Shown here: positions 1 through 64,000 of the stretch, piece by piece | Layout of the letters: the number at the start of each line of letters is the position of its first letter | Numbering within the stretch: the stretch's first letter is position 1 | Source of the DNA: Pseudopelagicola sp. | GTDB lineage: Bacteria > Pseudomonadota > Alphaproteobacteria > Rhodobacterales > Rhodobacteraceae | Length of the DNA: 64,000 nt | Direction: 5' to 3' | Assembly: GCA_026195905.1 (NCBI GenBank) | Contig: JAPHRE010000040.1 | Location: 1,363 to 65,362, forward strand | Notes under the pieces: generated by a model | Seen by the model: the letters and a program-made list of their open reading frames with translations, nothing else | The model's database searches: none | What the model was told of the DNA's origin: nothing | Translations under genes and position numbers: made by a program

Positions 1-480
1 GGTTTTTGCGCCATTTAGGACATAGACATCACGCCCATCTATGGTTTTTCGAACTGCCCGCGTGCGCAAATTCGCAACGTCCGACCCGCCACCCGGTTCT
101 GTGATCGCGAGCGCAGAGATTTTTCGCCCCGCCAGCACCTCCGGCACCACCCGCCGCCGAAGCGCGTCCGACCCGAAGCGCACCACCGGCGGCAAACCTA
201 TGTCGAGCGATCCGAGGCTCGCGGCGAGACCGCCAGAGCCAGCTCGCATGAGCTCTTCTACCCAAACAAGTTTCTGAAACACGCCTCCCTCTGATCCACC
301 GAGGCTCTCGGGATACCCTATTCCTAATAAACCGGCCTCGCCCGCCTTTCGGTAGAGGTCGCGCGGGAACTGGCCCGCCGCCTCCCAGTCTTCTACGTAG
401 GGTTTGATTTCGCGCGCCACAAAACGGCGCGCAGACTCGCGCACGATGGCGTGGGTTTCATCAAAGTAACTCAGCGGCAT
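1..480 (-). CDS. Acyl-CoA dehydrogenase, 5' part (runs off the window edge)
   Basis: Manual translation from ATG at 480: MPLSYFDETHAIVRESARRFVAREIKPYVEDWEAAGQFP...ALAITEPGGGSDVANLRTRA...YVLNGAKT. It contains the ACAD TEPxxGSD motif. Not in the ORF track because it is open at the edge. Confidence 0.9.
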   Translation of the reverse strand, partial: MPLSYFDETHAIVRESARRFVAREIKPYVEDWEAAGQFPRDLYRKAGEAGLLGIGYPESLGGSEGGVFQKLVWVEELMRAGSGGLAASLGSLDIGLPPVVRFGSDALRRRVVPEVLAGRKISALAITEPGGGSDVANLRTRAVRKTIDGRDVYVLNGAKT

Positions 481-547
481 TTCCTGTCATCCCGATCTTG
501 ATCACGCCCTCAGCCTCCATGACCCAACGTCACTCGAAGCCAAGCCA

Positions 548-565
548 ACCAAGCGCTTGCTTGGT
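548..565. promoter_or_regulatory. Palindromic operator candidate (ACCAAGC-gctt-GCTTGGT), TetR-family-like
   Basis: Perfect 7-bp inverted repeat in the divergent promoter region between the ACAD gene and the BKACE operon. Confidence 0.5.
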
Positions 566-656
566 ATACTGTTTGATCTCTAGTCTCAAAGCAACACTTT
601 CCCAAACCCTCGCCGCATCTTTGGAGACGTTGGGATTGATTTGAGAGGACAAGGCC

Positions 657-1511
657 ATGTCAGACAAAGTCGTCATCACGTGCGCTGTCACCGGCGTGCT
701 TACCAATCCGCAACAACACCCCGTGCCGGTGTCCCCGCAAGAGATGGCCCAAGCATCGCGCGAAGCATATGATGCGGGCGCGTCCGTGATTCATATGCAC
801 TTTCGCCAGCAAGCGGCCGGAAAAGGGCACCTCATGAGCTGGGATCCGGCGCTTGCAACGGAAATCGCCGACGCTGTGCGCGCTGCGTGTCCGGGGGTTA
901 TCCTCAACTTCACCACCGGAACGATGGAGCGCGATCAAAGTGGCCCAATCGCGTGTATGCGCGCGGCCAAACCTGAAATAGCGGCCTGTAATGCCGGAAG
1001 CCTGAATTACCTCAAGACAAAATCGGATGGCACTTGGGCGTGGCCCCCGATGCTATTTCAGAACCCGGTTGAAAAGATATCAGAGCTGCTCGACGTCATG
1101 TCAGAGACCGGCACGCGGCCAGAATTTGAGTGTTTCGATGTCGGCATCGTTCGATCTGTCGAGATGTTTCGACAGGTCGGCATGGTCGATCAGGCCGATA
1201 TCAACCTCGTGATGGGCGTGGCATCGGGAATGCCGTGTGATGCGGATCTCCTGCCTTTGATACGCAAATACATGGCAAAGGATGTTCGGTGGCAGGCGAC
1301 GCTGATCGGGCGAGATGAAATTTGGCCGGTGCATCGGCGCGTTGCAGAATTGGGCGGTCATTTACGCACCGGAGTCGAAGATACCTTCTACCTACCGGAC
1401 GGGCAGCGCACATCGGGCAACGGTCCATTGATAGAAGCCCTTGCCAAGACCGCTCAGGAAACCGGGCGCAGCATTGCCTCGCCGGAAGAGACCCGCGCGC
1501 TGTTCCTGTGA
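657..1511 (+). CDS. Beta-keto acid cleavage enzyme (BKACE/DUF849, 3-keto-5-aminohexanoate cleavage family)
   Basis: VVITCAVTG start, IHMHFR metal motif, EIAACNAGSLN, PEFECFDVG, HLRTGVEDT. Confidence 0.92.
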   Translation: MSDKVVITCAVTGVLTNPQQHPVPVSPQEMAQASREAYDAGASVIHMHFRQQAAGKGHLMSWDPALATEIADAVRAACPGVILNFTTGTMERDQSGPIACMRAAKPEIAACNAGSLNYLKTKSDGTWAWPPMLFQNPVEKISELLDVMSETGTRPEFECFDVGIVRSVEMFRQVGMVDQADINLVMGVASGMPCDADLLPLIRKYMAKDVRWQATLIGRDEIWPVHRRVAELGGHLRTGVEDTFYLPDGQRTSGNGPLIEALAKTAQETGRSIASPEETRALFL

Positions 1512-1535
1512 TCTGCACCCAAAAAAGGGGATAAA

Positions 1536-3143
1536 ATGCCGAAACTCACAAGCCAACTCGACCCGCAATCACCAACATTCGGGGCAAATGCAGCCGCCAT
1601 GCAGGCTCAGGTCGATCTCTTCCGCAGCATCGAAGCTCAGGTTGAAGACGCGGCGGAATCCATGCGGGACCGCTATGAAAAGCGCGGCTACCTTATGCCT
1701 CGCGACCGCTTGAACCTTTTGCTTGACCCCGGCGCGCCCTTTCTCGAGCTAGGCGCGCTTGCGGGCTACAAGATGTATGATGACAAAGATGGCACAGGGG
1801 CAGGCGCGGGCTGTATCGCGGGAATAGGCTATGTGTCGCGCACGCGGGCGCTTGTTATCGTGGACAACTTCGCCGTCAAAGGCGGCACGATTTCTCCGGT
1901 AGGATTGCGCAAAAAACTCCGGCTTCAGGAAATCGCGCTTGAGAACAAACTTCCTGTCATAACCCTTGCCCAGTCGGGCGGTGCAAACCTCGCTTATGCG
2001 GCGGATATATTCGTCGAAGGCGGACGGGCTTTCGCCAATCAAGCTCGTATGTCCGCCGCTGGCCTGCCGCAAATCACGGTGGTGCATGGCTCTGCAACGG
2101 CAGGCGGAGCCTATCAACCGGGATTGTCGGACTACATTATCATGGTCAAACAACAAGCAACCACCTATCTCGCTGGTCCACCACTACTCAAGGCGGCGAC
2201 AGGAGAAATCGCAACCGATGAAGACCTCGGTGGCGCGGAGATGCACACGCAAATCTCTGGTGTCGGCGATTACCTCGCACAGGACGATGCGGACGGAATC
2301 CGTATTGCACGCGAGATCATGGCAAGCCTTAGCTGGGACGCCCCGGCGGGCGCAGCGGATAAGGTCAGCCCCCCCGCCTACCCCCCAGAGGACTTACTGG
2401 GTATCGTGCCAGTTGATGCGAAACAGCCCTATGATTGCCGCGAAATCATCGCACGGATCGCCGATGGATCAGAGTTCCTTGATTTCAAGCCAGATTACGA
2501 CACCCAAACAATCTGCGGTCATATCCGCATTGAAGGGCACGTGTGCGGTGTGATTGCGAATAACGGCCCTATAACGGCCCCCGGCGCGGCAAAAGGCGGG
2601 CAGTTTATTCAGCTTTGCGAACAAGCGGGCATTCCCATCTTGTTCTTGCACAATATCACCGGGTTTCTCGTTGGCACCGACCCCGAGCGCAATGGCATTA
2701 TCAAACACGGCGCCAAGATGATCCAAGCCGTCGCCAATGCACGCGTGCCAAAAATTTCAATCAATGTGGGCGGGTCATATGGTGCGGGAAACTATGCGAT
2801 GTGCGGCCGCGGCTTTGATCCTCGCTTCTTGTTCTCCTGGCCCAATAGCCGCACGGCCGTGATGGGCGGGGCACAGGCAGGCATGGTGTTGCGCATCGTC
2901 ACCGAAGCCAAAATGGCTAAGGCGGGCGCCATAGATGATGCGAAACTCGCCGCGATGGAGGCCCAGACCCGAGAGATGATGGATCGCCAGACCACCGCGC
3001 TCGCCTCGACCGCGCGGCTAGAAGATGATGGCCTGATTGACCCGCGCGATACGCGACGGGTTCTGGCCTATGTGCTCGACATTTGCCGCGAGGCCGATAC
3101 GCGCGCCCTGCGGGAAAACAGCTTTGGCATTGCTCGGTTCTGA
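1536..3143 (+). CDS. Acyl-CoA carboxylase beta subunit (AtuC/geranyl-CoA carboxylase-like)
   Basis: RDRLNLLLDPGAPFLE, SGGANL, GGAEMH, GGSYGAGNYAMCGR carboxyltransferase motifs. Confidence 0.9.
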   Translation: MPKLTSQLDPQSPTFGANAAAMQAQVDLFRSIEAQVEDAAESMRDRYEKRGYLMPRDRLNLLLDPGAPFLELGALAGYKMYDDKDGTGAGAGCIAGIGYVSRTRALVIVDNFAVKGGTISPVGLRKKLRLQEIALENKLPVITLAQSGGANLAYAADIFVEGGRAFANQARMSAAGLPQITVVHGSATAGGAYQPGLSDYIIMVKQQATTYLAGPPLLKAATGEIATDEDLGGAEMHTQISGVGDYLAQDDADGIRIAREIMASLSWDAPAGAADKVSPPAYPPEDLLGIVPVDAKQPYDCREIIARIADGSEFLDFKPDYDTQTICGHIRIEGHVCGVIANNGPITAPGAAKGGQFIQLCEQAGIPILFLHNITGFLVGTDPERNGIIKHGAKMIQAVANARVPKISINVGGSYGAGNYAMCGRGFDPRFLFSWPNSRTAVMGGAQAGMVLRIVTEAKMAKAGAIDDAKLAAMEAQTREMMDRQTTALASTARLEDDGLIDPRDTRRVLAYVLDICREADTRALRENSFGIARF

Positions 3144-3154
3144 GGGAGGACATC

Positions 3155-4333
3155 ATGCTAGAAACACAAGAACACAAAGACCTGCGAATGACGGTGCGCC
3201 GGTTTGTGCAAACCGAGATCAACCCCCATTGCGCGGCTTGGGAAAAGGCCGGGGCCATGCCCTTGCGCGAGATATTTGCCAAACTCGGGGCGCTTGGCCT
3301 GCTTGGCATTTCTCGCCCGGACGCCTATGGCGGGCTCGCCTTGGACTATAGTTTCGAGACGATATTCGCCGAAGAACTTGGGGGTGGGCACGCCGGAGCC
3401 ATCGGTATGGCCGTTGGCGCACATACGAACATGGCCGTCCCTGCCTTGGCCCGCCACGGTAGCGATGCCCTGCGCGCCGAGTTTCTGACTCCTGCAATCG
3501 CAGGCGAAAAAATCGCGTCTATCGCCGTTTCCGAACCACATGCTGGATCCGACGTAGCCGCAATTCGCACGCACGCCGAGAGTGATGGAGACGACTACGT
3601 TATCAATGGTCAAAAGATGTGGATCACCAACGCGACGCAGGCCGACTTTTTCTGTCTTCTCGCCAATACGGGCGATGCCGACAAGCACCGCAATAAATCG
3701 CTCATTATCGTTCCCTCGGACACGCCTGGTGTGAGCGTAGGCGCGCCGCTTGAAAAGCTCGGCATGCGCGGCTCGGATACTGCGCCCGTTTTCTTTGACA
3801 CCGTACGCGTGCCCAAGCGTTTTTGCATTGGCGAGGAGGGCATGGGCTTTGCCTATCAAATGCAGCAATTTCAGGAAGAGCGCCTCTTTGGGGCGGCCAT
3901 GACGATCAAAGGGTTGGAGCTATGTGTAAGCGCGACGATTGACTATACGCGCGACCGTCACGCCTTTGGCAAACCGATCCTCGACAATCAGCTTGTGCAT
4001 TTTCAATTGGCGGAAATGCAAACAGAGGTCGAGGCCCTGCGCGCCCTCACCTATAGCGCGACCGAGGCGTATGTCGCTGGCGAGGATGTGACGCTGTTGG
4101 CCTCTATGGCCAAACTCAAGGCTGGTCGGTTGGCCCGCACGGTCCCCGATCAATGTCTGCAGTTTTGGGGCGGCATGGGCTTCATGGAAGACAGCCTCGT
4201 CAACCGTCTCTACCGAGACCTTCGCATCGTTCCAATCGGCGGCGGCGCGGATGAGGTCATGCAGGGTATCATCTGCAAGATGATGGGGATTGCACCCGGC
4301 CGTGGGGAGATCAAAGGGGGAAGACATGGCTAA
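3155..4333 (+). CDS. Acyl-CoA dehydrogenase (AtuD/citronellyl-CoA dehydrogenase-like)
   Basis: SEPHAGSDV, QFQEERL, CLQFWGGMGF, IGGGADEVM. The start was moved to the ATG at 3155, which follows a GGAGGA RBS. Confidence 0.88.
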   Translation: MLETQEHKDLRMTVRRFVQTEINPHCAAWEKAGAMPLREIFAKLGALGLLGISRPDAYGGLALDYSFETIFAEELGGGHAGAIGMAVGAHTNMAVPALARHGSDALRAEFLTPAIAGEKIASIAVSEPHAGSDVAAIRTHAESDGDDYVINGQKMWITNATQADFFCLLANTGDADKHRNKSLIIVPSDTPGVSVGAPLEKLGMRGSDTAPVFFDTVRVPKRFCIGEEGMGFAYQMQQFQEERLFGAAMTIKGLELCVSATIDYTRDRHAFGKPILDNQLVHFQLAEMQTEVEALRALTYSATEAYVAGEDVTLLASMAKLKAGRLARTVPDQCLQFWGGMGFMEDSLVNRLYRDLRIVPIGGGADEVMQGIICKMMGIAPGRGEIKGGRHG

Positions 4334-6329
4334 ATTTGAAAAGATCCTGATCGCCAATCGTGGCGAAATCGCGGTTCGAATTATCCGCACCGCGCACGAC
4401 ATGGGCTTTCGCACCGTTGCGGTCTATTCCGACCCCGACAGCACGGCCCCGCATGTCAGTGCCGCGGATGAGGCCGTGCGCATTGGCCCCGGACCTGTCG
4501 CCCAAAGCTATCTTTGCGTAGAAGCCATCCTTGAGGCCGCACGTCGGACTGGTGCCGAAGCAGTGCATCCAGGCTATGGATTTCTATCCGAAAACGCTGA
4601 TTTCGCGCGCGCATGCGCCGACGCCGGTCTAACATTCATCGGCCCCTCGCCCGACGCAATTGCCCTTATGGCCTCCAAGCGTCTCTCCAAGCAGGCGATG
4701 ATTGATGCCGGTGTCCCGTGCATCCCCGGCTACCAAGGCGCAGATCAAACGGATGCGACCCTTCTTGAAGAAGCAGAGCGCATTGGCTTCCCCCTGATGA
4801 TCAAGGCGTCGGCCGGTGGTGGCGGACGTGGGATGCGCATTGTGTCAACGCCGCAATCCGTCTTAGAAAACCTAAATACGGCGCGTTCCGAGGCTCTATC
4901 AGCCTTTGGCTCGGAGGAACTCATTCTCGAACGCGCCATACGTGGCGGGCGTCATATTGAGGTGCAGATATTTGCCGACACTCTAGGCAATATTGTGCAC
5001 CTTGGCGAACGGGATTGCTCAATCCAACGCCGCCATCAGAAAGTTGTTGAAGAATCCCCCTCGCCCTTCGTCTCGCCAGACTTGCGCGAACGACTAGGCG
5101 AAGCCGCGACTCAAGCCGCGCGCGCCTGTGGCTATTGCGGGGCCGGAACCGTGGAGTTCCTTGTAGACGCGCAAGGCGCCTTCTACTTTCTTGAAATGAA
5201 CACCCGCCTTCAGGTTGAACACCCGGTAACCGAAGAGGTCACGGGACAAGATTTGGTGGCTTGGCAATTGCGTGTTGCCTTGGGAGAGCCGCTACCGCTT
5301 CGACAAGAGGAGATAGCGATGTCCGGCTGGGCGATGGAGGTTCGACTATATGCCGAAGACCCGCAATCCGGCTTTATGCCACAAACCGGCCGAATCGCTC
5401 ATTGGCACCCGGCTGAGGGCAATGGACTGCGTATTGATGCCGGGATCATCGAGGGCCAAACTGTTTCGCCTTACTACGACCCGATGCTGGCCAAGCTTAT
5501 TGCTCATGGGGCAACCCGCGAAGACGCCCGCCGCAAACTCGCGCGTGCCATTGAGGATACGGCACTTCTGGGCCTGAAGAGCAACAAGGCGCTCTTGTCT
5601 CGCATACTACGCCACCCCGTGTTCCAAGAAGGCGCGGCCACAACCGATTTCCTCGGAACACATTTCGCTCAAGACCTCAGCACGATCGCCAGCCCCCCTA
5701 CGATCGAGAGCCGTACACTCGCGGTTGCGCTATTGCATATGCGTTCTGGCATAAGGGCCTCTGGATCGTGCGAGACCATAGACTGGCGCAATTCTCCCCC
5801 CTCTCCGTGGCGCTATGAGCTGGCTTGCAACGATCAATCCAGCACGTTGACGCTTATCCCCGAACGGGCCAACGGGCGCATGCGCTACAAGGTGCGTGAT
5901 GGCGACGACACCGAGACCATCGAGATACTCGATACCACCGCCAATAGCTGTGCCTATGTCATCGGCGGCATCCGAAAAATGATCCGTTTTGCCTATGACC
6001 ATGCCCAAGTGCATCTTGGCGATGCGCTGGGTCATGTGACATTTCGAGACATCACCCAGCAGCCTAAAAACAACGAGGACACATCCGGGACTGGACAGAT
6101 TCTCGCTCCGATGGACGGTGCGATTGTCGCGATCTTCGGTGCCGAGGGCGATCAGGTATCGCGCGGCGAGACCATTGCCGTTCTGGAGGCGATGAAAATG
6201 GAGCGCCCTCTCGTCGCCGATACCGACGGCACCCTGACCACCCTAGCCGTCATAAAGGGCGATCAAGTGCGCATTCGTCAACACCTCGCCACAATATCCC
6301 CCAACACGGACATGGACACCCAAGCATGA
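4326..6329 (+). CDS. Acyl-CoA carboxylase alpha subunit, biotin carboxylase plus biotin carrier (AtuF-like)
   Basis: ILIANRGEIA, HPGYGFLSEN, EMNTRLQVEHPVTE, C-terminal EAMKM biotinylation motif. Confidence 0.92.
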   Translation: MAKFEKILIANRGEIAVRIIRTAHDMGFRTVAVYSDPDSTAPHVSAADEAVRIGPGPVAQSYLCVEAILEAARRTGAEAVHPGYGFLSENADFARACADAGLTFIGPSPDAIALMASKRLSKQAMIDAGVPCIPGYQGADQTDATLLEEAERIGFPLMIKASAGGGGRGMRIVSTPQSVLENLNTARSEALSAFGSEELILERAIRGGRHIEVQIFADTLGNIVHLGERDCSIQRRHQKVVEESPSPFVSPDLRERLGEAATQAARACGYCGAGTVEFLVDAQGAFYFLEMNTRLQVEHPVTEEVTGQDLVAWQLRVALGEPLPLRQEEIAMSGWAMEVRLYAEDPQSGFMPQTGRIAHWHPAEGNGLRIDAGIIEGQTVSPYYDPMLAKLIAHGATREDARRKLARAIEDTALLGLKSNKALLSRILRHPVFQEGAATTDFLGTHFAQDLSTIASPPTIESRTLAVALLHMRSGIRASGSCETIDWRNSPPSPWRYELACNDQSSTLTLIPERANGRMRYKVRDGDDTETIEILDTTANSCAYVIGGIRKMIRFAYDHAQVHLGDALGHVTFRDITQQPKNNEDTSGTGQILAPMDGAIVAIFGAEGDQVSRGETIAVLEAMKMERPLVADTDGTLTTLAVIKGDQVRIRQHLATISPNTDMDTQA

Positions 6330-6986
6330 GCATTACCCTGTGGCACTGTATCGACACGCGCTCGTTTCGTCCCCTTCTGGGCGCTAGAAGAAATCGGGAT
6401 CGACTATCAACTAGAGGTCTTGCCGTTTCCACCGCGCGCGCGCCATAAACCCTTCTTTGACATCAACCCTCTTGGCACCGTGCCTTTTCTGCGTGACGGC
6501 GAGACCGCCATGACCGAGAGTTCTGCGATCTGCCAATATCTTGCAGATCGTTACGCCCCAGAGTTTGGCGTCGCGATTGAGCACCCTGAGTATGGTGCCT
6601 ATCTCAACTGGCTCCACCAAAGCGAAGCAACCCTTACCTTCCCACAGGCCCTCATGATGCGATATGGTGTATTTGAACCGGATGGCCGCAAACAGCCTCA
6701 GGTCGCGGCAGACTACAGGGCGTGGTATCTTGCTCGCCTGAGGTGGCTCGACCGACACCTCGCAGATCACGAATGGCTCGCTGCGGATCGCTTCACTGTC
6801 GCAGATATCGCCGTGGGCTATGCGCTCCACCTCGGAGACTTTACAGGCGCGGCGACGGATTACGCCCCGCCGACCCGCGCGTATTTGGATCGCCTCAAAG
6901 CCCGCGAGGGATTTATGCGCGCGCAGGCGCGGCAGGCTGAAGCGGATGGCAACGGCGCAGGCTCGGCCTTTCCACAACCAAGCTAG
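6326..6986 (+). pseudogene. Glutathione S-transferase with a +1 frameshift near 6371-6377 (pseudogene or sequencing error)
   Basis: An ATG overlapping the upstream stop (ATGA) gives MSITLWHCIDTRSFRPL. The GST continuation WALEEIGIDYQLEVLPFPP...NPLGTVP...TESSAICQYL lies one base out of frame. Confidence 0.8.
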
Positions 6987-7147
6987 ACGCAAACACCGCG
7001 ACGGATCTATTCCCCCGCCTTATCCTTTGTCCGTGGCTGTCATGCGGCGGAGAAATCGACCCGACTGATGGCTTGTGCGCCTCGCAAGAGCATGATTGAT
7101 ACCCTAAGCCATCTTTGGCGCTCACATTCCCATAGGGTCCATACGCG

Positions 7148-7525
7148 ATGCGACATGCCTTCAAAGCAACCAGATGGCGCGGGTGCGTCGGAAAAGAACG
7201 CGCGGCGCTCATAGCCACGGCGCTCATAGCTGTGCTGATTGCCTACCTGACACTTACAGATGCGCCGAATGGGCCGGGTGGCCTGCCCCATCTGGACAAG
7301 CTCTATCATCTGATCGCGTTTTTCTGCCTTGTTTTGCCCTGTGCGCTTTTTCACCAACGCAGCCTGATCTGGCTCATTCCGTCCGCTATCTCCTTGGCTG
7401 GTTTGATCGAAATTATACAGCCCTATGTCGGTCGTGAGGGCGATTGGCTCGATTTTTTTGCTGATATTGTCGGCGTTGGCCTCGGGTTCTTGCTCGGCCA
7501 TACATTGCGCCGCTCTAAGTCCTAA
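7148..7525 (+). CDS. VanZ-family membrane protein
   Basis: DKLYHLIAF, IEIIQPYVGREGDWLDFFADIVG; hydrophobic throughout. Confidence 0.75.
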   Translation: MRHAFKATRWRGCVGKERAALIATALIAVLIAYLTLTDAPNGPGGLPHLDKLYHLIAFFCLVLPCALFHQRSLIWLIPSAISLAGLIEIIQPYVGREGDWLDFFADIVGVGLGFLLGHTLRRSKS

Positions 7526-7555
7526 CAGCGTCAGGCCGCATACCCTAATCCGACA

Positions 7556-8758
7556 TCACCCTTTTAGAGTGCCGCCTTGCTCTGCAAAGGGTATATCCCT
7601 GCGCCCTGCGCCTGAGACGCCTTTGCCCGCGTCAACACAATCATCATGGATATCCGCAAACCCATCTCCAATCGCGCGGCCAAACCGTCTGAAGTGGCGC
7701 ACAATTGCATACTTTAGCGCGTAGCAGCCAAGGACAAACACCATAAGCCAGGTAAACGCCAACCCGTTATCGTGAATAGTCACAATTCCGATGCCAGCGG
7801 GAAGCGCAACCAATGGGAAAAGAATAATCGTCGTCAAAGGATTTGCTACGGCCTTGCTACCGTGGTGGTGCAAATTGGGTTCAATCGCCCGCATGATGAC
7901 ATGGTGAAAATGTAGCTTGTCCGGCGCACCAATCGGGGCTTTTTTTAAGACCCTGCGCCCGACTGCAGCCAGCGTGTCCATGAAAGGCCAGAAGACCGTC
8001 AAAAGCACCGACCAGCACGAGACATCTGGGTTCCGTGCGATCAGGAACACCCCCGCCCATGCAATCAGAAAGCCCACCAAATAGGCTCCGGCGTCCCCAA
8101 GAAAGAGCTTACCATACGGATAGTTCACGAAAAGCACCCCGAACACGGCGGCACCGACGCTTCCCGCCATTGCAGCAACAGGGTAGTCCCCAACGCTTAT
8201 CGCCATCAAGGTAAGTGAGCCTGCCGCCACAAGCGATATGCAAATCGCAAGCCCGTTCACACCGTCCACGAGATTGAACGCATGACACATCGCGGCCGTG
8301 ACAAAAATCGTAAAAAGCGCGCTCACAATATAAAATCCAAGCAGGTAATCCACACCCGGTGCAACGCCGGCATGGATCGTTTGCTTGGTCAAAAGCACCA
8401 TTATCAAGCCACTGAGCATGGCGGCAAAAAGACGATTTTTCGGGCTCGCATGAAACCCTGTATCCTCCATGAAACCGCCCAAGAACACGGGAACCGCAGC
8501 GAGAAGACCATACCAAAGAAGTCCGCCGTGCATATCTTGGGAGAAGTAAGCGCCAACAAAGAGTCCGGCAAGAACGGCCGCCCCACCAATGCGTGGTGTA
8601 GGAGCGTCATGCGCGCTTTGTATCGCCAAACCGCCATGCCCTTTGGCGGTCCGGTGGATATGCTTGGCCCGCGTCATAACGATCACGATGGACACTACGA
8701 GACTCGTCATGAAGACAGGAAGAAAGGAAATATACTGAGTTTCTAGAAACTGTGTCAT
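7556..8758 (-). CDS. MraY/WecA-family undecaprenyl-phosphate sugar-1-phosphate transferase
   Basis: TPRIGG, GFMEDT, FNLVDGVNGL, LFLGDAGAY, PDKLHFHH. The start is assumed at MTQF. Confidence 0.88.
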   Translation of the reverse strand: MTQFLETQYISFLPVFMTSLVVSIVIVMTRAKHIHRTAKGHGGLAIQSAHDAPTPRIGGAAVLAGLFVGAYFSQDMHGGLLWYGLLAAVPVFLGGFMEDTGFHASPKNRLFAAMLSGLIMVLLTKQTIHAGVAPGVDYLLGFYIVSALFTIFVTAAMCHAFNLVDGVNGLAICISLVAAGSLTLMAISVGDYPVAAMAGSVGAAVFGVLFVNYPYGKLFLGDAGAYLVGFLIAWAGVFLIARNPDVSCWSVLLTVFWPFMDTLAAVGRRVLKKAPIGAPDKLHFHHVIMRAIEPNLHHHGSKAVANPLTTIILFPLVALPAGIGIVTIHDNGLAFTWLMVFVLGCYALKYAIVRHFRRFGRAIGDGFADIHDDCVDAGKGVSGAGRRDIPFAEQGGTLKG

Positions 8759-9085
8759 CGTGACATTACACTTTGCGAAATCAATAAAACCGGATGCGCA
8801 CACGCGTTGCACTCAACCCAAAGCAGTAACAAAGATCCATGTCAAACTTGTGTCGTGCATTTATAGGCGTGATACTGCCGTCGGTCCGCCCGCACTCAGG
8901 AGTGCTCTAGGCTGCAGCGCGGAAACAATCTTAGGTAGATTTCCCTAATTTATCGCAAAATCACAAACAGTTGGGCGCGATCACACCCTCATAGACTCCG
9001 CAAGAATCGCCCCGCCGAACAGGCGTGTGGGCTCAAGCACATCCTCTTTGGGCTATGCGCTCTGCGATCAGCCCCGCAAAGCGGG

Positions 9086-11272
9086 TCAATCCTCCCGATT
9101 CGTATAACTATATCTGTAGTTGTAGTAATAATACTGGCTGTTCTTGGACTTCTTCGGATCGAAGGCGTTGAGGATCGCGCCGTTGATCTGAAGGCCCGCC
9201 ACCTCAAATGACTGCTTCAGCGCGTCGACCTCGCCCTCGGTCGTTTTTTCAAACCGGACGACGGCAAGGATCGACCCCGCCAACCGACCAAGAATAACCG
9301 GATCTGTTACCGCCAACGCGGGCGGGCAATCAAGGATAATGAGATCAAACTCCTCATCCAACGCCTGCAACATCGCCTCTGTAGCTGGCCGCATAAGAAG
9401 TTCAGAGGGGTTTGGCGGATAGAGGCCTGCCGGAATAAAGCTCAGCCCCTCGACATCCGTGCTGTGAACAACGCTCGCAAGATCGTGCTTGTCCGAAAGG
9501 TAATCGGCCAAGCCCAAGCTATCTTTCTTAAGGTCAAAATATTTGCGCAACTGCCCACGCCGCATATCAGCATCAACAAGGCATACCTTCTTACCCGATT
9601 GCGCGGCCACAACGGCCAAATTGACAGCGGTGAACGACTTACCGGCGCTTGGGGCGGAGCTCGTGATGGCCACGGATTTTGACCTGGCGTCCAGCATCCC
9701 GAAATAGAGGCTCGTGCGCAGGCTACGGAATGCCTCCACAGCAAGGTCGACCGGGCTCGCAACGGCAAGGATAGGCCAAGATTTCATGCGGCTATCATTC
9801 CCTTCCGCCGCCACCGTTTTGTTGATTGTCGCGAAAACCGGAATCCCAAGTGCCTCAATCTGTTCCGTGCTCTGGATGCCCTTTCTAAAGGCACCGCGCA
9901 AAAGAACAAAAGCTGTGCCAAGCATCAGGCCAAACATCAGAGAAATCGCGAGAATCATGCTCTTGCGTGGGGCGATTGGAGAGGGTTTAGCCTGCGCTGT
10001 ATCAAGGATACGCACATTGCCGATTGTGCTCGCCTTCAAGACGCGCAGCTCTTGAGCGCGGTTCAACAATTGCAGATATGTTTCTTCCGCCAGCTCGAGA
10101 CGTCGTGTCTTATCAAACACTTCGCGTTGCGTCTGGGGAAGTTCCTCAACTTCGTCCCGCAACACGGCGATCCTGTCTTCAATATGCGCTTTGTTATCAA
10201 GAAGCTGCTTATAAACCGGGTGTCTCGGGGTGTATTTCTCTTGAAGAGTCTGCTCCTCAAGCTGAATCTGGCTGAGTTCCGTCTCCAACTGACCGATCTG
10301 TGTCAGAAGACTCTGAGCTTCAAACCCGAGATCAATGGCCGTCTGCAACTGGCGGTATTCGTTGAGGTCGCGTTCTGCTTCGGCAACCGCGGCCTCAGCT
10401 TGTGGAAGCTGTCCCTCGATGAAATCGAGGCTGCTTTCGGCTTCCGCTGCGCTACGGGTCACGTTTTGCCCCAAGTATGCCCTTGTAATCGCGTGTAGAA
10501 TTTGGCGCGCGCGCTCTGGTGCGCTTGCCTGAAAGGTGACGAGCAAAATACCGGATTGCCGCCCCTTTTCCGACACGCCAGTTCTTGCCCTTAGGCTTGA
10601 AATTGCGGCACTTTCTGAAATCTGCCGAAGAATAAAGTGACGACCTGTTTTGGCCGCAACCTCGCCAACCTTGATGGCAAAATCAACGTCTGGCTCACGC
10701 AGAACAACGCCCGGCCGACCTGAAAGCACCTGCCCATCTGGAAGACGCACGTCAAACGCAGATCCCTCGCCCTTCACCAACGTAATCTCTTTGTTCAACC
10801 ACCGGGGCGGAACCTGCAGCAGGTCGACGCGGATCGCCTCGCCTCCACGCGCATAGGCACGCATAAACCCGACATCCGGCAACGGCAGGCTGACACGTGT
10901 CATGCCATACCCAACGACGGGGAAGTATTTCGGCTGCGCGATCCAGTCGAGATTCAAGTCCGCAACCGCTTTCCCCAAGACCATCCGTGACCGCATAATT
11001 TCGATCTCGGTCACACTTTGAGGTGCGTTCTCAACAAGGTCTGAGAGGCCGTCGGGCAAGGAAAGCTGGCCGCTTTTCTCTTCAAGCTGCAAGAGCGCAT
11101 CCGCCTGATAAGTCGGCGGCGTAATCAGCAGGTAGAAAACACCAAAGGCTACAGTCACAACGCTAAACAACACAATCCAGAGTTTGCCTGCCCAAAGGCT
11201 CAAGGCAAGCGCTGCCAGATCGATCTCGTCATCTTGCCCCACCGAGCCGGATGATGCGGGTTCTTTAGCCAT
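9086..11272 (-). CDS. wzc: Polysaccharide co-polymerase/tyrosine autokinase Wzc
   Basis: DEIDL N-terminus, two TM segments, EAFRSLRTSL, Walker A SSAPSAGKS, DADMRRG, Tyr-rich tail QYYYYNYRYSY. Confidence 0.93.
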   Translation of the reverse strand: MAKEPASSGSVGQDDEIDLAALALSLWAGKLWIVLFSVVTVAFGVFYLLITPPTYQADALLQLEEKSGQLSLPDGLSDLVENAPQSVTEIEIMRSRMVLGKAVADLNLDWIAQPKYFPVVGYGMTRVSLPLPDVGFMRAYARGGEAIRVDLLQVPPRWLNKEITLVKGEGSAFDVRLPDGQVLSGRPGVVLREPDVDFAIKVGEVAAKTGRHFILRQISESAAISSLRARTGVSEKGRQSGILLVTFQASAPERARQILHAITRAYLGQNVTRSAAEAESSLDFIEGQLPQAEAAVAEAERDLNEYRQLQTAIDLGFEAQSLLTQIGQLETELSQIQLEEQTLQEKYTPRHPVYKQLLDNKAHIEDRIAVLRDEVEELPQTQREVFDKTRRLELAEETYLQLLNRAQELRVLKASTIGNVRILDTAQAKPSPIAPRKSMILAISLMFGLMLGTAFVLLRGAFRKGIQSTEQIEALGIPVFATINKTVAAEGNDSRMKSWPILAVASPVDLAVEAFRSLRTSLYFGMLDARSKSVAITSSAPSAGKSFTAVNLAVVAAQSGKKVCLVDADMRRGQLRKYFDLKKDSLGLADYLSDKHDLASVVHSTDVEGLSFIPAGLYPPNPSELLMRPATEAMLQALDEEFDLIILDCPPALAVTDPVILGRLAGSILAVVRFEKTTEGEVDALKQSFEVAGLQINGAILNAFDPKKSKNSQYYYYNYRYSYTNRED

Positions 11273-11717
11273 TCTGCGCCCCTCCTTGCGGAGCCAATTT
11301 CTGCGCCCAGCCATCTGCTGCCGCTGCGATTTGTTCAAAAACAAGCTCATGGAAGTCCTCGGATCGACGGAATGGATCCGGAATTCCTTTGCGGTCTGTC
11401 CAGTGATCGAAAAGCATGACCTTTCCCGACAAATGCGGGCTGGACTCAGCAATCTTCTGTCGGTGATCCGGCTCCATGACCAGTATCAGGTCCGCGTTTT
11501 GGCCCAATTCCGGCGTGAATTGGCGGGCCGCATGGCCATCAACGGACACGCCATGACGCATCGCGATCTTCGCGGCGGTTTCATCCGCAGCATGCCCTAC
11601 CAAAGCACCAAGCCCGGCAGACTCGACGCGAACCCCATCAAGCTTTTCTTTCAAAACACGCTCTCCAACAGGAGATCGGCAGACATTGCCGATACACACA
11701 ACCAATACACGATTCAT
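11265..11717 (-). CDS. wzb: Low-molecular-weight protein tyrosine phosphatase Wzb
   Basis: VCIGNVCRSP active site and IPDP motif. Confidence 0.93.
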   Translation of the reverse strand: MNRVLVVCIGNVCRSPVGERVLKEKLDGVRVESAGLGALVGHAADETAAKIAMRHGVSVDGHAARQFTPELGQNADLILVMEPDHRQKIAESSPHLSGKVMLFDHWTDRKGIPDPFRRSEDFHELVFEQIAAAADGWAQKLAPQGGAQNG

Positions 11718-11733
11718 CTTGGCTCCTCTCGGG

Positions 11734-12798
11734 TCACGTATCTCCGAGATCGTCCACGTTTCCGACAGCCAACACGGTGGGCAAAAGGCCGGTAATCGTG
11801 TCGTTCCAACGGGTGAGCGGCGACCGAGTCACATATACCACATCTTCTGGGATAAGGCTGAACTCTGTGCCGAGCAACCACCCCTCGGGCGAACTTGTTT
11901 CAAGTTGGTAGACCGTAGTCCGCCCTCCCACATTGCGGAAAACAAACACGCCGCGCGCATCTGCCCGCACTTCTTTCAGCCCGCCTTGGTTGGCAAGTGC
12001 TTGCGTCAGGTTAACCTGCTCTTTCGCGAGATCAACGACACTGGGCTTGCCGACTTCGCCAAGAATATAGGCCTGCTCATTGCGCAACTCCGGCACATGC
12101 ACGACATCCCCTTTATGCAGGATCGGATTGTTCTGCATGTAGTTAGCGCGCAAAAATCCATTAAGGTCGACGACATACGTGCGTCCGTTCCGCTTGACCG
12201 TGATCCGGCTCAAATCAGCATCTTCGGTGGCCCCGCCTGCCGCATTAATCGCTTGAAACAGGGTCAACGGCACGGTGTTCAAGGTCTGCTTGTTAGGTTG
12301 GTTAACCTCGCCGCCGACAAGGACATTCTGTGAATTGAATTCTGCCACACGGGCCACGACCTGCGGTTCGGGGATGATCAGGCGGAGCTTTTGCGAAAGA
12401 TCGCTGCGCACCTGTTCAATGGACCGTCCCTTCGCCTCGATTTCGCCGATGTGGGGGTAGAAAAACCGACCATCCGCCTGAACGCGGAAGCCGTTTTCGC
12501 TTGCCGTCCTGTCCGGTCCCGCCGGCATGGTCAACTCGGGGTGATCATAGACATCTATGCTGAGAATATCGCCCGGCCCGATCGTGTAGGCCCAAGATGT
12601 TTGATACGGTAGACGCGTGCGCGATACGGGTTTGATCGGCTGCGTATAGTTCTTGATATTCCGCGAGCTGAGCCGAACCACATCAAGCTCACTCTCAAGA
12701 TTGTCCTGCCCCTGCTCATCGACGGGGAAAACGGTAAATCCGTCGGTGCAGGCCGCCAAGAAGAAAGCACAAACAAATAAATTAAATACAATCTTCAA
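11734..12798 (-). CDS. wza: Outer-membrane polysaccharide export lipoprotein Wza
   Basis: Lipobox FLAAC, YTIGPGDIL...VYDHPEL, FFYPHIG, SLBB repeats; TTG start after GGAG. Confidence 0.9.
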   Translation of the reverse strand: MKIVFNLFVCAFFLAACTDGFTVFPVDEQGQDNLESELDVVRLSSRNIKNYTQPIKPVSRTRLPYQTSWAYTIGPGDILSIDVYDHPELTMPAGPDRTASENGFRVQADGRFFYPHIGEIEAKGRSIEQVRSDLSQKLRLIIPEPQVVARVAEFNSQNVLVGGEVNQPNKQTLNTVPLTLFQAINAAGGATEDADLSRITVKRNGRTYVVDLNGFLRANYMQNNPILHKGDVVHVPELRNEQAYILGEVGKPSVVDLAKEQVNLTQALANQGGLKEVRADARGVFVFRNVGGRTTVYQLETSSPEGWLLGTEFSLIPEDVVYVTRSPLTRWNDTITGLLPTVLAVGNVDDLGDT

Positions 12799-13328
12799 AG
12801 CAGCGCTCCAAAACCGGATTGATAGTGTGCCGCTTAACTACCTGACTACCACTCAAAGTCAATTGATTAGTCGGCAAAAGCCTGCCTATCGCAGCCAAAG
12901 GTGCCACGCCCCGAACACCCTCTCAAGCATCTTATTTATATGGCTTTTGACACAACCTACTACGGCACACGCGCACAGGCTGGCGCGCCAATCCTGCTGC
13001 GACAAAATCGTTGAGCGTGCCACAAGCGACTCAACCTTAACGAAAGTCTTAAGCATCAAGCTCGCCGCGATTCCCCAACCATAAAGTCTACGCGGGATCG
13101 TGGGGCCAAGCTCACCATGTCCATGCCCCAAAACACACCGACGACACATCACCAAAACCCAAAGACAAAAAACTCGCGGCAAAGCTCTATCCTGTCGCAA
13201 TGTTTCCGATGACTTTCCCGTCGAGGCTGCTAACCTGATGGTATCGCCCCGCAAGGACGCACCCGGACCATGTCTGGCAGTCCGGCCATTCGCGATGGGA
13301 CAACAGACATCCAAACACGGAGAGAAGA

Positions 13329-14354
13329 ATGACAATACTGAAACGGGTTCCCAAAGGAGCCGCGATTGCCGCTGCACTCTTCCTATCGACGACCGCAGCC
13401 TCGGCGTTCACCGCCTGTCAGGTAACGGACACCGGTGGCATTGATGATTCCAGCTTCAACCAGACCGCTTGGAAAGGCGCGCTTGACGCCAAGGACGCTC
13501 TTGGGATCGAGGCGCGCTATCTCGAATCTCAAGCTGAAAGCGACTATGATGCCAATCTGAACTCACTTCAGGGCGGAGATTGCGACGTTATCGTAACAGT
13601 GGGTTTCCTGATGGGGGATGCGACCCAAAAGGCCGCCGAAGCCAACCCCGATCAGAAATTCTCGATCGTTGACTTTGCTTATGATCCGACAATTCCAAAC
13701 GTGCTTGGGCAGGTTTACGCAACCGACGAGGCCGCCTTCCTTGCGGGATACCTTGCGGCTGGTGTGTCGAAGACAGGCATTCTTGGAACATTCGGGGGAA
13801 TTAACATTCCCCCGGTGACGATTTTCATGGACGGTTTTGTTGCCGGTGCAAACTATTACAACGCGCAAAACAATGCGAACGTCATGGTGCTTGGTTGGGA
13901 TCCGGTTGCCCGCGAAGGTCTATTCACCAACAATTTCGAATCCCTTGATGACGGACGCAGCTTTGCCCAGAACCTCTATGATGAAGGGGCCGATATTATC
14001 TTGCCCGTCGCCGGTCCGGTTGGCCTTGGTTCTGCGGCTTTGGCAGACGAACTTGGCACGGACGCGCTCAAGATCATCGGTGTGGACGCCGATCAATATC
14101 TGACAGACCCGGACAAAAAGCATGTCTACCTGACGTCTATCCTCAAACGCATGGATTCGACTGTTAAAGCCGTGATTGAAACCGCGCAATCGGGAACTTT
14201 CGAAGGTGGTTTGCTGGTTGGCACGCTCGCCAATGACGGCGTCGGAATTGCGCCGCTCCACGATTTCGAAGAGACTGTGCCCGAAGATCTCAAAGCCGAG
14301 CTTGCAGCGATCCGCGCCGGAATCATTGATGGCTCCATCAAGGTCGCCAACTAA
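13329..14354 (+). CDS. BMP-family ABC transporter substrate-binding protein (nucleoside/purine type)
   Basis: VTDTGGIDDSSFNQ, EAAFLAGYLAA, IIGVDADQY, SILKRMD; signal peptide. Confidence 0.9.
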   Translation: MTILKRVPKGAAIAAALFLSTTAASAFTACQVTDTGGIDDSSFNQTAWKGALDAKDALGIEARYLESQAESDYDANLNSLQGGDCDVIVTVGFLMGDATQKAAEANPDQKFSIVDFAYDPTIPNVLGQVYATDEAAFLAGYLAAGVSKTGILGTFGGINIPPVTIFMDGFVAGANYYNAQNNANVMVLGWDPVAREGLFTNNFESLDDGRSFAQNLYDEGADIILPVAGPVGLGSAALADELGTDALKIIGVDADQYLTDPDKKHVYLTSILKRMDSTVKAVIETAQSGTFEGGLLVGTLANDGVGIAPLHDFEETVPEDLKAELAAIRAGIIDGSIKVAN

Positions 14355-14369
14355 TCTAGGATAACATCG

Positions 14370-14401
14370 TCCCGCCCCCCATTTCTTGAGGGCGGGATTT
14401 T
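14370..14401 (+). terminator. Hairpin with T tract between the SBP and ATPase genes
   Basis: TCCCGCCC...GGGCGGGA followed by TTTT. Confidence 0.5.
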
Positions 14402-14424
14402 CTTCCTTGGGAGGGCATTGCGAC

Positions 14425-15936
14425 ATGGATGTCAAACTGCGCGGGATAACCAAACGTTTTGGCCCGGTTGTGGCCAATGACGGCATTGATCTGCATATCC
14501 GCGCTGGAGAAGTGCTTGGCCTTCTTGGCGAAAACGGTGCCGGTAAATCTACGATGATGAATATTCTTTCCGGGCTTTATGCCCCGGATGAGGGGGATAT
14601 TCTCATTGATGGTCAAAAAGTTACCTTTGAAAACCCCGGTGATGGAATCGCATGTGGCATTGGCATGGTGCATCAACATTTCATGCTCGTTCCCGTCTTC
14701 ACGGTCGCCGAGAATGTCATTCTCGGCGTTGAGCCAACCGGGCATTTTGATCATCTCGACCTCAAGACCGCACGCAAACAAGTGCGCGACATCAATGATC
14801 GCTACGGGCTCAAAGTCGATCCCGATGCCTTGATCGAAACGCTTCCCGTCGGCATCCAACAACGCGTCGAGATATTGAAGGTCTTGTTCCGCTCTGCCGA
14901 TGTCATCATCCTTGATGAACCGACCGCCGTTCTCACGCCGCAGGAGGTTGAGGATTTTTTCGATATCGTCCGCGCCCTACGCAACGCCGGAAAAGCGATT
15001 GTCTTTATCACCCACAAGCTACACGAAATACTTGAGATTTCCGACCGGATCAGCGTCTTGCGTCATGGGCGCATCACCGGCGAAGGCGATCCCGCAAAAC
15101 TGACAACGGATACCCTCGCCGAGATGATGGTCGGGCGCCCGGTTAGCTTCACCGTCGACAAAACCCCGGCAAACCCTGGCCGGCCCATGCTTTCGGTAGC
15201 CGATCTTTGCCTTGTTGATGACCACGATGAGATGGCGCTTGACCATGTGAGTTTTGACGTTCGAGCGGGAGAGGTTGTTGGCATCGCCGGCGTTCAGGGC
15301 AATGGGCAGACTGAACTTGTCGAGGCCTTGACCGGATTGTCCCGCCCCACCTCGGGAAGCATCCTGTTCGATGGGAAAAATGTGACACGCGCCTCGGTGC
15401 GCCAACGTCATCGCATGGGCATGGCGCATATCCCCGAAGACCGGCTGCGCTCTGGTATGATTGCAAGCTTCAGTGTCGCCGAGAACATGGTGCTCAACGC
15501 CTATTACGATCCGACTTACGGGCGTGGCCCAGAAATCAACTGGTCCAAGGTCCAGTCCACAGCAGCCCGCTATTGTGTTGATTTCGATGTCCGCACCCCA
15601 AGCGTCTTCCTGCCCGCAGGCAATCTCTCGGGCGGCAATCAACAGAAAATGGTCGTGGCGCGCGAACTTGAGCGTGAAACCAAACTCGTCATCGCCTCCC
15701 AACCGACGCGCGGGCTTGATGTCGGTTCCATTGAGTATATCCACAAACGTCTCATAGAGGCTCGGGATGAGGGGGATGGCGTGTTGATCGTATCCGCCGA
15801 ACTCGACGAAGTTATTGGCCTCTCGGATCGCATCCTCGTCATGTTTGAGGGCCGGATCGCCGCCGAGTTCGATACAAACAAAGGGGCCATAGACCGCAAT
15901 GCGATCGGCCTTGCGATGGCGGGGGCAAAAGCATGA
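14425..15936 (+). CDS. Nucleoside-type (CUT2) ABC transporter ATP-binding protein
   Basis: Tandem NBDs: GENGAGKS, ILDEPT, LSGGNQQK, PTRGLDVG. Confidence 0.92.
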   Translation: MDVKLRGITKRFGPVVANDGIDLHIRAGEVLGLLGENGAGKSTMMNILSGLYAPDEGDILIDGQKVTFENPGDGIACGIGMVHQHFMLVPVFTVAENVILGVEPTGHFDHLDLKTARKQVRDINDRYGLKVDPDALIETLPVGIQQRVEILKVLFRSADVIILDEPTAVLTPQEVEDFFDIVRALRNAGKAIVFITHKLHEILEISDRISVLRHGRITGEGDPAKLTTDTLAEMMVGRPVSFTVDKTPANPGRPMLSVADLCLVDDHDEMALDHVSFDVRAGEVVGIAGVQGNGQTELVEALTGLSRPTSGSILFDGKNVTRASVRQRHRMGMAHIPEDRLRSGMIASFSVAENMVLNAYYDPTYGRGPEINWSKVQSTAARYCVDFDVRTPSVFLPAGNLSGGNQQKMVVARELERETKLVIASQPTRGLDVGSIEYIHKRLIEARDEGDGVLIVSAELDEVIGLSDRILVMFEGRIAAEFDTNKGAIDRNAIGLAMAGAKA

Positions 15937-17084
15937 GCAAATCCTTGAACGAAACGCTCGACAGGTCGGCCAAGGCGCTTCTTGAACGCACAACACACGG
16001 ACGGCAGGATTTCGAAACCCTCGTGATCGTCCCGGTTTTTGCTGTCATTGTCGCGCTGTTCCTTGGCGGCCTTATTATGCTGGCGACCAATGTCGACCTT
16101 GCCACCATCGGCAAAAGCTACGTCGCGCTGGCGCGTGGCTCTGTTGGGTCTCTTTCGGCGCTCTCGGAAACCCTGACAGCGGCGATCCCTCTGGTTTTGG
16201 CGGGGTTGGGACTTGCGCTTGGGTTCCGCGCCGGGCTTTTCAATATCGGAGCCGAGGGTCAACTCCTACTCGGTGGCATGGCGGCCGTTGTCGCAGCCTT
16301 CATGCTTGACGGCCTGCCTTGGGTGATCCACCTGCCAGTCGCTCTCCTTGCCGGGGCGTTGGTTGGGGCGCTCTATGCGTCTATAGCGGGCTGGCTCAAG
16401 GCCGCGACGGGCGCGCATGAGGTGATCTCAACGATCATGCTCAACCTGATATCCTTTCGCTTGCTCGACTACCTCTTGCGACAGCCTTTCATTCAAAAGG
16501 AAGGCCGCGCCGACCCCATTTCAAAATCCGTTCCCGAGAGCGCGGAACTGCCGCGCTTGCTCGATTGGCTGGACCCCAACCTCCGGCTTCATGCCGGGGT
16601 GTTCCTGATGCTGGCAGCGGTTGGGTTCGTGCATTGGCTCTTGTTCCGCTCCAAGATCGGCTTTGCCTTCCGGGCATCAGGCGAAAACCCGCACGCCGCG
16701 CGCTATGCCGGGATGAAGTCTGGCCTTATTATCGTCGCTGCGATGGCAACGGCCGGGGCTCTCGCCGGTCTGGCGGGGGCAAGCCAGGTGCTCGGGGTGC
16801 TTGACCGTGCCACACCCGGATTTTCCGCCGGGATCGGGTTTGATGCGATCGCCGTCGCCCTCATGGGCCGCTCACATCCACTTGGCGTTCTTCTTGCCGG
16901 GCTCCTGTTCGGCGCACTGGAGGCGGGCGGGCGCCAAATGCAGCTCGACGCAGGCGTATCCATCGACCTTATCAGCATCATCCAAGCCCTGATCATAGTC
17001 TTTATCGCGGCTCCGCTCCTTGTGAAGACGCTCTTCCCTTGGGGGTTTCGAGCGGACAAAAAAGCGAAGGGAGGCACGCAATGA
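15933..17084 (+). CDS. ABC transporter permease
   Basis: GLFNIGAEGQ, HEVISTIMLN, GENPHAARYAG, GFDAIAVAL. Confidence 0.9.
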   Translation: MSKSLNETLDRSAKALLERTTHGRQDFETLVIVPVFAVIVALFLGGLIMLATNVDLATIGKSYVALARGSVGSLSALSETLTAAIPLVLAGLGLALGFRAGLFNIGAEGQLLLGGMAAVVAAFMLDGLPWVIHLPVALLAGALVGALYASIAGWLKAATGAHEVISTIMLNLISFRLLDYLLRQPFIQKEGRADPISKSVPESAELPRLLDWLDPNLRLHAGVFLMLAAVGFVHWLLFRSKIGFAFRASGENPHAARYAGMKSGLIIVAAMATAGALAGLAGASQVLGVLDRATPGFSAGIGFDAIAVALMGRSHPLGVLLAGLLFGALEAGGRQMQLDAGVSIDLISIIQALIIVFIAAPLLVKTLFPWGFRADKKAKGGTQ

Positions 17085-18355
17085 TCTCCTCCGCTCGGCC
17101 TGCCTCCAAGCCTGAAGACGCAACATTGGATTCCGCAAAAGCCAAACAGGCCCGGATCACCGGCGCGATCCTGCTTGGCATGGCAGTCCTTGTGCTGTTT
17201 GTGTTCGGGATGGACGCAAGTGGCGACGCAACATTCCGCCTCTCCCGACCGACCGACCCCTGGGCGCTCCCGAACCTCGTCGTCCCGGCGGGGCCATTTA
17301 GCTATGTCGCAGGAACGTTGCTCGCGTTTCTTGGCGTTCGACAGTTTTTACAAGGCGGTGTGCGGTGGACCGCGCTCTCCCTTGGGTTTGGTCTTGCACT
17401 GCTGGTGATGGCCTTCCTCGTCTGGGCAACGGCCGGCAAGGCATTTTCTCTGACGGGAATGCTTCAGGCGACCATGGTGCGCGCAGTTCCGATTGCCCTT
17501 GGCGGTCTGGCGGGGGTGCTCTGTGAGCGGGTGGCCGTGGTCAATATCGCCATTGAGGGTATGCTCCTTGCGGGCGCATTTACCGGCGCATTGATCGGTT
17601 CCCTTCTCGGTGGCTGGGGCGGATTGGTGGCAGCCGTCATGGTCGGTGGCGCTTTCGGCTTTATCCTCGCCGCCCTCGTCGTGACCTATCGCATGGACCA
17701 GATCATCGCCGGCGTGGTGATTAACCTGTTTGTCCTAGGGCTGACAAGCTACGTCAGCTCACAGGTCTTTTCCGAATACCGTTTCCTCAACAACGCCCCG
17801 GTCTTTCGCGCCTATAAAATCCCCCTCTTAGGCGACCTCCCCGTTATTGGGCCGATGTTGTTCAAGCAGAACCTCTTTGTTTACGGCGCACTGATCCTCG
17901 TGGCGCTTTCAACCTACTACCTGTTTTTTACGCGCAGCGGCCTGCGCGCCCGCGCAGTCGGAGAGCATCCCCACGCCGCCGATACGCTCGGCATCAACGT
18001 CTACCGGACGCGCTATATTCATGTGACCCTTGGAGGCATGGTCGCAGGATTTGGCGGCGCGTGGTTCACCCTCGGCTCGGTCGGGCGGTTTGACGAGAAC
18101 ATGACCGGCGGGCGCGGGTTTATCGGACTTGCGGCGATGATCTTTGGACGCTGGCATCCGGTGGGGGCGCTGGCGGCCGCTCTTGTCTTTGGCTTTGCGG
18201 ATTCGCTGCAACAAAAACTTGCCCTGTTGCGCACGCCGATCCCATCAGAGTTCCTTGCCATGTCGCCCTATATCGCCACGATCATCGTCGTCGCCGGCTT
18301 CATCGGCAAGGCACAACCGCCAGCGGCGAATGGCAAGCCCTACATTAAGGAATAA
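17081..18355 (+). CDS. ABC transporter permease
   Basis: ERVAVVNIAIEG, GEHPHAADTLG, GRGFIGLAAMIFGRW. Confidence 0.9.
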   Translation: MISSARPASKPEDATLDSAKAKQARITGAILLGMAVLVLFVFGMDASGDATFRLSRPTDPWALPNLVVPAGPFSYVAGTLLAFLGVRQFLQGGVRWTALSLGFGLALLVMAFLVWATAGKAFSLTGMLQATMVRAVPIALGGLAGVLCERVAVVNIAIEGMLLAGAFTGALIGSLLGGWGGLVAAVMVGGAFGFILAALVVTYRMDQIIAGVVINLFVLGLTSYVSSQVFSEYRFLNNAPVFRAYKIPLLGDLPVIGPMLFKQNLFVYGALILVALSTYYLFFTRSGLRARAVGEHPHAADTLGINVYRTRYIHVTLGGMVAGFGGAWFTLGSVGRFDENMTGGRGFIGLAAMIFGRWHPVGALAAALVFGFADSLQQKLALLRTPIPSEFLAMSPYIATIIVVAGFIGKAQPPAANGKPYIKE

Positions 18356-18406
18356 ACGTTCGAATGGCGCGCAGCATGACATTGACGACCAAGGCAGACC
18401 ATATAG

Positions 18407-19294
18407 ATGTCGATGAATAGAAACACGCCCCCCCCGCCAAAGCAGTGCGCCTGGCATGTGGATGGCCTGCGCATGACCGGCCTCTGTTGGGGGCCGCAAG
18501 AGGGTCGAAAAGTGCTCGCCCTGCATGGCTGGATGGATCACGCTGCGAGCTTTCAGGAACTCGCCCCGCGCCTGACAGGCTGCCATGTTGTCGCCCTCGA
18601 TCTCAGCGGTCAGGGGTTAAGCTCTCATAGATCGCCCGATGCGACCTATAATATCTGGGACGACCTGCCCCAGATTGCAGAAATCCTCGATCAACTAGGC
18701 TGGCGTGACTGCGTTCTCATCGGGCATTCCCGAGGCGCGAATATCGCCGCCCTCTTCGCCGCTGCACTCCCTGAGAAAGTGCGTGGATTTGTGGCGCTGG
18801 ATTCCCTCGCCCCGGAACCAAACGAGGCGTCGGTCGCCGCGACCTTACGCGCCTTTGTCCAACAAACGCGCACGCAAAAAAATCGGCAGCCCCGTGTGTT
18901 TGAGACACAAGAAAGCTATGTCGACCGCCGCTGTGCGCAGGGCAATAGCCGCCACACATCCCAAGCACTTGCCGAGCGCGCCTTGAAGAAAACCCCGGAT
19001 GGCTACCAAATGCGCGGCGATCCCCGGCTCTTTGCAAGCTCAGCGATTAAGCTCACGCAACAAGACGTCGAAGATGTCCTGCGCGCCATCCAATGTCCGG
19101 TGCTCAATATCTGGGCCACGGACGGCATCAAAAGCAACCGCCCCAAGGTTGAGGAACTCATGCAACTCGGCGAGGCGGTGATCGAAAATTACGAACGGCG
19201 AGACTATCCCGGCGACCATCATTTTCATCTCGACCCCGATACCGCCCAGCAGATCGCCGCCGCCGTTTTGGATTTTCTAGACCGGACCCAATGA
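18407..19294 (+). CDS. Alpha/beta-fold hydrolase
   Basis: LHGWMDHAASF, nucleophile elbow GHSRG, C-terminal GDHHFH. Confidence 0.88.
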   Translation: MSMNRNTPPPPKQCAWHVDGLRMTGLCWGPQEGRKVLALHGWMDHAASFQELAPRLTGCHVVALDLSGQGLSSHRSPDATYNIWDDLPQIAEILDQLGWRDCVLIGHSRGANIAALFAAALPEKVRGFVALDSLAPEPNEASVAATLRAFVQQTRTQKNRQPRVFETQESYVDRRCAQGNSRHTSQALAERALKKTPDGYQMRGDPRLFASSAIKLTQQDVEDVLRAIQCPVLNIWATDGIKSNRPKVEELMQLGEAVIENYERRDYPGDHHFHLDPDTAQQIAAAVLDFLDRTQ

Positions 19295-19312
19295 TCGGTC
19301 CCCTGCCCGCCC

Positions 19313-20302
19313 CTATGTATCCGCCTCAAGCAGGTCAACAATAGCCCCCGTCGCCCGCGCACCAAGATGCACTTCACCAATGTGACAGGTGACACTGGCC
19401 GCCTTGGATTGCCGCGGCGCGTAGAGCACGGCGCGCGGGTCCGTCGATCGCACCGCAACATCAAGCGCCGTGCACAAGAGCGGCTGTTGATCCGCGGGAT
19501 ACATCAGATGATCCGCGAAACGCTCACAGAAAACCCGTTTGTTGATCACCACAGCGTCGCGGTGCTCTGCATGATTCATCAACACCGGCTCGAGCGACAA
19601 AATCGCATGATACGGACCTGTCGTCTTTTTGTCTGCATAGGTCGAAAGGGCAGCAATCATATCGTCCACTTCATTGGACGCCTCACAAGAGTATGAGATG
19701 AACCCCGCCCCGGTCAGCCCAAACAGCCCCTTGCACGAACTGAACGCCGCAACCTGCGCGACGTCATGCCCGGCCTCAAGCCCGATGGACGCCGTTGCAT
19801 CAAGCGCCAGTTTCGCGCCAACCCGTTTACTCAATGCGGCAAGGCCATCAATCGGCACCAATATGGCCTCGCTGGTTTCTGCGTAGACCGCGAGAACCCA
19901 ATCATATGTGCCGCTCACCGCGTCCAATTGCTGCCAATCGACGACATCGACCTTCCGAATGAACCCATCACGACGCATCCGGCTATTGGCAATCGCCTGA
20001 AGGCGTTGGGCGTAATACCCCGAATTGACGACCAGAACATCGCCATAAAGAAAGTTCGCAATCATGACCTCAATGGCGCTGGTGCCGGACCCCTGCATCG
20101 CTACGGTTTTCGATTGCCCCGCCAAATCGGAGATCATGCCAAGGACATGCGCATAACTATCAAGAAACGCCTGATCCCCGCGACCAAAGCACGGACGCAA
20201 CGCGGCAACATTGCCATAGACCAGACTTGCCGGCCCCGCCGTAAAAAGGGGTTTATCGGCATTGAAACTCTCAATCGTTTCAACGGTAAGGGTATCAGTC
20301 AT
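19313..20302 (-). CDS. Class V PLP aminotransferase, probable 2-aminoethylphosphonate-forming transaminase (divergent)
   Basis: LFTAGP, QGSGTSAIE, LDATAS, PLP lysine in SSCKGL; start overlaps the end of ppd. Confidence 0.75.
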   Translation of the reverse strand: MTDTLTVETIESFNADKPLFTAGPASLVYGNVAALRPCFGRGDQAFLDSYAHVLGMISDLAGQSKTVAMQGSGTSAIEVMIANFLYGDVLVVNSGYYAQRLQAIANSRMRRDGFIRKVDVVDWQQLDAVSGTYDWVLAVYAETSEAILVPIDGLAALSKRVGAKLALDATASIGLEAGHDVAQVAAFSSCKGLFGLTGAGFISYSCEASNEVDDMIAALSTYADKKTTGPYHAILSLEPVLMNHAEHRDAVVINKRVFCERFADHLMYPADQQPLLCTALDVAVRSTDPRAVLYAPRQSKAASVTCHIGEVHLGARATGAIVDLLEADT

Positions 20303-21440
20303 GGGGTCGTCCAATAGCGGCCATAAAGGCGGTTTTACTCTCGGCAGGTGTGGCTTTGGGGCGCCCGAGATCGGATCTTGCACCGGGGGCCACCATAATT
20401 TCGACAAAGCTCGCATGATCCGCAGCCTTCGCCGCCTCTAACGCCGGCCCAATATCTGCGAGCCTCGTGATGCGTTGGGCCGTTTTATATCCAAGCCCTT
20501 TGGCAACCTCTGTGAGCTTGGCATCCGGCCCTGCTGTGACCTGTCCGCCCACAGAATCATGAACTTGGTTGTTAAAGACAATGTGGATCAGGTTCGCTTG
20601 TCTGGCAGAGGTCGCAAGGCTACCCGTATGCATCAAGATCGCACCATCCCCATCAAGACAAGCGACCTTGCGAGCAGGATCGCCCAGCGCAATACCGGTT
20701 GCAATCATCGCCGCGTGTCCCATACCGCCCACCGAAAGAAATGACGGCCCGCCAAGCCCCTCTCCCTGCTGTAACTCATAAACCTCACGAGAGATTTTCC
20801 CCGTCGTCCCGACAAGCGGCATGTCGCCCAAACTTGTAAGGGCGCATTTGATGGCCTCTTCGCGCAGTGGAAAATCCGACATCTCCTGCGGCGGCTTTGT
20901 GGGCGTCGAGAAGGTATTCTTACGTATGACCAACGCCGTAGGCTTTGTCTCTGCCATCGCCGTTCTCAAGAGGTCTTCCGCCGCATCGTGGGCCGCCCCC
21001 AACGCATCGTCCGGGCCGATAACCCGATAGGGAATATCCAGAATATCAAGCACCTCACATGTGATTTCGCCCTGAAAAACATGCTGCGGCTCATCCTTGA
21101 TCTGGCCGAGCGCGGTCATCTCACCGCGCCAACCCACAAGCAAAAGCATGGGAATACCATAGACCTTGGGCGACGCCAGCGACGTCAGAGGGTTGACTGC
21201 ATTGCCCAACCCGGAATTTTGCATAAACACGACAGAGGGGGCGCGCGTACCGAGATACTGACCAATCGCAAGACCAACCGCCGCGCCCTCATCTGCGGCA
21301 ATCTCCAATAAACAGTTACCCTGTTCTGCCCTCGCCTCCAGCCCAACAATAAGGCTGCTGAGAAGCGAATCCGGCACACCAAAATAACTCTGCACACCAA
21401 ACCGCGCCAATGCGCCAAGAAAACCTTCCGAGTCGACCAT
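20295..21440 (-). CDS. aepY: Phosphonopyruvate decarboxylase (AepY/Ppd)
   Basis: GVPDSLL, DEGAAVGLAIG, MQNSGLGNAVNPL, GWRGE...DEPQH, SVGGMGHA, CLDGDGA, HDSVGGQ. Confidence 0.93.
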   Translation of the reverse strand: MVDSEGFLGALARFGVQSYFGVPDSLLSSLIVGLEARAEQGNCLLEIAADEGAAVGLAIGQYLGTRAPSVVFMQNSGLGNAVNPLTSLASPKVYGIPMLLLVGWRGEMTALGQIKDEPQHVFQGEITCEVLDILDIPYRVIGPDDALGAAHDAAEDLLRTAMAETKPTALVIRKNTFSTPTKPPQEMSDFPLREEAIKCALTSLGDMPLVGTTGKISREVYELQQGEGLGGPSFLSVGGMGHAAMIATGIALGDPARKVACLDGDGAILMHTGSLATSARQANLIHIVFNNQVHDSVGGQVTAGPDAKLTEVAKGLGYKTAQRITRLADIGPALEAAKAADHASFVEIMVAPGARSDLGRPKATPAESKTAFMAAIGRPHD

Positions 21441-22735
21441 TACGCTGTTCCCGGAATGAGCTTCAGGATTTGTTTGATGGAAATGATGTCATCTTCGATT
21501 TCAGCCGTGCGACCATTGATCAAAATCGAACGCGCCACCATATCCATCGCCTTGTAGGACGCGCGCAGCATGTGATTGGCATAAATGATGACCTTGACGC
21601 CATGCGCCTGCAATTCGTAATCGTGCACCGTATTGTAGGACGATGGCACTACGACAATGGGAATATCCGGGTGACTGGCCCGGAACTGATCCGTGAACGA
21701 AAAAACTTCGTCCGGTTCTTTTTCTTTGGAATGGATCATAACCGCACCCGCACCCGCCCGAACATAGGCGTCGGCCCGCATCAATGCATCATCCACCCCC
21801 TGCCCGAGGATAAGGCTCTCCAGGCGCGCGATGATCATCATGCCGTTGTACTTCTGGCCCTCGATACCGGCGCGAATCTTGTCCGAGAACTCTTCAATGC
21901 TGGCTTGGGTCTGCGGCACATCAGTGCCAAGCAACGAGTTTTTCTTAAGCCCCGTCTTGTCCTCGATGATTGCGGCCGCAATGCCCATCCGCTCCATCGT
22001 GCGCACCCGCAATTCAAAATGCTCGGCTTTGCCGCCCGTATCTGCATCCATAACCAAGGGTTTGGTTGTGACCTCGAAAATCTCATCAATATTTTGTAAC
22101 CGGCGCGAGATATCCAGGGCTTCGATATCAGGCAGCCCCATTTCCGTGCTATCGGTCAGTGAACTAGACCAAAATCCGTCAAATTGCAGCGTCTTACCAT
22201 TCCGCTCCACCTGCAGGTTTTCACCGATAAGCGCGGCAAGCGGGCTGTGGGCTTCTAGGATACGTACAAGGCGATGCGATTGCATCAACCGCCGGAACGC
22301 CTTTTGGCGGGCATACGGCGATGCGAGCGCCGCTGTCATCTGTGGTGCGATGCTCGCGTTGTCGAATTCATGGCTATAGGGCAATTCGACAAATGTGCCG
22401 CCGTAGCTATTCAATTTTTGGACCACGCGGTCGCGTAGACCCTGCAATGGCCCATCCCACTTGTCACCATGCACAAAAACCTTGGGTTGGTATTTGTCCA
22501 AGACGTCATCAAACTCCCATGCGTCCTGTGCAACCACCTCATCGACACAATCCAGAGACTCAAGGATTTCGCGGCGCTGCTCAAAGGATAAAAGCGGCAA
22601 AGCCTTTTTGTTTTCAAGGGCTTGATCAGTCAAAAGACCGACCGTCACGCGCCCGTGCCGCTTGGCTTCCTTCAGAATCCGAAGATGCCCGTTGTGAAGG
22701 ATTTCCATCGTCATACTGACGTATACTTCAGTCAA
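21440..22735 (-). CDS. pepM: Phosphoenolpyruvate mutase with N-terminal cytidylyltransferase domain (AepX/PepM)
   Basis: N-terminal HNGH cytidylyltransferase motif; LEAHSPLAA, WSSSLTDS, DADTGG, and the diagnostic EDKTGLKKNS; TAATG-coupled to ppd. Confidence 0.95.
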   Translation of the reverse strand: MTEVYVSMTMEILHNGHLRILKEAKRHGRVTVGLLTDQALENKKALPLLSFEQRREILESLDCVDEVVAQDAWEFDDVLDKYQPKVFVHGDKWDGPLQGLRDRVVQKLNSYGGTFVELPYSHEFDNASIAPQMTAALASPYARQKAFRRLMQSHRLVRILEAHSPLAALIGENLQVERNGKTLQFDGFWSSSLTDSTEMGLPDIEALDISRRLQNIDEIFEVTTKPLVMDADTGGKAEHFELRVRTMERMGIAAAIIEDKTGLKKNSLLGTDVPQTQASIEEFSDKIRAGIEGQKYNGMMIIARLESLILGQGVDDALMRADAYVRAGAGAVMIHSKEKEPDEVFSFTDQFRASHPDIPIVVVPSSYNTVHDYELQAHGVKVIIYANHMLRASYKAMDMVARSILINGRTAEIEDDIISIKQILKLIPGTA

Positions 22736-23013
22736 AATTCCCGCCCCATCATTTTTTCAGATTTGACAATATCTTGCCCCCCAACGTAACGCCACCCCGC
22801 CACGACAGCCTTGGCACCATCTATACTGCGGCGCGTCTTCGGGTTTGCAAGCATTGGTATTTGCGGGTGCGATATGAACGCAAGCGTAAGAACCGCAAGC
22901 GCCGCCATTTGAGAGGCCCGAGGCAATATGAAATGCCTGTTCTCAGGGGCCGTATGAGGTGCCCCTCATTTCTGAGGGTCAGCATCGACAAAATTCAGAC
23001 CACCGCATAAAAA

Positions 23014-23029
23014 GTTAACAATAAATTAA
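23014..23029 (-). promoter_or_regulatory. CtrA binding site, TTAA-N7-TTAAC
   Basis: The minus strand reads TTAA-TTTATTG-TTAAC, an exact consensus match, ending ~20 bp upstream of the NRPS-like ATG. Confidence 0.6.
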
Positions 23030-23048
23030 TAATCATAGGCGCGACAGT

Positions 23049-25415
23049 ATGAACGGCTTTTCACCGCTGAGCAGCATGGATGCTTTCTTGGAAGCGACCG
23101 CCAGCCGCTGGGCCAAGATGCCAGAAAAGATTGCCCTCAAAGAGGGGGATCAGGCGCTCAAATTTTTCGAGCTGGAAGCGCGGGCCAATTGCATGGCGCG
23201 CAAGCTTGTCGCCAATGGTGTCGGGATCGGCGAGTTCGTCGGCTACCTGGGGCCGACAGGCATTCCCTTCGTTGTGACATGTTGGGCCTGTTTGAAGGCT
23301 GGGATGACCTTCATGCCAATCAGCCCAAAGTTTCCTGACAAAAGCGTGGTCGATATTTTGACGACCGCAAACGCGAAGGCCTTCGTTTCAGACCGCATTT
23401 TGTCCATCGTCGACGCGAAATTCTGTCAGATGGGTTTACCCGATGAAGAGGAAGATACACAGCCATACCATGCCGCGAACGTCCCCGCGACAGTCCTTGC
23501 AGCTGCAAGCACCACATCTGGAAGCACGGGCATTCCCAAGATTTCAGGCGAAACCAGAGAGATCAAAGCGACCGTCGCCTTGCAATATCTTGAGATGACC
23601 GACCTCGGTGATCGCTCTATTTTCGGCCATTGTGGAACATTGTCGATCCCGTGGCTGCTGGCTGCGCTCCACGCCGGAGCTTGTGTGACCTGCTATGATG
23701 CCGCGGCTGGCTCTGCTCAAGCCTTGTTCGATTGGTTGAAGACCGACAAAGTCACGCATTGGCATAACTACCCTGCGCTATATCGGACACTTTGCGACGT
23801 AGACGGGGCGTTGCCCGATTTGGAAACTCTGGTGCTATGTGGCGAGCCGATATTCCGACACGATTTTGAGCTGTTTGAGCGACTAACCCGACCCGGAGCG
23901 ACCCTTTTTAATATCTATGCCCAGCAGGAGTATTCTCTTGGCGCTGCCTTTGAAATCCGCAACGGAGAACGTCTGGCATTCGACAAGATTCCGGTAGGTC
24001 GGGTTATTGGCGAAAACGATCTGCAAATCTTGGATGAAGATGGCAAGCCGGTCGGACCTCGCGGGATTGGCGAGATCACGCATCGGTCCTTGCGAGTGCC
24101 GGAGGGCTATGTCGGCAACCCCGAGCGCAGCGCACAAGCCTTTGGAGCGGGTGCCGACGGCGTGCGCAGTTTTGCGACGGGCGATCTTGGCTACTTTGAC
24201 AAGGAAGGCTTGCTGCATTTCGTCGGGCGCAAAGATGATCGGGTCAAAATCCGCAATTTCAACGTGTATCCGGCGGATATCGAACAGGAAATCAAGCCGC
24301 ACCCGGAGGTGGACGCGGTGGCGGTCACCGTCAAATACTGCGCGCGGAACCTGCCTCGGCTGGCCTGTTTTTATGAAGGCGCGGTGGCACCCGCAGATTT
24401 GAAGGCGTGGCTGAGCGACCGTATCTCGGCATTCATGATGCCGCAGTTCTTCGTGCCGGTTAAAGCCCTCCCCAGAACGATGACAGGGAAATTGCAACGC
24501 AACCGGCTGGACCTTCCCCAAAATGTCTCGGACGCCGAGCGCATACCTGCGCGCACCCCCACTGAACAGGCGCTGACAGAGGTTTGGCAGGATATTCTCG
24601 GCCATGAGGATTTCGGCGTGGCGGATAATTTCTTCGATGTCGGCGGGGACAGCCTGCGGGCGATGGAGTTGCTCCTGTTGATGAACAAGCGGTTCGGACG
24701 CCTCTTGACGCTCGATCAGGTCATCATGGCGGAGGCGAGCATTCAGGGCGTTGCAGAATTGATTGAGGCCAACGCGGAGCGGTCGCAACTGCGCCTGCTC
24801 AAGCCCGGCGACAGCAAGACGCATATCGTTGTTGGCCATGTTTATGGAGGTGGGGTGACAGATTACCTCGACTTTGCCCGCGCCACTGGCGGCGAAATCC
24901 GAGTTTCGGGAATCTGCGCCGATTATTCGCAACGCAACCGCGCCTATCCGATCCGGCAAAAGGCCAAGGAAGCCGCAAGCCACGTGCCAAACGATCCGGC
25001 GACTGTGATGATGGGGTATAGCTATGGCGGTCGGATTGCCTTTGAAATTGCCCAACTCATGGGGGCCGGCGGGCGGATCGTTCTGGTGGACCCGATCGGG
25101 CCGTTCAGCAACCGATTGATACATTGGCTAGAAGACATTGCCAAAAAGCTCGTGATGCCCCGCTCCGAATTGGGGACAGAGCGGAATTACCTTGGCGATT
25201 TTGTCTACCGGCCCAAACCGCTCAGGACTGCGGGCGCGCTATTGATAACCTGCGAGACTTCCCACAAGGAAGATATCATAGGCTGGTCAGCGGCACTGGA
25301 CGGGCCGGTCGAGGTTCTTGAGGTTCCGGGAACGCACTGGGACATCCTGCGCGGTGCCAATGCCATTGAGGTTGCCAACAAAGTGCAGGACTGGCTGACA
25401 CGCGCGCCCACGTAG
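23049..25415 (+). CDS. Standalone NRPS-like protein, adenylation-thiolation-thioesterase (A-T-TE)
   Basis: TSGSTGIPK, FATGDLG, GRKDDRVKIR, LPRTMTGKL; PCP motif FFDVGGDSL; TE motifs GYSYGG, LVDP, GTHW. Confidence 0.88.
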   Translation: MNGFSPLSSMDAFLEATASRWAKMPEKIALKEGDQALKFFELEARANCMARKLVANGVGIGEFVGYLGPTGIPFVVTCWACLKAGMTFMPISPKFPDKSVVDILTTANAKAFVSDRILSIVDAKFCQMGLPDEEEDTQPYHAANVPATVLAAASTTSGSTGIPKISGETREIKATVALQYLEMTDLGDRSIFGHCGTLSIPWLLAALHAGACVTCYDAAAGSAQALFDWLKTDKVTHWHNYPALYRTLCDVDGALPDLETLVLCGEPIFRHDFELFERLTRPGATLFNIYAQQEYSLGAAFEIRNGERLAFDKIPVGRVIGENDLQILDEDGKPVGPRGIGEITHRSLRVPEGYVGNPERSAQAFGAGADGVRSFATGDLGYFDKEGLLHFVGRKDDRVKIRNFNVYPADIEQEIKPHPEVDAVAVTVKYCARNLPRLACFYEGAVAPADLKAWLSDRISAFMMPQFFVPVKALPRTMTGKLQRNRLDLPQNVSDAERIPARTPTEQALTEVWQDILGHEDFGVADNFFDVGGDSLRAMELLLLMNKRFGRLLTLDQVIMAEASIQGVAELIEANAERSQLRLLKPGDSKTHIVVGHVYGGGVTDYLDFARATGGEIRVSGICADYSQRNRAYPIRQKAKEAASHVPNDPATVMMGYSYGGRIAFEIAQLMGAGGRIVLVDPIGPFSNRLIHWLEDIAKKLVMPRSELGTERNYLGDFVYRPKPLRTAGALLITCETSHKEDIIGWSAALDGPVEVLEVPGTHWDILRGANAIEVANKVQDWLTRAPT

Positions 25416-25466
25416 ACAACCAAAGCAAAGCCGGGCGGGCACGCAAACGATGCCTAAACTCATAGA

Positions 25467-25781
25467 TTATTTTTCTGTCACGTCTGAAATCCAAGTGCCT
25501 GCTGCAACGGCACGTGGCAATCCTAGCGGGCCAATTGCCAAAAGAGCAACTTGATGTAGATCGCCTTCTGCAACACCTTCAGCCAAACCCCGACGCGCAT
25601 GAGAGTGAACGGCGCCCTCGGACCCTGCGCCAATAGCCAATGCGAGCTTGACCAAACGGCGTTCACGTGTCGTTAGGTCTCCGGCCTTGGCCGTTGCCGC
25701 GCCTAAATCAGCATAAGCAGACCAGATTGTTGGGTGGCTTTTGGCAAGGTCACCCGCGGCGCCTGGTAGGTCTTTACTCAT
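25467..25781 (-). CDS. Carboxymuconolactone decarboxylase (CMD/AhpD-like) family protein
   Basis: LTTRERRLVKLALAIG...AVHSHARRG pattern. Confidence 0.8.
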   Translation of the reverse strand: MSKDLPGAAGDLAKSHPTIWSAYADLGAATAKAGDLTTRERRLVKLALAIGAGSEGAVHSHARRGLAEGVAEGDLHQVALLAIGPLGLPRAVAAGTWISDVTEK

Positions 25782-25807
25782 GGTTTTTCCTTTCGGTGTT
25801 GAATGCA

Positions 25808-26815
25808 CTACCCGCCAAGGGCAGACATATGGCGCGACACAGCAGGGCGCGTCATGTTTGACATATCAAAACTGTGCCGCTCAGGTTTTGTTGCGAGGGC
25901 TGCGCGGATCGCATCTGTCACCGCGTGTTCGGATGTGCGCAACGCTGTGCGCAGATCAACCGAGCCTTCATCCCCCATGCAAGTATAAAGCCGTCCTGTG
26001 CAACTGACGCGGACACGGTTGCAAAGCGAACAGAAGTTGCATGACATCGGCGAAATGAAACCCAGTTGACCGCCTGTCTCGCCGACCTGCATGTAGCGCG
26101 CCGGCCCGCCCGAACTGCGCCGACTGGGCGTCAATGTCCAGCGGCGCGCAAGAGCGGCCTGCACGTCACACAGCGAGAGTACGCTCTGGCTGCGGTCAAG
26201 GCCCGTCTCGCCCAGCGGCATTTCCTCGATCAAGGTCAGGTCCATACCACGCGCATGCGCAAAGCGGATCAACGCGTCGACTTCCCCTTCAAAGGCACCG
26301 CGGCTGGCGACCGCGTTGAGCTTGACTTTCAGCCCACAAGCCAGAGCCGCATCAATGCCCTCATGCACACGGGCGATATCCCCCAGCCGCGTCAAGGCGC
26401 GAAAACGCGCGCCGTCCAGCGTATCAAGCGATATATTGACCCGTTTCACCCCACAGGCGGCCAGCGCCTCGGCGTGTTTGGCCAGTTGCGTGCCATTGGT
26501 TGTCAGCGTCAACTCGTCCAGCGCACCGGATTTGACATGCTGCGAGAGGTCGCGAAATAGCGCGATGACATCCGGGCGCACCAATGGTTCGCCCCCTGTC
26601 AGGCGCAGTTTACGCACGCCCCGGCGTATGAAAATGTCACTGAGCCGCGCCAGTTCCTCAAGATCAAGAACATCGCGCCGTGGCAGAAAGGTCATCTTTT
26701 CCGCCATGCAATAAGTGCAGCGCAGATCACAGCGGTCTGTCACAGAAAGTCGCAGATAGCTTACCGTGCGGCCAAAACTATCAACAAGAGGGGCGGGATT
26801 GGCATCAAGCGGCAT
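25808..26815 (-). CDS. moaA: GTP 3',8-cyclase MoaA
   Basis: LRLSVTDRCDLRCTYC, LTGGEPL, CNFCSLCNRVR, C-terminal GG. Confidence 0.95.
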   Translation of the reverse strand: MPLDANPAPLVDSFGRTVSYLRLSVTDRCDLRCTYCMAEKMTFLPRRDVLDLEELARLSDIFIRRGVRKLRLTGGEPLVRPDVIALFRDLSQHVKSGALDELTLTTNGTQLAKHAEALAACGVKRVNISLDTLDGARFRALTRLGDIARVHEGIDAALACGLKVKLNAVASRGAFEGEVDALIRFAHARGMDLTLIEEMPLGETGLDRSQSVLSLCDVQAALARRWTLTPSRRSSGGPARYMQVGETGGQLGFISPMSCNFCSLCNRVRVSCTGRLYTCMGDEGSVDLRTALRTSEHAVTDAIRAALATKPERHSFDMSNMTRPAVSRHMSALGG

Positions 26816-27332
26816 TGCGGGCCTCTCGGGTTTGGTGGAACCATGTCAGAACAATGTCTTGGGTCATGGGCAGATCACAGGACAGCCCGGCCCCAAATTC
26901 GGCCCAAGCCTCTTCATAGGTCGGGCGCACCGCGATCAGCACGGGCACATCCAGCTCGATCGCTCGGCTGATCAACTCACGAAAACCACGCCCCTCGCTT
27001 TCGCCACGACCAAACCGGTTAAGGATCAACAGGTCTGCGCCCTCTTCAAGCTCTGCCTCGATGAAAGAGGAACATTGCGCCAGCGCCCCCGGATGCAGAC
27101 GGCACCCCTGCGAGCCATTGCCCAGGGGTTGCGAAATACGAAAGACACGTGACGAGCCGAGCGTGGTCAGGTCCATGTCGGCGCAATGGCACGCACCGCC
27201 CTCAGCCCCGCGCGTCTGCAGTGCGCCGCGTATACGGTATCCATCGGATATCAGTGTCCGGGCAACTTTGCTAAGAAACCCGTCAATATCGTCATGCTCA
27301 AAGCGCACGGCAGCGAGGGGAAAGAAGGTCAT
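26805..27332 (-). CDS. DUF2478-family protein (P-loop-like, molybdenum-associated)
   Basis: ISQPLGNGSQGCRLHPGAL, LILNRFGRGESEGRGFR; ATGA-coupled to moeA. Confidence 0.75.
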   Translation of the reverse strand: MTFFPLAAVRFEHDDIDGFLSKVARTLISDGYRIRGALQTRGAEGGACHCADMDLTTLGSSRVFRISQPLGNGSQGCRLHPGALAQCSSFIEAELEEGADLLILNRFGRGESEGRGFRELISRAIELDVPVLIAVRPTYEEAWAEFGAGLSCDLPMTQDIVLTWFHQTREARNAA

Positions 27333-28600
27333 GATATGTATCCTCCTTGGCAAAATGGGCGCCAGAAAAGTGGCGCATCGGGTGTTATTTCGCAGCACTC
27401 TGCGGGCACGATGGCAAGGCCATCCGCGCCGCCAAGCGGTAGCAAGGTTGCCGATACGCTCTGCCCCAGACGGTTCAGAACCGGCAGGCCTGCGCTGGTG
27501 TAGCTGGCAAGGCGCACGGGAAAGACTTCGGCGCGGCCCGACTTGCGCACCCACTCAAATCCAGCCACTGCAGGAACAGGCGCAAAGGTTTCGGGGGACG
27601 CACCAAGCAGACGGTCGAGTTGCGGGCGCACAAACATGTGAAAGCCCACAAACACGGCAAAGGGATTTCCGGGCAGCCCAGTAAAAGCCGCCGCGCCCAA
27701 GCTTCCAAACATCACCGGCTTGCCCGGTTTAAGCGCAACGCGCCAGCCGTGCACGGTTCCGCCAGCCGCTATGAAAGCGCTGCGAATATGATCTTTGCCA
27801 CCCATCGACACGGCACCAGAGGACAGGATCAGATCGAAACCGGCCTCCAGCCCGGCAAGTGCGGCGGCGGTGATGTGTGGATCATCGGGCAATATCCCCA
27901 GATCAGTGACCTCCGCGCCCGCTTGCTGCGCAAGTGCCAGCAACATCGGGCGGTTGGCATCGTGAATTTGACCTGGTGCACGTGGCCCCTGGCCCAGCTC
28001 ATCGCCCGTGGAAAAGACCGCAATACGGGGCCGCCGCACAGCCTCGATCGCGTCCATACCATTGGCGGCGAGCAGACCGATATGATGCGCCCCTACGCGG
28101 TTGCCTGCTTCAAGCAATACCTGACCGGCATCCTGATCACTTCCCGCGCGGCGAATGTTTGCGCCCGGTTTGGGCGGGCTGGAAAAATGCACCTTGCGGG
28201 TCTTGTCGATACAGGCTTCAATCATGGCGACCGCGTCGGCACCTTTGGGCAGCGGCGCGCCAGTGTAGATGCGCATGGCCGCGCCTTCGGGCAGATCGCA
28301 AGGCGCATCACCGGCGGCGACAGTGCCCGCAACGGGCAGGCAGCAACGCCCCTTCAGATCGCTCAGGCGCAGGGCGAAACCGTCCATCGCGGAGTTGTCA
28401 AAGAAGGGCATCGCAGAGGGCGCGATCACATCCGTAGCGGCGGTGCGCCCGATAGCCTGCGCCAGCGGCACGATCTCGCGGTCGTGGATCGGGAATAGAT
28501 TGGCCAGCGCCAGATCGCGCGCAGCCGACAGGCTCAAGAGTCTTTGCATCTCGGCAAGATCATCACAGCCGCAGCCAGTTGAAACATGAGTGCCGTCCAT
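27329..28600 (-). CDS. moeA: Molybdopterin molybdotransferase MoeA
   Basis: FDNSAMDGFA, RIYTGAPLP, STGDEL, SGAVSMG, KPGKP, GLPGNP. Confidence 0.95.
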   Translation of the reverse strand: MDGTHVSTGCGCDDLAEMQRLLSLSAARDLALANLFPIHDREIVPLAQAIGRTAATDVIAPSAMPFFDNSAMDGFALRLSDLKGRCCLPVAGTVAAGDAPCDLPEGAAMRIYTGAPLPKGADAVAMIEACIDKTRKVHFSSPPKPGANIRRAGSDQDAGQVLLEAGNRVGAHHIGLLAANGMDAIEAVRRPRIAVFSTGDELGQGPRAPGQIHDANRPMLLALAQQAGAEVTDLGILPDDPHITAAALAGLEAGFDLILSSGAVSMGGKDHIRSAFIAAGGTVHGWRVALKPGKPVMFGSLGAAAFTGLPGNPFAVFVGFHMFVRPQLDRLLGASPETFAPVPAVAGFEWVRKSGRAEVFPVRLASYTSAGLPVLNRLGQSVSATLLPLGGADGLAIVPAECCEITPDAPLFWRPFCQGGYIS

Positions 28601-28682
28601 GAGTGCCTCCTGCAACACGTCAGAATTTTTTTTTGGGGGGGGAGATGGATGCGGCGGCGCAGGGCAGCCGCATCCTATGTCG

Positions 28683-31352
28683 TTACATCGCGTCAGCGGC
28701 GTTCTTCATCAGGAACTCCATGACGAGGTCCGCTTCTTCGCCTTCAAGGCCAGCGCGTGGGAACATCGACGGTGTGATGCCTTTCCACTGTTGCTGGGTG
28801 AAGTGCGTGACCTCCCGCGGCGCGTGGCAGACTGTGCAGCGCTCGTAGTAGATTTTTTCGCCCGGCCCCATGTCCGCATAGAGTTTCTCGGTCAGGGTTT
28901 CGAGGCGATCAAGGCCAAGCTTGTCCTCGTCAATCTCGGCGATTTCCATGTCCTCGATAATCGGCGGCTTTTCATAGGCTTGGTTCGGCCCTTCTGGATC
29001 CTCACACTTGCGCATCGAGCAAAGAACGGTGTTCGCCGTTGTGGCCTGCGCGAGGCCCGAGGAAGGCTGCGTAGAGGTCAGGAAGTTCACCAGACCCGAA
29101 TTACACCGCCCCTTGCTGTCAAGAGATGGCCATGCGCCTTCGTAGATCGAAACCACACCCGGCATGATGTCATCGCTGACAACAGCCCCGGCGATCACTG
29201 TGCCACGCTCGTTGTAGAGCTCGACCAGATCGCCATCTTCGATACCGCGAGACGCGGCGTCTTCGGTGTTGATCCGAACAGGCTCACGCCCCTGCACCTT
29301 GTAGAGGTCACGCAGTGTTTCCGATTGGTCCATCTGGCTGTGCAGGCGGAACCACGGGTGCGGCGAGACAACGTGCAACTGGCCTTCTTTGGCATTGCCG
29401 AGGTATTCGTGCTTTTCCATCCAAATCGGCATGCCGGGCATGTCGTCGATCTCGAGCTTTGCAAAGTCTTCGCAGAACATTTCGATCTTGCCAGACGTTG
29501 TGTGCAGCGGGTTGCCCTCAGGATCCTGATAGAACTCGCCGTGGCGCGTCCACTTGCGGGCCGCTTCAGGCACCTCCATGCGGGCATAGCCTTTTTCCCA
29601 GAATTCCTCAAACGGCGTGTGCGCGGCGGCACTGGAAGCCTCATAGGCGAGCTTGATGTGATACATCTTGTCTTCACCTTCGGTGAACTGCATCCACAGC
29701 CCCAGCTTGTCGGCCAAGCCTTCGAAGATTTCGTAATCCGGCAGGCTTTCGCCAATCGGTTCGATGACCTTCTTCATTGCATAGACTTTGTCGTTGGAAT
29801 AGGTGCCACCGGATGTGATGTCGTCCTGCTCCAACGTCGAGGCCGCAGGGAACACGATGTCACACCAGCGTGTCGCAGCTGTCCACCAGACATCGACGCT
29901 GATCACGGTTTCCACTGTCTCAAGCGCACGGATCAGACGGTTGGTGTCTTGCTGGTGGCTCATAAAGTTGTTGCCAGCATTAAAGATCACCTTCACATCA
30001 GGATACGTGTGGGTATTGCCGTTGTAGAAAACTTCCTTGCCGGGGTTTTCCAGCATGTCGGTGATCCGGCTCGCCGGGCAGACGCCGGTGACAAAATTCC
30101 TGCCCTGAGACATGCCCACGGGTGTGGATTTGCCCGAAGCAGGCATGCCGCCGTTGCCATAGTGCCAGCTAAAGCCAACACCACAGCCCGGCTTGCCGAT
30201 CTTGCCGGTCAGGGCTGCGAAGTTGATGATGGCCCAGTGCGTCATCTCGCCATGCTGGGCACGCTGTAGGGACCATGCCCCCGCGATGTTGGTGTTCGAC
30301 TTGGCAAAAAGCTCGGCCATCTCGCGGATCTTGTCCGCTTCGATGCCGGTGATCTCGGCGGCCCACTCGGGCGTTTTCGCAACACCGTCATCATCGCCTT
30401 TGACATAGGCAATCCACTTGTCGGAACCGACAGTGTATTTGTCCATATAGGCTTGGTCCTCAAGACCCTGCTCAAGCACATGGTGCGCCATCGCGCAGAA
30501 CAGCGCGACATCGGTGTTGGGAACGATCCGAACCCAGTCAGCGTCAAAGTACTCATCAGAGGCCGTTCTCTGCGGGTTGATCGAGACAAACTTGACGCCT
30601 GCGTCGCGGATGGACTCCCAATGCGCATACATGCCGTGGTCCGCCACGCGATACTCGACGCGGTTGTTCTTGATCGGGTCACATCCGACCAGCACGAAGA
30701 CCTCACATTCATCGCGGATGGTTTCCCATGCGGATTGCGTCGAGTAGACTTCCATATCACCGATGATATGCGGCAGGGATACCTGCGATGCACCGGCAGA
30801 CCAGTCACCGGAAGTATTGGTGCACCCGCCAAGAAGGTTGATCAAACGGCCCTGCAAAACGTTGGGGCGGAATACGCCGGCGTTGGACCAGCCGCCATAA
30901 GACGACGAGAAGATCGCTTCGTTGCCGTGGTTGGCGGCTGTGTCGAGAAGGGCTTTGGCCGCGAGGCTCCAAGCCGTGTCCCAATCGACCTTGACGTATT
31001 CTTCCTTACCGCGAAGTTCGGGCTTGGTATCGCCGGTTTCCCAGCCTTCCAGATAGGACTTGCGCACCATCGGATAGTTGATACGGGATTTGTCGTAGGT
31101 GCGGTCCAACACACCATGATTCAGCATTTCCGTGGGACGGGCATCAATCTCCATGATGTTGTTGATGCCGATCAGCTTGCCATCGCGCACCACGGCCTCA
31201 AACGGGCCAAAGTGTGTCGCATGGAAAACGCGGCCTTTGAACGAGTTGGGGTCAAGTGCGGCCATAGCCGTAGTGCCCATAAGGCTCGTCGCGCCAAACA
31301 TGGCAGCACCGCCTTGCAAAAACGCGCGCCGGGTTGGTTGTGTGAATGACAT
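28683..31352 (-). CDS. torA: TorA/DorA-family periplasmic molybdoenzyme (S-/N-oxide reductase) with Tat signal and fused C-terminal monoheme cytochrome c
   Basis: Tat motif TRRAFLQG; HFGPF, YPMVRKSYL, GDWSAGASQ (Mo-Ser), QRAQHGE, GNNFMSHQQD, PHPWFRLHSQ; C-terminal CTVCH at 28824-28838 in a TorC-C-terminal-like context. Confidence 0.88.
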   Translation of the reverse strand: MSFTQPTRRAFLQGGAAMFGATSLMGTTAMAALDPNSFKGRVFHATHFGPFEAVVRDGKLIGINNIMEIDARPTEMLNHGVLDRTYDKSRINYPMVRKSYLEGWETGDTKPELRGKEEYVKVDWDTAWSLAAKALLDTAANHGNEAIFSSSYGGWSNAGVFRPNVLQGRLINLLGGCTNTSGDWSAGASQVSLPHIIGDMEVYSTQSAWETIRDECEVFVLVGCDPIKNNRVEYRVADHGMYAHWESIRDAGVKFVSINPQRTASDEYFDADWVRIVPNTDVALFCAMAHHVLEQGLEDQAYMDKYTVGSDKWIAYVKGDDDGVAKTPEWAAEITGIEADKIREMAELFAKSNTNIAGAWSLQRAQHGEMTHWAIINFAALTGKIGKPGCGVGFSWHYGNGGMPASGKSTPVGMSQGRNFVTGVCPASRITDMLENPGKEVFYNGNTHTYPDVKVIFNAGNNFMSHQQDTNRLIRALETVETVISVDVWWTAATRWCDIVFPAASTLEQDDITSGGTYSNDKVYAMKKVIEPIGESLPDYEIFEGLADKLGLWMQFTEGEDKMYHIKLAYEASSAAAHTPFEEFWEKGYARMEVPEAARKWTRHGEFYQDPEGNPLHTTSGKIEMFCEDFAKLEIDDMPGMPIWMEKHEYLGNAKEGQLHVVSPHPWFRLHSQMDQSETLRDLYKVQGREPVRINTEDAASRGIEDGDLVELYNERGTVIAGAVVSDDIMPGVVSIYEGAWPSLDSKGRCNSGLVNFLTSTQPSSGLAQATTANTVLCSMRKCEDPEGPNQAYEKPPIIEDMEIAEIDEDKLGLDRLETLTEKLYADMGPGEKIYYERCTVCHAPREVTHFTQQQWKGITPSMFPRAGLEGEEADLVMEFLMKNAADAM

Positions 31353-31441
31353 GTGAATGCCTCCTGTGGCTGACTATCTGGCCCCACACTACTCTTGTGA
31401 CCATCTACAGACTTTGCGCCTGCGCAATTTGGCTTGTTCTA

Positions 31442-31459
31442 AAATGTAAAGAAATGTAA
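31442..31459. promoter_or_regulatory. 10-bp-period direct repeat (AAATGTAA x2), candidate TorR/OmpR-family site
   Basis: aaatgtaaag-aaatgtaat in the torA/torR divergent intergenic region. Confidence 0.45.
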
Positions 31460-31468
31460 TGTCACACG

Positions 31469-32173
31469 ATGTCCCAGCATATCCTCATTGTGGAAGACGA
31501 CCGCACCACGCGGATGCGCCTCGCCGCCTATCTGCGCGGGCAAGGGTATCGTGTGAGTGAAGCCGAAAATGCAGGCGATATGGAGGCGATCATCGAAGCC
31601 GATCCGCCGGAGGTCATGCTTGTCGATATCAACCTCGGTGGCAAAGACGGGCTCACGATCACGCGCGAACAGCGCGCCGCATCACGAGTCGGGATCATCC
31701 TGTTGACCGCCCGCGACGATCAGATCGACAAGATCATCGGTCTCGAAATGGGCGCGGATGACTACGTGACCAAACCCTTCGACAAACGCGAGCTTGCCGC
31801 ACGGGTCAAAAACCTGATGGCCCGAATAGCCGATATCGGACAAGCGCCGCAGGGTCCGGCACCGATTGTCGACTTTGGTCCTTGGTGCTTTGATCGAATC
31901 CGCCGCAGGCTGATCTCGGCCGCGCGCGTCGAAACACTGACCAAACAGGAATTCGATGTCATGTCCGCCCTTGCCGATCACCCCGGACAGACCCTCAGCC
32001 GCGCCCGGCTTGCCGAGATGATGGGGCGCGAGGCTCTGCGCTCAAACGATCGGATGATTGATGTTGTCGTGGGTCGGCTGCGAAAAAAGCTGGAACGAGA
32101 CCCCGCGAACCCGGAATGGATTCTGACAGAGCACGGCAAAGGCTATCACTTTGTGGATCCTGCAAAGGTCTGA
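31469..32173 (+). CDS. torR: OmpR-family response regulator, TorR/DorR-like
   Basis: ILIVEDD, DINLGGKDG, GADDYVTKPF, winged helix with TEHGKGY; divergent from torA. Confidence 0.8.
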   Translation: MSQHILIVEDDRTTRMRLAAYLRGQGYRVSEAENAGDMEAIIEADPPEVMLVDINLGGKDGLTITREQRAASRVGIILLTARDDQIDKIIGLEMGADDYVTKPFDKRELAARVKNLMARIADIGQAPQGPAPIVDFGPWCFDRIRRRLISAARVETLTKQEFDVMSALADHPGQTLSRARLAEMMGREALRSNDRMIDVVVGRLRKKLERDPANPEWILTEHGKGYHFVDPAKV

Positions 32174-34926
32174 AGCCCCGCGTCTTTGGCTGCCCCTTGC
32201 AGCACCGCGCGCGCCTGCAAGGCGCAACTGTGAACCATATCCAAGACCTCCGCATCAACGTCACCCTCTGCCTCCTCAACGCGGGCCAGAACGGCGCAGA
32301 GCGCCTCCAGGCGGAAGTTGGAGGCCGCCCCTTTCAACTTGTGCGCCGCCTGGCGCTTTGCGTCGGGCGGGGCCGACATAATCGTCTCGACAGCACCGTC
32401 TAACCCGTCAAGAAACGCCTGCACGATCTGCGCCGTGATGTCCGGCCCCAGATCGCGCATGTCCTCGCACAGGCTTTCGAGAACCAGCGGGTCCACAGGT
32501 GGCCGCGAGGGCGCGCTCTCCTGCTCAAGAACCTGCGCAAGGGCGCGTGGCGATATGGGTTTGGCCAGAATCCTCGCAACGCCAAGCCGCGCGCGATTCT
32601 CGACCGTATCGTCAATCAAATGGGCCGTCAGCGCCACCAACAAGGGGGCGTTCTCGGTCTGACCGAGCGCCGAGGCAACCTCCTCGCCGCGCATGTCGGG
32701 CAAATCGAGGTCAATCAGCACCAGATCGAAAGACTGCGTCTTGCAGGCCTGCAAGCCCGCCGCGCCTGTTGCAGCTCCGCTGACCCGACACCCGAGCCGC
32801 TCCAGATAGCCACGCGCAACCATCAGGTTCACCGCGTGATCGTCAATCACCAGCACGTCGCGCCTCGCCCCCGCCTGCGCCGTGTCTGCGTCATCTTCGG
32901 TTGCGATGGCCATATCCCCCTCCAACAAGGGAACCGTCAGGGTAAAGCGGCTGCCCACGCCCGCTTCGCTTTCAACCTGTAGAGCACCCCCAAGCGCCTC
33001 GGTCAGATTACGCGAAATGGCAAGGCCAAGCCCCACACCCTCGATCCCGGCGCGTTTCGCCGAATCTGCACGTGTATACGCATCAAAGGCATAGGAAATC
33101 GCCTCGCCGGTCATACCGACTCCCGTATCGGTCACCGTGAAGCTGATAACAGGCTGGTCCGTATCGGGGTCAACCGCATGATCGACCGCAAACGCCACAG
33201 TTCCGCGCCGGGTGTATTTGACAGCGTTCGAAATCAGGTTGCCCACGATCTGGCGTATCTTCACCACATCACCAAACAGAGCCAAAGGCGCAGAATCGGA
33301 CAGGTCGATGACCACCTCAATCCCCTTTGGCGCGGCAAGGGTTTGCAATTGATGCCCCAACTGCCCGACCAGTTCGCGCAGGCGAAAATGCACCGGATTA
33401 CCGCGATTGCCCTGATCTTCGCTGCCAGCATAGGCAAGAATATCATTGGTGATCTCAAGCAGATCCCGCGCCGAGGCAAGTGCTGTGCGCGCGCGGTCCT
33501 GTCTGTCGGTATTCTGTTCCTCGGAGGTCAGCAGATCAAGCATGCCAATGATACCGTTGAGCGGCGTGCGTATTTCATGGCTCATGCGCGCAAGGAACTC
33601 TGTCTTGCTGTGATCTGCCGCTTCGGCCCGCGCACGCGCCGCATCCGAGGCCTGCATTTCGGCAACCACATCGCCCGTTCGGGCAATCACCGCATCTTCC
33701 AAACTGTCGCGCAACTGCTCTGCATCACTGACCCGGCGGCGCAAGATATTAAGCGCCTTCTCCATGCGCCCGATCTCGTCATGGCCGCTGATCTCCATCG
33801 GCGCCCCATAGCTGCCGCGCGCGACATCGACGATACGACGTGAGATCCTGCTCAAACGTTCAACCAACTGCCGGCGCGCATAGACCCAGAGCATGCCCGC
33901 CCCCATCACCGCAGCGATCAAGACCACAAAGAGCGCGGCAACCATCCATTCGGAGCGCCGCTCTACCGCCGCGATCTGCGCCAACCCGTCCGCCTGAACG
34001 GCATCACGTGCCTGACGCCCCCGCAAAGAGAGAGCCGCGATGGTTTCCCGCAAAAGAGCACGATCTTGTGCAATCTCGCCTTGCAACAGAATCCGCTCCT
34101 GCTGCAACGCAACCATGCCCCCCTGCTCCACAGCCTGTTGTTGACGCAGCAATAGCGCCCTGACTTCGCGCTGGGCCGAGGGAGATGGCAGATAGGCGAC
34201 ACGCCGCAGCGCCAGCGTCAGACGCGCCGACACATCCTGCCGCGCACTCTGTACCGCCTCCAGCGTCGCAAGCGAGGGCACCTGTTGAACCTGCAAACGC
34301 GTAGCATCGACCATGCGCGCAAGCTCCGTAAGCCGTTCAAAGGCAAAAAAGTAACGATCGCCCAAAGCATCAAGCGCGGGCTGCGGATTGATATCGGGTT
34401 TGGTATAGATATCCGTAATGCTGGCGGTGATCCTGAGGCGGGCCAGATCGGTTTCGGCTTCGATCAGATGGTCCAGCCGCGCACCGTCCTGCGCCAGGGC
34501 GCGCGCCCCGGTGTGCACTTGGGCGGCAAGATCCAGCTCCGCTCGCGCGTTCGCACTCATCCGCTCAACAATGCAACCGGCCTCAAGCGGTTGCGAGGCG
34601 GGGACAAAATCCGGGCGCATCTGTTCGAGCCTCCGCGAGCCTTCCTCGATCCGGGCCACTGTCCGTCCGAGCGTCTCAGTGACCTCATCAAGCCCTGCGC
34701 GAGTGTCGGCCCGGCCAAAGGCTTCCTCCAACGAACCGACCACCTCGACCGCTACGCCGATCCTGCTGGCAAGCTCGATTGCGGGCAGGTTGGTCTGAAC
34801 AAGCTCGGCCTGCGCGCGCACCAGATAGCGGTTGACGCCAATGGCTGCCACACCCACCATAATGGCCAACGCCGCCATTGCGGAGAGTATCTGGATCAAC
34901 CTTGTGTCAAATCTTGTGCGCCGCAT
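32146..34926 (-). CDS. torS: Hybrid sensor kinase (periplasmic sensor-HAMP-HisKA-HATPase-REC-HPt), TorS/DorS-like
   Basis: [43 protein letters not shown], HPt AAHKLKGAA. Confidence 0.82.
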
Positions 34927-35902
34927 TATCCAACACTACGTGGCCGCCTGCGCGGGCACAATAACTGCGCTCGTGATAATGGCCCTTATCGCGCCCGCTC
35001 CGGCGCAAGCAGATACACGACCGCTTTATTGCGTTCTCGTGCCGCATTTCAAAGATGAATACTGGCTGAGCGTCGGCTTCGGCATCGAACAGGAGGCCCG
35101 GCAACAAGGCGTTGATGTGGTGTTCTTCGAGGCCGGAGGATACAACGCCCGCAAAACCCAGATCAGCCAGCTTGATGCCTGCCTGACCTTTGGCGCAGAG
35201 GCGATCCTGATCGGCGCTGTGTCATCTGACCATCCTGATCTCACAACAGCCATTGCACGGGTGGCAAAGAGCGTTCCGGTGTTAGGGCTGGTGAACGAAT
35301 TACACTCTGAGGCATTGAGCGGAAGTATCGGCGTGGACTGGCAAGACATGGGGTATGCTGTCGGCAAATACCTAAGCGCATTGCACCCTGCGGGATCACC
35401 TGAAAAGACGGCTGTTTTCCTGACCGGCCCCGCCGAGGCCGGTTGGACACTGCCGCTCGAGACAGGGTTGCGCAATGGTCTTGCCAAAAGTTCGGTTCGC
35501 ATCTTGGAGGTGCTTGGGGCAGATACCGGCATTCGACAGCAACTTGTTCTGGCCGAAATCGCATTGGATCGCCATCCGGATGTCGACTATCTCATCGGCA
35601 GTGCACCGGCAATCGAAGCCGCCATCGGCCTGCTCGCAACCCGCCCCGACGCGGGCCAGCCACAGCTCGTTGCAACCTATGTGAGCCACACAATCATGCG
35701 CGGCCTGATGAACCAAAGCATCCTTGCTGCGTCTTTTGACAATCCAATTCTCCAAGCACAAATGGCGGTCAAAAAGGCCAAATCACTGCGCCTGAAACCT
35801 GACCAGAGTATCAGGCCAAAGGTCACGCTTCTTACCCAGGATGACAAAAACCTGCACGCTATTCCACTCTCTCCCGCTGACTATTTCCCGTCTGTGCAAT
35901 GA
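34916..35902 (+). CDS. torT: Periplasmic sensor-accessory protein TorT (TMAO-binding type); start codon uncertain (34916, 34940 or 34979)
   Basis: YCVLVPHFKDEYWLSVGFG, FEAGGY...QISQL, ATYVSH, PADYFP resemble TorT; signal peptide; divergent from torS. Confidence 0.8.
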   Translation: MRRIIQHYVAACAGTITALVIMALIAPAPAQADTRPLYCVLVPHFKDEYWLSVGFGIEQEARQQGVDVVFFEAGGYNARKTQISQLDACLTFGAEAILIGAVSSDHPDLTTAIARVAKSVPVLGLVNELHSEALSGSIGVDWQDMGYAVGKYLSALHPAGSPEKTAVFLTGPAEAGWTLPLETGLRNGLAKSSVRILEVLGADTGIRQQLVLAEIALDRHPDVDYLIGSAPAIEAAIGLLATRPDAGQPQLVATYVSHTIMRGLMNQSILAASFDNPILQAQMAVKKAKSLRLKPDQSIRPKVTLLTQDDKNLHAIPLSPADYFPSVQ

Positions 35903-36076
35903 CGAAACCGGCTTTTCCCTGAAACTCCCTGACCAGTGTTTGAGCAAAACCATGTTTCGAGGTTGCGACCTAAATCGTTGATTTTTCATAACTGAAGAAA
36001 ATATGAGTGCGCAGACGCAGCGAAAGCCCCGAAACCCGCCTATTCTGTTGGAACAAATGCCGGGACTGAACAGTTA

Positions 36077-36195
36077 GGCTCAGGCCTAATTAATTTGATT
36101 GAGACTGTCGGGTCGGCGTGTTTCACGCTCCCAAACTGCGGGGGGGATATGAGCAATATTTACTGGCTGAGCAAAGAGCAAACGGTGCGGCTCTG
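36077..36195 (+). mobile_element. Left-end remnant of an IS5-family element
   Basis: TA-GGCTCAGGCCTAATTAATTTGATT end-like sequence, then MSNIYWLSKEQTVRL from 36149, resembling (from memory) alphaproteobacterial IS5 transposase starts of the MSNLFWLSDEQMARL type. Homology is then lost and no right end is seen. Confidence 0.55.
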
Positions 36196-36415
36196 TCTGA
36201 TATGCGCGTTTGCACATTCTCAAAGTGCTCAGGCCACAATTTGATGGCAGACCAAAGTTCCCTCGAAGCCTCAAGACCGAAAGCATAACAGAAGCCGAGA
36301 AGATTAAACAGACGGGCTGGACCTGAACATACCGGCTGGAGTTGTCGCGGGGATGAGGGTTTGTTTAATCATGGTGTTTTTCGTTTCCCATCAGATGTTA
36401 AGAAACGAAACTGCG

Positions 36416-36660
36416 CTACTCGACGGTGATCCGGCACAGCACAGTGTCGCTTTGCTCAAGGTCTAGGCCACAGATCAACTCGCCGGTTTCTATCCAGTCG
36501 ATTTCGTCGTGGCCGAGCTTCGGGTCGCCCTGCGCTTCGGTGTCGACAGTCGCCCGTGACCAATCAGGGGCGTCAAAACTCGCCTGTCACAGCCATCCGG
36601 CTCGCCCAACATTTCGAACGCACTCCCCCCTTCGCCCGCAATCGGATCGGCGTTCAGACC
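36416..36660 (-). pseudogene. Frameshifted C-terminal remnant of a secreted Cys-containing protein (database label often PEBP family)
   Basis: Two frames give ADPIAGEGGSAFEMLGEPDG / W*QASFDAPDW...DEIDW...GLDLEQSDTVLCRITVE*. The similarity is recalled, not searched. Confidence 0.45.
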
Positions 36661-36667
36661 GCCCGCT

Positions 36668-38008
36668 TCAGCGCATGTTGAACAGTTCCTGATGGAAATC
36701 GCCGGGGCGCAGACCTTGGGCGACCAGATCACGGCGCAACGCCTCGCCGAAACCCGCCGGCCCGCAAAACCAGACGCTGGCCGAGGCCCAGTCAGGCACC
36801 ATCTCACGCAGGCGCGCGCCAGTCAGAAATCCATCTTCGCCATCGCGCATCAGGTGCAAGGTCGCCCCCGCCGCCGCCACATCCCCTTCAAGAAGTGCCT
36901 TTGGTTCCGGCGCGATCTCGGGCACGCAATGGATCAGGTCGATCTGTGTGCCATCCGGCGTCCCTGCCAGATGCTTGAGCCGCGCGATAAACGGCGTAAT
37001 GCCGATTCCGGCGCCGATCCAGATTTGCCGCTCTTTGGTGTCATCAAACGTAAACCGCCCGTATGGCCCCTCAATGGTGACATCATCTCCAACGGCCATC
37101 TGTCCGGACAGCAGCGTCGTATAATCGCCCAGAGCCTTGCTGATAAAGGTGATCACGCGGGCGTCCTTGTCCCAAGCAGAGGCGATGGTGAATGGATGCG
37201 CGCCCTCAGCCTTATCGAAGGTGACGAAGGCGAATTGTCCTGCATCATGGCCGGGCCAACCCGCGTCGACGGTGATCTCGGCCTCGGTCACTTTCATTGA
37301 CGGAAACTGGCGCAGCGCCGTGATCTTGCCCTCTACGCGGCGGGCGCGACCGATCTGCCGGGTTAGCGCCAGAAATGCCGCCATGACCCCGCCGATCATC
37401 AGCACCCCAGTGACGATCCCGACCGGCTGAGCCCATGCGTCAAAATCCATCAGGACGACAGCATGAAAAACGAGCGCCAGATAGACCACCGCAATCAGCG
37501 TGTGGGTCTTGGCAAAGAACCGATAGGGAATGCGCTTAATCAACGCGAATGCAATCAGCGCAACAGCGCCGTAAAAGGCCCATTCTCCAATCATCTCGGC
37601 CGTGTCGCGCTGGCTGTTCAGGAAGGTCTGGATTGCGCCGAGATCAGCCATCTCCCCACGGTGGCCGCGCCGTTCGGGCCGCTCTAGCAGCCCCAGAGAC
37701 ATCGCCCATTTCGGCCCGTTGACAACACCCCAGTGCGCAACCGCCGTGACCAGCGCCGCAATCCCCAACCATTTGTGCAGCCGGTAGGATTTGTCGAGTC
37801 CGCTGAGCCAGCGATCCACCAAGGGCGACCGCGTGGCCAGCATCATCGCAACACTCATCGCGCCAATGCCCAGACCCCCCGAATACTGCAACAGCAGTTT
37901 GCGCACCGTGAGGATGCTGAGGGTCTCAGGCAGCGGCAAGTTGGCGGCGAACCACATAAGCGAAAGGCCAGAAAGTAGGCTCCAAAGTGTGATCTTTATC
38001 GTTCTCAT
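36668..38008 (-). CDS. Ferric-reductase-like transmembrane oxidoreductase (heme-b TM domain, FAD- and NAD-binding domains)
   Basis: YRLHKWLG and TH...FH heme His pairs, HPFTIAS, EGPYGRF, GAGIGITPF, CGPAGF, HQELFNMR. Confidence 0.88.
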   Translation of the reverse strand: MRTIKITLWSLLSGLSLMWFAANLPLPETLSILTVRKLLLQYSGGLGIGAMSVAMMLATRSPLVDRWLSGLDKSYRLHKWLGIAALVTAVAHWGVVNGPKWAMSLGLLERPERRGHRGEMADLGAIQTFLNSQRDTAEMIGEWAFYGAVALIAFALIKRIPYRFFAKTHTLIAVVYLALVFHAVVLMDFDAWAQPVGIVTGVLMIGGVMAAFLALTRQIGRARRVEGKITALRQFPSMKVTEAEITVDAGWPGHDAGQFAFVTFDKAEGAHPFTIASAWDKDARVITFISKALGDYTTLLSGQMAVGDDVTIEGPYGRFTFDDTKERQIWIGAGIGITPFIARLKHLAGTPDGTQIDLIHCVPEIAPEPKALLEGDVAAAGATLHLMRDGEDGFLTGARLREMVPDWASASVWFCGPAGFGEALRRDLVAQGLRPGDFHQELFNMR

Positions 38009-38075
38009 CGCGAATGTCCGTTTGTTGTAATGGGCGGGCGATAGAAGGTGTTTGCTCGCCCCGAGGTCCAAACGC

Positions 38076-39260
38076 CTAGCGCATGCAACGCACAAGATTG
38101 TCAGACCGATTGTAATCACAAGCATTAACGGAGCAGGTCGTATCATCCGTCGCTTCCTGGCCAATAATTGTCTTGATCGACGACCGTTGCGCGCCGGCAC
38201 CGTGCCAATCGGTGTAGTCGGTCTGCTCGCCCGCCTTGCCGAGTGCTTGGCCGAACGCAATGACATTGGCGTAATTCTTCCAGTCTCCGAATGTGGTGCT
38301 GGTCCAGAAATCCAAGGTCACGGTCTCCTGCGTGATCGAGAAGAAAGTTTCATCAATCGCCGGGAACCCTGTGCGACGGTAGTCAACGATGCTCTGAAGC
38401 TCTTTGGAGTTGGGCAGGATCCAATCGTCGTAGCCTGCAAGATCAAGCGCTTCGCAATAGGCGAGCGCGTCCTCCCATTCACGGCGCGTGCCATCATCGG
38501 CCTGTTGCCACATGCGTCCTGTCGCTTCGTCCGTGACGGTGCCGTCTCCATTGTCAACAAAGTCGTTCACGCCGTAGACGCCTTCGTCACCGCTGACGCA
38601 GCGCACGTAGTTGCCGGGCGCTGTACCATCAGGCCCGGTCACTCCGCCCTGAGCCGCCGCTCCGGTATAAAAGTCGAGACCAGTGCCATAAGCCTTGATG
38701 TGTCCATCCGCAAAGTTGAACCCGAAGGCGGCCTGATTGCGACCATTCTGAACCGGCCCTTTCACATAGAGCGTCGCGCTCCAGTATTGGCCAGCAAAGG
38801 CCATCTGCCCATCGGGGTAGTAGAAATCGAAAACGCTGGTGTCGATGTAGGGGGTCGGCGCGCCTTCTTCCGGTTTCATCAGTTCACCGCGGTTATCCGC
38901 GAGCGAATAAAGCTCTTTGATGGACGGCACGCGCCAGTCGGTGCGCCCGCCCAATTCCAGATCGCTGCAATAGGCCAAAGCATCGGGGTATTGATAACGT
39001 TCATTTTCCGGCGTTCGCTGCCAGACGAGTGTTGTCACATCGTCAGCTACGGTCCCGTCGCCGTTATCGGAGTAGGATGCCGGTGTGCGCGAATACTGTG
39101 CATCCTGACCGTAAAGCGCCTCACCTTCCAGAGGGCAGTCGATCACTGTTCCGACGCTATCGAAGCAACGGGTCTGCATTGTGTCGACGACGGGATAGGA
39201 TACTTCGGCAAGTGCCGGGGCGGCAGCAAGTAGCAGGGATGGGAAAACAATTCTTTTCAT
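38076..39260 (-). CDS. Secreted protein with tandem DUF1566 (Lcl C-terminal-like) domains
   Basis: Signal peptide; two copies of DNGDGTVxDxxTxxxWQ...ALAYC..L.L.G..DW..P..KEL.S. Confidence 0.82.
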   Translation of the reverse strand: MKRIVFPSLLLAAAPALAEVSYPVVDTMQTRCFDSVGTVIDCPLEGEALYGQDAQYSRTPASYSDNGDGTVADDVTTLVWQRTPENERYQYPDALAYCSDLELGGRTDWRVPSIKELYSLADNRGELMKPEEGAPTPYIDTSVFDFYYPDGQMAFAGQYWSATLYVKGPVQNGRNQAAFGFNFADGHIKAYGTGLDFYTGAAAQGGVTGPDGTAPGNYVRCVSGDEGVYGVNDFVDNGDGTVTDEATGRMWQQADDGTRREWEDALAYCEALDLAGYDDWILPNSKELQSIVDYRRTGFPAIDETFFSITQETVTLDFWTSTTFGDWKNYANVIAFGQALGKAGEQTDYTDWHGAGAQRSSIKTIIGQEATDDTTCSVNACDYNRSDNLVRCMR

Positions 39261-39730
39261 GACATCATTTCTTTTTCAGTATCTTTCACTTGCTTTGCGC
39301 CCGGTGCTTTGCCACCAAGACGGTCGCGCAGGGCGCGGGTAAGGGTGGCAATGTGGGCGGCGTCATCCGCGCCCATCGTATCCACGATCAAACTGTCGAT
39401 GTCGCGCCAGGCGGTGTGAATGTCTGACATCAACTCCCGCCCTTTTGGCGTCAGTTCCACAATGTTGCTGCGCGTCTCGTTGGGGTTGACCGTGCGCGTG
39501 ATGAGCCCAGCTTCGATCAATCGCGCCGTCATGGTGCTCATACTGGCTGCGGATATGTTGAATTCACGGGCAAGCCTAACCTGAGAGACCGCCCCCATCC
39601 GGGCAAGAGCATCAATAACCCGCGCCTGGCTGTGGGAAATCCCGATGCCTGCCATTCTCGTGCGGAGACGTTCTTCAACAAGACTGGCTGAATGAAGTAA
39701 AAAATGGAGATTGAACGATTCTGTTAGCAT
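39257..39730 (-). CDS. MarR-family transcriptional regulator
   Basis: SQARVIDAL, LAREFNISAASMSTMTARLIEAGLITR...ETRSNIVELTPKG; ATGA-coupled to the DUF1566 gene. Confidence 0.88.
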   Translation of the reverse strand: MLTESFNLHFLLHSASLVEERLRTRMAGIGISHSQARVIDALARMGAVSQVRLAREFNISAASMSTMTARLIEAGLITRTVNPNETRSNIVELTPKGRELMSDIHTAWRDIDSLIVDTMGADDAAHIATLTRALRDRLGGKAPGAKQVKDTEKEMMS

Positions 39731-39809
39731 ATTGACAGTTAGTAATCTAACAATATAGATACCGCAAGGCCTCATTGAGACAGTGGCTGCACGCCGGAGG
39801 GCATCAAAC

Positions 39810-40559
39810 GTGATCAACACCCGCAAGATGCACGCCAATCTGGGCAACAACCCTGACGTGAAACACAGTCGCAAGGCTGCGCTCACGCTCGTTTTGCTTG
39901 CTGTTGCAGTCATCTGGGTCGTGTCGTCTTGGTGCTACTACGCTATCGTTGACGGTTTGGGGCTGAAGAGCGGTTATGACGACGCACCAATCTTCTTTGC
40001 GGGCTATTACTTGATCTGGAGCGGTATCGCGCTGGTCCTGTTCCGCCCGGTTCTTGGCAAGCAAGTCACTCCGAAACGGCTGATCAGACACGCGATCGCT
40101 CTCGCGCCGATTCTGTTGGCCTATTTCGTCTACGTCACTGTGCTTCTGCCCCTGCTTCCCGAGGTCTCGGAGGTGCGCGCGCCGCCGAATCCACCTGAAT
40201 TCATGTTTGCATCCGCTTGGTATTACCTACCTAAATCGGTCGACATCCTCTTCCAGCAAATCCTCATCGCCGCGATGGTCTTTGGGGCGGTGCATGCTGG
40301 GATGAGCCTGCAGGCAAGTTCACTCATCATGGCCGCGCTCTTTGGCGGCTTTCACCTGCTGCTGATTTTCGACGGGTTCATCGGATTATACGTTGCGCGC
40401 TTCACCATTGCCGCGACAATCTTCGGTCTTTTGCTTCCCTACCTTTATCTGCAAACGAGATACGGGTTTAGATGGGCATATGGGCTGCACTGGTCGTTCT
40501 ATGCGGTCGATGCGGCGGTGACACACCTGGTCCTTGCCGTTCCGTCATGGGCGAGCTGA
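39810..40559 (+). CDS. Hypothetical multi-pass membrane protein
   Basis: About 7 hydrophobic segments; GTG start 9 nt after GGAGG. Confidence 0.7.
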   Translation: MINTRKMHANLGNNPDVKHSRKAALTLVLLAVAVIWVVSSWCYYAIVDGLGLKSGYDDAPIFFAGYYLIWSGIALVLFRPVLGKQVTPKRLIRHAIALAPILLAYFVYVTVLLPLLPEVSEVRAPPNPPEFMFASAWYYLPKSVDILFQQILIAAMVFGAVHAGMSLQASSLIMAALFGGFHLLLIFDGFIGLYVARFTIAATIFGLLLPYLYLQTRYGFRWAYGLHWSFYAVDAAVTHLVLAVPSWAS

Positions 40560-41102
40560 TGCGAGCGTTACAGCACTCATTCACAATCACTCGAACCGGG
40601 ACATGCCTGCAAAGCTGACCTCGGCGCAGACGTAGCGCATTCACACCTTCCGCCCTCTCCAAACCACAACCAAACGACAGAAGACAGGCGTGTCCAAGGT
40701 TGACCAATGTGGTCACCCGTTGCTGCGCTTCGACATGCCAGCCATCAGGCTACCCTCACCTGAAAGAGATAGTTTCATGACCAGAGTTCAACACTTTGAA
40801 AACTGATGACTGCCGTTTGTGATTCAGGGGGGAGACGAATGAACACCGACACCAAAGAGACTAATCCACTCACAGCCCTATAGGACAGCGGATTCATAGA
40901 GCGGCGCGGCAATGAGGCCCCAAAGCCGTTTTGATGTGGCAAACTTCTGTTGGAGAGAAACCCGTTGGTGCCGCAACTACTGAAATAGCGCAAAAGACAG
41001 CGGTCAAACTGAAGCGTCGCAATTACACGCAAAATTTTAGGAGGGCATTTTGGCGGGCACGTGGCCAAGTAGCCAAAAAATTCGCCAAATTTCAATCACC
41101 GC

Positions 41103-41192
41103 TGGCGGAGGAGGTGGGATTCGAACCCACGGTGGGCGTTAACCCACGTCGGTTTTCAAGACCGGTGCATTCAACCACTCTGCCACTCCTCC
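41103..41192 (-). tRNA. tRNA-Ser(TGA)
   Basis: GGAGGAGTGGCAGAGTGG...CCGGTC-TTGAA-AACCG...long variable arm...GGTTCGAATCCCACCTCCTCCGCCA. Confidence 0.95.
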
Positions 41193-41476
41193 GACCACAC
41201 TTTCCTAAGCCCGACAACTTGATTCTAAAAGCCCTGTTGCGCAGGTTTGGCAGAAGTTTGACCTAGGTTGGACACGGGGGGTGACACGGGGAAATTCCGC
41301 CGACCCCCAAGGCCGTGCTTTTCTTGACCCGCCCTTGGCGCTACACTGTCGCCATATTCGGTCACAGGCAGGCCGTATGACGTAAAACGACACGGGGCAT
41401 CCGGGCAACGAAGAGGCGGCACAAATTCGCCCAACTGTCCGGCAGAAACGACCCGAGACGAGGCAAAGGGCACCGC

Positions 41477-42334
41477 ATGACACGCATGACACTCCCGGCA
41501 TTTACCCCGGCGCGACGGTTGAGCCTCGCGCTCATCACCGCAACAGCCCTCGCAGGCTGTCAGGACGGGCAGAGTTTTTCGCAAATGTTCAATTCCCGGC
41601 CAAACGCCGAAGAGACCGATACCCGCACGACGAAACTCGTAGAACGTGACGTCGAAGCGCCCGAGGTTTTTTCCGCAACCGAGGCTGGCCTCTGGGATGG
41701 TCGGCCGAGCCTTGGCGGCATCTGGGCCGCACATCCCGACGTGGCCGATCCCGATCGCGTCATTATCCGCAATCAGGCCAATGGCAAATTTGTCATCGGC
41801 GCGCTTTACCGGCGCGAACGTGAGATACCCGGCCCCCGCATCCAGATTTCCGCCGATGCAGCCGCCGCGCTTGGCATGCTCGCCGGACAGCCAGTGGAGT
41901 TGAACGTAACGGCCCTGCGCCGCGAAGAAGTGGCCGAAGATGTTCCGGGCGCAAGCACCGATCTCGCGGCCGAAGATGTGGATACCGAGGCGCTTGATCC
42001 GGTGGCGGCGGCAACGGCAGCCCTTGAAGACACGGAAGCTGCGCGGGCACCGGGGCAAACCGTGACCTCTGAATCCGCGCCCGCCCCGACAACATCCTCC
42101 CTGTCCAAACCCTATATCCAAATCGGCATCTTCTCTGTGCGCGGCAATGCCGACAACGCCGCCGCGACGATGCGGTCAAACGGCATGGTGCCGCTGGTGA
42201 AAAAGATGACGAGCCAAAACAAAACCTTCTGGCGTGTCGTCGTCGGCCCGGCAACCAATGCCCCGGAACGCAAGACCCTGCTGAAGAAAATCCACGGTGC
42301 CGGCTTTACCGACGCCTACGCCGTCTCCAACTAG
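41477..42334 (+). CDS. SPOR domain-containing lipoprotein
   Basis: Lipobox LAGC; C-terminal YIQIGIFSVRGNA...WRVVVGP SPOR domain. Confidence 0.85.
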   Translation: MTRMTLPAFTPARRLSLALITATALAGCQDGQSFSQMFNSRPNAEETDTRTTKLVERDVEAPEVFSATEAGLWDGRPSLGGIWAAHPDVADPDRVIIRNQANGKFVIGALYRREREIPGPRIQISADAAAALGMLAGQPVELNVTALRREEVAEDVPGASTDLAAEDVDTEALDPVAAATAALEDTEAARAPGQTVTSESAPAPTTSSLSKPYIQIGIFSVRGNADNAAATMRSNGMVPLVKKMTSQNKTFWRVVVGPATNAPERKTLLKKIHGAGFTDAYAVSN

Positions 42335-42355
42335 GCCAGACCCAAGGATCCGCGC

Positions 42356-43525
42356 ATGACCAAGGCAATCGCAACCGCCCTGACCGCCGCCCTGATAACC
42401 CTGTTGAGCCTGACCCAGGCGCTCGCCTTCGACACCCGCGCCCGCGCGGCCTATGTCGTCGATCAGGGCACAGGAACGGTGTTGTTGTCCAAGAACGCGG
42501 ATACCCCCCTGCCCCCGGCCTCGATGTCAAAACTGATGACCGTCTACATGGCCTTCGAAGCCGTGCGCGAAGGCCGTTTGCGCCTGACCGAGGAACTTCC
42601 TGTCTCGCAACATGCGATGAACTACGGCGGCTCGACCCTGTTCTTGCGCGCAGGCGAACGCGTCACCGTCCAGGACTTGCTGCGCGGGATCATCGTGCTC
42701 TCGGGCAACGACGCCTGCGCGGTGATTGCCGAAGCCCTGTCGCCCGACGGAACCGAAGCCGGTTTCGCCCAACTCATGACCCGCCGCGCAGAACAGCTTG
42801 GCATGACCCATTCAACCTTTGCCAATTCCAACGGCTGGCCCGATCCGAACCAACGCATGTCAATGGAGGATCTCGCCATCCTGGCCAACCGCCTGCATAC
42901 GGATTTCCCCGAATTCTATCCGATGTTCGCCGAGACGGAATTTCTCTTTGACGAGAAAGAAAGCCAGAACCGCTACAATCGCAACCCGTTGCTTGGGCTC
43001 GGCATTGGTGCTGACGGTCTCAAGACCGGCCATACCTCCGAAGCGGGCTATGGCCTTGTTGGCTCGGCAAAACAGGGCGACCGGCGCATCTTTTTTGCCC
43101 TGACCGGCCTTGAAACCGCAAAGGCCCGCGCAGAAGAGGCCGAGGCCATCGTCAACTGGGCCTTCCGCCAATTTTCCGCCAAAACCCTCCTCCAATCGGG
43201 CGAACCGATCTCGAACGCACAGGTGGTCATGGGGGCCGCAGCCACCGTGCCGCTTGTCCCGGCGCAGGATGTGACCCTTCTGCTGCCTATTTTTGCCGAT
43301 GAAAACGTGCCCGCCGAAATCGTCTATTCCGGCCCCATCAAAGCTCCAATCGCCAAGGATCAGGAACTGGCAACGCTTGTGATATCGCCCGATGGCATGC
43401 CCGCCGTGACCCTCCCGCTTTTCGCGGGCAAGGATGTCGGCAAGGGCGGCTTTTTCGTGCGCCTTCGCGCTGCCGCGACAACCCTTCTGGGCAACACCAG
43501 CCTTGCCGCCGAGGGCGCGTCCTAA
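42356..43525 (+). CDS. D-alanyl-D-alanine carboxypeptidase (PBP5/DacA family)
   Basis: SxxK (ASMSKL), SGN, KTG (LKTGHT). Confidence 0.92.
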   Translation: MTKAIATALTAALITLLSLTQALAFDTRARAAYVVDQGTGTVLLSKNADTPLPPASMSKLMTVYMAFEAVREGRLRLTEELPVSQHAMNYGGSTLFLRAGERVTVQDLLRGIIVLSGNDACAVIAEALSPDGTEAGFAQLMTRRAEQLGMTHSTFANSNGWPDPNQRMSMEDLAILANRLHTDFPEFYPMFAETEFLFDEKESQNRYNRNPLLGLGIGADGLKTGHTSEAGYGLVGSAKQGDRRIFFALTGLETAKARAEEAEAIVNWAFRQFSAKTLLQSGEPISNAQVVMGAAATVPLVPAQDVTLLLPIFADENVPAEIVYSGPIKAPIAKDQELATLVISPDGMPAVTLPLFAGKDVGKGGFFVRLRAAATTLLGNTSLAAEGAS

Positions 43526-43527
43526 GC

Positions 43528-44148
43528 ATGGCCGGGCGCTTTATCACCTTTGAAGGCATCGACGGCTCGGGCAAATCGACCCAGATTCATACCCTTGCCG
43601 AGACCCTGCGCGCCTCGGGTCATGATGTCGTGCTGACGCGTGAGCCCGGCGGCTCGCCGGGGGCCGAGGAAATTCGCCGTCTCGTGCTTGAGGGCGACCC
43701 CGACCGTTGGTCGGCGGAAACCGAAATCCTGCTCTTTACTGCCGCCCGCCGCGATCATCTTGAACGCACTATCCTGCCCGCATTGGCGCGTGGCCAGATC
43801 GTCCTATGCGACCGGTTTGCCGATTCCACCCGCATGTATCAGGGGCTGTCGCGCGGCGATCTGCGCGGCATTGTCGACCAATTGCATAGCCTGATGATCG
43901 GGCGCGAACCCGACCTCACCATCCTCATCGACATGGACCCCGCCATCGGCCTCGCCCGCGCCAAATCCCGCGCAACCGCCGAGGAACGCTTTGAGGACTT
44001 CGGCGAAGCCCTGCAAAAACAGATGCGCGCCGGGTTCCTCGCTCTGGCCAACGAATTTTCCGACCGCATCCGCGTGATCGACGGCGCGCGCGACATCGAC
44101 ACGGTTGCCGCCGATATCCTTGCCCGCGTCGAGGCTGACCTCGCATGA
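43528..44148 (+). CDS. tmk: Thymidylate kinase
   Basis: FITFEGIDGSGKST, TREPGG, DRFADST. Confidence 0.96.
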   Translation: MAGRFITFEGIDGSGKSTQIHTLAETLRASGHDVVLTREPGGSPGAEEIRRLVLEGDPDRWSAETEILLFTAARRDHLERTILPALARGQIVLCDRFADSTRMYQGLSRGDLRGIVDQLHSLMIGREPDLTILIDMDPAIGLARAKSRATAEERFEDFGEALQKQMRAGFLALANEFSDRIRVIDGARDIDTVAADILARVEADLA

Positions 44149-45275
44149 GCAGTGACGACCGCCCCGAACCCGACCGCATTGAAGGCGCGCCGCACCCGCG
44201 CGAAACCGCCCGCCTGTTCGGCCAAGACGCCGCCGAAGCCGGGTTTCTCGAAGCCTTCAACTCTGGTCGCCTGCATCATGCGTGGCTTCTGACCGGCCCA
44301 CGCGGCACCGGCAAAGCCACACTCGCGTGGCGTATCGCGCGCTTCCTGCTGGCAACCCCGATGGAGCAGGGCGGCGGCCTCTTTGGCGAAGCCCCGCCCC
44401 ATCATGACACGCTCGACATCGCCCCTGACCATCCGGTGTCTCACCGCCTTCTGGCCCGCTCCGAGCCGGGACTTTTTAGCATCACCCGTGGCCCCAACGA
44501 GAAAACCGGCAAGCTGCGCGATATGATCGTGGTGGATGATATTCGCGGCCTGACCCATTTCCTGACCATGTCTGCCGCCGATGGGGGCCGCCGCGTGGTC
44601 ATCGTGGACGCCGCTGACGATATGAACGTCAACGCTGCCAACGCCCTGCTCAAGATGCTCGAAGAGCCGCCCGCGAACACCACCATGTTACTGGTCTCGC
44701 ACCAACCTTCGCGCCTCCTGCCGACGATCCGCTCGCGCTGCCGCGAGCTGCGCCTGTCTCCGCTGTCTACCGACGATATGCATCGCGCCCTCGCTCAAGC
44801 CGGGGCCAGCGAGGAGAGCGAGACCCCTGCCCTCGCCGCCCTCTCTGCCGGGTCTGTTGGCGAAGCCATGCGCCTGATGCGCCTCGGTGGCCTTGAGATG
44901 TATACCGAGATCGTCGCCATCTACGCGGGCGACCGTGGCCCCGATCGCCCCCGCGCCCTCAAACTCGCCGAGGCCGCGGCCACGCGCGGCGGTGAGGCCC
45001 GGTTCGATCTTCTATTAACCATGTTCGATACCTTCCTTGCCCGCCTCGCCCGCACCGGTGCCACCGGCGCACCGCCCTCCCCCGAGGCCGCCCCCGGCGA
45101 ATCAGATGTGCTCATGCGCCTCGCCCCGACCCCGCACAAAGCGCGCGCCTGGGCCGAGACCGCCCAAACCATTTCCGAGCGCAGCCGCCACGGTCAGGCC
45201 GTCAACCTTGACCCTGCCGCGCTCGTCCTAGATACGGTGTTCAAGATCACTGAAACCGCCGCCGCGAGACCATGA
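44145..45275 (+). CDS. holB: DNA polymerase III subunit delta'
   Basis: HHAWLLTGPRGTGKA, NAANALLKMLEEPP, TIRSRC; follows tmk. Confidence 0.93.
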   Translation: MSSDDRPEPDRIEGAPHPRETARLFGQDAAEAGFLEAFNSGRLHHAWLLTGPRGTGKATLAWRIARFLLATPMEQGGGLFGEAPPHHDTLDIAPDHPVSHRLLARSEPGLFSITRGPNEKTGKLRDMIVVDDIRGLTHFLTMSAADGGRRVVIVDAADDMNVNAANALLKMLEEPPANTTMLLVSHQPSRLLPTIRSRCRELRLSPLSTDDMHRALAQAGASEESETPALAALSAGSVGEAMRLMRLGGLEMYTEIVAIYAGDRGPDRPRALKLAEAAATRGGEARFDLLLTMFDTFLARLARTGATGAPPSPEAAPGESDVLMRLAPTPHKARAWAETAQTISERSRHGQAVNLDPAALVLDTVFKITETAAARP

Positions 45276-46078
45276 CTGACATTCCCCAGATCACCGATAG
45301 CCACTGCCACCTCGATTTCCCCGATTTCGAAGGCCAGCTCGACGAGATCATCGCCCGCGCCGAGCGCGCCGGTGTCACGCGCATGGTCACGATCTGCACC
45401 CGCCTGCGCAACGAACCCTCTGTGCGCGCCATCGCCGAGGCCCACGCGCCGATATTCTACGCCGCAGGCACACACCCGATGAGCGCCGCCGAAGAACCGC
45501 TGGCAAGCGTGGACGACCTCATCGCGCTCGCCCAACATCCAAAATTCGTCGGTATCGGCGAAACCGGGCTGGATTATCACTACACCGCCGAAAGCATGGA
45601 CATCCAAAAAAAGTCCCTGCGCATCCATATCACGGCGGCGCGCGAAACCGGCCTGCCCCTGATTATCCATTCGCGCGACGCGGATGAGGACATGGCCGCG
45701 ATCCTCTCTGAGGAGCACGCCAAGGGTGCCTACCCTTGCGTCATGCACTGCTATAGCTCGGGGCCAGAGCTGGCAAAAACCGCTGTGGAGCTTGGGTTTT
45801 ACCTCTCCATGTCCGGCATCGCGACCTTCCCGCGCTCGCAAGAGGTCCGCGATATTTTTGCCGCCGCCCCGGTTGAGCGCATCCTTGTTGAGACCGACGC
45901 CCCCTATCTCGCGCCGCCGCCCCATCGCGGCAGACGCAACGAACCGGCCTATACCGCGCTGACCGCACAGGTCGGGGCCGATGTGTTCAGCATGGACTAC
46001 CCCGCCTTCGCCGCCCAGACCCAGGCCAATTTCGACCGCCTCTTTTCAAAGGTTGCGGCCTATAGGCACGCCGCATGA
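45272..46078 (+). CDS. TatD-family hydrolase
   Basis: DSHCHLD, IGETGLDY, IIHSRDA, ETDAPYLAP. Confidence 0.93.
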   Translation: MTDIPQITDSHCHLDFPDFEGQLDEIIARAERAGVTRMVTICTRLRNEPSVRAIAEAHAPIFYAAGTHPMSAAEEPLASVDDLIALAQHPKFVGIGETGLDYHYTAESMDIQKKSLRIHITAARETGLPLIIHSRDADEDMAAILSEEHAKGAYPCVMHCYSSGPELAKTAVELGFYLSMSGIATFPRSQEVRDIFAAAPVERILVETDAPYLAPPPHRGRRNEPAYTALTAQVGADVFSMDYPAFAAQTQANFDRLFSKVAAYRHAA

Positions 46079-46875
46079 GCGCCCGCCTGACCTTTACAAT
46101 TCTCGGCTGTGGCTCATCCGGCGGTGTGCCCCGTTTGGGCGGCCATTGGGGCGATTGTGACCCTGAAAACCCCAAGAATCGCCGCCGCCGCTGCTCGATG
46201 CTGATTGAGCGCGAAACCGAAGCTGGTAAAACCACCGTCCTCATCGACACCTCTCCCGACATGCGCAGCCAGTTGCTTGATGCCGGGATCGGCACGCTTG
46301 ATGCCGTCGTTTATACTCATTCCCATGCCGACCATGTGCACGGCATCGACGACCTGCGCATGATCGTCTTTAACAAGCGCGCCCGCCTGCCCGTCTGGGC
46401 CGATGGCCCTACCCAAGAGGCGCTTTATTCGCGCTTTGGATATGCCTTTATGCAGCCCGAAGGCTCTCCCTACCCGCCGATCCTCGACATGCACACCATC
46501 AAGGGCGACATGACGATTTCCGGTGCGGGTGGCGACATCACCCTGACCCCGATCAAGGTCAACCACGGCAGTATTGACGCCCTCGGCTTTCGCATCGCAG
46601 GGCTGTGCTACATGCCCGATGTGGCCGAAATTTACGATGATGCGTGGCGGCACCTCAATGATCTCGATTGCTGGGTGCTCGACACATTGCGCCGTTCGCC
46701 GCACCCGACCCATGCACATTTCGAGAAATCCCTCGACTGGATCGCCCGCGTCGCCCCGCGCCGCGCGGTTCTGACCAATATGCATATTGATCTCGACCAT
46801 GCCACGGTCGAAGGCGAAACCCCCGATCACATCAGCGCCGCCTACGACGGGATGAAAATCACCTACGAGGTCTGA
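46075..46875 (+). CDS. MBL-fold metallo-hydrolase (PhnP/YycJ-like)
   Basis: LGCGSSGGVP, THSHADHVHG, TNMHIDLD. Confidence 0.9.
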   Translation: MSARLTFTILGCGSSGGVPRLGGHWGDCDPENPKNRRRRCSMLIERETEAGKTTVLIDTSPDMRSQLLDAGIGTLDAVVYTHSHADHVHGIDDLRMIVFNKRARLPVWADGPTQEALYSRFGYAFMQPEGSPYPPILDMHTIKGDMTISGAGGDITLTPIKVNHGSIDALGFRIAGLCYMPDVAEIYDDAWRHLNDLDCWVLDTLRRSPHPTHAHFEKSLDWIARVAPRRAVLTNMHIDLDHATVEGETPDHISAAYDGMKITYEV

Positions 46876-46880
46876 CGCCC

Positions 46881-47810
46881 ATGCAAACGCTGATCTCTGT
46901 GATCCTGCCCGTCTTTCTCGTGATCGGCTTTGGCTACGCCGCCGCATGGCGCGGTCTGTTTTCCGAGGCCAATGTCGACGGACTGATGCGCTTTGCGACG
47001 AATTTTGCCGTGCCTGTGCTGCTGTTTCGCGCCATCGCCGGACTGGACCTCTCCGCCGAATTCGACCTCGCCCTTTTGGCGAGTTTCTATACCGGCGCCT
47101 TCCTTAGCTTTCTGGCGGGCCTCCTGGGGGCACATTATTTCTTTGGGCGTGACTGGGAAGATTCGGTCGCCATCGGCTTTGTCTGCCTGTTCTCCAACTC
47201 GCTCCTGCTCGGCCTGCCGATCACCGAACGCGCTTTCGGCCCCGAGGCGCTGGCAGGGAACTACGCCATCATCTCGATCCACTCGCCCTTCTGCTACGGG
47301 CTTGGCATCACCGTGATGGAAATCCTGCGCGCCCGAGGCAAATCCCCGGCCATGATCCTGCCCACTGTGCTCAAGGCCATGTTCCGCAATGCCCTGATCC
47401 TTGGCATCTCGCTTGGGTTTATCGTCAATCTATCCGGCATTTCTCTGCCCGATCCCGTCTCTGTCGGTGTCGACCTCATGGCCCGCGCCGCCCTGCCCGC
47501 CGCGCTCTTTGGCATGGGCGGAGTGCTCTACCGCTATCGTCCCGAAGGCGACCTGCGCACCATCGCCTATTGCTGCGTGATCTCGCTCGGCCTGCACCCG
47601 GCCATCGTCTGGGCGCTTGGCTCTTGGAATGGGCTTGGGACCGACGCGTTCCGCTCCGCCGTCCTGACCGCCGCCATGCCGACCGGCATCAACGGCTATC
47701 TCTTCGCCTCCCTCTATGGCCGCGCCCAACGCACCGCCGCCTCTGCCGTCCTGATCGGCACCGGCGTTGCCATCCTGAGCATCTGGCTCTGGCTCTTTAC
47801 CCTGCCCTGA
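46881..47810 (+). CDS. AEC (auxin efflux carrier) family transporter
   Basis: ILPVFLVIGFGY, FSN...LGLP, AAMPTGIN. Confidence 0.88.
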   Translation: MQTLISVILPVFLVIGFGYAAAWRGLFSEANVDGLMRFATNFAVPVLLFRAIAGLDLSAEFDLALLASFYTGAFLSFLAGLLGAHYFFGRDWEDSVAIGFVCLFSNSLLLGLPITERAFGPEALAGNYAIISIHSPFCYGLGITVMEILRARGKSPAMILPTVLKAMFRNALILGISLGFIVNLSGISLPDPVSVGVDLMARAALPAALFGMGGVLYRYRPEGDLRTIAYCCVISLGLHPAIVWALGSWNGLGTDAFRSAVLTAAMPTGINGYLFASLYGRAQRTAASAVLIGTGVAILSIWLWLFTLP

Positions 47811-47979
47811 CCCTCCCCTGAGCGCACAATGGCCCTCACAACAGGACACGCATCGCGCGCCCGTGTCGCAACGATGGACAAAACAAAAAGGGGAGAGCGC
47901 GCGCCGCATAAGGCCAAACACGCGTTGCGAAAGGGCGGAAACCCATCACGTAAATCTTAGATTTTTCTCAGGGGAAAAA

Positions 47980-48066
47980 TGGTGCGGTCGAGAAGACTCG
48001 AACTTCCACGGGTGTTACCCCACAGCGACCTCAACGCTGCGCGTCTACCAATTCCGCCACGACCGC
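47980..48066 (-). tRNA. tRNA-Leu(GAG)
   Basis: GCGGTCGTGGCGGAATTGGTAGAC...CAGCG-TTGAGGT-CGCTG...GGAAGTTCGAGTCTTCTCGACCGCACCA. Confidence 0.95.
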
Positions 48067-48212
48067 ACTGTCATTGACTTGGTGAGGAGGCGTATAGACA
48101 AGCCGTTCGGGGATGTGAAGAGGCAAAAGAGCCGTTTTTGAAAATTTTCGGCCCCGACGAATGCTTGCGCCGGGGCCGATATATTTTCTCTTTGAAATGA
48201 TCCGTTTGCGGA

Positions 48213-49802
48213 TCAGTCCCCGAGGTTGAAACTCGGCAATGCCGCTGCGGGCTGCGGTGTGACCATCGACGAACCGCCAGCCGTAACCGCGGTGCGCAAT
48301 AGTTGCACGCGCTCCGGTTGCCCCGGCGCAAAGACTGGCTCTGCGCCGCCTTCCATCGCCTCGATCGCCATCATGTACCATTCCTGCGCGCGGTCCTGCG
48401 ACGTCGCGACCCCGAACCCTTGCGCAAGGTGATGCCCGATCAACTCTGCATAAGGTTTCTGTCCCATCGCCACCATCAACAGAGCCGAGCCAAGCGAGAC
48501 CTGCATCTCATCGCGGCGATAGCCCGAGAAAAGACAGATCTTCGCCGTTCCCGAAAGCTGCTCAATCGACATATTCGACTTGAGAACAAAGGCCTGCGCC
48601 TCTGATACCACGCCCGAAGCCGGGGTTGTGGCCAGTTTCGCAAGGAACGGCTCAAGCGCCGGACCAAACGCATCACATTGCGCATCGACCTGCGCCGGGG
48701 TCACGCCCGACAACCCGGCCACAATCGTCTCGCCCGTGCCAATCGCATAGGTGCGCGCAAGACAGAATTGCTCGTTCAGGGCAAATTCAGGATCGGTGAG
48801 GTTGGACACCGTCGTAAAGCCGCCGTTGGAATTGGTCAAAAGCGATACCTTGCTGCACAGCGATGCAAGCGAGGGGCCAGTGTCTCGCGCTTGGCCGGTA
48901 TTAAACAGCGTGATTCCCCCAAGCGGTGCAGAGCCCGAGGCCATCACCGTGCCGCCTTGGCTTGGGGCCGCAGGTTGCGGTGCCGGAGTCGCCGCCATCT
49001 GCGCGCCTGCGCCTTGGCCATTCATCCGACAGACGCCCTGATGACAGGCGAACAAGGCCGGGGTGGCATCATGGCTTAGGAAATCATTGCGTGAATAGCC
49101 CTGCGGCGTCGATGCAAAGACCATCACCGTGCAACTCTGCGCACCGCACCAAAAGGTGCTACCCGATTTGGACGTATCAAGAATGTAATCGGTTTTGCCA
49201 TCGCCGTTGAGATCGGCAAGCTGGATAAACCCCGAGCGTTGCAATAGCTGCTCGGCGCTTGGGTCGGAACTGGCCGCGACCTCGTCGACGGCTGCTGAAA
49301 CATCGGCTGGCATCCCATTATAGGTATTCCCGGCCATGCGCCCGCCCGTGGCCTCACCGTGCCAAGTTTTCAAAAGGCTGCGTGTGCCCTCTGGTCCCTG
49401 CATAGCCTTGATGACCTGCGGACCGCCAACTTGGGCGCGGTTATAGGACGACACAAGGAAATCACGCTCATATTGCGTCAAACGCCCCGTGGCCGGAAAC
49501 CCGACATAAATCTGATACTGCGTAATGGCCGCGCGGCTGCGGCTTCCCATGACGCCATCGGGGGTGCCGGCGTTAAAGCCAAAGTAATTGAGCGATGTCT
49601 GCGTTTCGCGATTATGCGCGCGTGTGGCGGAATATCGCGTGCTCGTCGTCGTGCGCCGTTTGGTCTTGTTGTGCTCATTCATAAGGGCGCCGCCGATAAT
49701 CCCGCCAACAATCGCGGCCCCAAGGTTATCGGCCATCGCCGCCGTGCTGGAAGTCGCCATAAACGCGGCGATCAACCCGGTTTTCAAAGAACGTGAAAAC
49801 AT
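48213..49802 (-). CDS. Secreted peptidoglycan-binding domain protein
   Basis: Signal peptide; [32 protein letters not shown]-binding repeat; multiple Cys. Confidence 0.78.
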
Positions 49803-49991
49803 CTGTTCTCTCCCTGTGAAACGTCTTTTCAAAAATCTGACACCTTAATAATACGCCCTTCAAGCGAGTCGCGCGAGACTTATTGCCGTCTTAGGGCGAT
49901 CTGCCACTCTGGACAGTGGCCCGTCGGACGCCCTATGTCTGCGCCATATTTTGGTCTGGCACGGCTGTGGCGACCAACACGAGAGGGCAAA

Positions 49992-50651
49992 ATGGTGGAA
50001 TGGATCACACATGACGGGCTGCTCGCCTATGATGAAGCGGTCGCTTTCATGGAAGACCGCGCCGACGCCATTGCCCGTGGCGAGGCCGAGGAATGCATAT
50101 GGCTCGTCGAGCACCCCCCGCTTTACACGGCGGGCACTTCGGCCAAACCCGACGACCTGACCGACCCGAACCGATTTCCCGTCCACCCGAGCAAGCGTGG
50201 CGGACAATATACCTACCACGGCCCCGGACAACGTGTGGCCTATGTGATGTTGGATGTGGGCAAACGCGGGCGCGACGTGCGCAAATTCGTCGAACAGCTT
50301 GAAACATGGGTCATCGCAACACTGGCCGAATTCAACCTCACCGGCGAGATTCGCGACGGCCGCGTGGGGGTCTGGGTTGCGCGCCCTGACAAACCCCTGA
50401 CCGCCTCCGGCGCACCGGCAGAGGACAAAATCGCCGCCATCGGCATCCGCCTGCGCAAATGGGTGAGCTTTCACGGCATTTCGATCAACGTCGAACCCGA
50501 CCTCGACCATTTCTCCGGCATCGTCCCCTGCGGCATTACCGAATACGGCGTGACCTCGCTTGTCGATCTCGGCCTGCCAGTGACCATGACGGATGTGGAT
50601 GTCGCCTTGCGGGCGACGTTCGATACGGTGTTCGATTCCCCCACGGACTAA
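49992..50651 (+). CDS. lipB: Lipoyl(octanoyl) transferase LipB
   Basis: [38 protein letters not shown]. Confidence 0.95.
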
Positions 50652-50910
50652 GCTCTACAACACCGCCCGCCCCTTCGAATCGCCCCCGCACCGCGCCGCA
50701 TGACTCGACATTTTGCTCATCCGCCGACAACACGCCCTTTTTAGGGAAACCCCTCCGCGATTCCGGGTGTTTTGCGCCTTTTTGCCACAGGCAGAGGCCC
50801 GCTCGGCGCGCCCATGAGGCGTCCTGACGCAATTTCAGGTATCGCAATTGGGTCCATGAATGTTTATGTTCCCTTCCAGCAAGGACTAACACTAAGCCAA
50901 GGGAAATCTC

Positions 50911-51354
50911 ATGAAGAACCTGTTTGTTGCAACCGCAGCACTGATCGCCCTCTCCGCCCCCGCATTCGCCGAAGGCGATGCCGAAAAGGGCGAGAAAGCA
51001 TTCAAAAAATGTAAAGCCTGCCACATGATCGTTTCTCCGGAAGGCGAAGAGATCTTCAAAGGCGGCAGAACCGGCCCGAACCTCTACGGGATCGTTGGCC
51101 GCACTGCTGGCACCGTTGAAGACTTCCGTTACAAAGACGGCCTCAAAGACGCTGCCGAAGCTGGCTTCGTCTGGACCGAAGAGTCGATTGCTGAATACGT
51201 CGTCGACCCCAAAGCATGGCTTGATGCCAATGGCTTTGCCAAGAAATCCGGCATGAGCTTCAAGATGCGCAAAGGCGGCGAACACGTTGCGGCCTACCTC
51301 GCATCCGTCGCTCCGGCGCCTGAAGCGGCCGAAGAAGAGGCCGCTGCTGACTAA
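50911..51354 (+). CDS. cycA: Cytochrome c2/c550
   Basis: Signal peptide, KCKACH, GPNLYG, axial Met in SGMSF; upstream of ctaD. Confidence 0.88.
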   Translation: MKNLFVATAALIALSAPAFAEGDAEKGEKAFKKCKACHMIVSPEGEEIFKGGRTGPNLYGIVGRTAGTVEDFRYKDGLKDAAEAGFVWTEESIAEYVVDPKAWLDANGFAKKSGMSFKMRKGGEHVAAYLASVAPAPEAAEEEAAAD

Positions 51355-51393
51355 GCGCACCCTTCCACGACACGCCGGACCCGTCCGGCACTG

Positions 51394-51430
51394 CCCCCGC
51401 GTGACCCGGCGTTGCGCGGGGGTTTTCTTT
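51394..51430 (+). terminator. Rho-independent terminator after cycA
   Basis: CCCCCGCG...CGCGGGGG followed by TTTTCTTT. Confidence 0.6.
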
Positions 51431-51475
51431 GAATTGATCCGATTTGTCGCACCTTTTGCTCTGGACCTGCGAAAT

Positions 51476-51523
51476 TTGACCCAAATCAAGTCGGGTGCGA
51501 CACTTTTTTTTGATCCATGTCAA
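51476..51523. promoter_or_regulatory. Two FNR/FnrL boxes upstream of ctaD
   Basis: TTGAC-ccaa-ATCAA (51476-51489) and TTGAT-ccat-GTCAA (51510-51523), each one mismatch from TTGAT-N4-ATCAA. Confidence 0.7.
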
Positions 51524-51627
51524 ATACGGTGATTGCGACTAGCCTCCGACGCCTCTAAAAAAGACGGTGAACCAGGGTGCGGGAAGAATCTTTCGCGCCC
51601 TCAACCCACCTTAAGGGAGGCAACAGT

Positions 51628-53301
51628 ATGGCAGACGCAGCCATTCACGGCCACGACCATGAAGACGAGCGCGGTTTCTTTACCCGCTGGTTCATGTCGA
51701 CCAACCACAAAGACATTGGTCTTCTCTACCTGATCGTCTCGGCTTTCGTCGGTCTGATCGCAGTCCTGTTCACTGTTTACATGCGCCTTGAGCTCATGGA
51801 ACCTGGCGTTCAATACATGTGCCTCGAAGGCGCCCGCTTCATTGCAGACGCCTCCGCGGAATGTACCCCGAACGGACACCTCTGGAACGTGCTGATTACA
51901 TATCACGGCGTCCTGATGATGTTCTTCGTTGTGATCCCGGCGCTGTTTGGCGGGTTCGGCAACTACTTTATGCCGCTTCAGATCGGCGCGCCCGATATGG
52001 CGTTCCCGCGCATGAACAACCTGTCCTTCTGGCTGTATGTGACCGGCGTCTCGCTTGGCGTCGCCTCGCTCCTGTCGCCGGGTGGCAACGATCAGCTCGG
52101 CTCCGGTGTCGGCTGGGTGCTTTACCCGCCGCTGTCCACAAACGAAGCGGGCTACTCTATGGACCTCGCGATCTTCGCGGTGCACGTCTCGGGTGCTTCG
52201 TCGATCCTTGGCGCGATCAACATGATCACCACCTTCCTGAACATGCGTGCCCCCGGCATGACCCTGTTCAAGGTGCCGCTGTTTGCATGGTCGATCTTCG
52301 TGACCGCGTGGCTGATCCTGTTGTCCTTGCCTGTTCTGGCGGGTGCCATCACCATGCTGCTTACCGACCGCAACTTCGGCACGACCTTCTTTGATCCTGC
52401 TGGCGGCGGCGACCCGATCCTGTATCAGCACATCCTTTGGTTCTTCGGCCACCCCGAAGTTTACATCGTGATCCTGCCCGGCTTTGGTCTGGTGTCGCAC
52501 ATCTTTGCCACCTTCTCGCGCAAACCGGTCTTCGGCTACCTGCCGATGGTCTGGGCGATTATCGCCATCGGCGCGCTTGGCTTCGTCGTGTGGGCGCACC
52601 ACATGTATACCGTCGGTATGTCCCTGACCCAGCAATCCTACTTTATGCTGGCAACAATGGTCATCGCGGTGCCAACAGGGGTCAAAATCTTCTCATGGAT
52701 CGCGACCATGTGGGGCGGCTCGATCGAGTTCAAAGCACCAATGCTTTTCTCGCTTGGCTTCCTCATCCTGTTTACCATCGGTGGTGTGACCGGCATCGTC
52801 CTGTCGCAGGCTGGCGTCGACCGCGCCTATCACGATACCTATTACGTCGTGGCGCACTTCCATTATACCATGTCGATGGGGGCGGCCTTTACCATCTTTG
52901 CCGGGATTTACTTCTACTTCGGCAAAATGACCGGGCGCCAATACCCCGAGTTCGCGGCGAAGATCCACTTCTGGATGTTCTTCATCGGCGTCAACCTGAC
53001 CTTCTTCCCCCAGCACTTCCTGGGCCGTCAGGGTATGCCGCGCCGCTATATCGACTACCCGGAGGCATTCGCCTACTTCAACAAGATCAGCTCCTACGGT
53101 GCGCTGCTCTCGTTTGCCTCCTTCGTTCTGTTCTTCGGCATCATCGCCTACGCGCTGCTGCGCGGTGCCCGCGTGACCGAAAACAACTACTGGAACGAAT
53201 ACGCCGATACGCTGGAATGGACCCTGCCCTCCCCGCCGCCCGAGCACACGTTCGAGCAGCTTCCCAAACAGGAAGACTGGGACAAGGGCCACGCGCACTA
53301 A
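51628..53301 (+). CDS. ctaD: Cytochrome c oxidase (aa3) subunit I
   Basis: [29 protein letters not shown]. Confidence 0.97.
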
Positions 53302-53329
53302 GCGCCTCCAGCCTCCAAAAAATCAAAGA

Positions 53330-53356
53330 GGCCCCGGTTGACCGCCGGGGCCTTTT
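53330..53356 (+). terminator. Rho-independent terminator after ctaD
   Basis: GGCCCCGG-loop-CCGGGGCC followed by TTTT. Confidence 0.7.
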
Positions 53357-53388
53357 CCTTTCTTGCCCCCCCGAGCACTGACCTCGAC

Positions 53389-53874
53389 ATGCCCCATACC
53401 TGGACCCCGAACGCCCCCGACACCAAGGTTGTGCTGACTCTCTGGCCGCACCGCTCGTTGCCCCGCAAAGGGTTCGCGGCGATGATCCTGATGGCGTTCA
53501 CCTTGGGCACGGTCCCTCTCTACGGGCTTTTGGGCACCGTCTTCCTCTGGGGAATCCTACCCTTCATTCTGGTAATGGTTGCGGCGCTCTGGTGGGGGTT
53601 GGAACGGTCTTACAAGGACGGCGACATCCTCGAAGAACTGCGCCTTGACGGTGACATGCTGACCCTGACGCATCGCCCGGCACGCGGGGCGACCCAATCA
53701 TGGGCGTGCAATATCTACTGGGCACGCCCCGAGATGCATGTGCACGGCGGTCCTGTGCCGCATTACATTACCCTGACCGGCAATGGCCGAACGGTCGAAA
53801 TTGGCCGCTTCCTCTCCGAGGAGGAGCGCAAACTGCTCTTTGTGGAGCTGAGCGATTTCCTCAAAAACGCCTGA
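53389..53874 (+). CDS. DUF2244-family membrane protein
   Basis: LWPHRSL...F, two TM segments, VEIGRFLSEEER. Confidence 0.82.
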   Translation: MPHTWTPNAPDTKVVLTLWPHRSLPRKGFAAMILMAFTLGTVPLYGLLGTVFLWGILPFILVMVAALWWGLERSYKDGDILEELRLDGDMLTLTHRPARGATQSWACNIYWARPEMHVHGGPVPHYITLTGNGRTVEIGRFLSEEERKLLFVELSDFLKNA

Positions 53875-53969
53875 GGCGGCCCGAACCAAAGCCCGAGCCG
53901 CCCCAAAAACCGCACTGTCGCGATACAGACGTAATACCGACGTGATACCGACGTTGGTTTTTAGCCCTC

Positions 53970-55043
53970 TCAGACCAAACCGCCCTTGATCAATCCCTCG
54001 GCGATTCGACCATAGGCGTCGGCCATCGGCCCATCCCCTGCGGCGACCGGAACCCCCGAATCTCCTGCGAGTCGCGTCGCAAGGTCGATGGGCAATGCCC
54101 CCAAAAGCGGAGCGCCAAGACGCTCGGCCTCCTTGGCGACCCCGCCCTGACCGAAGATATGTTCCTCATGCCCACATTTTGGGCACACATAAGACGACAT
54201 ATTCTCAATCAGGCCCAATACAGGCGTATCCAAAAGCTCGAACATTCCCAAGGCCTTGCGCGCATCAATAAGCGCCACATCCTGCGGCGTGGAGACGACA
54301 ATCGCGCCGCTCAATTCCGTTTTCTGGCAAAGCGTCAATTGCACATCCCCGGTGCCCGGCGGCAGGTCGACAAGCAGGACATCCAACTCGCCCCACTGCA
54401 CCTGACCAAGCATTTGCTGCAACGCCCCCATAAGCATCGGCCCGCGCCACACCACAGGCTTGGCCTCGTCCACCATAAAGCCGATCGACATGATCGTGAC
54501 CCCATGCGCCTGAAGCGGAATGATCGTCTCCCCATCCGGCGACGCAGGCCGCTTGTTGACCCCCATCATCCGCGGCTGCGACGGTCCATAAATATCCGCA
54601 TCAAGAAGCCCGACACGCTTGCCCTTTTGGGCCAATGCGACCGCTAGGTTACTGGAAACAGTGGATTTTCCAACGCCCCCCTTGCCCGAACCAATGGCGA
54701 TGATCCGCTTGACGCCATTGACCTTCATCGGCCCCTTCTGGGGCTTGGGATGACCGCCAACCTTGAGGCTCGGCGGGGCTTTCGCGGCTGGGGCAGGCCC
54801 ATGCGCCGTAAGCGCAACCGACACGGTTTCGACCCCCGGAAGCGCCCGTACCGTCTCTTCTGCCGCCCGGCGCAATGGCTCCATTTGTCGGGCCAAATCC
54901 GGTGTCGGGGCCTCAATCACGAAGCGCACCGACGGACCCTCAATGGCCAATGCACGCAGCATGTCTCGTGACACAAGCGTGCCCCCATCCGGCAATGCCA
55001 AGCGGGCCAGCGCATCGAGAATGTCTTGTTCTTTCACCGTCAT
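53970..55043 (-). CDS. Mrp/ApbC/NBP35 Fe-S cluster carrier ATPase
   Basis: GKGGVGKS, DADIYGPS, WRGPM, DLPPGTGD, ENMS...CPKC. Confidence 0.93.
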   Translation of the reverse strand: MTVKEQDILDALARLALPDGGTLVSRDMLRALAIEGPSVRFVIEAPTPDLARQMEPLRRAAEETVRALPGVETVSVALTAHGPAPAAKAPPSLKVGGHPKPQKGPMKVNGVKRIIAIGSGKGGVGKSTVSSNLAVALAQKGKRVGLLDADIYGPSQPRMMGVNKRPASPDGETIIPLQAHGVTIMSIGFMVDEAKPVVWRGPMLMGALQQMLGQVQWGELDVLLVDLPPGTGDVQLTLCQKTELSGAIVVSTPQDVALIDARKALGMFELLDTPVLGLIENMSSYVCPKCGHEEHIFGQGGVAKEAERLGAPLLGALPIDLATRLAGDSGVPVAAGDGPMADAYGRIAEGLIKGGLV

Positions 55044-55211
55044 TTTTCTCTCCTCTGTCCCCTTATGAAGTGGCGCGCGCCCCGCAGCCAGACAAGGGGC
55101 ATTTCACCCTTTTGAACAGGAATTCAAACAGTTGCACAATCCCTGTGCAGCACATGGTTTACGTTACTTCCCCTATTCCGTTGCTGCATAGCAGCATTGC
55201 GAAGGCGCCTA

Positions 55212-55238
55212 TTGTGCACCTGCAGCATGAGCCTATAT
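55212..55238 (+). promoter_or_regulatory. RpoH-type promoter for the DUF1127-sRNA operon
   Basis: TTG-N18-CTATAT upstream of the DUF1127 gene; the homologous Rhodobacter locus is known to be RpoH-dependent. Confidence 0.5.
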
Positions 55239-55293
55239 CCATAACACAACAGCGACACAGCCTCGCTAACGCAGACAAACCGAGGAATACAAC

Positions 55294-55509
55294 ATGGCAC
55301 TCGCCACGGACTATATCGCCGCAAAACATGGTCTGGTTGACCGCATCTCCTTCAAATTCTCGGAGATGGTCGAGCAGGTCCGCAAGGCCCGCGCCTTTAG
55401 CCGCGCCTATAACGAACTGGCAGCCCTGCCCGACGCACAGTTGTGCGACATGGGCCTCAATCGTTCGATGATCCGACGGATCGCCTATCAGGCGGCCTAT
55501 GAAAAATAA
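55294..55509 (+). CDS. DUF1127 small protein (CcaF1/YjiS-like)
   Basis: RAYNELAALPDAQLCDMGLNRSMI pattern; directly upstream of the CCTCCTCCC hairpin array. Confidence 0.88.
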   Translation: MALATDYIAAKHGLVDRISFKFSEMVEQVRKARAFSRAYNELAALPDAQLCDMGLNRSMIRRIAYQAAYEK

Positions 55510-55519
55510 CCAATAGCTT

Positions 55520-55910
55520 CAGGAAACTCCTCCTCCCTTTTGTTTCCCGAAACTGCGACGGCAACTCTCCTCCTCCCTGTTGCCGTCGCCAAAACACCGG
55601 ACCAAACGGTCCAACCGGAACAAGGCGCCCCTCCTCCTCCCAGGGCGACTTGGACTCGCGGCGACACCCCTCCTCCTCCCTGGGTGTCGCCGCACAAGAA
55701 CAACGGGCCACACGGCCCAACGCGATCAAGGCGCTCTCCTCCTCCCATGCGCCTTGTAACTAAGCGGCGGTCTCCTCTCCTCCTCCCTGGGGACCGCCGC
55801 GCAAATACCGGCCTACCGGCCACCCTATTCAGAGCGCTTCTCCTCCCATTAGCGTTTCTGACACTAAGAACGGCGACGCCCTCCTCCTCCCTGGCGTCGC
55901 CGTTTTTTTA
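55520..55910 (+). ncRNA. Tandem cluster of four cuckoo/CcsR-type sRNAs (8 hairpins with CCUCCUCCC or CUCCUCCC loops)
   Basis: Motifs near 55527, 55567, 55631, 55670, 55735, 55777, 55840 and 55881, each in a GC stem loop; the last is followed by a T tract. Confidence 0.88.
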
Positions 55911-56004
55911 TGGAAATCCCCAAAGTCATCAGTCCGCACACGCCAAAAAACGCGCGTGCCAAAGGCACGCAACGCCACCATCGAATTGCGATCAAACTAT
56001 TGCT

Positions 56005-58485
56005 TTAGAAGGGTATATCGTCGGACGGGGAAATGAACTTAGCCACGACCTTTTTGACGCCAGCCTTGTCAAACACGACCTCAAGCTTATCGCCTTCGAT
56101 ATCCTGCACGATCCCATAGCCGAATTTTTGATGGAACACGCGCTCGCCAAGGGTAAAGCTCGACACCGCCTCTAGGTCGATGATCGTATGTCGGCTCTCG
56201 CGTGGCTGGGACATCCCCTGTCCGCCGCTGCGGGCCTGCATCCGTTTCCAGCCGGGCGAATTATAGGTATTGGCCTGCGCCACGCGGCTCTCAACCGCCG
56301 AAGCCCCCACACGCCCCGCCGCCCCAAAGCCGCCGCCATAAAGACCCGGTGGCGTAAGAACCTCAACATGCGCATCCGGCAACTCGTCAATGAACCGCGA
56401 CGGCATCTGCGATTGCCATTGACCATAGACCCGACGATTGCCAGCAAAGGAAATCGTGCAAATCTCTTCGGCGCGCGTGATCCCCACATAGGCCAGCCGC
56501 CGCTCTTCCTCGAGCCCTTTGAGGCCGCTCTCATCCATGCTGCGCTGCGACGGGAACAACCCATCTTCCCAGCCGGGCAGAAAGACCGCCGGAAATTCCA
56601 GCCCCTTGGCCGCATGAAGCGTCATGATGGAAACCTTGGCCTCGGCATCGTCGCTCTCATTGTCCATAATGAGGCTGACATGCTCAAGGAACCCTTGCAG
56701 ATTTTCAAAACTTTCCAAAGCCTTGACGAGTTCCTTAAGGTTTTCAAGCCGCCCCGGCGCCTCTGGCGTCTTGTCGTTCTGCCACATGCCCGTATAGCCG
56801 GATTCATCAAGAATGATCTCGGCCAGCTCCATATGTGTGAGGTCCGAATCCTTTGCCATCCGCCCCCAGCGCCCAAGGCTCTCGACGAGGATACCAAGTT
56901 CCTTTGCGCCCTTGCCGCCAATGCCCTTTTCCTCAAGCAAGAGCCGCGCCCCTTCCAATAGAGAGACGCCATTGGCACGCGCGCAGGTCTGGATTTTCTG
57001 CTGCGCAACATTGCCAAGCCCGCGCTTGGGGGTGTTGACGATGCGCTCAAACGCAAGATCATCCTCCGGGCTGACCACGAGGCGGAAATAGGCCATCGCA
57101 TCGCGGATTTCCAACCGCTCATAGAACCGCGGCCCGCCGATCACGCGATAGGGCAAACCGATGGTGAGAAACCGATCCTCAAAGGCCCGCATCTGATGCG
57201 ACGCGCGCACGAGGATCGCCATGTCATCAAGCGACATCGCCCGCATGCCCCGCGTGCCGCGTTGCAATGCCTCAACCTCTTCCCCGATCCAGCGCGCCTC
57301 TTCCTCGCCGTCCCAATGGCCGATCAGGCGGACCTTCTCGCCCTCGTCCCGGTCGGTCCAAAGCTCCTTGCCCAACCGGCTTTCATTGCCCCGAATGACA
57401 CTCCCGGCAGCCGCCAAAATATGCGGCGTCGAGCGATAGTTCTGCTCTAACCGCACCACATGCGCGCCGGGAAAATCCTTTTCAAACCGTAGGATATTGC
57501 CAACTTCGGCCCCGCGCCAACCATAGATCGACTGATCATCATCCCCGACACAACAGATATTCTTGTGCCCCCCCGCCAAGAGACGGAGCCAGAGATACTG
57601 CGCCACGTTGGTATCCTGATATTCGTCGACAAGGATATAGCGGAAGCGGCGTTGGTATTCCGCCAAGACATCTGGATAGTGCTGAAAAATAGACACTGTG
57701 TGTAGGATCAGGTCACCAAAATCGACAGCATTTAGCTCTAGCAACCGTGTCTGATACTGCTCATACAGCTCAACCCCTCGATTGTTGTACGCATTAGCAT
57801 CACAAGACGGAACATTTTCAGGCGTTAGCGCCTTGTTCTTCCACCCCTCGATGATTCCCGCAAGCATCCGGGCAGGCCAGCGCTTCTCGTCGATATTGTT
57901 AGCAACAATCAACTGCTTCAAGAGCCGTATCTGGTCGTCCGTATCCAGAATGGTGAAATTCGATTTCAGATGGAGAGAATACATATCTCGATCAGGGACA
58001 GCCTCAGGCTGAGGAGCCGGGGCAAGGTCATAAGAATCCAGAACATCGTCACTATCGTGAAGATCTTCCACCTCTTTAACGTTCGCTTCGGGTTCCCTGA
58101 AGGGGATCAATTCTGCATGACGCCGCAGAATTTTAACTGACAGGGCATGGAACGTGCCCATCCAAGGAAGAGGCCCCTTCAAGGAGTAAGGCGTCTTTGC
58201 AAGCCGATCTTTCATTTCTTTGGCTGCTTTGTTCGTAAACGTCACCGCCAAAATCTGACTCTCGAAAGCCTGACGTGTTGAGATAATATGCGCCACACGA
58301 GCCATGAGCGTCTTGGTCTTACCCGTACCCGCCCCGGCCAACATAAGGACAGGCCCCTCTAAACACTCCGCCGCTTCACGCTGTGCCGGGTTCAATTCGT
58401 CAAGATAGGGCATCGGCCGCGCGGCCATAGCTCGGGCCGCGAGTGAGGCGCTCTCAAATGCGTCGGATTCGTCAAAACTGCTCAT
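56005..58485 (-). CDS. uvrD: UvrD/PcrA-family ATP-dependent DNA helicase
   Basis: LAGAGTGKT, VTFTNKAA, VDEYQDTN, VGDDDQSIYGWRGA, LEQNYRS, HAAKGLEF, EEERRLAYVGITRA. Confidence 0.93.
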   Translation of the reverse strand: MSSFDESDAFESASLAARAMAARPMPYLDELNPAQREAAECLEGPVLMLAGAGTGKTKTLMARVAHIISTRQAFESQILAVTFTNKAAKEMKDRLAKTPYSLKGPLPWMGTFHALSVKILRRHAELIPFREPEANVKEVEDLHDSDDVLDSYDLAPAPQPEAVPDRDMYSLHLKSNFTILDTDDQIRLLKQLIVANNIDEKRWPARMLAGIIEGWKNKALTPENVPSCDANAYNNRGVELYEQYQTRLLELNAVDFGDLILHTVSIFQHYPDVLAEYQRRFRYILVDEYQDTNVAQYLWLRLLAGGHKNICCVGDDDQSIYGWRGAEVGNILRFEKDFPGAHVVRLEQNYRSTPHILAAAGSVIRGNESRLGKELWTDRDEGEKVRLIGHWDGEEEARWIGEEVEALQRGTRGMRAMSLDDMAILVRASHQMRAFEDRFLTIGLPYRVIGGPRFYERLEIRDAMAYFRLVVSPEDDLAFERIVNTPKRGLGNVAQQKIQTCARANGVSLLEGARLLLEEKGIGGKGAKELGILVESLGRWGRMAKDSDLTHMELAEIILDESGYTGMWQNDKTPEAPGRLENLKELVKALESFENLQGFLEHVSLIMDNESDDAEAKVSIMTLHAAKGLEFPAVFLPGWEDGLFPSQRSMDESGLKGLEEERRLAYVGITRAEEICTISFAGNRRVYGQWQSQMPSRFIDELPDAHVEVLTPPGLYGGGFGAAGRVGASAVESRVAQANTYNSPGWKRMQARSGGQGMSQPRESRHTIIDLEAVSSFTLGERVFHQKFGYGIVQDIEGDKLEVVFDKAGVKKVVAKFISPSDDIPF

Positions 58486-58615
58486 GGGCGGCAATCTAGC
58501 TTGCTGACGCGGCGTTGAAAAGTTCGCTTTATGTTCCAAACCCCGTCAGGCATCATTTTCTTCAAAGCCAATCGGGAACTGGACAAACCGCCCCGCGCGT
58601 CCAACAAATGCAGTC

Positions 58616-59746
58616 ATGGATCTACACGCACGATACCCTGCCCTGTCTGACCTGCGCCGCCGCGCCCAAAAGCGGCTGCCGACATTCGTCTGGGAGTTTC
58701 TTGAAAGCGCCACGGGACAGGAGGCGACCAAAGCCCGCAACCGCGCAAAACTGGACGAAGTCCTCTTTGCCCCCTCAATCCTGCATGGTGAGTTTGAAGC
58801 CGATCTTTCCACGACCTTCCTCGGAGAGGACTATCCGCTCCCGCTTGGCATTGCGCCGTTGGGTATGTCCGGGTTGATCTGGCCCAATGCCGAGCGCCTC
58901 CTTGCTGCTGCGGGCGCGCGTCTTGGTATTCCCTATGCGCTCTCCACCGTCGCAAGCCAAACCCCCGAAGCCGTCGCGCCGCATCTTGGCGCACATGGCT
59001 GGTTTCAAATGTACCCCCCCCGCGATCCAGAGATTCGCAAAGACATGCTGGCCCGCGCCAAACGCGCCGGGTTCACAACCCTTGTGCTGACCGCAGACGT
59101 CCCCGTCGCAAGCCGCCGCGAGCGCCAGGTGCGCTCTGGCTTGACAACCCCGCCGCGCCTAACCCCGCGCCTTCTGGCGCAGGTGGCGCTACGTCCGGCA
59201 TGGGCGCTTGGCACGGCGCGCATGGGAATGCCGCGCATGCGTCTTATTGATGAATACGCAGGTAATCTAACGGGGATGAGTTCAACCGCCCATGCGGGCT
59301 ATCTCCTGCGCACCTCGCCGGATTGGGACTATCTCCACTGGCTGCGCGACAATTGGCAGGGGCCGTTGATTGTCAAAGGCGTGTTGCGCGCCTCCGACGC
59401 CGCACCGCTCGAAAAGGCCGGAGTAGATGCGCTCTGGGTGTCCAATCACGCCGGACGCCAGTTTGATGCCGCCCCCGCAAGCATCGAGGCCTTACCCGCC
59501 ATACGCGCGGCCACCTCCCTGCCGCTTATCTTCGATAGCGGCGTTGAGACCGGCCTCGATATCCTGCGCGCCCTCGCACGCGGCGCCGATTTCGTGATGA
59601 TGGGGCGCGGATTTCACATGGCGCTGGCGGCGCTTGGCCCCAATGGTCCCGATCATCTTGTCGATATTCTTGCAAAGGACATGGCCGCCAATATGGGCCA
59701 AATCGGCACGCCCCATTTGGGCTTACTCTCCAAGGCCATCTTGTGA
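58616..59746 (+). CDS. FMN-dependent alpha-hydroxy acid oxidase/dehydrogenase (LldD-like)
   Basis: WFQMY, LIVKGV, SNHAGRQFD, DSGVETG. Confidence 0.9.
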   Translation: MDLHARYPALSDLRRRAQKRLPTFVWEFLESATGQEATKARNRAKLDEVLFAPSILHGEFEADLSTTFLGEDYPLPLGIAPLGMSGLIWPNAERLLAAAGARLGIPYALSTVASQTPEAVAPHLGAHGWFQMYPPRDPEIRKDMLARAKRAGFTTLVLTADVPVASRRERQVRSGLTTPPRLTPRLLAQVALRPAWALGTARMGMPRMRLIDEYAGNLTGMSSTAHAGYLLRTSPDWDYLHWLRDNWQGPLIVKGVLRASDAAPLEKAGVDALWVSNHAGRQFDAAPASIEALPAIRAATSLPLIFDSGVETGLDILRALARGADFVMMGRGFHMALAALGPNGPDHLVDILAKDMAANMGQIGTPHLGLLSKAIL

Positions 59747-59920
59747 TTGCGCAAACATGTCGTGACTTGGACACAACCCGCCGCAGGATAACGCGGAAAA
59801 CGCCCAAAACCTTTCACAAAAGTTACAAGACTACGCAGTCCTTGGTATTGTCTGAGCATACGCGCCGGACTACCCCAAGACAATATTTTGGACAGCGCGA
59901 AAAAAGAGGGGAGCCTGCCC

Positions 59921-62900
59921 ATGCCTGACTTCAAGAAAATTCTGATTGCCAACCGGGGCGAAATTGCCATCCGGGTGATGCGTGCCGCCAACGAAATGGG
60001 CAAAAGGACCGTCGCGGTCTTTGCCGAAGAGGACAAGCTGTCACTCCACCGCTTCAAAGCGGACGAGGCCTATCGCATTGGCGAAGGCATGGGGCCAGTT
60101 GCGGCCTATCTCTCGATTGATGAGATCATCCGTGTTGCCAAGGGATGCGGCGCAGATGCCATTCATCCCGGCTATGGCCTGTTGTCGGAGAACCCGGATT
60201 TCGTTGATGCCTGCGCCGCCAACGGCCTTACCTTCATCGGCCCCAAGGCCGAAACCATGCGTGCCCTCGGTGACAAGGCCAGCGCCCGCAAGGTCGCGAT
60301 CGAGGCTGGCGTGCCGGTCATCCCGGCAACAGAGGTGCTTGGCGATGACATGGACGCCATCAAGGCCGAGGCCGCCAAGATCGGCTATCCCTTGATGCTC
60401 AAGGCGTCCTGGGGCGGCGGCGGGCGCGGGATGCGTCCGATCCTGTCAGAAACGGAAGTCGAGGAAAAAGTCCTCGAAGGCCGTCGCGAGGCCGAAGCTG
60501 CCTTTGGCAATGGCGAGGGCTATCTCGAAAAGATGATCACCCGCGCCCGCCACGTCGAAGTGCAAATCCTTGGCGACACACAGGGCAATATCTATCACCT
60601 CTATGAACGCGACTGCTCGGTGCAGCGCCGCAACCAAAAGGTCGTCGAACGCGCCCCCGCCCCCTACCTCTCCGAGGCCCAGCGCGAGGAAATCTGCGAA
60701 CTTGGCCGCAAGATCTGCGCCCATGTAAACTATGAATGCGCTGGCACCGTCGAATTCCTGATGGATATGGAAACCGGCAAGTTTTACTTCATCGAAGTAA
60801 ACCCGCGCGTGCAGGTCGAACATACCGTGACCGAAGAGGTCACAGGTATCGACATCGTGCAGGCGCAAATCCTCATCGCGGAGGGTAAGAGCATTGCCGA
60901 GGCGACGGGTAAGGCCTCGCAATACGATATCCGCCTCAATGGCCACGCCCTGCAAACCCGGATCACAACCGAAGACCCGCAGAACAACTTTATCCCCGAC
61001 TATGGCCGCATCACCGCCTATCGCTCGGCCACGGGGATGGGTATTCGCCTTGATGGCGGCACGGCCTATGCGGGCGGCGTCATCACGCGCTATTATGACT
61101 CGCTGCTGACCAAAGTGACCGCATGGGCACCAACCCCGGAAAAGGCCATCGCCCGCATGGACCGCGCCCTGCGCGAGTTCCGTATTCGCGGTGTGTCGAC
61201 CAATATCGCCTTTGTCGAGAACCTGCTCAAGCACCCGACCTTCCTCAACAACCAATATACCACCACGTTCATCGACGAAACGCCGGAGCTGTTCCAATTC
61301 TCCAAGCGGCGCGACCGGGGTACCAAGGTGCTGACCTACATCGCGGATATTACCGTGAACGGGCATCCCGAGACCGCAGATCGCCCGGAACCACCCGCCG
61401 ATCTCAAGGCTCCGGCACCGCCTGCGCAGCGTGGCGACCCTGCCTATGGCGCGCGCAATCTGCTTGAGGACAAAGGCGCCAAGGCCGTTGCCGACTGGAT
61501 GAAGGATCAAAAGAAGCTCCTCCTGACCGACACCACTATGCGCGACGGGCACCAATCGCTTCTGGCAACCCGGATGCGCTCGATCGACATGATCAAAGCC
61601 GCCCCGGCCTACTCCGCCAACCTCCCCGAACTGTTCTCGGTCGAATGCTGGGGCGGCGCGACCTTCGATGTCGCCTATCGCTTCTTGCAGGAATGTCCGT
61701 GGCAACGTCTGCGCGACCTGCGCGCGCGGATGCCCAACCTGCTGACGCAGATGCTCCTGCGCGCCTCAAACGGTGTCGGTTATACCAACTACCCCGATAA
61801 CGTGGTGCAGGAATTCGTGCGCCAAGCCGCCGAAACCGGCGTCGATGTGTTCCGCGTCTTTGACTCGCTGAACTGGGTCGAAAACATGCGCGTCGCGATG
61901 GATGCCGTGGTCGAGACCGGCAAGATTTGCGAAGGCACGACTTGCTATACCGGCGATCTCCTTGATCCCGACCGCGCCAAATACGATCTCAAATACTATG
62001 TCGGTATGGCCAAAGACCTTGAGGCCGCAGGCGCGCATGTGCTTGGCCTCAAGGACATGGCGGGCCTTCTGAAACCGGCTTCGGCGCGCATCCTTATCAA
62101 GGCGCTGAAGGAAGAGGTCGGCCTTCCGATCCACTTCCACACCCATGACACCTCGGGCATTGCCGGGGCGACAATCCTCGCCGCCACCGACGCAGGCGTT
62201 GATGCCGTCGATGCGGCTATGGACGCCTTCTCGGGCGGCACCTCGCAGGCCTGTCTTGGCTCCATCGTCGAAGCCCTGCGCCACACGGATCGCGACACCG
62301 GCCTTGATATCGACGCCATTCGCGAAATTTCGGACTATTGGGAAGGCGTGCGCGCGCAATATACCGCGTTCGAATCCGGCCTCGCCGCCCCTGCCTCCGA
62401 GGTCTACCTCCACGAGATGCCGGGCGGCCAGTTCACCAACCTCAAGGCTCAGGCCCGTAGCCTCGGCCTTGAAGAGAAATGGACCCAAGTCGCCCGCACC
62501 TATGCAGACGTGAACCAGATGTTTGGCGATATCGTCAAGGTGACGCCGTCGTCAAAGGTCGTCGGGGACATGGCACTGATGATGGTCAGCCAAGGCCTCA
62601 CACGCGCCGACGTCGAAGACCCCGAAACCGATGTCGCCTTCCCCGACTCCGTGGTCGACATGATGCGCGGCAACCTCGGCCAACCGCCGGGCGGCTTTCC
62701 CGACGCGATCGTGAAGAAGGTGCTCAAGGACGAAACCCCAAATACCGAACGCCCCGGCAAACATCTTGACCCGGTCGATCTTGACGCCACACGTGAAGAG
62801 CTCACCAAGGAACTCGAAGGCCTCAAAATCGACAACGAAGATCTCAACGGCTACCTGATGTATCCCAAGGTCTTCCTCGACTATATGGGCCGCCACCGCC

Positions 62901-63361
62901 AATATGGGCCGGTGCGCACCCTACCCACCCGGACCTTCTTTTACGGCATGGAACCGGGCGACGAGATCACGGCGGAAATCGACCCCGGCAAGACCCTCGA
63001 AATCCGGCTTCAGGCCGTGGGCGAAACCGGCGAGGATGGCGAGGTCAAGGTCTTCTTCGAACTCAACGGCCAACCGCGCGTGATCCGTGTGCCGAACCGT
63101 CTGGTGAAAGCCTCCACCGCCCAGCGCCCAAAGGCCGAAGTCGGCAATGCCGACCATATCGGCGCGCCAATGCCCGGTGTCGTCGCCTCTGTGGCGGTCT
63201 CCGTGGGCCAGCGCGTCAAGGAAGGCGACCTCCTCCTCACCATCGAGGCAATGAAAATGGAAACCGGCATCCACGCCGAACGGGACGCCACGGTCAAAGC
63301 CATTCACGCCCAACCCGGCAGCCAGATCGACGCCAAGGATCTTCTCGTCGAACTCGACTAA
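59921..63361 (+). CDS. pyc: Pyruvate carboxylase
   Basis: Biotin carboxylase domain, RDGHQSLLATR, LGLKDMAG, HFHTHDT, HEMPGGQ, EAMKME. Confidence 0.97.
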   Translation: MPDFKKILIANRGEIAIRVMRAANEMGKRTVAVFAEEDKLSLHRFKADEAYRIGEGMGPVAAYLSIDEIIRVAKGCGADAIHPGYGLLSENPDFVDACAANGLTFIGPKAETMRALGDKASARKVAIEAGVPVIPATEVLGDDMDAIKAEAAKIGYPLMLKASWGGGGRGMRPILSETEVEEKVLEGRREAEAAFGNGEGYLEKMITRARHVEVQILGDTQGNIYHLYERDCSVQRRNQKVVERAPAPYLSEAQREEICELGRKICAHVNYECAGTVEFLMDMETGKFYFIEVNPRVQVEHTVTEEVTGIDIVQAQILIAEGKSIAEATGKASQYDIRLNGHALQTRITTEDPQNNFIPDYGRITAYRSATGMGIRLDGGTAYAGGVITRYYDSLLTKVTAWAPTPEKAIARMDRALREFRIRGVSTNIAFVENLLKHPTFLNNQYTTTFIDETPELFQFSKRRDRGTKVLTYIADITVNGHPETADRPEPPADLKAPAPPAQRGDPAYGARNLLEDKGAKAVADWMKDQKKLLLTDTTMRDGHQSLLATRMRSIDMIKAAPAYSANLPELFSVECWGGATFDVAYRFLQECPWQRLRDLRARMPNLLTQMLLRASNGVGYTNYPDNVVQEFVRQAAETGVDVFRVFDSLNWVENMRVAMDAVVETGKICEGTTCYTGDLLDPDRAKYDLKYYVGMAKDLEAAGAHVLGLKDMAGLLKPASARILIKALKEEVGLPIHFHTHDTSGIAGATILAATDAGVDAVDAAMDAFSGGTSQACLGSIVEALRHTDRDTGLDIDAIREISDYWEGVRAQYTAFESGLAAPASEVYLHEMPGGQFTNLKAQARSLGLEEKWTQVARTYADVNQMFGDIVKVTPSSKVVGDMALMMVSQGLTRADVEDPETDVAFPDSVVDMMRGNLGQPPGGFPDAIVKKVLKDETPNTERPGKHLDPVDLDATREELTKELEGLKIDNEDLNGYLMYPKVFLDYMGRHRQYGPVRTLPTRTFFYGMEPGDEITAEIDPGKTLEIRLQAVGETGEDGEVKVFFELNGQPRVIRVPNRLVKASTAQRPKAEVGNADHIGAPMPGVVASVAVSVGQRVKEGDLLLTIEAMKMETGIHAERDATVKAIHAQPGSQIDAKDLLVELD

Positions 63362-63367
63362 AACCTC

Positions 63368-63395
63368 AAAGCCCCGCCTGCCCGGCGGGGCTTTT
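63368..63395. terminator. Bidirectional terminator between convergent genes
   Basis: AAAGCCCCGCC-loop-GGCGGGGCTTTT. Confidence 0.7.
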
Positions 63396-63400
63396 GCTGG

Positions 63401-64000
63401 TTAGAGCCAAATACCGTAGCGGTCCTGCAAGTATCGCACGGCGCGGGCGTTTGCCGCATCACGCCCATCCGCACCGCCCTCCATACTCGTCAGGTCTGCC
63501 TCGGCAAAATGCGCATGCGACGTCGCTTCCCGGCGGCGCGGGATCATCCAGACCGGATGTCCATTCTTCATCGCCACCCCCGAAAGCCAGAAATCATCGA
63601 CCGACCAAACGTCTTCTGGAATATCGAAAACGTCGTCGTCAAAGAAACTCGGGCGCACCAAAACCCCGCCGAACCCCATGAAATTGTCCACATACCCGGC
63701 CCGAAGACACCGCCGCCGCCCGACGAACCGACGCGGCCAGCCAAGGACGCTGCGCCCAAAGGCCTCTACGAGCAGGCGGATATTCTGCTCCATGTCAAAC
63801 ACCCGCCAAAGCCGTAACGCACGCGGCCGCAAAAGATCTTTACGCTCCCGTAGTGGTGGATTTTCGATCACACCACCACAAAGCGTAATACATGCCTCAG
63901 GGTGGGCTTCGCGCTGGCGCAGGAACTGTGCGGCCCAATCGCGCGGATAGTCCATGTCATCATCGCAAAACAAGATTTCAACATCCCGTTCGGCAAAGTC
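63401..64000 (-). CDS. GT-A fold glycosyltransferase, 3' part (5' end outside the window)
   Basis: The frame is open to the edge: DFAERDVEILFCDDDMDY (DxD), FMGFGGVLVRP, VDDFWLSG. Confidence 0.72.
   Translation of the reverse strand, partial: DFAERDVEILFCDDDMDYPRDWAAQFLRQREAHPEACITLCGGVIENPPLRERKDLLRPRALRLWRVFDMEQNIRLLVEAFGRSVLGWPRRFVGRRRCLRAGYVDNFMGFGGVLVRPSFFDDDVFDIPEDVWSVDDFWLSGVAMKNGHPVWMIPRRREATSHAHFAEADLTSMEGGADGRDAANARAVRYLQDRYGIWL

Follow-up and report, generated by a model that had tools for sequence, protein, structure and literature searches.

Fusions of a PF01467 domain to PEP mutase (PepM, also Ppm) make up 23.6% of all PEP mutases (Rice et al. 2019; PMC8942020, PMC6697681). One example is Fom1 of the fosfomycin pathway in Streptomyces wedmorensis, which joins an N-terminal PF01467 cytidylyltransferase (CyTase) domain (structure 5X3D) to a C-terminal PepM domain, and whose substrate for activation is 2-hydroxyethylphosphonate, the product of an alcohol dehydrogenase. 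In Bacteroides fragilis, AepX-AepY-AepZ (gene cluster family 743, Li and Horsman 2022) forms a three-gene core for the synthesis of 2-aminoethylphosphonate (AEP), consisting of a PF01467-fused PepM, then a phosphonopyruvate decarboxylase (Ppd), then an aminotransferase (PMC8942020, PMC6697681). In the Pnt pathway of Treponema denticola, the fusion protein Tde1415 (PntC-AEPT; 6PD1/6PD2) combines an aminotransferase that makes AEP with a cytidylyltransferase that makes CMP-AEP. The 'Burkholderiales_CDP-OH' clusters, of phosphonolipid type (Li and Horsman 2022), carry Ppm, Ppd and an aminotransferase alongside two cytidylyltransferases, one of them Ppm-fused, and phospholipid-type (CDP-alcohol transferase) genes, all within a single seven-gene locus that includes a 2-oxoglutarate dioxygenase.

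A locus of this kind is present in a 64,000-nucleotide stretch of DNA (the window) from a marine Shimia, a roseobacter. It consists of three overlapping genes on the minus strand (22735..19313), with the same gene order as AepX-AepY-AepZ and, in the first gene, the same domain order as Fom1. Since the third gene encodes an aminotransferase, AEP is the expected product, unlike in the Fom1 pathway. The triad also differs from the B. fragilis system in lacking adjacent glycan genes. We consider it likely that the triad makes AEP in a portable operon, with activation carried out by the fused cytidylyltransferase domain, by a second locus on a separate contig (C77; the operon is on C49), or by both, and transfer by that second locus. 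The architecture is common and already catalogued, and the present operon is an ordinary member that offers modest new leads.

A first-pass annotation had proposed three translationally coupled genes here, and open reading frames at 21440-22735, 20295-21440 and 19313-20416 were confirmed on the minus strand. All three had been placed correctly, but the start given for gene 3 (20416) did not stand: the gene almost certainly begins at the ATG at 20302, because all homologues of about 330 aa begin there. Gene 1 (21440..22735), a cytidylyltransferase-PEP mutase fusion of 431 aa, starts with TTG at 22735 and ends with TAA at 21440-21442. Its stop and the start of gene 2, the Ppd gene (20295..21440, 381 aa), share one nucleotide, at 21440, in the string TAATG. 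Between Ppd and gene 3 (19313..20302, 329 aa), the stop and start codons lie in ATGACTGA, an 8-nt overlap at 20295-20302. Because these start and stop codons overlap, the triad is a single translationally coupled operon, and it is intact. From the sequence, the 313-bp intergenic region between the operon and a divergent A-T-TE gene (22736..23048) presumably holds the operon promoter. The stretch GGGGCGGG lies immediately upstream of the TTG start of gene 1; a scan of 22736..23048 found no sigma-70 consensus upstream of this codon, and a promoter and terminator scan gave nothing exceeding shuffled background.

In gene 1, Pfam searching places PF01467 at residues 10-93 and PF13714 at residues 147-405, and Shimia sp. 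FJ5 and Pseudooceanicola have annotated homologues of the same length (431 aa). The protein scores 387.6 bits on the PEP mutase model TIGR02320 (equivalog cut-off 319.55). Its PEP mutase domain (residues 147-431; 21443..22297) contains EDKTGLKKNS at residues 258-267, matching the Ppm-specific EDKxxxxxNS motif. Alignment to Mytilus PepM (1m1b) showed that W44, S46, L48, D58, D85, D87, E114, K120, N122, S123, R159 and H190 are all kept, with Ser at the position of G47. We take D58, D85, D87, E114, K120, N122, S123, R159 and H190 to be the catalytic and Mg-binding residues of the Mytilus enzyme, and these letters agree with the 1m1b chain. Defective catalytic residues had been named beforehand as grounds for abandoning the assignment; all are identical to 1m1b and none is defective. 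Gene 2 scores 390.7 bits on TIGR03297, the phosphonopyruvate decarboxylase model (cut-off 312.5), carries both TPP-binding domains (PF02776 and PF02775, Pfam search) and shows the GDG...NN thiamine diphosphate motif.

Judging by family membership and conserved residues, the PepM domain would isomerise PEP to phosphonopyruvate. Ppd would then decarboxylate this to phosphonoacetaldehyde, drawing the unfavourable first step forward. The proposed route from PEP to phosphonoacetaldehyde is thus upheld, with both enzymes above their equivalog cut-offs and with catalytic residues and gene order conserved. The Ppd reaction is irreversible. A catabolic reading of the operon is ruled out by this irreversibility and by the host genome, in which neither PhnJ nor a canonical PhnW/AepZ was found.

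Continuation to AEP had been called probable, and conserved gene order and residues support that wording. The enzyme responsible would be gene 3, a short class-V PLP aminotransferase of an AEPT-like family. It is weakly PhnW/AepZ-like, scoring 70.1 bits on TIGR03301 (cut-off 360.8), 48.3 bits on TIGR02326 (cut-off 400.8) and 16.3 bits on PF00266, under the 21.5 threshold. Falling below the PhnW/AepZ cut-offs, it is filed as an AEPT-like sister family, and in this it differs from AepZ. Because the score lies so far below the cut-off (70 vs 361 bits), we infer its substrate from fold, PLP residues and strict synteny; on these grounds gene 3 probably converts phosphonoacetaldehyde to AEP. K191 (SSCKGLFG) and D168 (DATASIGLE) are invariant among 61 homologues, K191 aligns with the PLP lysine of PhnW, and the alignment of the family profile to PhnW extends through the TxPxH motif. 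The AlphaFold model (pLDDT 95) has AEP transaminases as its best PDB fold matches (7e7g, 1m32 and 9kka; TM 0.73-0.75). Homologues of gene 3 adjoin Ppd in 68 of 77 loci and CT-PepM in 65 of 77.

PhnW, the AEP:pyruvate transaminase (PDB 1M32, 7E7G, 9KK8), therefore offers a close comparison without being the same enzyme. Both adopt the class-V fold (TM 0.73-0.75); their PLP Lys and Asp align, as does TxPxH. Gene 3, however, is about 35 residues shorter, shares about 20% identity, has its own conserved C-terminal motifs (QPxLCT, PR and CHxGE) and lies in a biosynthetic context, whereas PhnW is catabolic. Such divergence would suit an enzyme acting on another substrate, for example a CMP-linked intermediate, so that the product is not AEP, as would several SAR11 single-cell genomes that carry the aminotransferase and the second cytidylyltransferase but have neither PepM nor Ppd within 10 kb. 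We regard this as very unlikely, given that AEP transaminases rank first by both sequence and fold and that gene 3 retains the PLP residues and a PhnW-like TxPxH motif. Fusion proteins joining a canonical cytidylyltransferase to a gene 3-family aminotransferase also exist. These mirror the characterised PntC-AEPT protein, with a PF01467 domain in place of its PF12804 domain; the route proposed here would share its logic of AEP synthesis followed by activation. Gene 3 represents a distinct aminotransferase family, mostly annotated as hypothetical. The module it belongs to is very common in the sea and in fresh water (SAR11, Methylophilaceae, roseobacters), yet the aminotransferase escapes Pfam and TIGRFAM thresholds, so that Pfam inventories in which PF00266 defines the AEP branch would leave such clusters unclassified.

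After conversion of phosphonoacetaldehyde to AEP by gene 3, the next step would be the reaction of AEP with CTP to give CMP-AEP, catalysed by PepM's fused Fom1-type domain, by a separate PntC-like enzyme on C77, or by both. The fused HxGH cytidylyltransferase noted in the first-pass annotation is present (residues 1-134; 22334..22735), with HNGH at residues 14-17, as HxGH is in Fom1. It scores 54.9 bits on PF01467 (cut-off 21) and is 40% identical to the Fom1 CyTase domain over 121 residues (PDB 5x3d; E 2e-25). The conserved (R/Y)TxG(I/V)SS motif, represented by RTxGISTT in GCT, PYTxG(I/V)SS in nearly all other fused Ppm domains and PYTPGI in Fom1, is replaced by PYSHEFD(N/G/T/S) in all five Rhodobacterales fused domains. 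The same five have HGDKW instead of HGDDW in the substrate-loop motif. The C-terminal nucleotide-binding motif was accordingly not found in the fused domain of the triad's PepM, which has PYSHEFD where Fom1 and most fused domains have the PYTPGI type. Because PYSHEFD and HGDKW replace conserved motifs, the domain in this clade may not be a normal cytidylyltransferase.

These replacements, in all five sequences, fit an operon that makes only free AEP, which is stored, excreted or used without CMP activation, the fused domain no longer activating phosphonates and having instead a structural, regulatory or different catalytic role. HxGH itself is lost from the fused domain in some SAR11 and SAR116 relatives, so domain catalysis is dispensable in some lineages. 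The host genome lacks the TagF-like transferase, second PF01467 enzyme, methyltransferase, PhyH and radical-SAM partners seen in other lineages, of which the first three absences also speak for free AEP. We nevertheless find this outcome unlikely. The triad's fused domain retains HxGH and is under purifying selection in the Rhodobacterales clade, with dN/dS of 0.03-0.17, similar to the PepM domain, in the four of ten pairs that gave a ratio, synonymous sites being saturated in most. PYSHEFD is itself invariant, suggesting changed rather than lost function, and all triad genomes carry a PntC-like enzyme that could in principle activate AEP.

Activation of AEP by such an enzyme, alone or together with the fused domain, leads to the locus on C77. 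Here a PntC-like cytidylyltransferase gene lies with genes for a CDP-alcohol phosphotransferase-family membrane protein, a GT4 glycosyltransferase, an FGGY sugar kinase, a Frag1-family membrane protein and an ABC exporter. Glu rather than Asp at two amine-binding positions (E104/E196) marks AEP-specific PntC (PMC6697681). The C77 protein keeps both glutamates, E104 and E196, and is closer to T. denticola PntC (6pd1; E 2e-36, 38% identity) than to LicC (1jyk; 6e-9), so that it would be assigned to PntC (PF12804). The resemblance to the 'Burkholderiales_CDP-OH' clusters lies in the triad, the Ppm-fused and second cytidylyltransferases and the CDP-alcohol transferase. In the host genome, however, the components occupy two loci (C49 and C77) and the triad moves independently, which sets it apart from that single-locus type, and no 2-oxoglutarate dioxygenase was found beside the triad, unlike in the Burkholderiales locus. 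Likewise, the operon and the PntC-like gene are unlinked, whereas in Tde1415 PntC is fused to AEPT.

All four of the other Rhodobacterales genomes with the triad carry the PntC-like gene, a co-occurrence covering three or four independent lineages only; among 400 evenly sampled Rhodobacterales genomes, just 8 have it. Of three triad genomes examined for its surroundings, two preserve the syntenic locus, while in the third the stretch read retains GT4 and the PntC-like gene alone. The distance between the PntC-like gene and the triad in S. aestuarii is 10 kb. PepM is missing from 11 of the 13 Shimia genomes that have the PntC-like locus; the locus therefore works without endogenous AEP, and it may have another substrate. 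The FGGY kinase, GT4 and PIP-synthase-like members would also fit a non-phosphonate pathway. Even so, the C77 locus is the best candidate to use the triad product, and the pairing of the triad with a separate PntC/CDP-alcohol-transferase locus provides a concrete candidate for the acceptor step. In that step the CDP-alcohol phosphotransferase-family protein would pass the phosphonyl head group on to an acceptor, either a lipid or a glycolipid. More tentatively, and with some doubt, there may be roseobacters that produce a membrane lipid or glycolipid, as yet undescribed, with AEP attached, using a two-part pathway in which the fused domain has changed role. If so, the conserved locus of PntC-like, CDP-alcohol transferase, GT4, kinase and exporter genes would run on scavenged AEP or a look-alike, and an optional, horizontally mobile three-gene cassette would let the cell supply its own AEP. 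The fused domain (HNGH, HGDKW, PYSHEFD) would then have changed role after a canonical second cytidylyltransferase was lost.

Within the window, the absence of an adjacent phosphonate transferase, as first described, was borne out, and the flanking genes recur beside the module in none of 80 related loci. The neighbours are, as claimed, an alpha/beta hydrolase (18407-19294, plus strand) and an A-T-TE protein (23049-25415, plus strand). The head-to-head arrangement of the A-T-TE gene and the operon around their common 313-bp intergenic region, and an imperfect 19-nt inverted repeat flanking 19313-25415, could suggest that the two, perhaps with the hydrolase, make a new phosphonate-containing small molecule, for example AEP joined to an acyl group or a peptide. 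This is highly improbable: the repeat does not stand out from 20 other pairs at chance level, two Shimia genomes without PepM have A-T-TE homologues (55-59% identity) in a different context, and there is no A-T-TE gene near the triad in S. aestuarii or the other triad genomes. With none of the window's flanking genes at the 80 related loci, the distribution rules out the A-T-TE enzyme and hydrolase as pathway partners, and neither is linked to the triad.

Wzc, Wza and a GT4-family gene lie 6.5-15 kb from the operon, and in most other lineages the module sits within glycan clusters with TagF-like transferases. AEP or CMP-AEP might then decorate an exopolysaccharide or capsule (e.g. the Wza/Wzc/GT4 product, genes at 7.5-12.8 kb) through an unrecognised transferase, such as the one weak LicD-family ORF with a DxD motif in the host genome, on contig C74. 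We judge this quite unlikely, as an unrelated ABC transporter separates the polysaccharide genes from the operon, such genes were not found near the triad elsewhere, and the host genome has no PF04464 protein. Although real, the LicD-like ORF is a weak match, and relatives without PepM (G005, G024) have it too.

Dissolved phosphorus in the sea includes a large pool of phosphonates, which roseobacters are generally regarded as consuming rather than producing; the triad adds a rare phosphonate-producer genotype in Shimia, where 2 of 34 genomes carry it. In most lineages there is a four-gene core of the triad and a second, canonical cytidylyltransferase, often with a TagF-like transferase as well. 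The Rhodobacterales clade carries the triad only, in five unrelated genomic contexts, and we regard it as a portable accessory cassette, a reduced form of this widespread core. When an empty insertion site was sought, relatives carried only a 53-55% identical paralogue of the neighbouring moaA, so the whole region appears accessory. Flanking repeats around the operon are at chance level only, and there are no tRNA genes near it. In S. aestuarii the triad (87%, 67% and 80% identity) sits between an Na/Pi cotransporter gene and rlmL, and Pseudooceanicola and two 'Rhodobacter sp.' MAGs carry it in yet other contexts.

The phosphonate operon is real and intact, and is made up of three minus-strand genes. 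The first (22735-21440; 387.6 bits on TIGR02320, cut-off 319.55) encodes an N-terminal PF01467 cytidylyltransferase-like domain fused to a C-terminal PEP mutase domain (CT-PepM), and abuts the second (21440-20295), which encodes the phosphonopyruvate decarboxylase Ppd (390.7 bits on TIGR03297, cut-off 312.5). The third (20416/20302-19313) encodes a 329-aa AEPT-like aminotransferase, and its start is almost certainly 20302 rather than 20416, judging by the start of all homologues. The junctions read TAATG (first and second genes) and ATGACTGA (second and third), and the genes are therefore translationally coupled. The proposal in the first-pass annotation of three coupled phosphonate genes is thus borne out by the abutting reading frames, the junctions and the TIGRFAM scores.

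When the PepM domain is aligned with Mytilus PepM (1m1b), D58, D85, D87, E114, K120, N122, S123, R159 and H190 are all kept, as are W44, S46 and L48, and the Ppm-specific motif reads EDKTGLKKNS. No catalytic or metal-binding position is defective. The aminotransferase only weakly resembles the AEP transaminases PhnW/AepZ (70 bits against a cut-off of 360.8) and falls under the Pfam Aminotran_5 threshold (16.3 against 21.5). K191 (SSCKGLFG) and D168 (DATASIGLE) are invariant among 61 homologues, the family profile aligns to PhnW across the TxPxH motif, and the best PDB fold matches of the AlphaFold model (pLDDT 95) are the AEP transaminases 7e7g, 1m32 and 9kka (TM 0.73-0.75, about 20% identity). 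Together, the PLP residues, profile alignment and fold matches argue for a predicted AEPT-like enzyme of a separate family, outside TIGR03301. At 90% identity the family falls into more than 1,180 clusters, and at 50% identity (E<=1e-30) into 91 among 1.84 billion representatives. Most members lack a Pfam match and bear the name 'hypothetical protein', and recognition of this so far unrecognised family is a modest novelty.

The proposed route from PEP to phosphonopyruvate to phosphonoacetaldehyde, and probably on to 2-aminoethylphosphonate (AEP), holds on the TIGRFAM scores, the PepM residues, the aminotransferase fold and PLP residues, and gene order, and with it the earlier interpretation of the operon. 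The predicted PepM and Ppd steps are secure and the predicted aminotransferase step is well supported. The architecture is already known, and the operon belongs, as an ordinary case, to a catalogued class: fusion to PF01467 is seen in 23.6% of non-redundant PEP mutases, Fom1 of the fosfomycin pathway being the characterised example (Rice et al., 2019, PMC6697681), and a PF01467-Ppm, Ppd and aminotransferase core is gene cluster family 743, from Bacteroides fragilis (Li and Horsman, 2022, PMC8942020). The same inventory uses PF00266 to delimit the AEP branch (Li and Horsman, 2022).

The fused HxGH cytidylyltransferase domain noticed earlier is present: it belongs to PF01467, carries HNGH, and has 40% identity to the solved Fom1 domain (5x3d; E 2e-25). 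In five triad-only Rhodobacterales the motifs are HNGH, HGDKW and PYSHEFD, whereas Fom1 and almost all other fused domains have HHGH, HGDDW and PYTxG(I/V)SS. The altered motif is invariant inside the Rhodobacterales clade. Omega, taken only from pairs with unsaturated dS, lies at 0.03-0.17 in the fused domain and at 0.07-0.16 in PepM; the low value for the fused domain means that it is functional in some way, though from its motifs perhaps not as a standard cytidylyltransferase. HxGH is wholly gone from several SAR11 and SAR116 fused domains, which may be decaying or repurposed. Eight such loci (L066, L079, L080, L097, L099, L102, L107 and L110) show variants including HHAH, HHGI, NLGH, NDGH and ILSKSN, and all except L107 keep a stand-alone cytidylyltransferase.

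A scan of species-representative genomes gave 80 related loci, 77 of which were clustered. Among the latter the aminotransferase is adjoined by Ppd in 68 and by CT-PepM in 65. In 63 loci the next, fourth gene encodes a stand-alone canonical PF01467 cytidylyltransferase (about 136 aa; HHGH, PRTEGISS); other common partners are a SAM methyltransferase, in 32 loci, and a TagF-like PF04464/TPR protein, in 31. SAR11 loci additionally carry B12-radical-SAM, PhyH, NeuB, DegT and epimerase genes. In at least six protein clusters the small cytidylyltransferase is fused to the aminotransferase, paralleling the characterised PntC-AEPT fusion of Treponema denticola. The library proteins P0127, P0136, P0143, P0149, P0166 and P0173 carry the PF01467 domain (HHGH, PRTEGISS) at the aminotransferase N-terminus, as a PF01467 counterpart of that fusion; in P0173 the PLP lysine is seemingly gone. 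Three SAR11 single-cell genomes (L087, L092, L109) have the AEPT-like aminotransferase and canonical small cytidylyltransferase amid housekeeping genes (htrA, hflKC, thyX) and lack PepM and Ppd within 10 kb. In two actinobacterial MAGs (L053, L055) neither PepM/Ppd was found near the aminotransferase nor a small cytidylyltransferase beside it. In these five, either the pepM gene is located elsewhere or the aminotransferase works independently of PepM.

The Rhodobacterales clade consists of the window, Shimia aestuarii, a Pseudooceanicola MAG, two 'Rhodobacter sp.' MAGs and one further MAG (L037); in the aminotransferase tree it stands on a long branch with strong support (SH-aLRT 99). A second cytidylyltransferase is absent from the clade's loci. 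All members but L037 are triad-only; in L037, ATP-grasp, PF12804 nucleotidyltransferase, PhyH and ABC-2 genes come after the aminotransferase gene. The reduction to a triad and the altered fused domain are of modest novelty. PepM occurs in 2 of 34 Shimia genomes. The S. aestuarii triad (87%, 67% and 80% identity) is flanked by a Na/Pi cotransporter gene and rlmL, and in the present genome the same site holds an integrase-bearing island (C77:36800-44530, on another contig); the position resembles an integration hot spot. The island encodes a tyrosine recombinase, a 647-aa HATPase-like protein and a 329-aa nucleoside-phosphorylase-like protein. The Pseudooceanicola and two 'Rhodobacter sp.' MAGs provide three further triad contexts.

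With regard to the fate of the product, the genome has no TagF-like protein, second PF01467 enzyme or partner methyltransferase, and no C-P lyase or canonical PhnW. One weak LicD-like ORF (CDGTLLG...GDGDID; C74:3307-3990, minus strand) lies directly downstream of lepA, overlapping its stop, and also occurs in two PepM-less Shimia genomes. The best candidate for AEP activation and transfer is a compact, conserved locus outside the window (C77:46219-52844), with genes for an ABC exporter, a Frag1-family membrane protein, a CDP-alcohol phosphotransferase-family protein (DxxDGxxAR...GxxxDxxxD), an FGGY kinase, a GT4 glycosyltransferase and a 249-aa PF12804 protein; it suggests that the acceptor is a lipid or glycolipid. 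The PF12804 protein is 38% identical over 236 residues to T. denticola PntC, the AEP-specific cytidylyltransferase (E 2e-36; to LicC, 6e-9), and keeps the AEP-amine-contacting glutamates (E104, E196) where LicC has aspartate. Of 34 Shimia genomes, 13 have a PntC-like gene, among them the two with PepM, as do all four other triad-bearing Rhodobacterales genomes; in S. aestuarii, 10 kb separate the gene and the triad. An even sample of 400 genomes from the order yielded only 8 with such a gene (about 2%), in a search that scored only the top three candidates per genome and agreed with the Shimia survey in all 11 shared genomes. The locus is syntenic in two of three triad genomes examined, the third having only GT4 and PntC-like genes in the stretch read. 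Most genomes with such a locus are without PepM, and therefore it must also act on another substrate, e.g. scavenged AEP or a phosphate ester. The co-occurrence of an unlinked PntC/CDP-alcohol-transferase locus with the triad is again a modest novelty.

The stand-alone A-T-TE gene (23049-25415, plus strand) and the alpha/beta hydrolase gene (18407-19294, plus strand) are rejected as triad partners. None of the 80 loci has, within 10 kb of the module, a homologue of any of the window's flanking genes, and two PepM-less Shimia genomes carry A-T-TE homologues (55-59% identity) beside different genes; the adjacency is therefore accidental, and this independence of the triad from the A-T-TE gene is modestly novel. 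The genes adjoining those homologues have their orthologues on contig C54 here, at 70-93% identity, which means that the A-T-TE gene either has diverged unusually far or was acquired separately. An imperfect 19-nt inverted repeat (15/19 complementary; 19294-19312 and 25433-25451) marks the exact outer ends of the operon/A-T-TE block, probably by chance because 20 similar pairs occur in 7.3 kb. Second copies of moaA and moeA lie beside a TMAO-reductase gene (25808-28618, minus strand); in five Shimia genomes the nearest moaA reaches only 53-55% identity, and the whole region between about 18 and 36 kb therefore looks accessory. On the other side, a Bmp/PnrA-type ABC transporter stands between the operon and a small polysaccharide export set (7556-12798, minus strand) of a Glycos_transf_4 protein, a Wzc-type tyrosine kinase and a Wza-type export protein.

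Follow-up and report, generated by a model that had tools for sequence, protein, structure and literature searches.

Among the systems closest to the enzyme described here is the TMAO reductase of Roseobacter denitrificans, which Arata, Shimizu and Takamiya are said to have purified in 1992 (J Biochem 112:470; pmid 1337081) as a homodimer of 90-kDa subunits on SDS-PAGE, each subunit reportedly carrying haem c as well as the molybdenum cofactor. Cytochrome c2 is said to be its direct donor, in a TMAO respiration that depends on bc1, and the haem-c enzyme reportedly reduced TMAO, not DMSO or MetSO. The better-known TorCAD systems of E. coli and Shewanella, and DorCDA of Rhodobacter, draw electrons directly from quinol through a tetrahaem NapC/NirT module, with a fifth-haem domain of TorC/DorC as the donor to TorA. 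In Campylobacter, electrons run from Qcr through a monohaem cytochrome to the reductase, and both C. jejuni Cj0264c/Cj0265c and C. concisus BisA/BisB pair a Tat-exported type III reductase with a monohaem cytochrome related to the TorC C-terminus (PMC10653797); the cytochrome there is encoded separately, is about 180-190 aa long and has a Sec signal of its own. In cNosZ of Wolinella succinogenes, a terminal reductase of the periplasm ends in a monohaem cytochrome c domain through which electrons enter, and the protein switched from Tat to Sec upon acquiring that domain (PMC8139620).

The locus studied here lies in a window of 64,000 nt (the whole stretch of DNA that was analysed) from Pseudopelagicola sp., where one gene (28683..31352, minus strand, stop codon included) encodes, in a single chain, a Tat signal, a Mo-bisPGD S/N-oxide reductase body, an acidic linker and a monohaem cytochrome c domain. 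Like TorCAD and DorCDA, it combines the catalytic fold with Ser-ligated Mo-bisPGD and TorT/TorS/TorR-type regulation, and its haem domain shares ancestry with the one that carries the fifth haem of TorC/DorC; unlike them, it has neither the tetrahaem module nor, anywhere in the genome, TorD, its identity to TorA/DorA is only 34-40%, and electrons would enter from the cytochrome c pool. There is no separate Sec-exported monohaem cytochrome gene beside the reductase as in Campylobacter: the cytochrome is covalently fused behind the linker, in a single frame, and would have to travel with the Tat substrate. Whereas cNosZ uses Sec, the fusion enzyme, loaded in the cytoplasm, keeps its Tat signal.

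The host is likewise a roseobacter, with cytochrome c2 and bc1 and without TorC in its genome, and both cofactor-binding parts are in one chain as is said of the R. denitrificans enzyme, with a predicted mature mass of 95.7 kDa vs the reported 90 kDa. We consider it probable that the fusion protein is of the type purified in 1992, for which the fused family would supply the gene family. R. denitrificans is absent among the matches listed (homologue lists, degenerate DNA pattern scans, plasmids). The initial annotation had named prior characterisation of the architecture as a refutation; if the enzyme of Arata et al. is as reported, the architecture had largely been characterised already at the biochemical level, and its novelty is not supported. 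No description of the fusion at the gene level was found in the full-text literature searched.

Architecture of the fused reductase

The 889-aa frame is single and unbroken on the minus strand, while the plus-strand frame over the same positions is interrupted by stops; the uninterrupted frame that had been noted initially therefore stands, with its strand now specified. The N-terminus, MSFTQPTRRAFLQGG...AMA/AL, carries the twin-arginine consensus T-R-R-x-F-L within a signal peptide of 31 residues (31260..31352, minus strand; predicted cleavage after AMA). The stretch TRRAFLQ...AMA fits the Tat pattern (S/T-R-R-x-F-L-K, hydrophobic region, A-x-A), the RR motif was found in all divergent fused members inspected, and the genome encodes TatC, so that the protein is a predicted Tat substrate.

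Residues 44-784 (29001..31223, minus strand) form the catalytic body of the type III DMSO-reductase family (TorA/DorA/BisC; TIGR00509), with the full domain set and four-domain fold: Pfam recognises Molybdopterin_N (44-86), Molybdopterin (90-548, 2e-50) and Molydop_binding (659-775). An AF2 model of the fusion protein (mean pLDDT 83.8) has MtsZ, DorA and TorA as its best PDB fold matches in Foldseek (7l5i, 1eu1, 1dmr; target-normalised TM 0.93-0.94). An alignment with R. sphaeroides DMSO reductase (1eu1) places the predicted Mo ligand, Ser185 (codon at 30798-30800, minus strand), opposite Ser147, the Mo ligand of that enzyme; Ser185 is invariant among 50 diverse fused members. The mature protein has no Cys before residue 177, and hence no N-terminal Fe-S motif. 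Curated NCBIfam cut-offs are missed by bisC_fam (840.9 bits vs 1017.55) and by both TorA models (678.4 and 642.1 bits vs 909 and 1465); substrate specificity is, therefore, not transferable, and by profile score the fused proteins are a distinct subfamily within the type III family.

Behind the body comes a hydrophilic linker (residues 785-830; 28863..29000, minus strand) that is acidic in composition (14 D+E, 4 K+R, GRAVY -0.85) and of conserved length throughout the fused family. It leads into a monohaem cytochrome c domain of the TorC C-terminal type (residues 831-889; 28686..28862, minus strand), of which residues 831-887 match positions 325-381 of the 387 in the TorC model TIGR02162 (E 4.6e-7). 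BLASTP relates the tail to the C-terminal haem domain of a TorC-like cytochrome (E 3e-8), and the haem domain to the split monohaem protein of the sister clade (E 1e-8). The only CxxCH of the protein (C839-x-x-C842-H843; 28824-28838, minus strand) and Met863 (codon at 28764-28766, minus strand), likely the distal haem ligand, show no variation among 50 diverse members of the family, and 133 distinct tails with the CxxCH...SM pattern were recovered. Such invariance of the predicted haem motif greatly exceeds what chance would give for a CxxCH within a tail of 105 aa. A fold search with the haem domain returned c-type cytochromes as its best seven matches, with weak E-values of 0.14-0.45, and searching the PDB by sequence with only the tail gave no significant match; we know of no structure of the TorC C-terminal domain for comparison. 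With no tetrahaem module in the protein or the genome, the fusion protein holds only the last TorC domain and is not itself a TorC.

The reading of a Tat-signal TorA/DorA-type enzyme fused to a TorC-type monohaem domain is thus borne out by the Tat motif, the Pfam domains, Ser185 and TIGR02162, and we conclude that this is an intact gene for a predicted periplasmic molybdenum TMAO/S-oxide reductase with a small cytochrome c electron-entry domain at its tail.

Spread and origin of the fused family

More than 130 distinct full-length fused homologues keep the RR motif, the CxxCH and the Met, at 53-93% identity, in Alpha-, Beta- and Gammaproteobacteria. They include members from Rhodobacterales, Roseibium, Pseudovibrio, Shinella, Azospirillum and Thauera, as well as from Aromatoleum, Lautropia, Cupriavidus, Acidovorax, Aliivibrio and Photobacterium. 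The architecture occurs in hundreds of genomes and also on plasmids, so that it is not a rare one. On a tree built from the Mo body alone, with the haem tail left out, the fused proteins are monophyletic (SH-aLRT 100), and their sister clade is a split form in which the reductase is followed, 9 nt downstream, by a separate monohaem cytochrome with a Sec signal. The Campylobacter arrangement had been chosen as the comparison from the outset, and the choice was apt: the sister clade has precisely such a two-gene layout. A single fusion event would then have started from a Campylobacter-type pair of Tat reductase and Sec monohaem cytochrome. Taken together, these comparisons show a fused monophyletic family whose frame, domains, predicted Ser ligand, Tat motif and CxxCH/Met are evidently under strong purifying selection. 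Open frames of 938-1181 aa at unfused homologues, considered as alternative fusions, were discarded; they bear no CxxCH tail and correspond to GC-rich upstream read-through.

The fused design is common but unnamed in marine bacteria. RefSeq names the fused proteins only “molybdopterin-dependent oxidoreductase”, and hundreds of genomes carry this generic label or that of a plain TorA. Such labels hide a probable TMAO respiration that uses neither TorC nor TorD and runs via bc1 and the cytochrome c pool, and they affect how the TMAO-to-TMA potential of marine and host-associated metagenomes is read.

Regulation, neighbouring genes and electron supply

The genes next to the reductase resemble the TMAO-sensing system of the Tor operons. 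A TorR-like response regulator of the OmpR family (31469..32173, plus strand) has TorR as its best NCBIfam match, with 240 bits where the cut-off is 275; a TorS-like hybrid sensor kinase with HAMP, HisKA, HATPase, receiver and Hpt domains (32146..34926, minus strand) scores 399 bits with TIGR02956, also below cut-off; and a periplasmic TMAO-binding protein, TorT (34832..35902, plus strand), reaches 320.6 bits with NF008185 against a cut-off of 200. The true start of TorT is probably downstream of the TTG. The three genes adjoin the fused gene here, in Azospirillum and in Leisingera. The divergent promoter region between torR and the reductase gene is 116 bp long and contains the tandem decamers ATTACATTTC / TTTACATTTT (31441..31460, minus strand); most of 50 related loci have a tandem TTACA(T/A) repeat near -106/-96, and from the promoter sequence and this recurrence we infer that the decamers are candidate TorR boxes.

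Downstream of the reductase, on the same minus strand, Pfam and NCBIfam identify moeA (27329-28618), a DUF2478 gene (about 26805-27332, with an ATGA overlap at the moeA stop), moaA (25808-26815) and a CMD/AhpD-like gene (25467-25808). The gap between the reductase gene and moeA was scanned and held no terminator-like site, and the four genes (25467..28618) are likely co-transcribed downstream of the reductase.

As for the electron supply, profile searches of the genome found no match to TorC (TIGR02162) beyond the fusion protein itself, no NapC/NirT (PF03264) and no chaperone of the TorD family. CcmE, TatC, cytochrome c1 (bc1) and cytochrome c2 are encoded; the gene of cytochrome c2, a candidate physiological electron donor, lies outside the reductase locus (50911..51354, plus strand; PDB 1c2n, E 3.9e-46). 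As the genome has no TorC/NapC module, the enzyme would have to take its electrons from bc1 and soluble cytochrome c, which upholds the link to the cytochrome c pool that had been proposed. The likely route would be from quinol to bc1, cytochrome c2, the haem domain, Mo and finally TMAO. One has to keep in mind that the potential of cytochrome c2 normally lies above that of the TMAO/TMA couple, which leaves the driving force along this route to be accounted for.

Proposed function, maturation and rival readings

We consider it likely, from domain content and gene neighbourhood, that this member of the type III DMSO-reductase family works in the periplasm as a soluble TMAO (N-/S-oxide) reductase, with a dedicated electron-entry cytochrome fused C-terminally. 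TorT/TorS would sense TMAO and TorR would switch on the operon at the tandem decamers; Mo-bisPGD would be inserted into the apoprotein in the cytoplasm, with moeA and moaA co-expressed. Tat would then export the folded body together with a still-unfolded, acidic and hydrophilic apocytochrome tail of about 105 residues, to which the Ccm system would attach haem afterwards in the periplasm. In respiration, electrons would pass from quinol through bc1 to cytochrome c2 (or pseudoazurin), the haem c domain, Mo and TMAO, which would couple TMAO reduction to the Q-cycle instead of to a TorC quinol dehydrogenase.

That the physiological substrate is not TMAO but DMSO, free or protein-bound methionine sulfoxide or another N-oxide, as for DorA, MtsZ or Campylobacter BisA, is an unlikely reading that nevertheless has arguments of its own: in both sequence and fold the protein comes closest to R. 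sphaeroides DorA and H. influenzae MtsZ rather than to TorA, and it misses all the NCBIfam equivalog cut-offs. Tyr152 aligns with Tyr114 of R. sphaeroides DorA (1eu1), a residue linked to S-oxide activity. The split relatives of Campylobacter, moreover, reduce TMAO, DMSO and MetSO (PMC10653797). Against it stand a TorT above its curated cut-off, torS and torR as best matches, and the presence of this trio beside the fused gene in distant genomes; the substrate range reported for the R. denitrificans haem enzyme points the same way. The same neighbourhood weighs on the idea, put forward in the initial annotation, of an enzyme working oxidatively, on TMA or DMS, with electrons delivered into the cytochrome c pool. 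Accepting electrons would be a fitting role for a c-type haem whose potential is fairly high, and type II relatives such as DMS dehydrogenase do work that way; however, the conserved TorT/TorS/TorR genes point to TMAO-induced reduction, the operon has no linked genes for TMA or DMS uptake or catabolism, and all characterised members of the type III family are, to our knowledge, reductases. No result of the analysis speaks for oxidation, which we regard as improbable, and we favour TMAO reduction.

Two further readings concern the tail itself. One may suppose that haem is never attached to the cytochrome domain, either because Tat exports it already folded or because it is rejected, the tail being a docking or structural relic. 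Artificial Tat-apocytochrome constructs reportedly failed in E. coli in the hands of Sanders et al. in 2001, and the move of cNosZ to Sec upon gaining its cytochrome c domain (PMC8139620) speaks in the same sense. Such a relic would hardly be expected to keep C, C, H and M invariant, in a domain conserved like the body down to 53% overall identity, and in a genome without an alternative donor module. Haem c is also said to be present in the purified R. denitrificans enzyme, and we find an unloaded tail highly improbable. Still less credible, to the point of being negligible, is an artefact of assembly or sequencing that joined two neighbouring genes; it could appeal to the sister clade, where two adjoining genes do lie 9 nt apart, but the continuous frame recurs across genomes, plasmids and metagenomes, more than 130 of them and all independent, and the tail has no Sec signal, its place being occupied by the acidic linker. 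This recurrence in independent assemblies rules out a hidden stop between the domains, which had been named as a possible refutation, and the retention of RR motif, CxxCH and Met by so many distinct homologues means that the fusion is not an assembly accident.

A haem-loaded domain brings back the question of how one polypeptide can serve both Tat, which takes folded and cofactor-loaded proteins, and Ccm, which takes unfolded apocytochromes. This difficulty had been raised initially; it is valid, and sharpened by cNosZ, which sidestepped the combination via Sec (PMC8139620). The Sec option is closed to a Mo-bisPGD enzyme, whose cofactor is loaded in the cytoplasm and which keeps its Tat signal; in the fused family, consequently, one and the same chain would depend on Tat as well as on Ccm. 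Tat is said to tolerate unstructured hydrophilic tails, reportedly according to both Richter et al. in 2007 and Lindenstrauss and Brueser in 2009. We lean, by a little, towards the fused family being a natural obligate dual substrate of Tat and Ccm, in which the Moco-loaded, folded body would drag along an unfolded apocytochrome, to be loaded with haem later, without proofreading by a TorD-family chaperone. No experimental dissection of Tat and Ccm dependence in one polypeptide was found in the literature. If this is how the family matures, it would offer a ready-made system for testing the tolerance of Tat quality control for an unfolded domain, and may reveal whether DUF2478 or another product of the operon substitutes for TorD. 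An identical downstream gene order is found on a Leisingera plasmid, and a pseudoazurin gene lies within the Leisingera operon.

Architecture of the fused reductase

The reductase gene is a single 889-aa ORF on the minus strand (28683-31352), the plus-strand frame across this interval containing many stops. The initial annotation had proposed a Tat-exported TorA/DorA-type molybdoenzyme fused to a monohaem cytochrome c; Pfam, NCBIfam and alignment to the solved structure 1eu1 bear out this architecture, but not the strand it was placed on. The N-terminus (MSFTQPTRRAFLQGG...TTAMA/AL) is a canonical twin-arginine signal, followed by the Pfam domains Molybdopterin_N (residues 44-86 of the precursor), Molybdopterin (90-548, 2e-50) and Molydop_binding (659-775). 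The top NCBIfam models were bisC_fam (841 bits) and TorA (678 bits), each below its own curated cut-off. The closest solved structure by sequence is the R. sphaeroides DMSO reductase 1eu1, whose Mo ligand Ser147 and Tyr114 align with Ser185 and Tyr152; the mature protein has its first Cys at residue 177 and therefore lacks an Fe-S motif, in keeping with a type III enzyme. An AF2 model (mean pLDDT 83.8) matched MtsZ, DorA and TorA with TM-scores of 0.93-0.94, normalised on the target, at 34-40% identity.

An acidic, hydrophilic linker (residues 785-830; 14 D+E, 4 K+R, GRAVY -0.85) leads to a tail (831-889) that carries the protein's single CxxCH, C839-T-V-C842-H843, plus an invariant P-S-M863. 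Residues 831-887 match positions 325-381 of the 387 in the TorC NCBIfam model (E 4.6e-7); the tail also matches the C-terminal haem domain of the TorC-like cytochrome of a Rhodovulum torCDA locus (BLASTP E 3e-8) and the free-standing 180-aa monohaem cytochrome of the split form (E 1e-8), in which reductase and cytochrome are separate genes. Modelled by itself, it forms a four-helix bundle (pLDDT 86); its seven top PDB fold matches, every one a c-type cytochrome, have weak E-values (at least 0.14), and a PDB search with the tail found no TorC C-terminal domain among the solved structures.

Conservation, spread and origin of the fusion

Protein and genome searches recovered well over 100 full-length fused homologues (878-935 aa), generically named in RefSeq, and the fetched loci gave 133 distinct tails with the CxxCH...SM pattern. 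An assembly artefact joining two genes is ruled out by the many independent assemblies that carry the fusion. In two alignments of 50 sequences each, spanning 47-89% identity, C839, C842, H843 and M863 are invariant, as are Ser185, Tyr152 and Trp155; the tail shows the same degree of conservation as the catalytic body, and the RR signal motif is kept by every divergent member inspected. Judging by sequence, the window protein is a genuine member of a widespread, unnamed family of TMAO/S-oxide reductases that carry a TorC-type monohaem domain in fusion. Among the named hosts are many Rhodobacterales, Roseibium/Labrenzia, Pseudovibrio, Shinella, Azospirillum, Thauera, Aromatoleum, Lautropia, Cupriavidus, Acidovorax, Alicycliphilus, Aliivibrio fischeri and Photobacterium, with several of the copies plasmid-borne. 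Across the window's own family the gene has a patchy distribution, occurring in 16 of 400 sampled genera. A search of a library clustered at 50% identity gave as top match the one other high-ranking full-length fused representative (55% identity), followed by an unfused 797-aa protein (45%).

One relative genome holds two full-length fused paralogues, 74% and 69% identical to the window protein (G141/G329 contigs C7:131216-133888 and C5:18671-21334; loci L167, L168), and one genome of the window's own genus has a 54% fused copy from a different subclade; both point to repeated horizontal acquisition. The copy of Photobacterium sp. DA100 (L172, NZ_CP119424.1:1332600-1335229) aligns as two pieces, and in an alphaproteobacterial MAG (L060:8353-8670) the frame immediately 5' of the haem domain is out of register; these breaks are possibly frameshifts, or sequencing errors, that would part the domains.

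In the nearest unfused relative (45% identity; L291:4894-7832 (+), also L292), a 180-aa gene lies 9 nt downstream of the reductase gene, and its Sec-type signal and CTQCH...W.G...SM motif identify the product as a separate monohaem cytochrome. What follows 3' in these loci is not the TorT/TorS/TorR set but genes for a response regulator, an SBP_bac_5 binding protein and a histidine kinase. In a maximum-likelihood tree restricted to the columns of the Mo body, the 22 fused sequences included form a single clade (SH-aLRT 100), sister to the split form (support 100), and one change of state is enough to explain the two layouts; the fusion therefore arose a single time, out of a two-gene arrangement of the Campylobacter type. 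The Campylobacter reductase travels via Tat and its 189-aa monohaem cytochrome via Sec, with electrons coming from the Qcr complex (PMC10653797), whereas in the window protein the cytochrome domain is covalently attached to the reductase.

Operon, regulation and electron supply

A TorR-like regulator, a TorS-like hybrid kinase and TorT are encoded divergently upstream of the fused gene, and the trio likewise borders the fused homologues of Azospirillum and of a Leisingera plasmid. TorT passed its model's curated cut-off (320.6 against 200); TorS and TorR were the best model matches of their genes, both below cut-off. The 116-bp divergent torR/reductase promoter region contains the tandem decamers ATTACATTTC / TTTACATTTT (31441-31460), found again at about -106/-96 in the majority of related loci; some loci additionally have CTGTTCAT, which resembles the E. 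coli tor box consensus. The genes moeA, a DUF2478 gene, moaA and a CMD-family gene follow 3' in this order, with overlapping stop/start codons and no terminator-like site between the reductase and moeA; on the Leisingera plasmid the order is identical, with a pseudoazurin gene in addition. Beyond this operon, the window has a phosphonate-type cluster (19313-25415): three minus-strand ORFs code for a PEP mutase-cytidylyltransferase fusion (21440-22735), a TPP-dependent decarboxylase (20295-21440) and a 367-aa protein that matches no Pfam family (19313-20416), and opposite them lies, on the plus strand, a stand-alone adenylation/carrier/thioesterase protein (23049-25415).

In the window genome, which is 97% complete, we found no TorC-like sequence besides the fused tail, no NapC/NirT family member and no TorD/DmsD/NarJ family member; CcmE, TatC and cytochrome c1 are encoded. 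A 147-aa cytochrome c2 (50911-51354, plus strand; PDB 1c2n, E 3.9e-46), located some 20 kb away from the reductase gene, is the likely physiological donor, and we infer that the enzyme draws its electrons from the cytochrome c pool. As the genome has no TorD-family chaperone, the DUF2478 product is a candidate maturation factor for the reductase. Its gene (minus strand, 26805-27554, likely true extent 26805-27332) has an ATG overlapping the moeA stop (ATGA). DUF2478 genes directly adjoin genes for TorA-type reductases in three loci that otherwise differ: the window, the Leisingera plasmid (L174:11020-11547) and the Rhodovulum torCDA plasmid (L175:7519-8067). On the latter (Rhodovulum sulfidophilum, NZ_CP015420.1), a 541-aa c-type cytochrome lies upstream of torD-torA (L175:2681-4306 (+)); it matches TorC (positions 202-384) over its C-terminal half, and its N-terminal half is not NapC/NirT-like, making it, by prediction, another non-canonical electron-entry partner for a TorA.

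Proposed mechanism, likely substrate and a haem-containing TMAO reductase

Combining these sequence and context findings with established family knowledge, we propose that TorT/TorS would sense TMAO and TorR would switch the operon on. Mo-bisPGD would go in inside the cytoplasm and the folded reductase body would be exported by Tat, while the apocytochrome tail, unable to fold without haem, would cross the membrane as an unstructured hydrophilic appendage and receive its haem from Ccm in the periplasm after export. Electrons would then pass from quinol through bc1 and cytochrome c2 or pseudoazurin to the haem domain, Mo and TMAO. Richter et al. in 2007, and Lindenstrauss and Brueser in 2009, reportedly observed that Tat tolerates unstructured hydrophilic appendages. 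The conflict between Tat and Ccm raised in the initial annotation is legitimate: NosZ, on gaining a cytochrome c domain, changed its export from Tat to Sec (PMC8139620), whereas this escape is closed to a Mo-bisPGD enzyme, so the fused family needs both systems. Export of an unfolded tail followed by periplasmic haem loading offers a plausible solution. The family is of interest for annotation, for TMAO respiration coupled to bc1, and as a natural substrate of both Tat and Ccm that would work without TorD.

The main substrate could possibly be DMSO or MetSO rather than TMAO, given that DorA and MtsZ are the nearest structures and that the Tyr114 equivalent is retained; the conserved Tor sensing system, however, favours TMAO. 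An oxidative role, which had been suggested as a possibility, found no support. That the tail is a haem-free relic is contradicted both by its invariant haem-ligand residues and by a genome without any other donor module.

Arata, Shimizu and Takamiya (J Biochem 1992, 112:470) are said to have purified from Roseobacter denitrificans a TMAO reductase that is a dimer of identical 90-kDa subunits with haem c (Em about +200 mV) and molybdenum cofactor. Its reported substrates are TMAO and some N-oxides but neither DMSO nor methionine sulfoxide; cytochrome c2 reportedly serves as direct donor, with bc1 implicated. The window protein fits this enzyme in its predicted mature mass (95.7 kDa), single CxxCH, roseobacter host and lack of TorC, and the fused family is most likely the gene family behind it. 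The stand-alone DMSO/TMAO reductase gene RLO149_c007970 of R. litoralis, apart from the three-gene dms cluster (PMC3141670), is compatible with this link without proving it. No gene-level description of the fusion was found in the literature searched. The family also has an 894-aa fused member in Cereibacter sphaeroides f. sp. denitrificans (protein match P0429), the organism that reportedly yielded the first purified classical haem-free DMSO reductase; the fused protein would therefore add a second enzyme to it.
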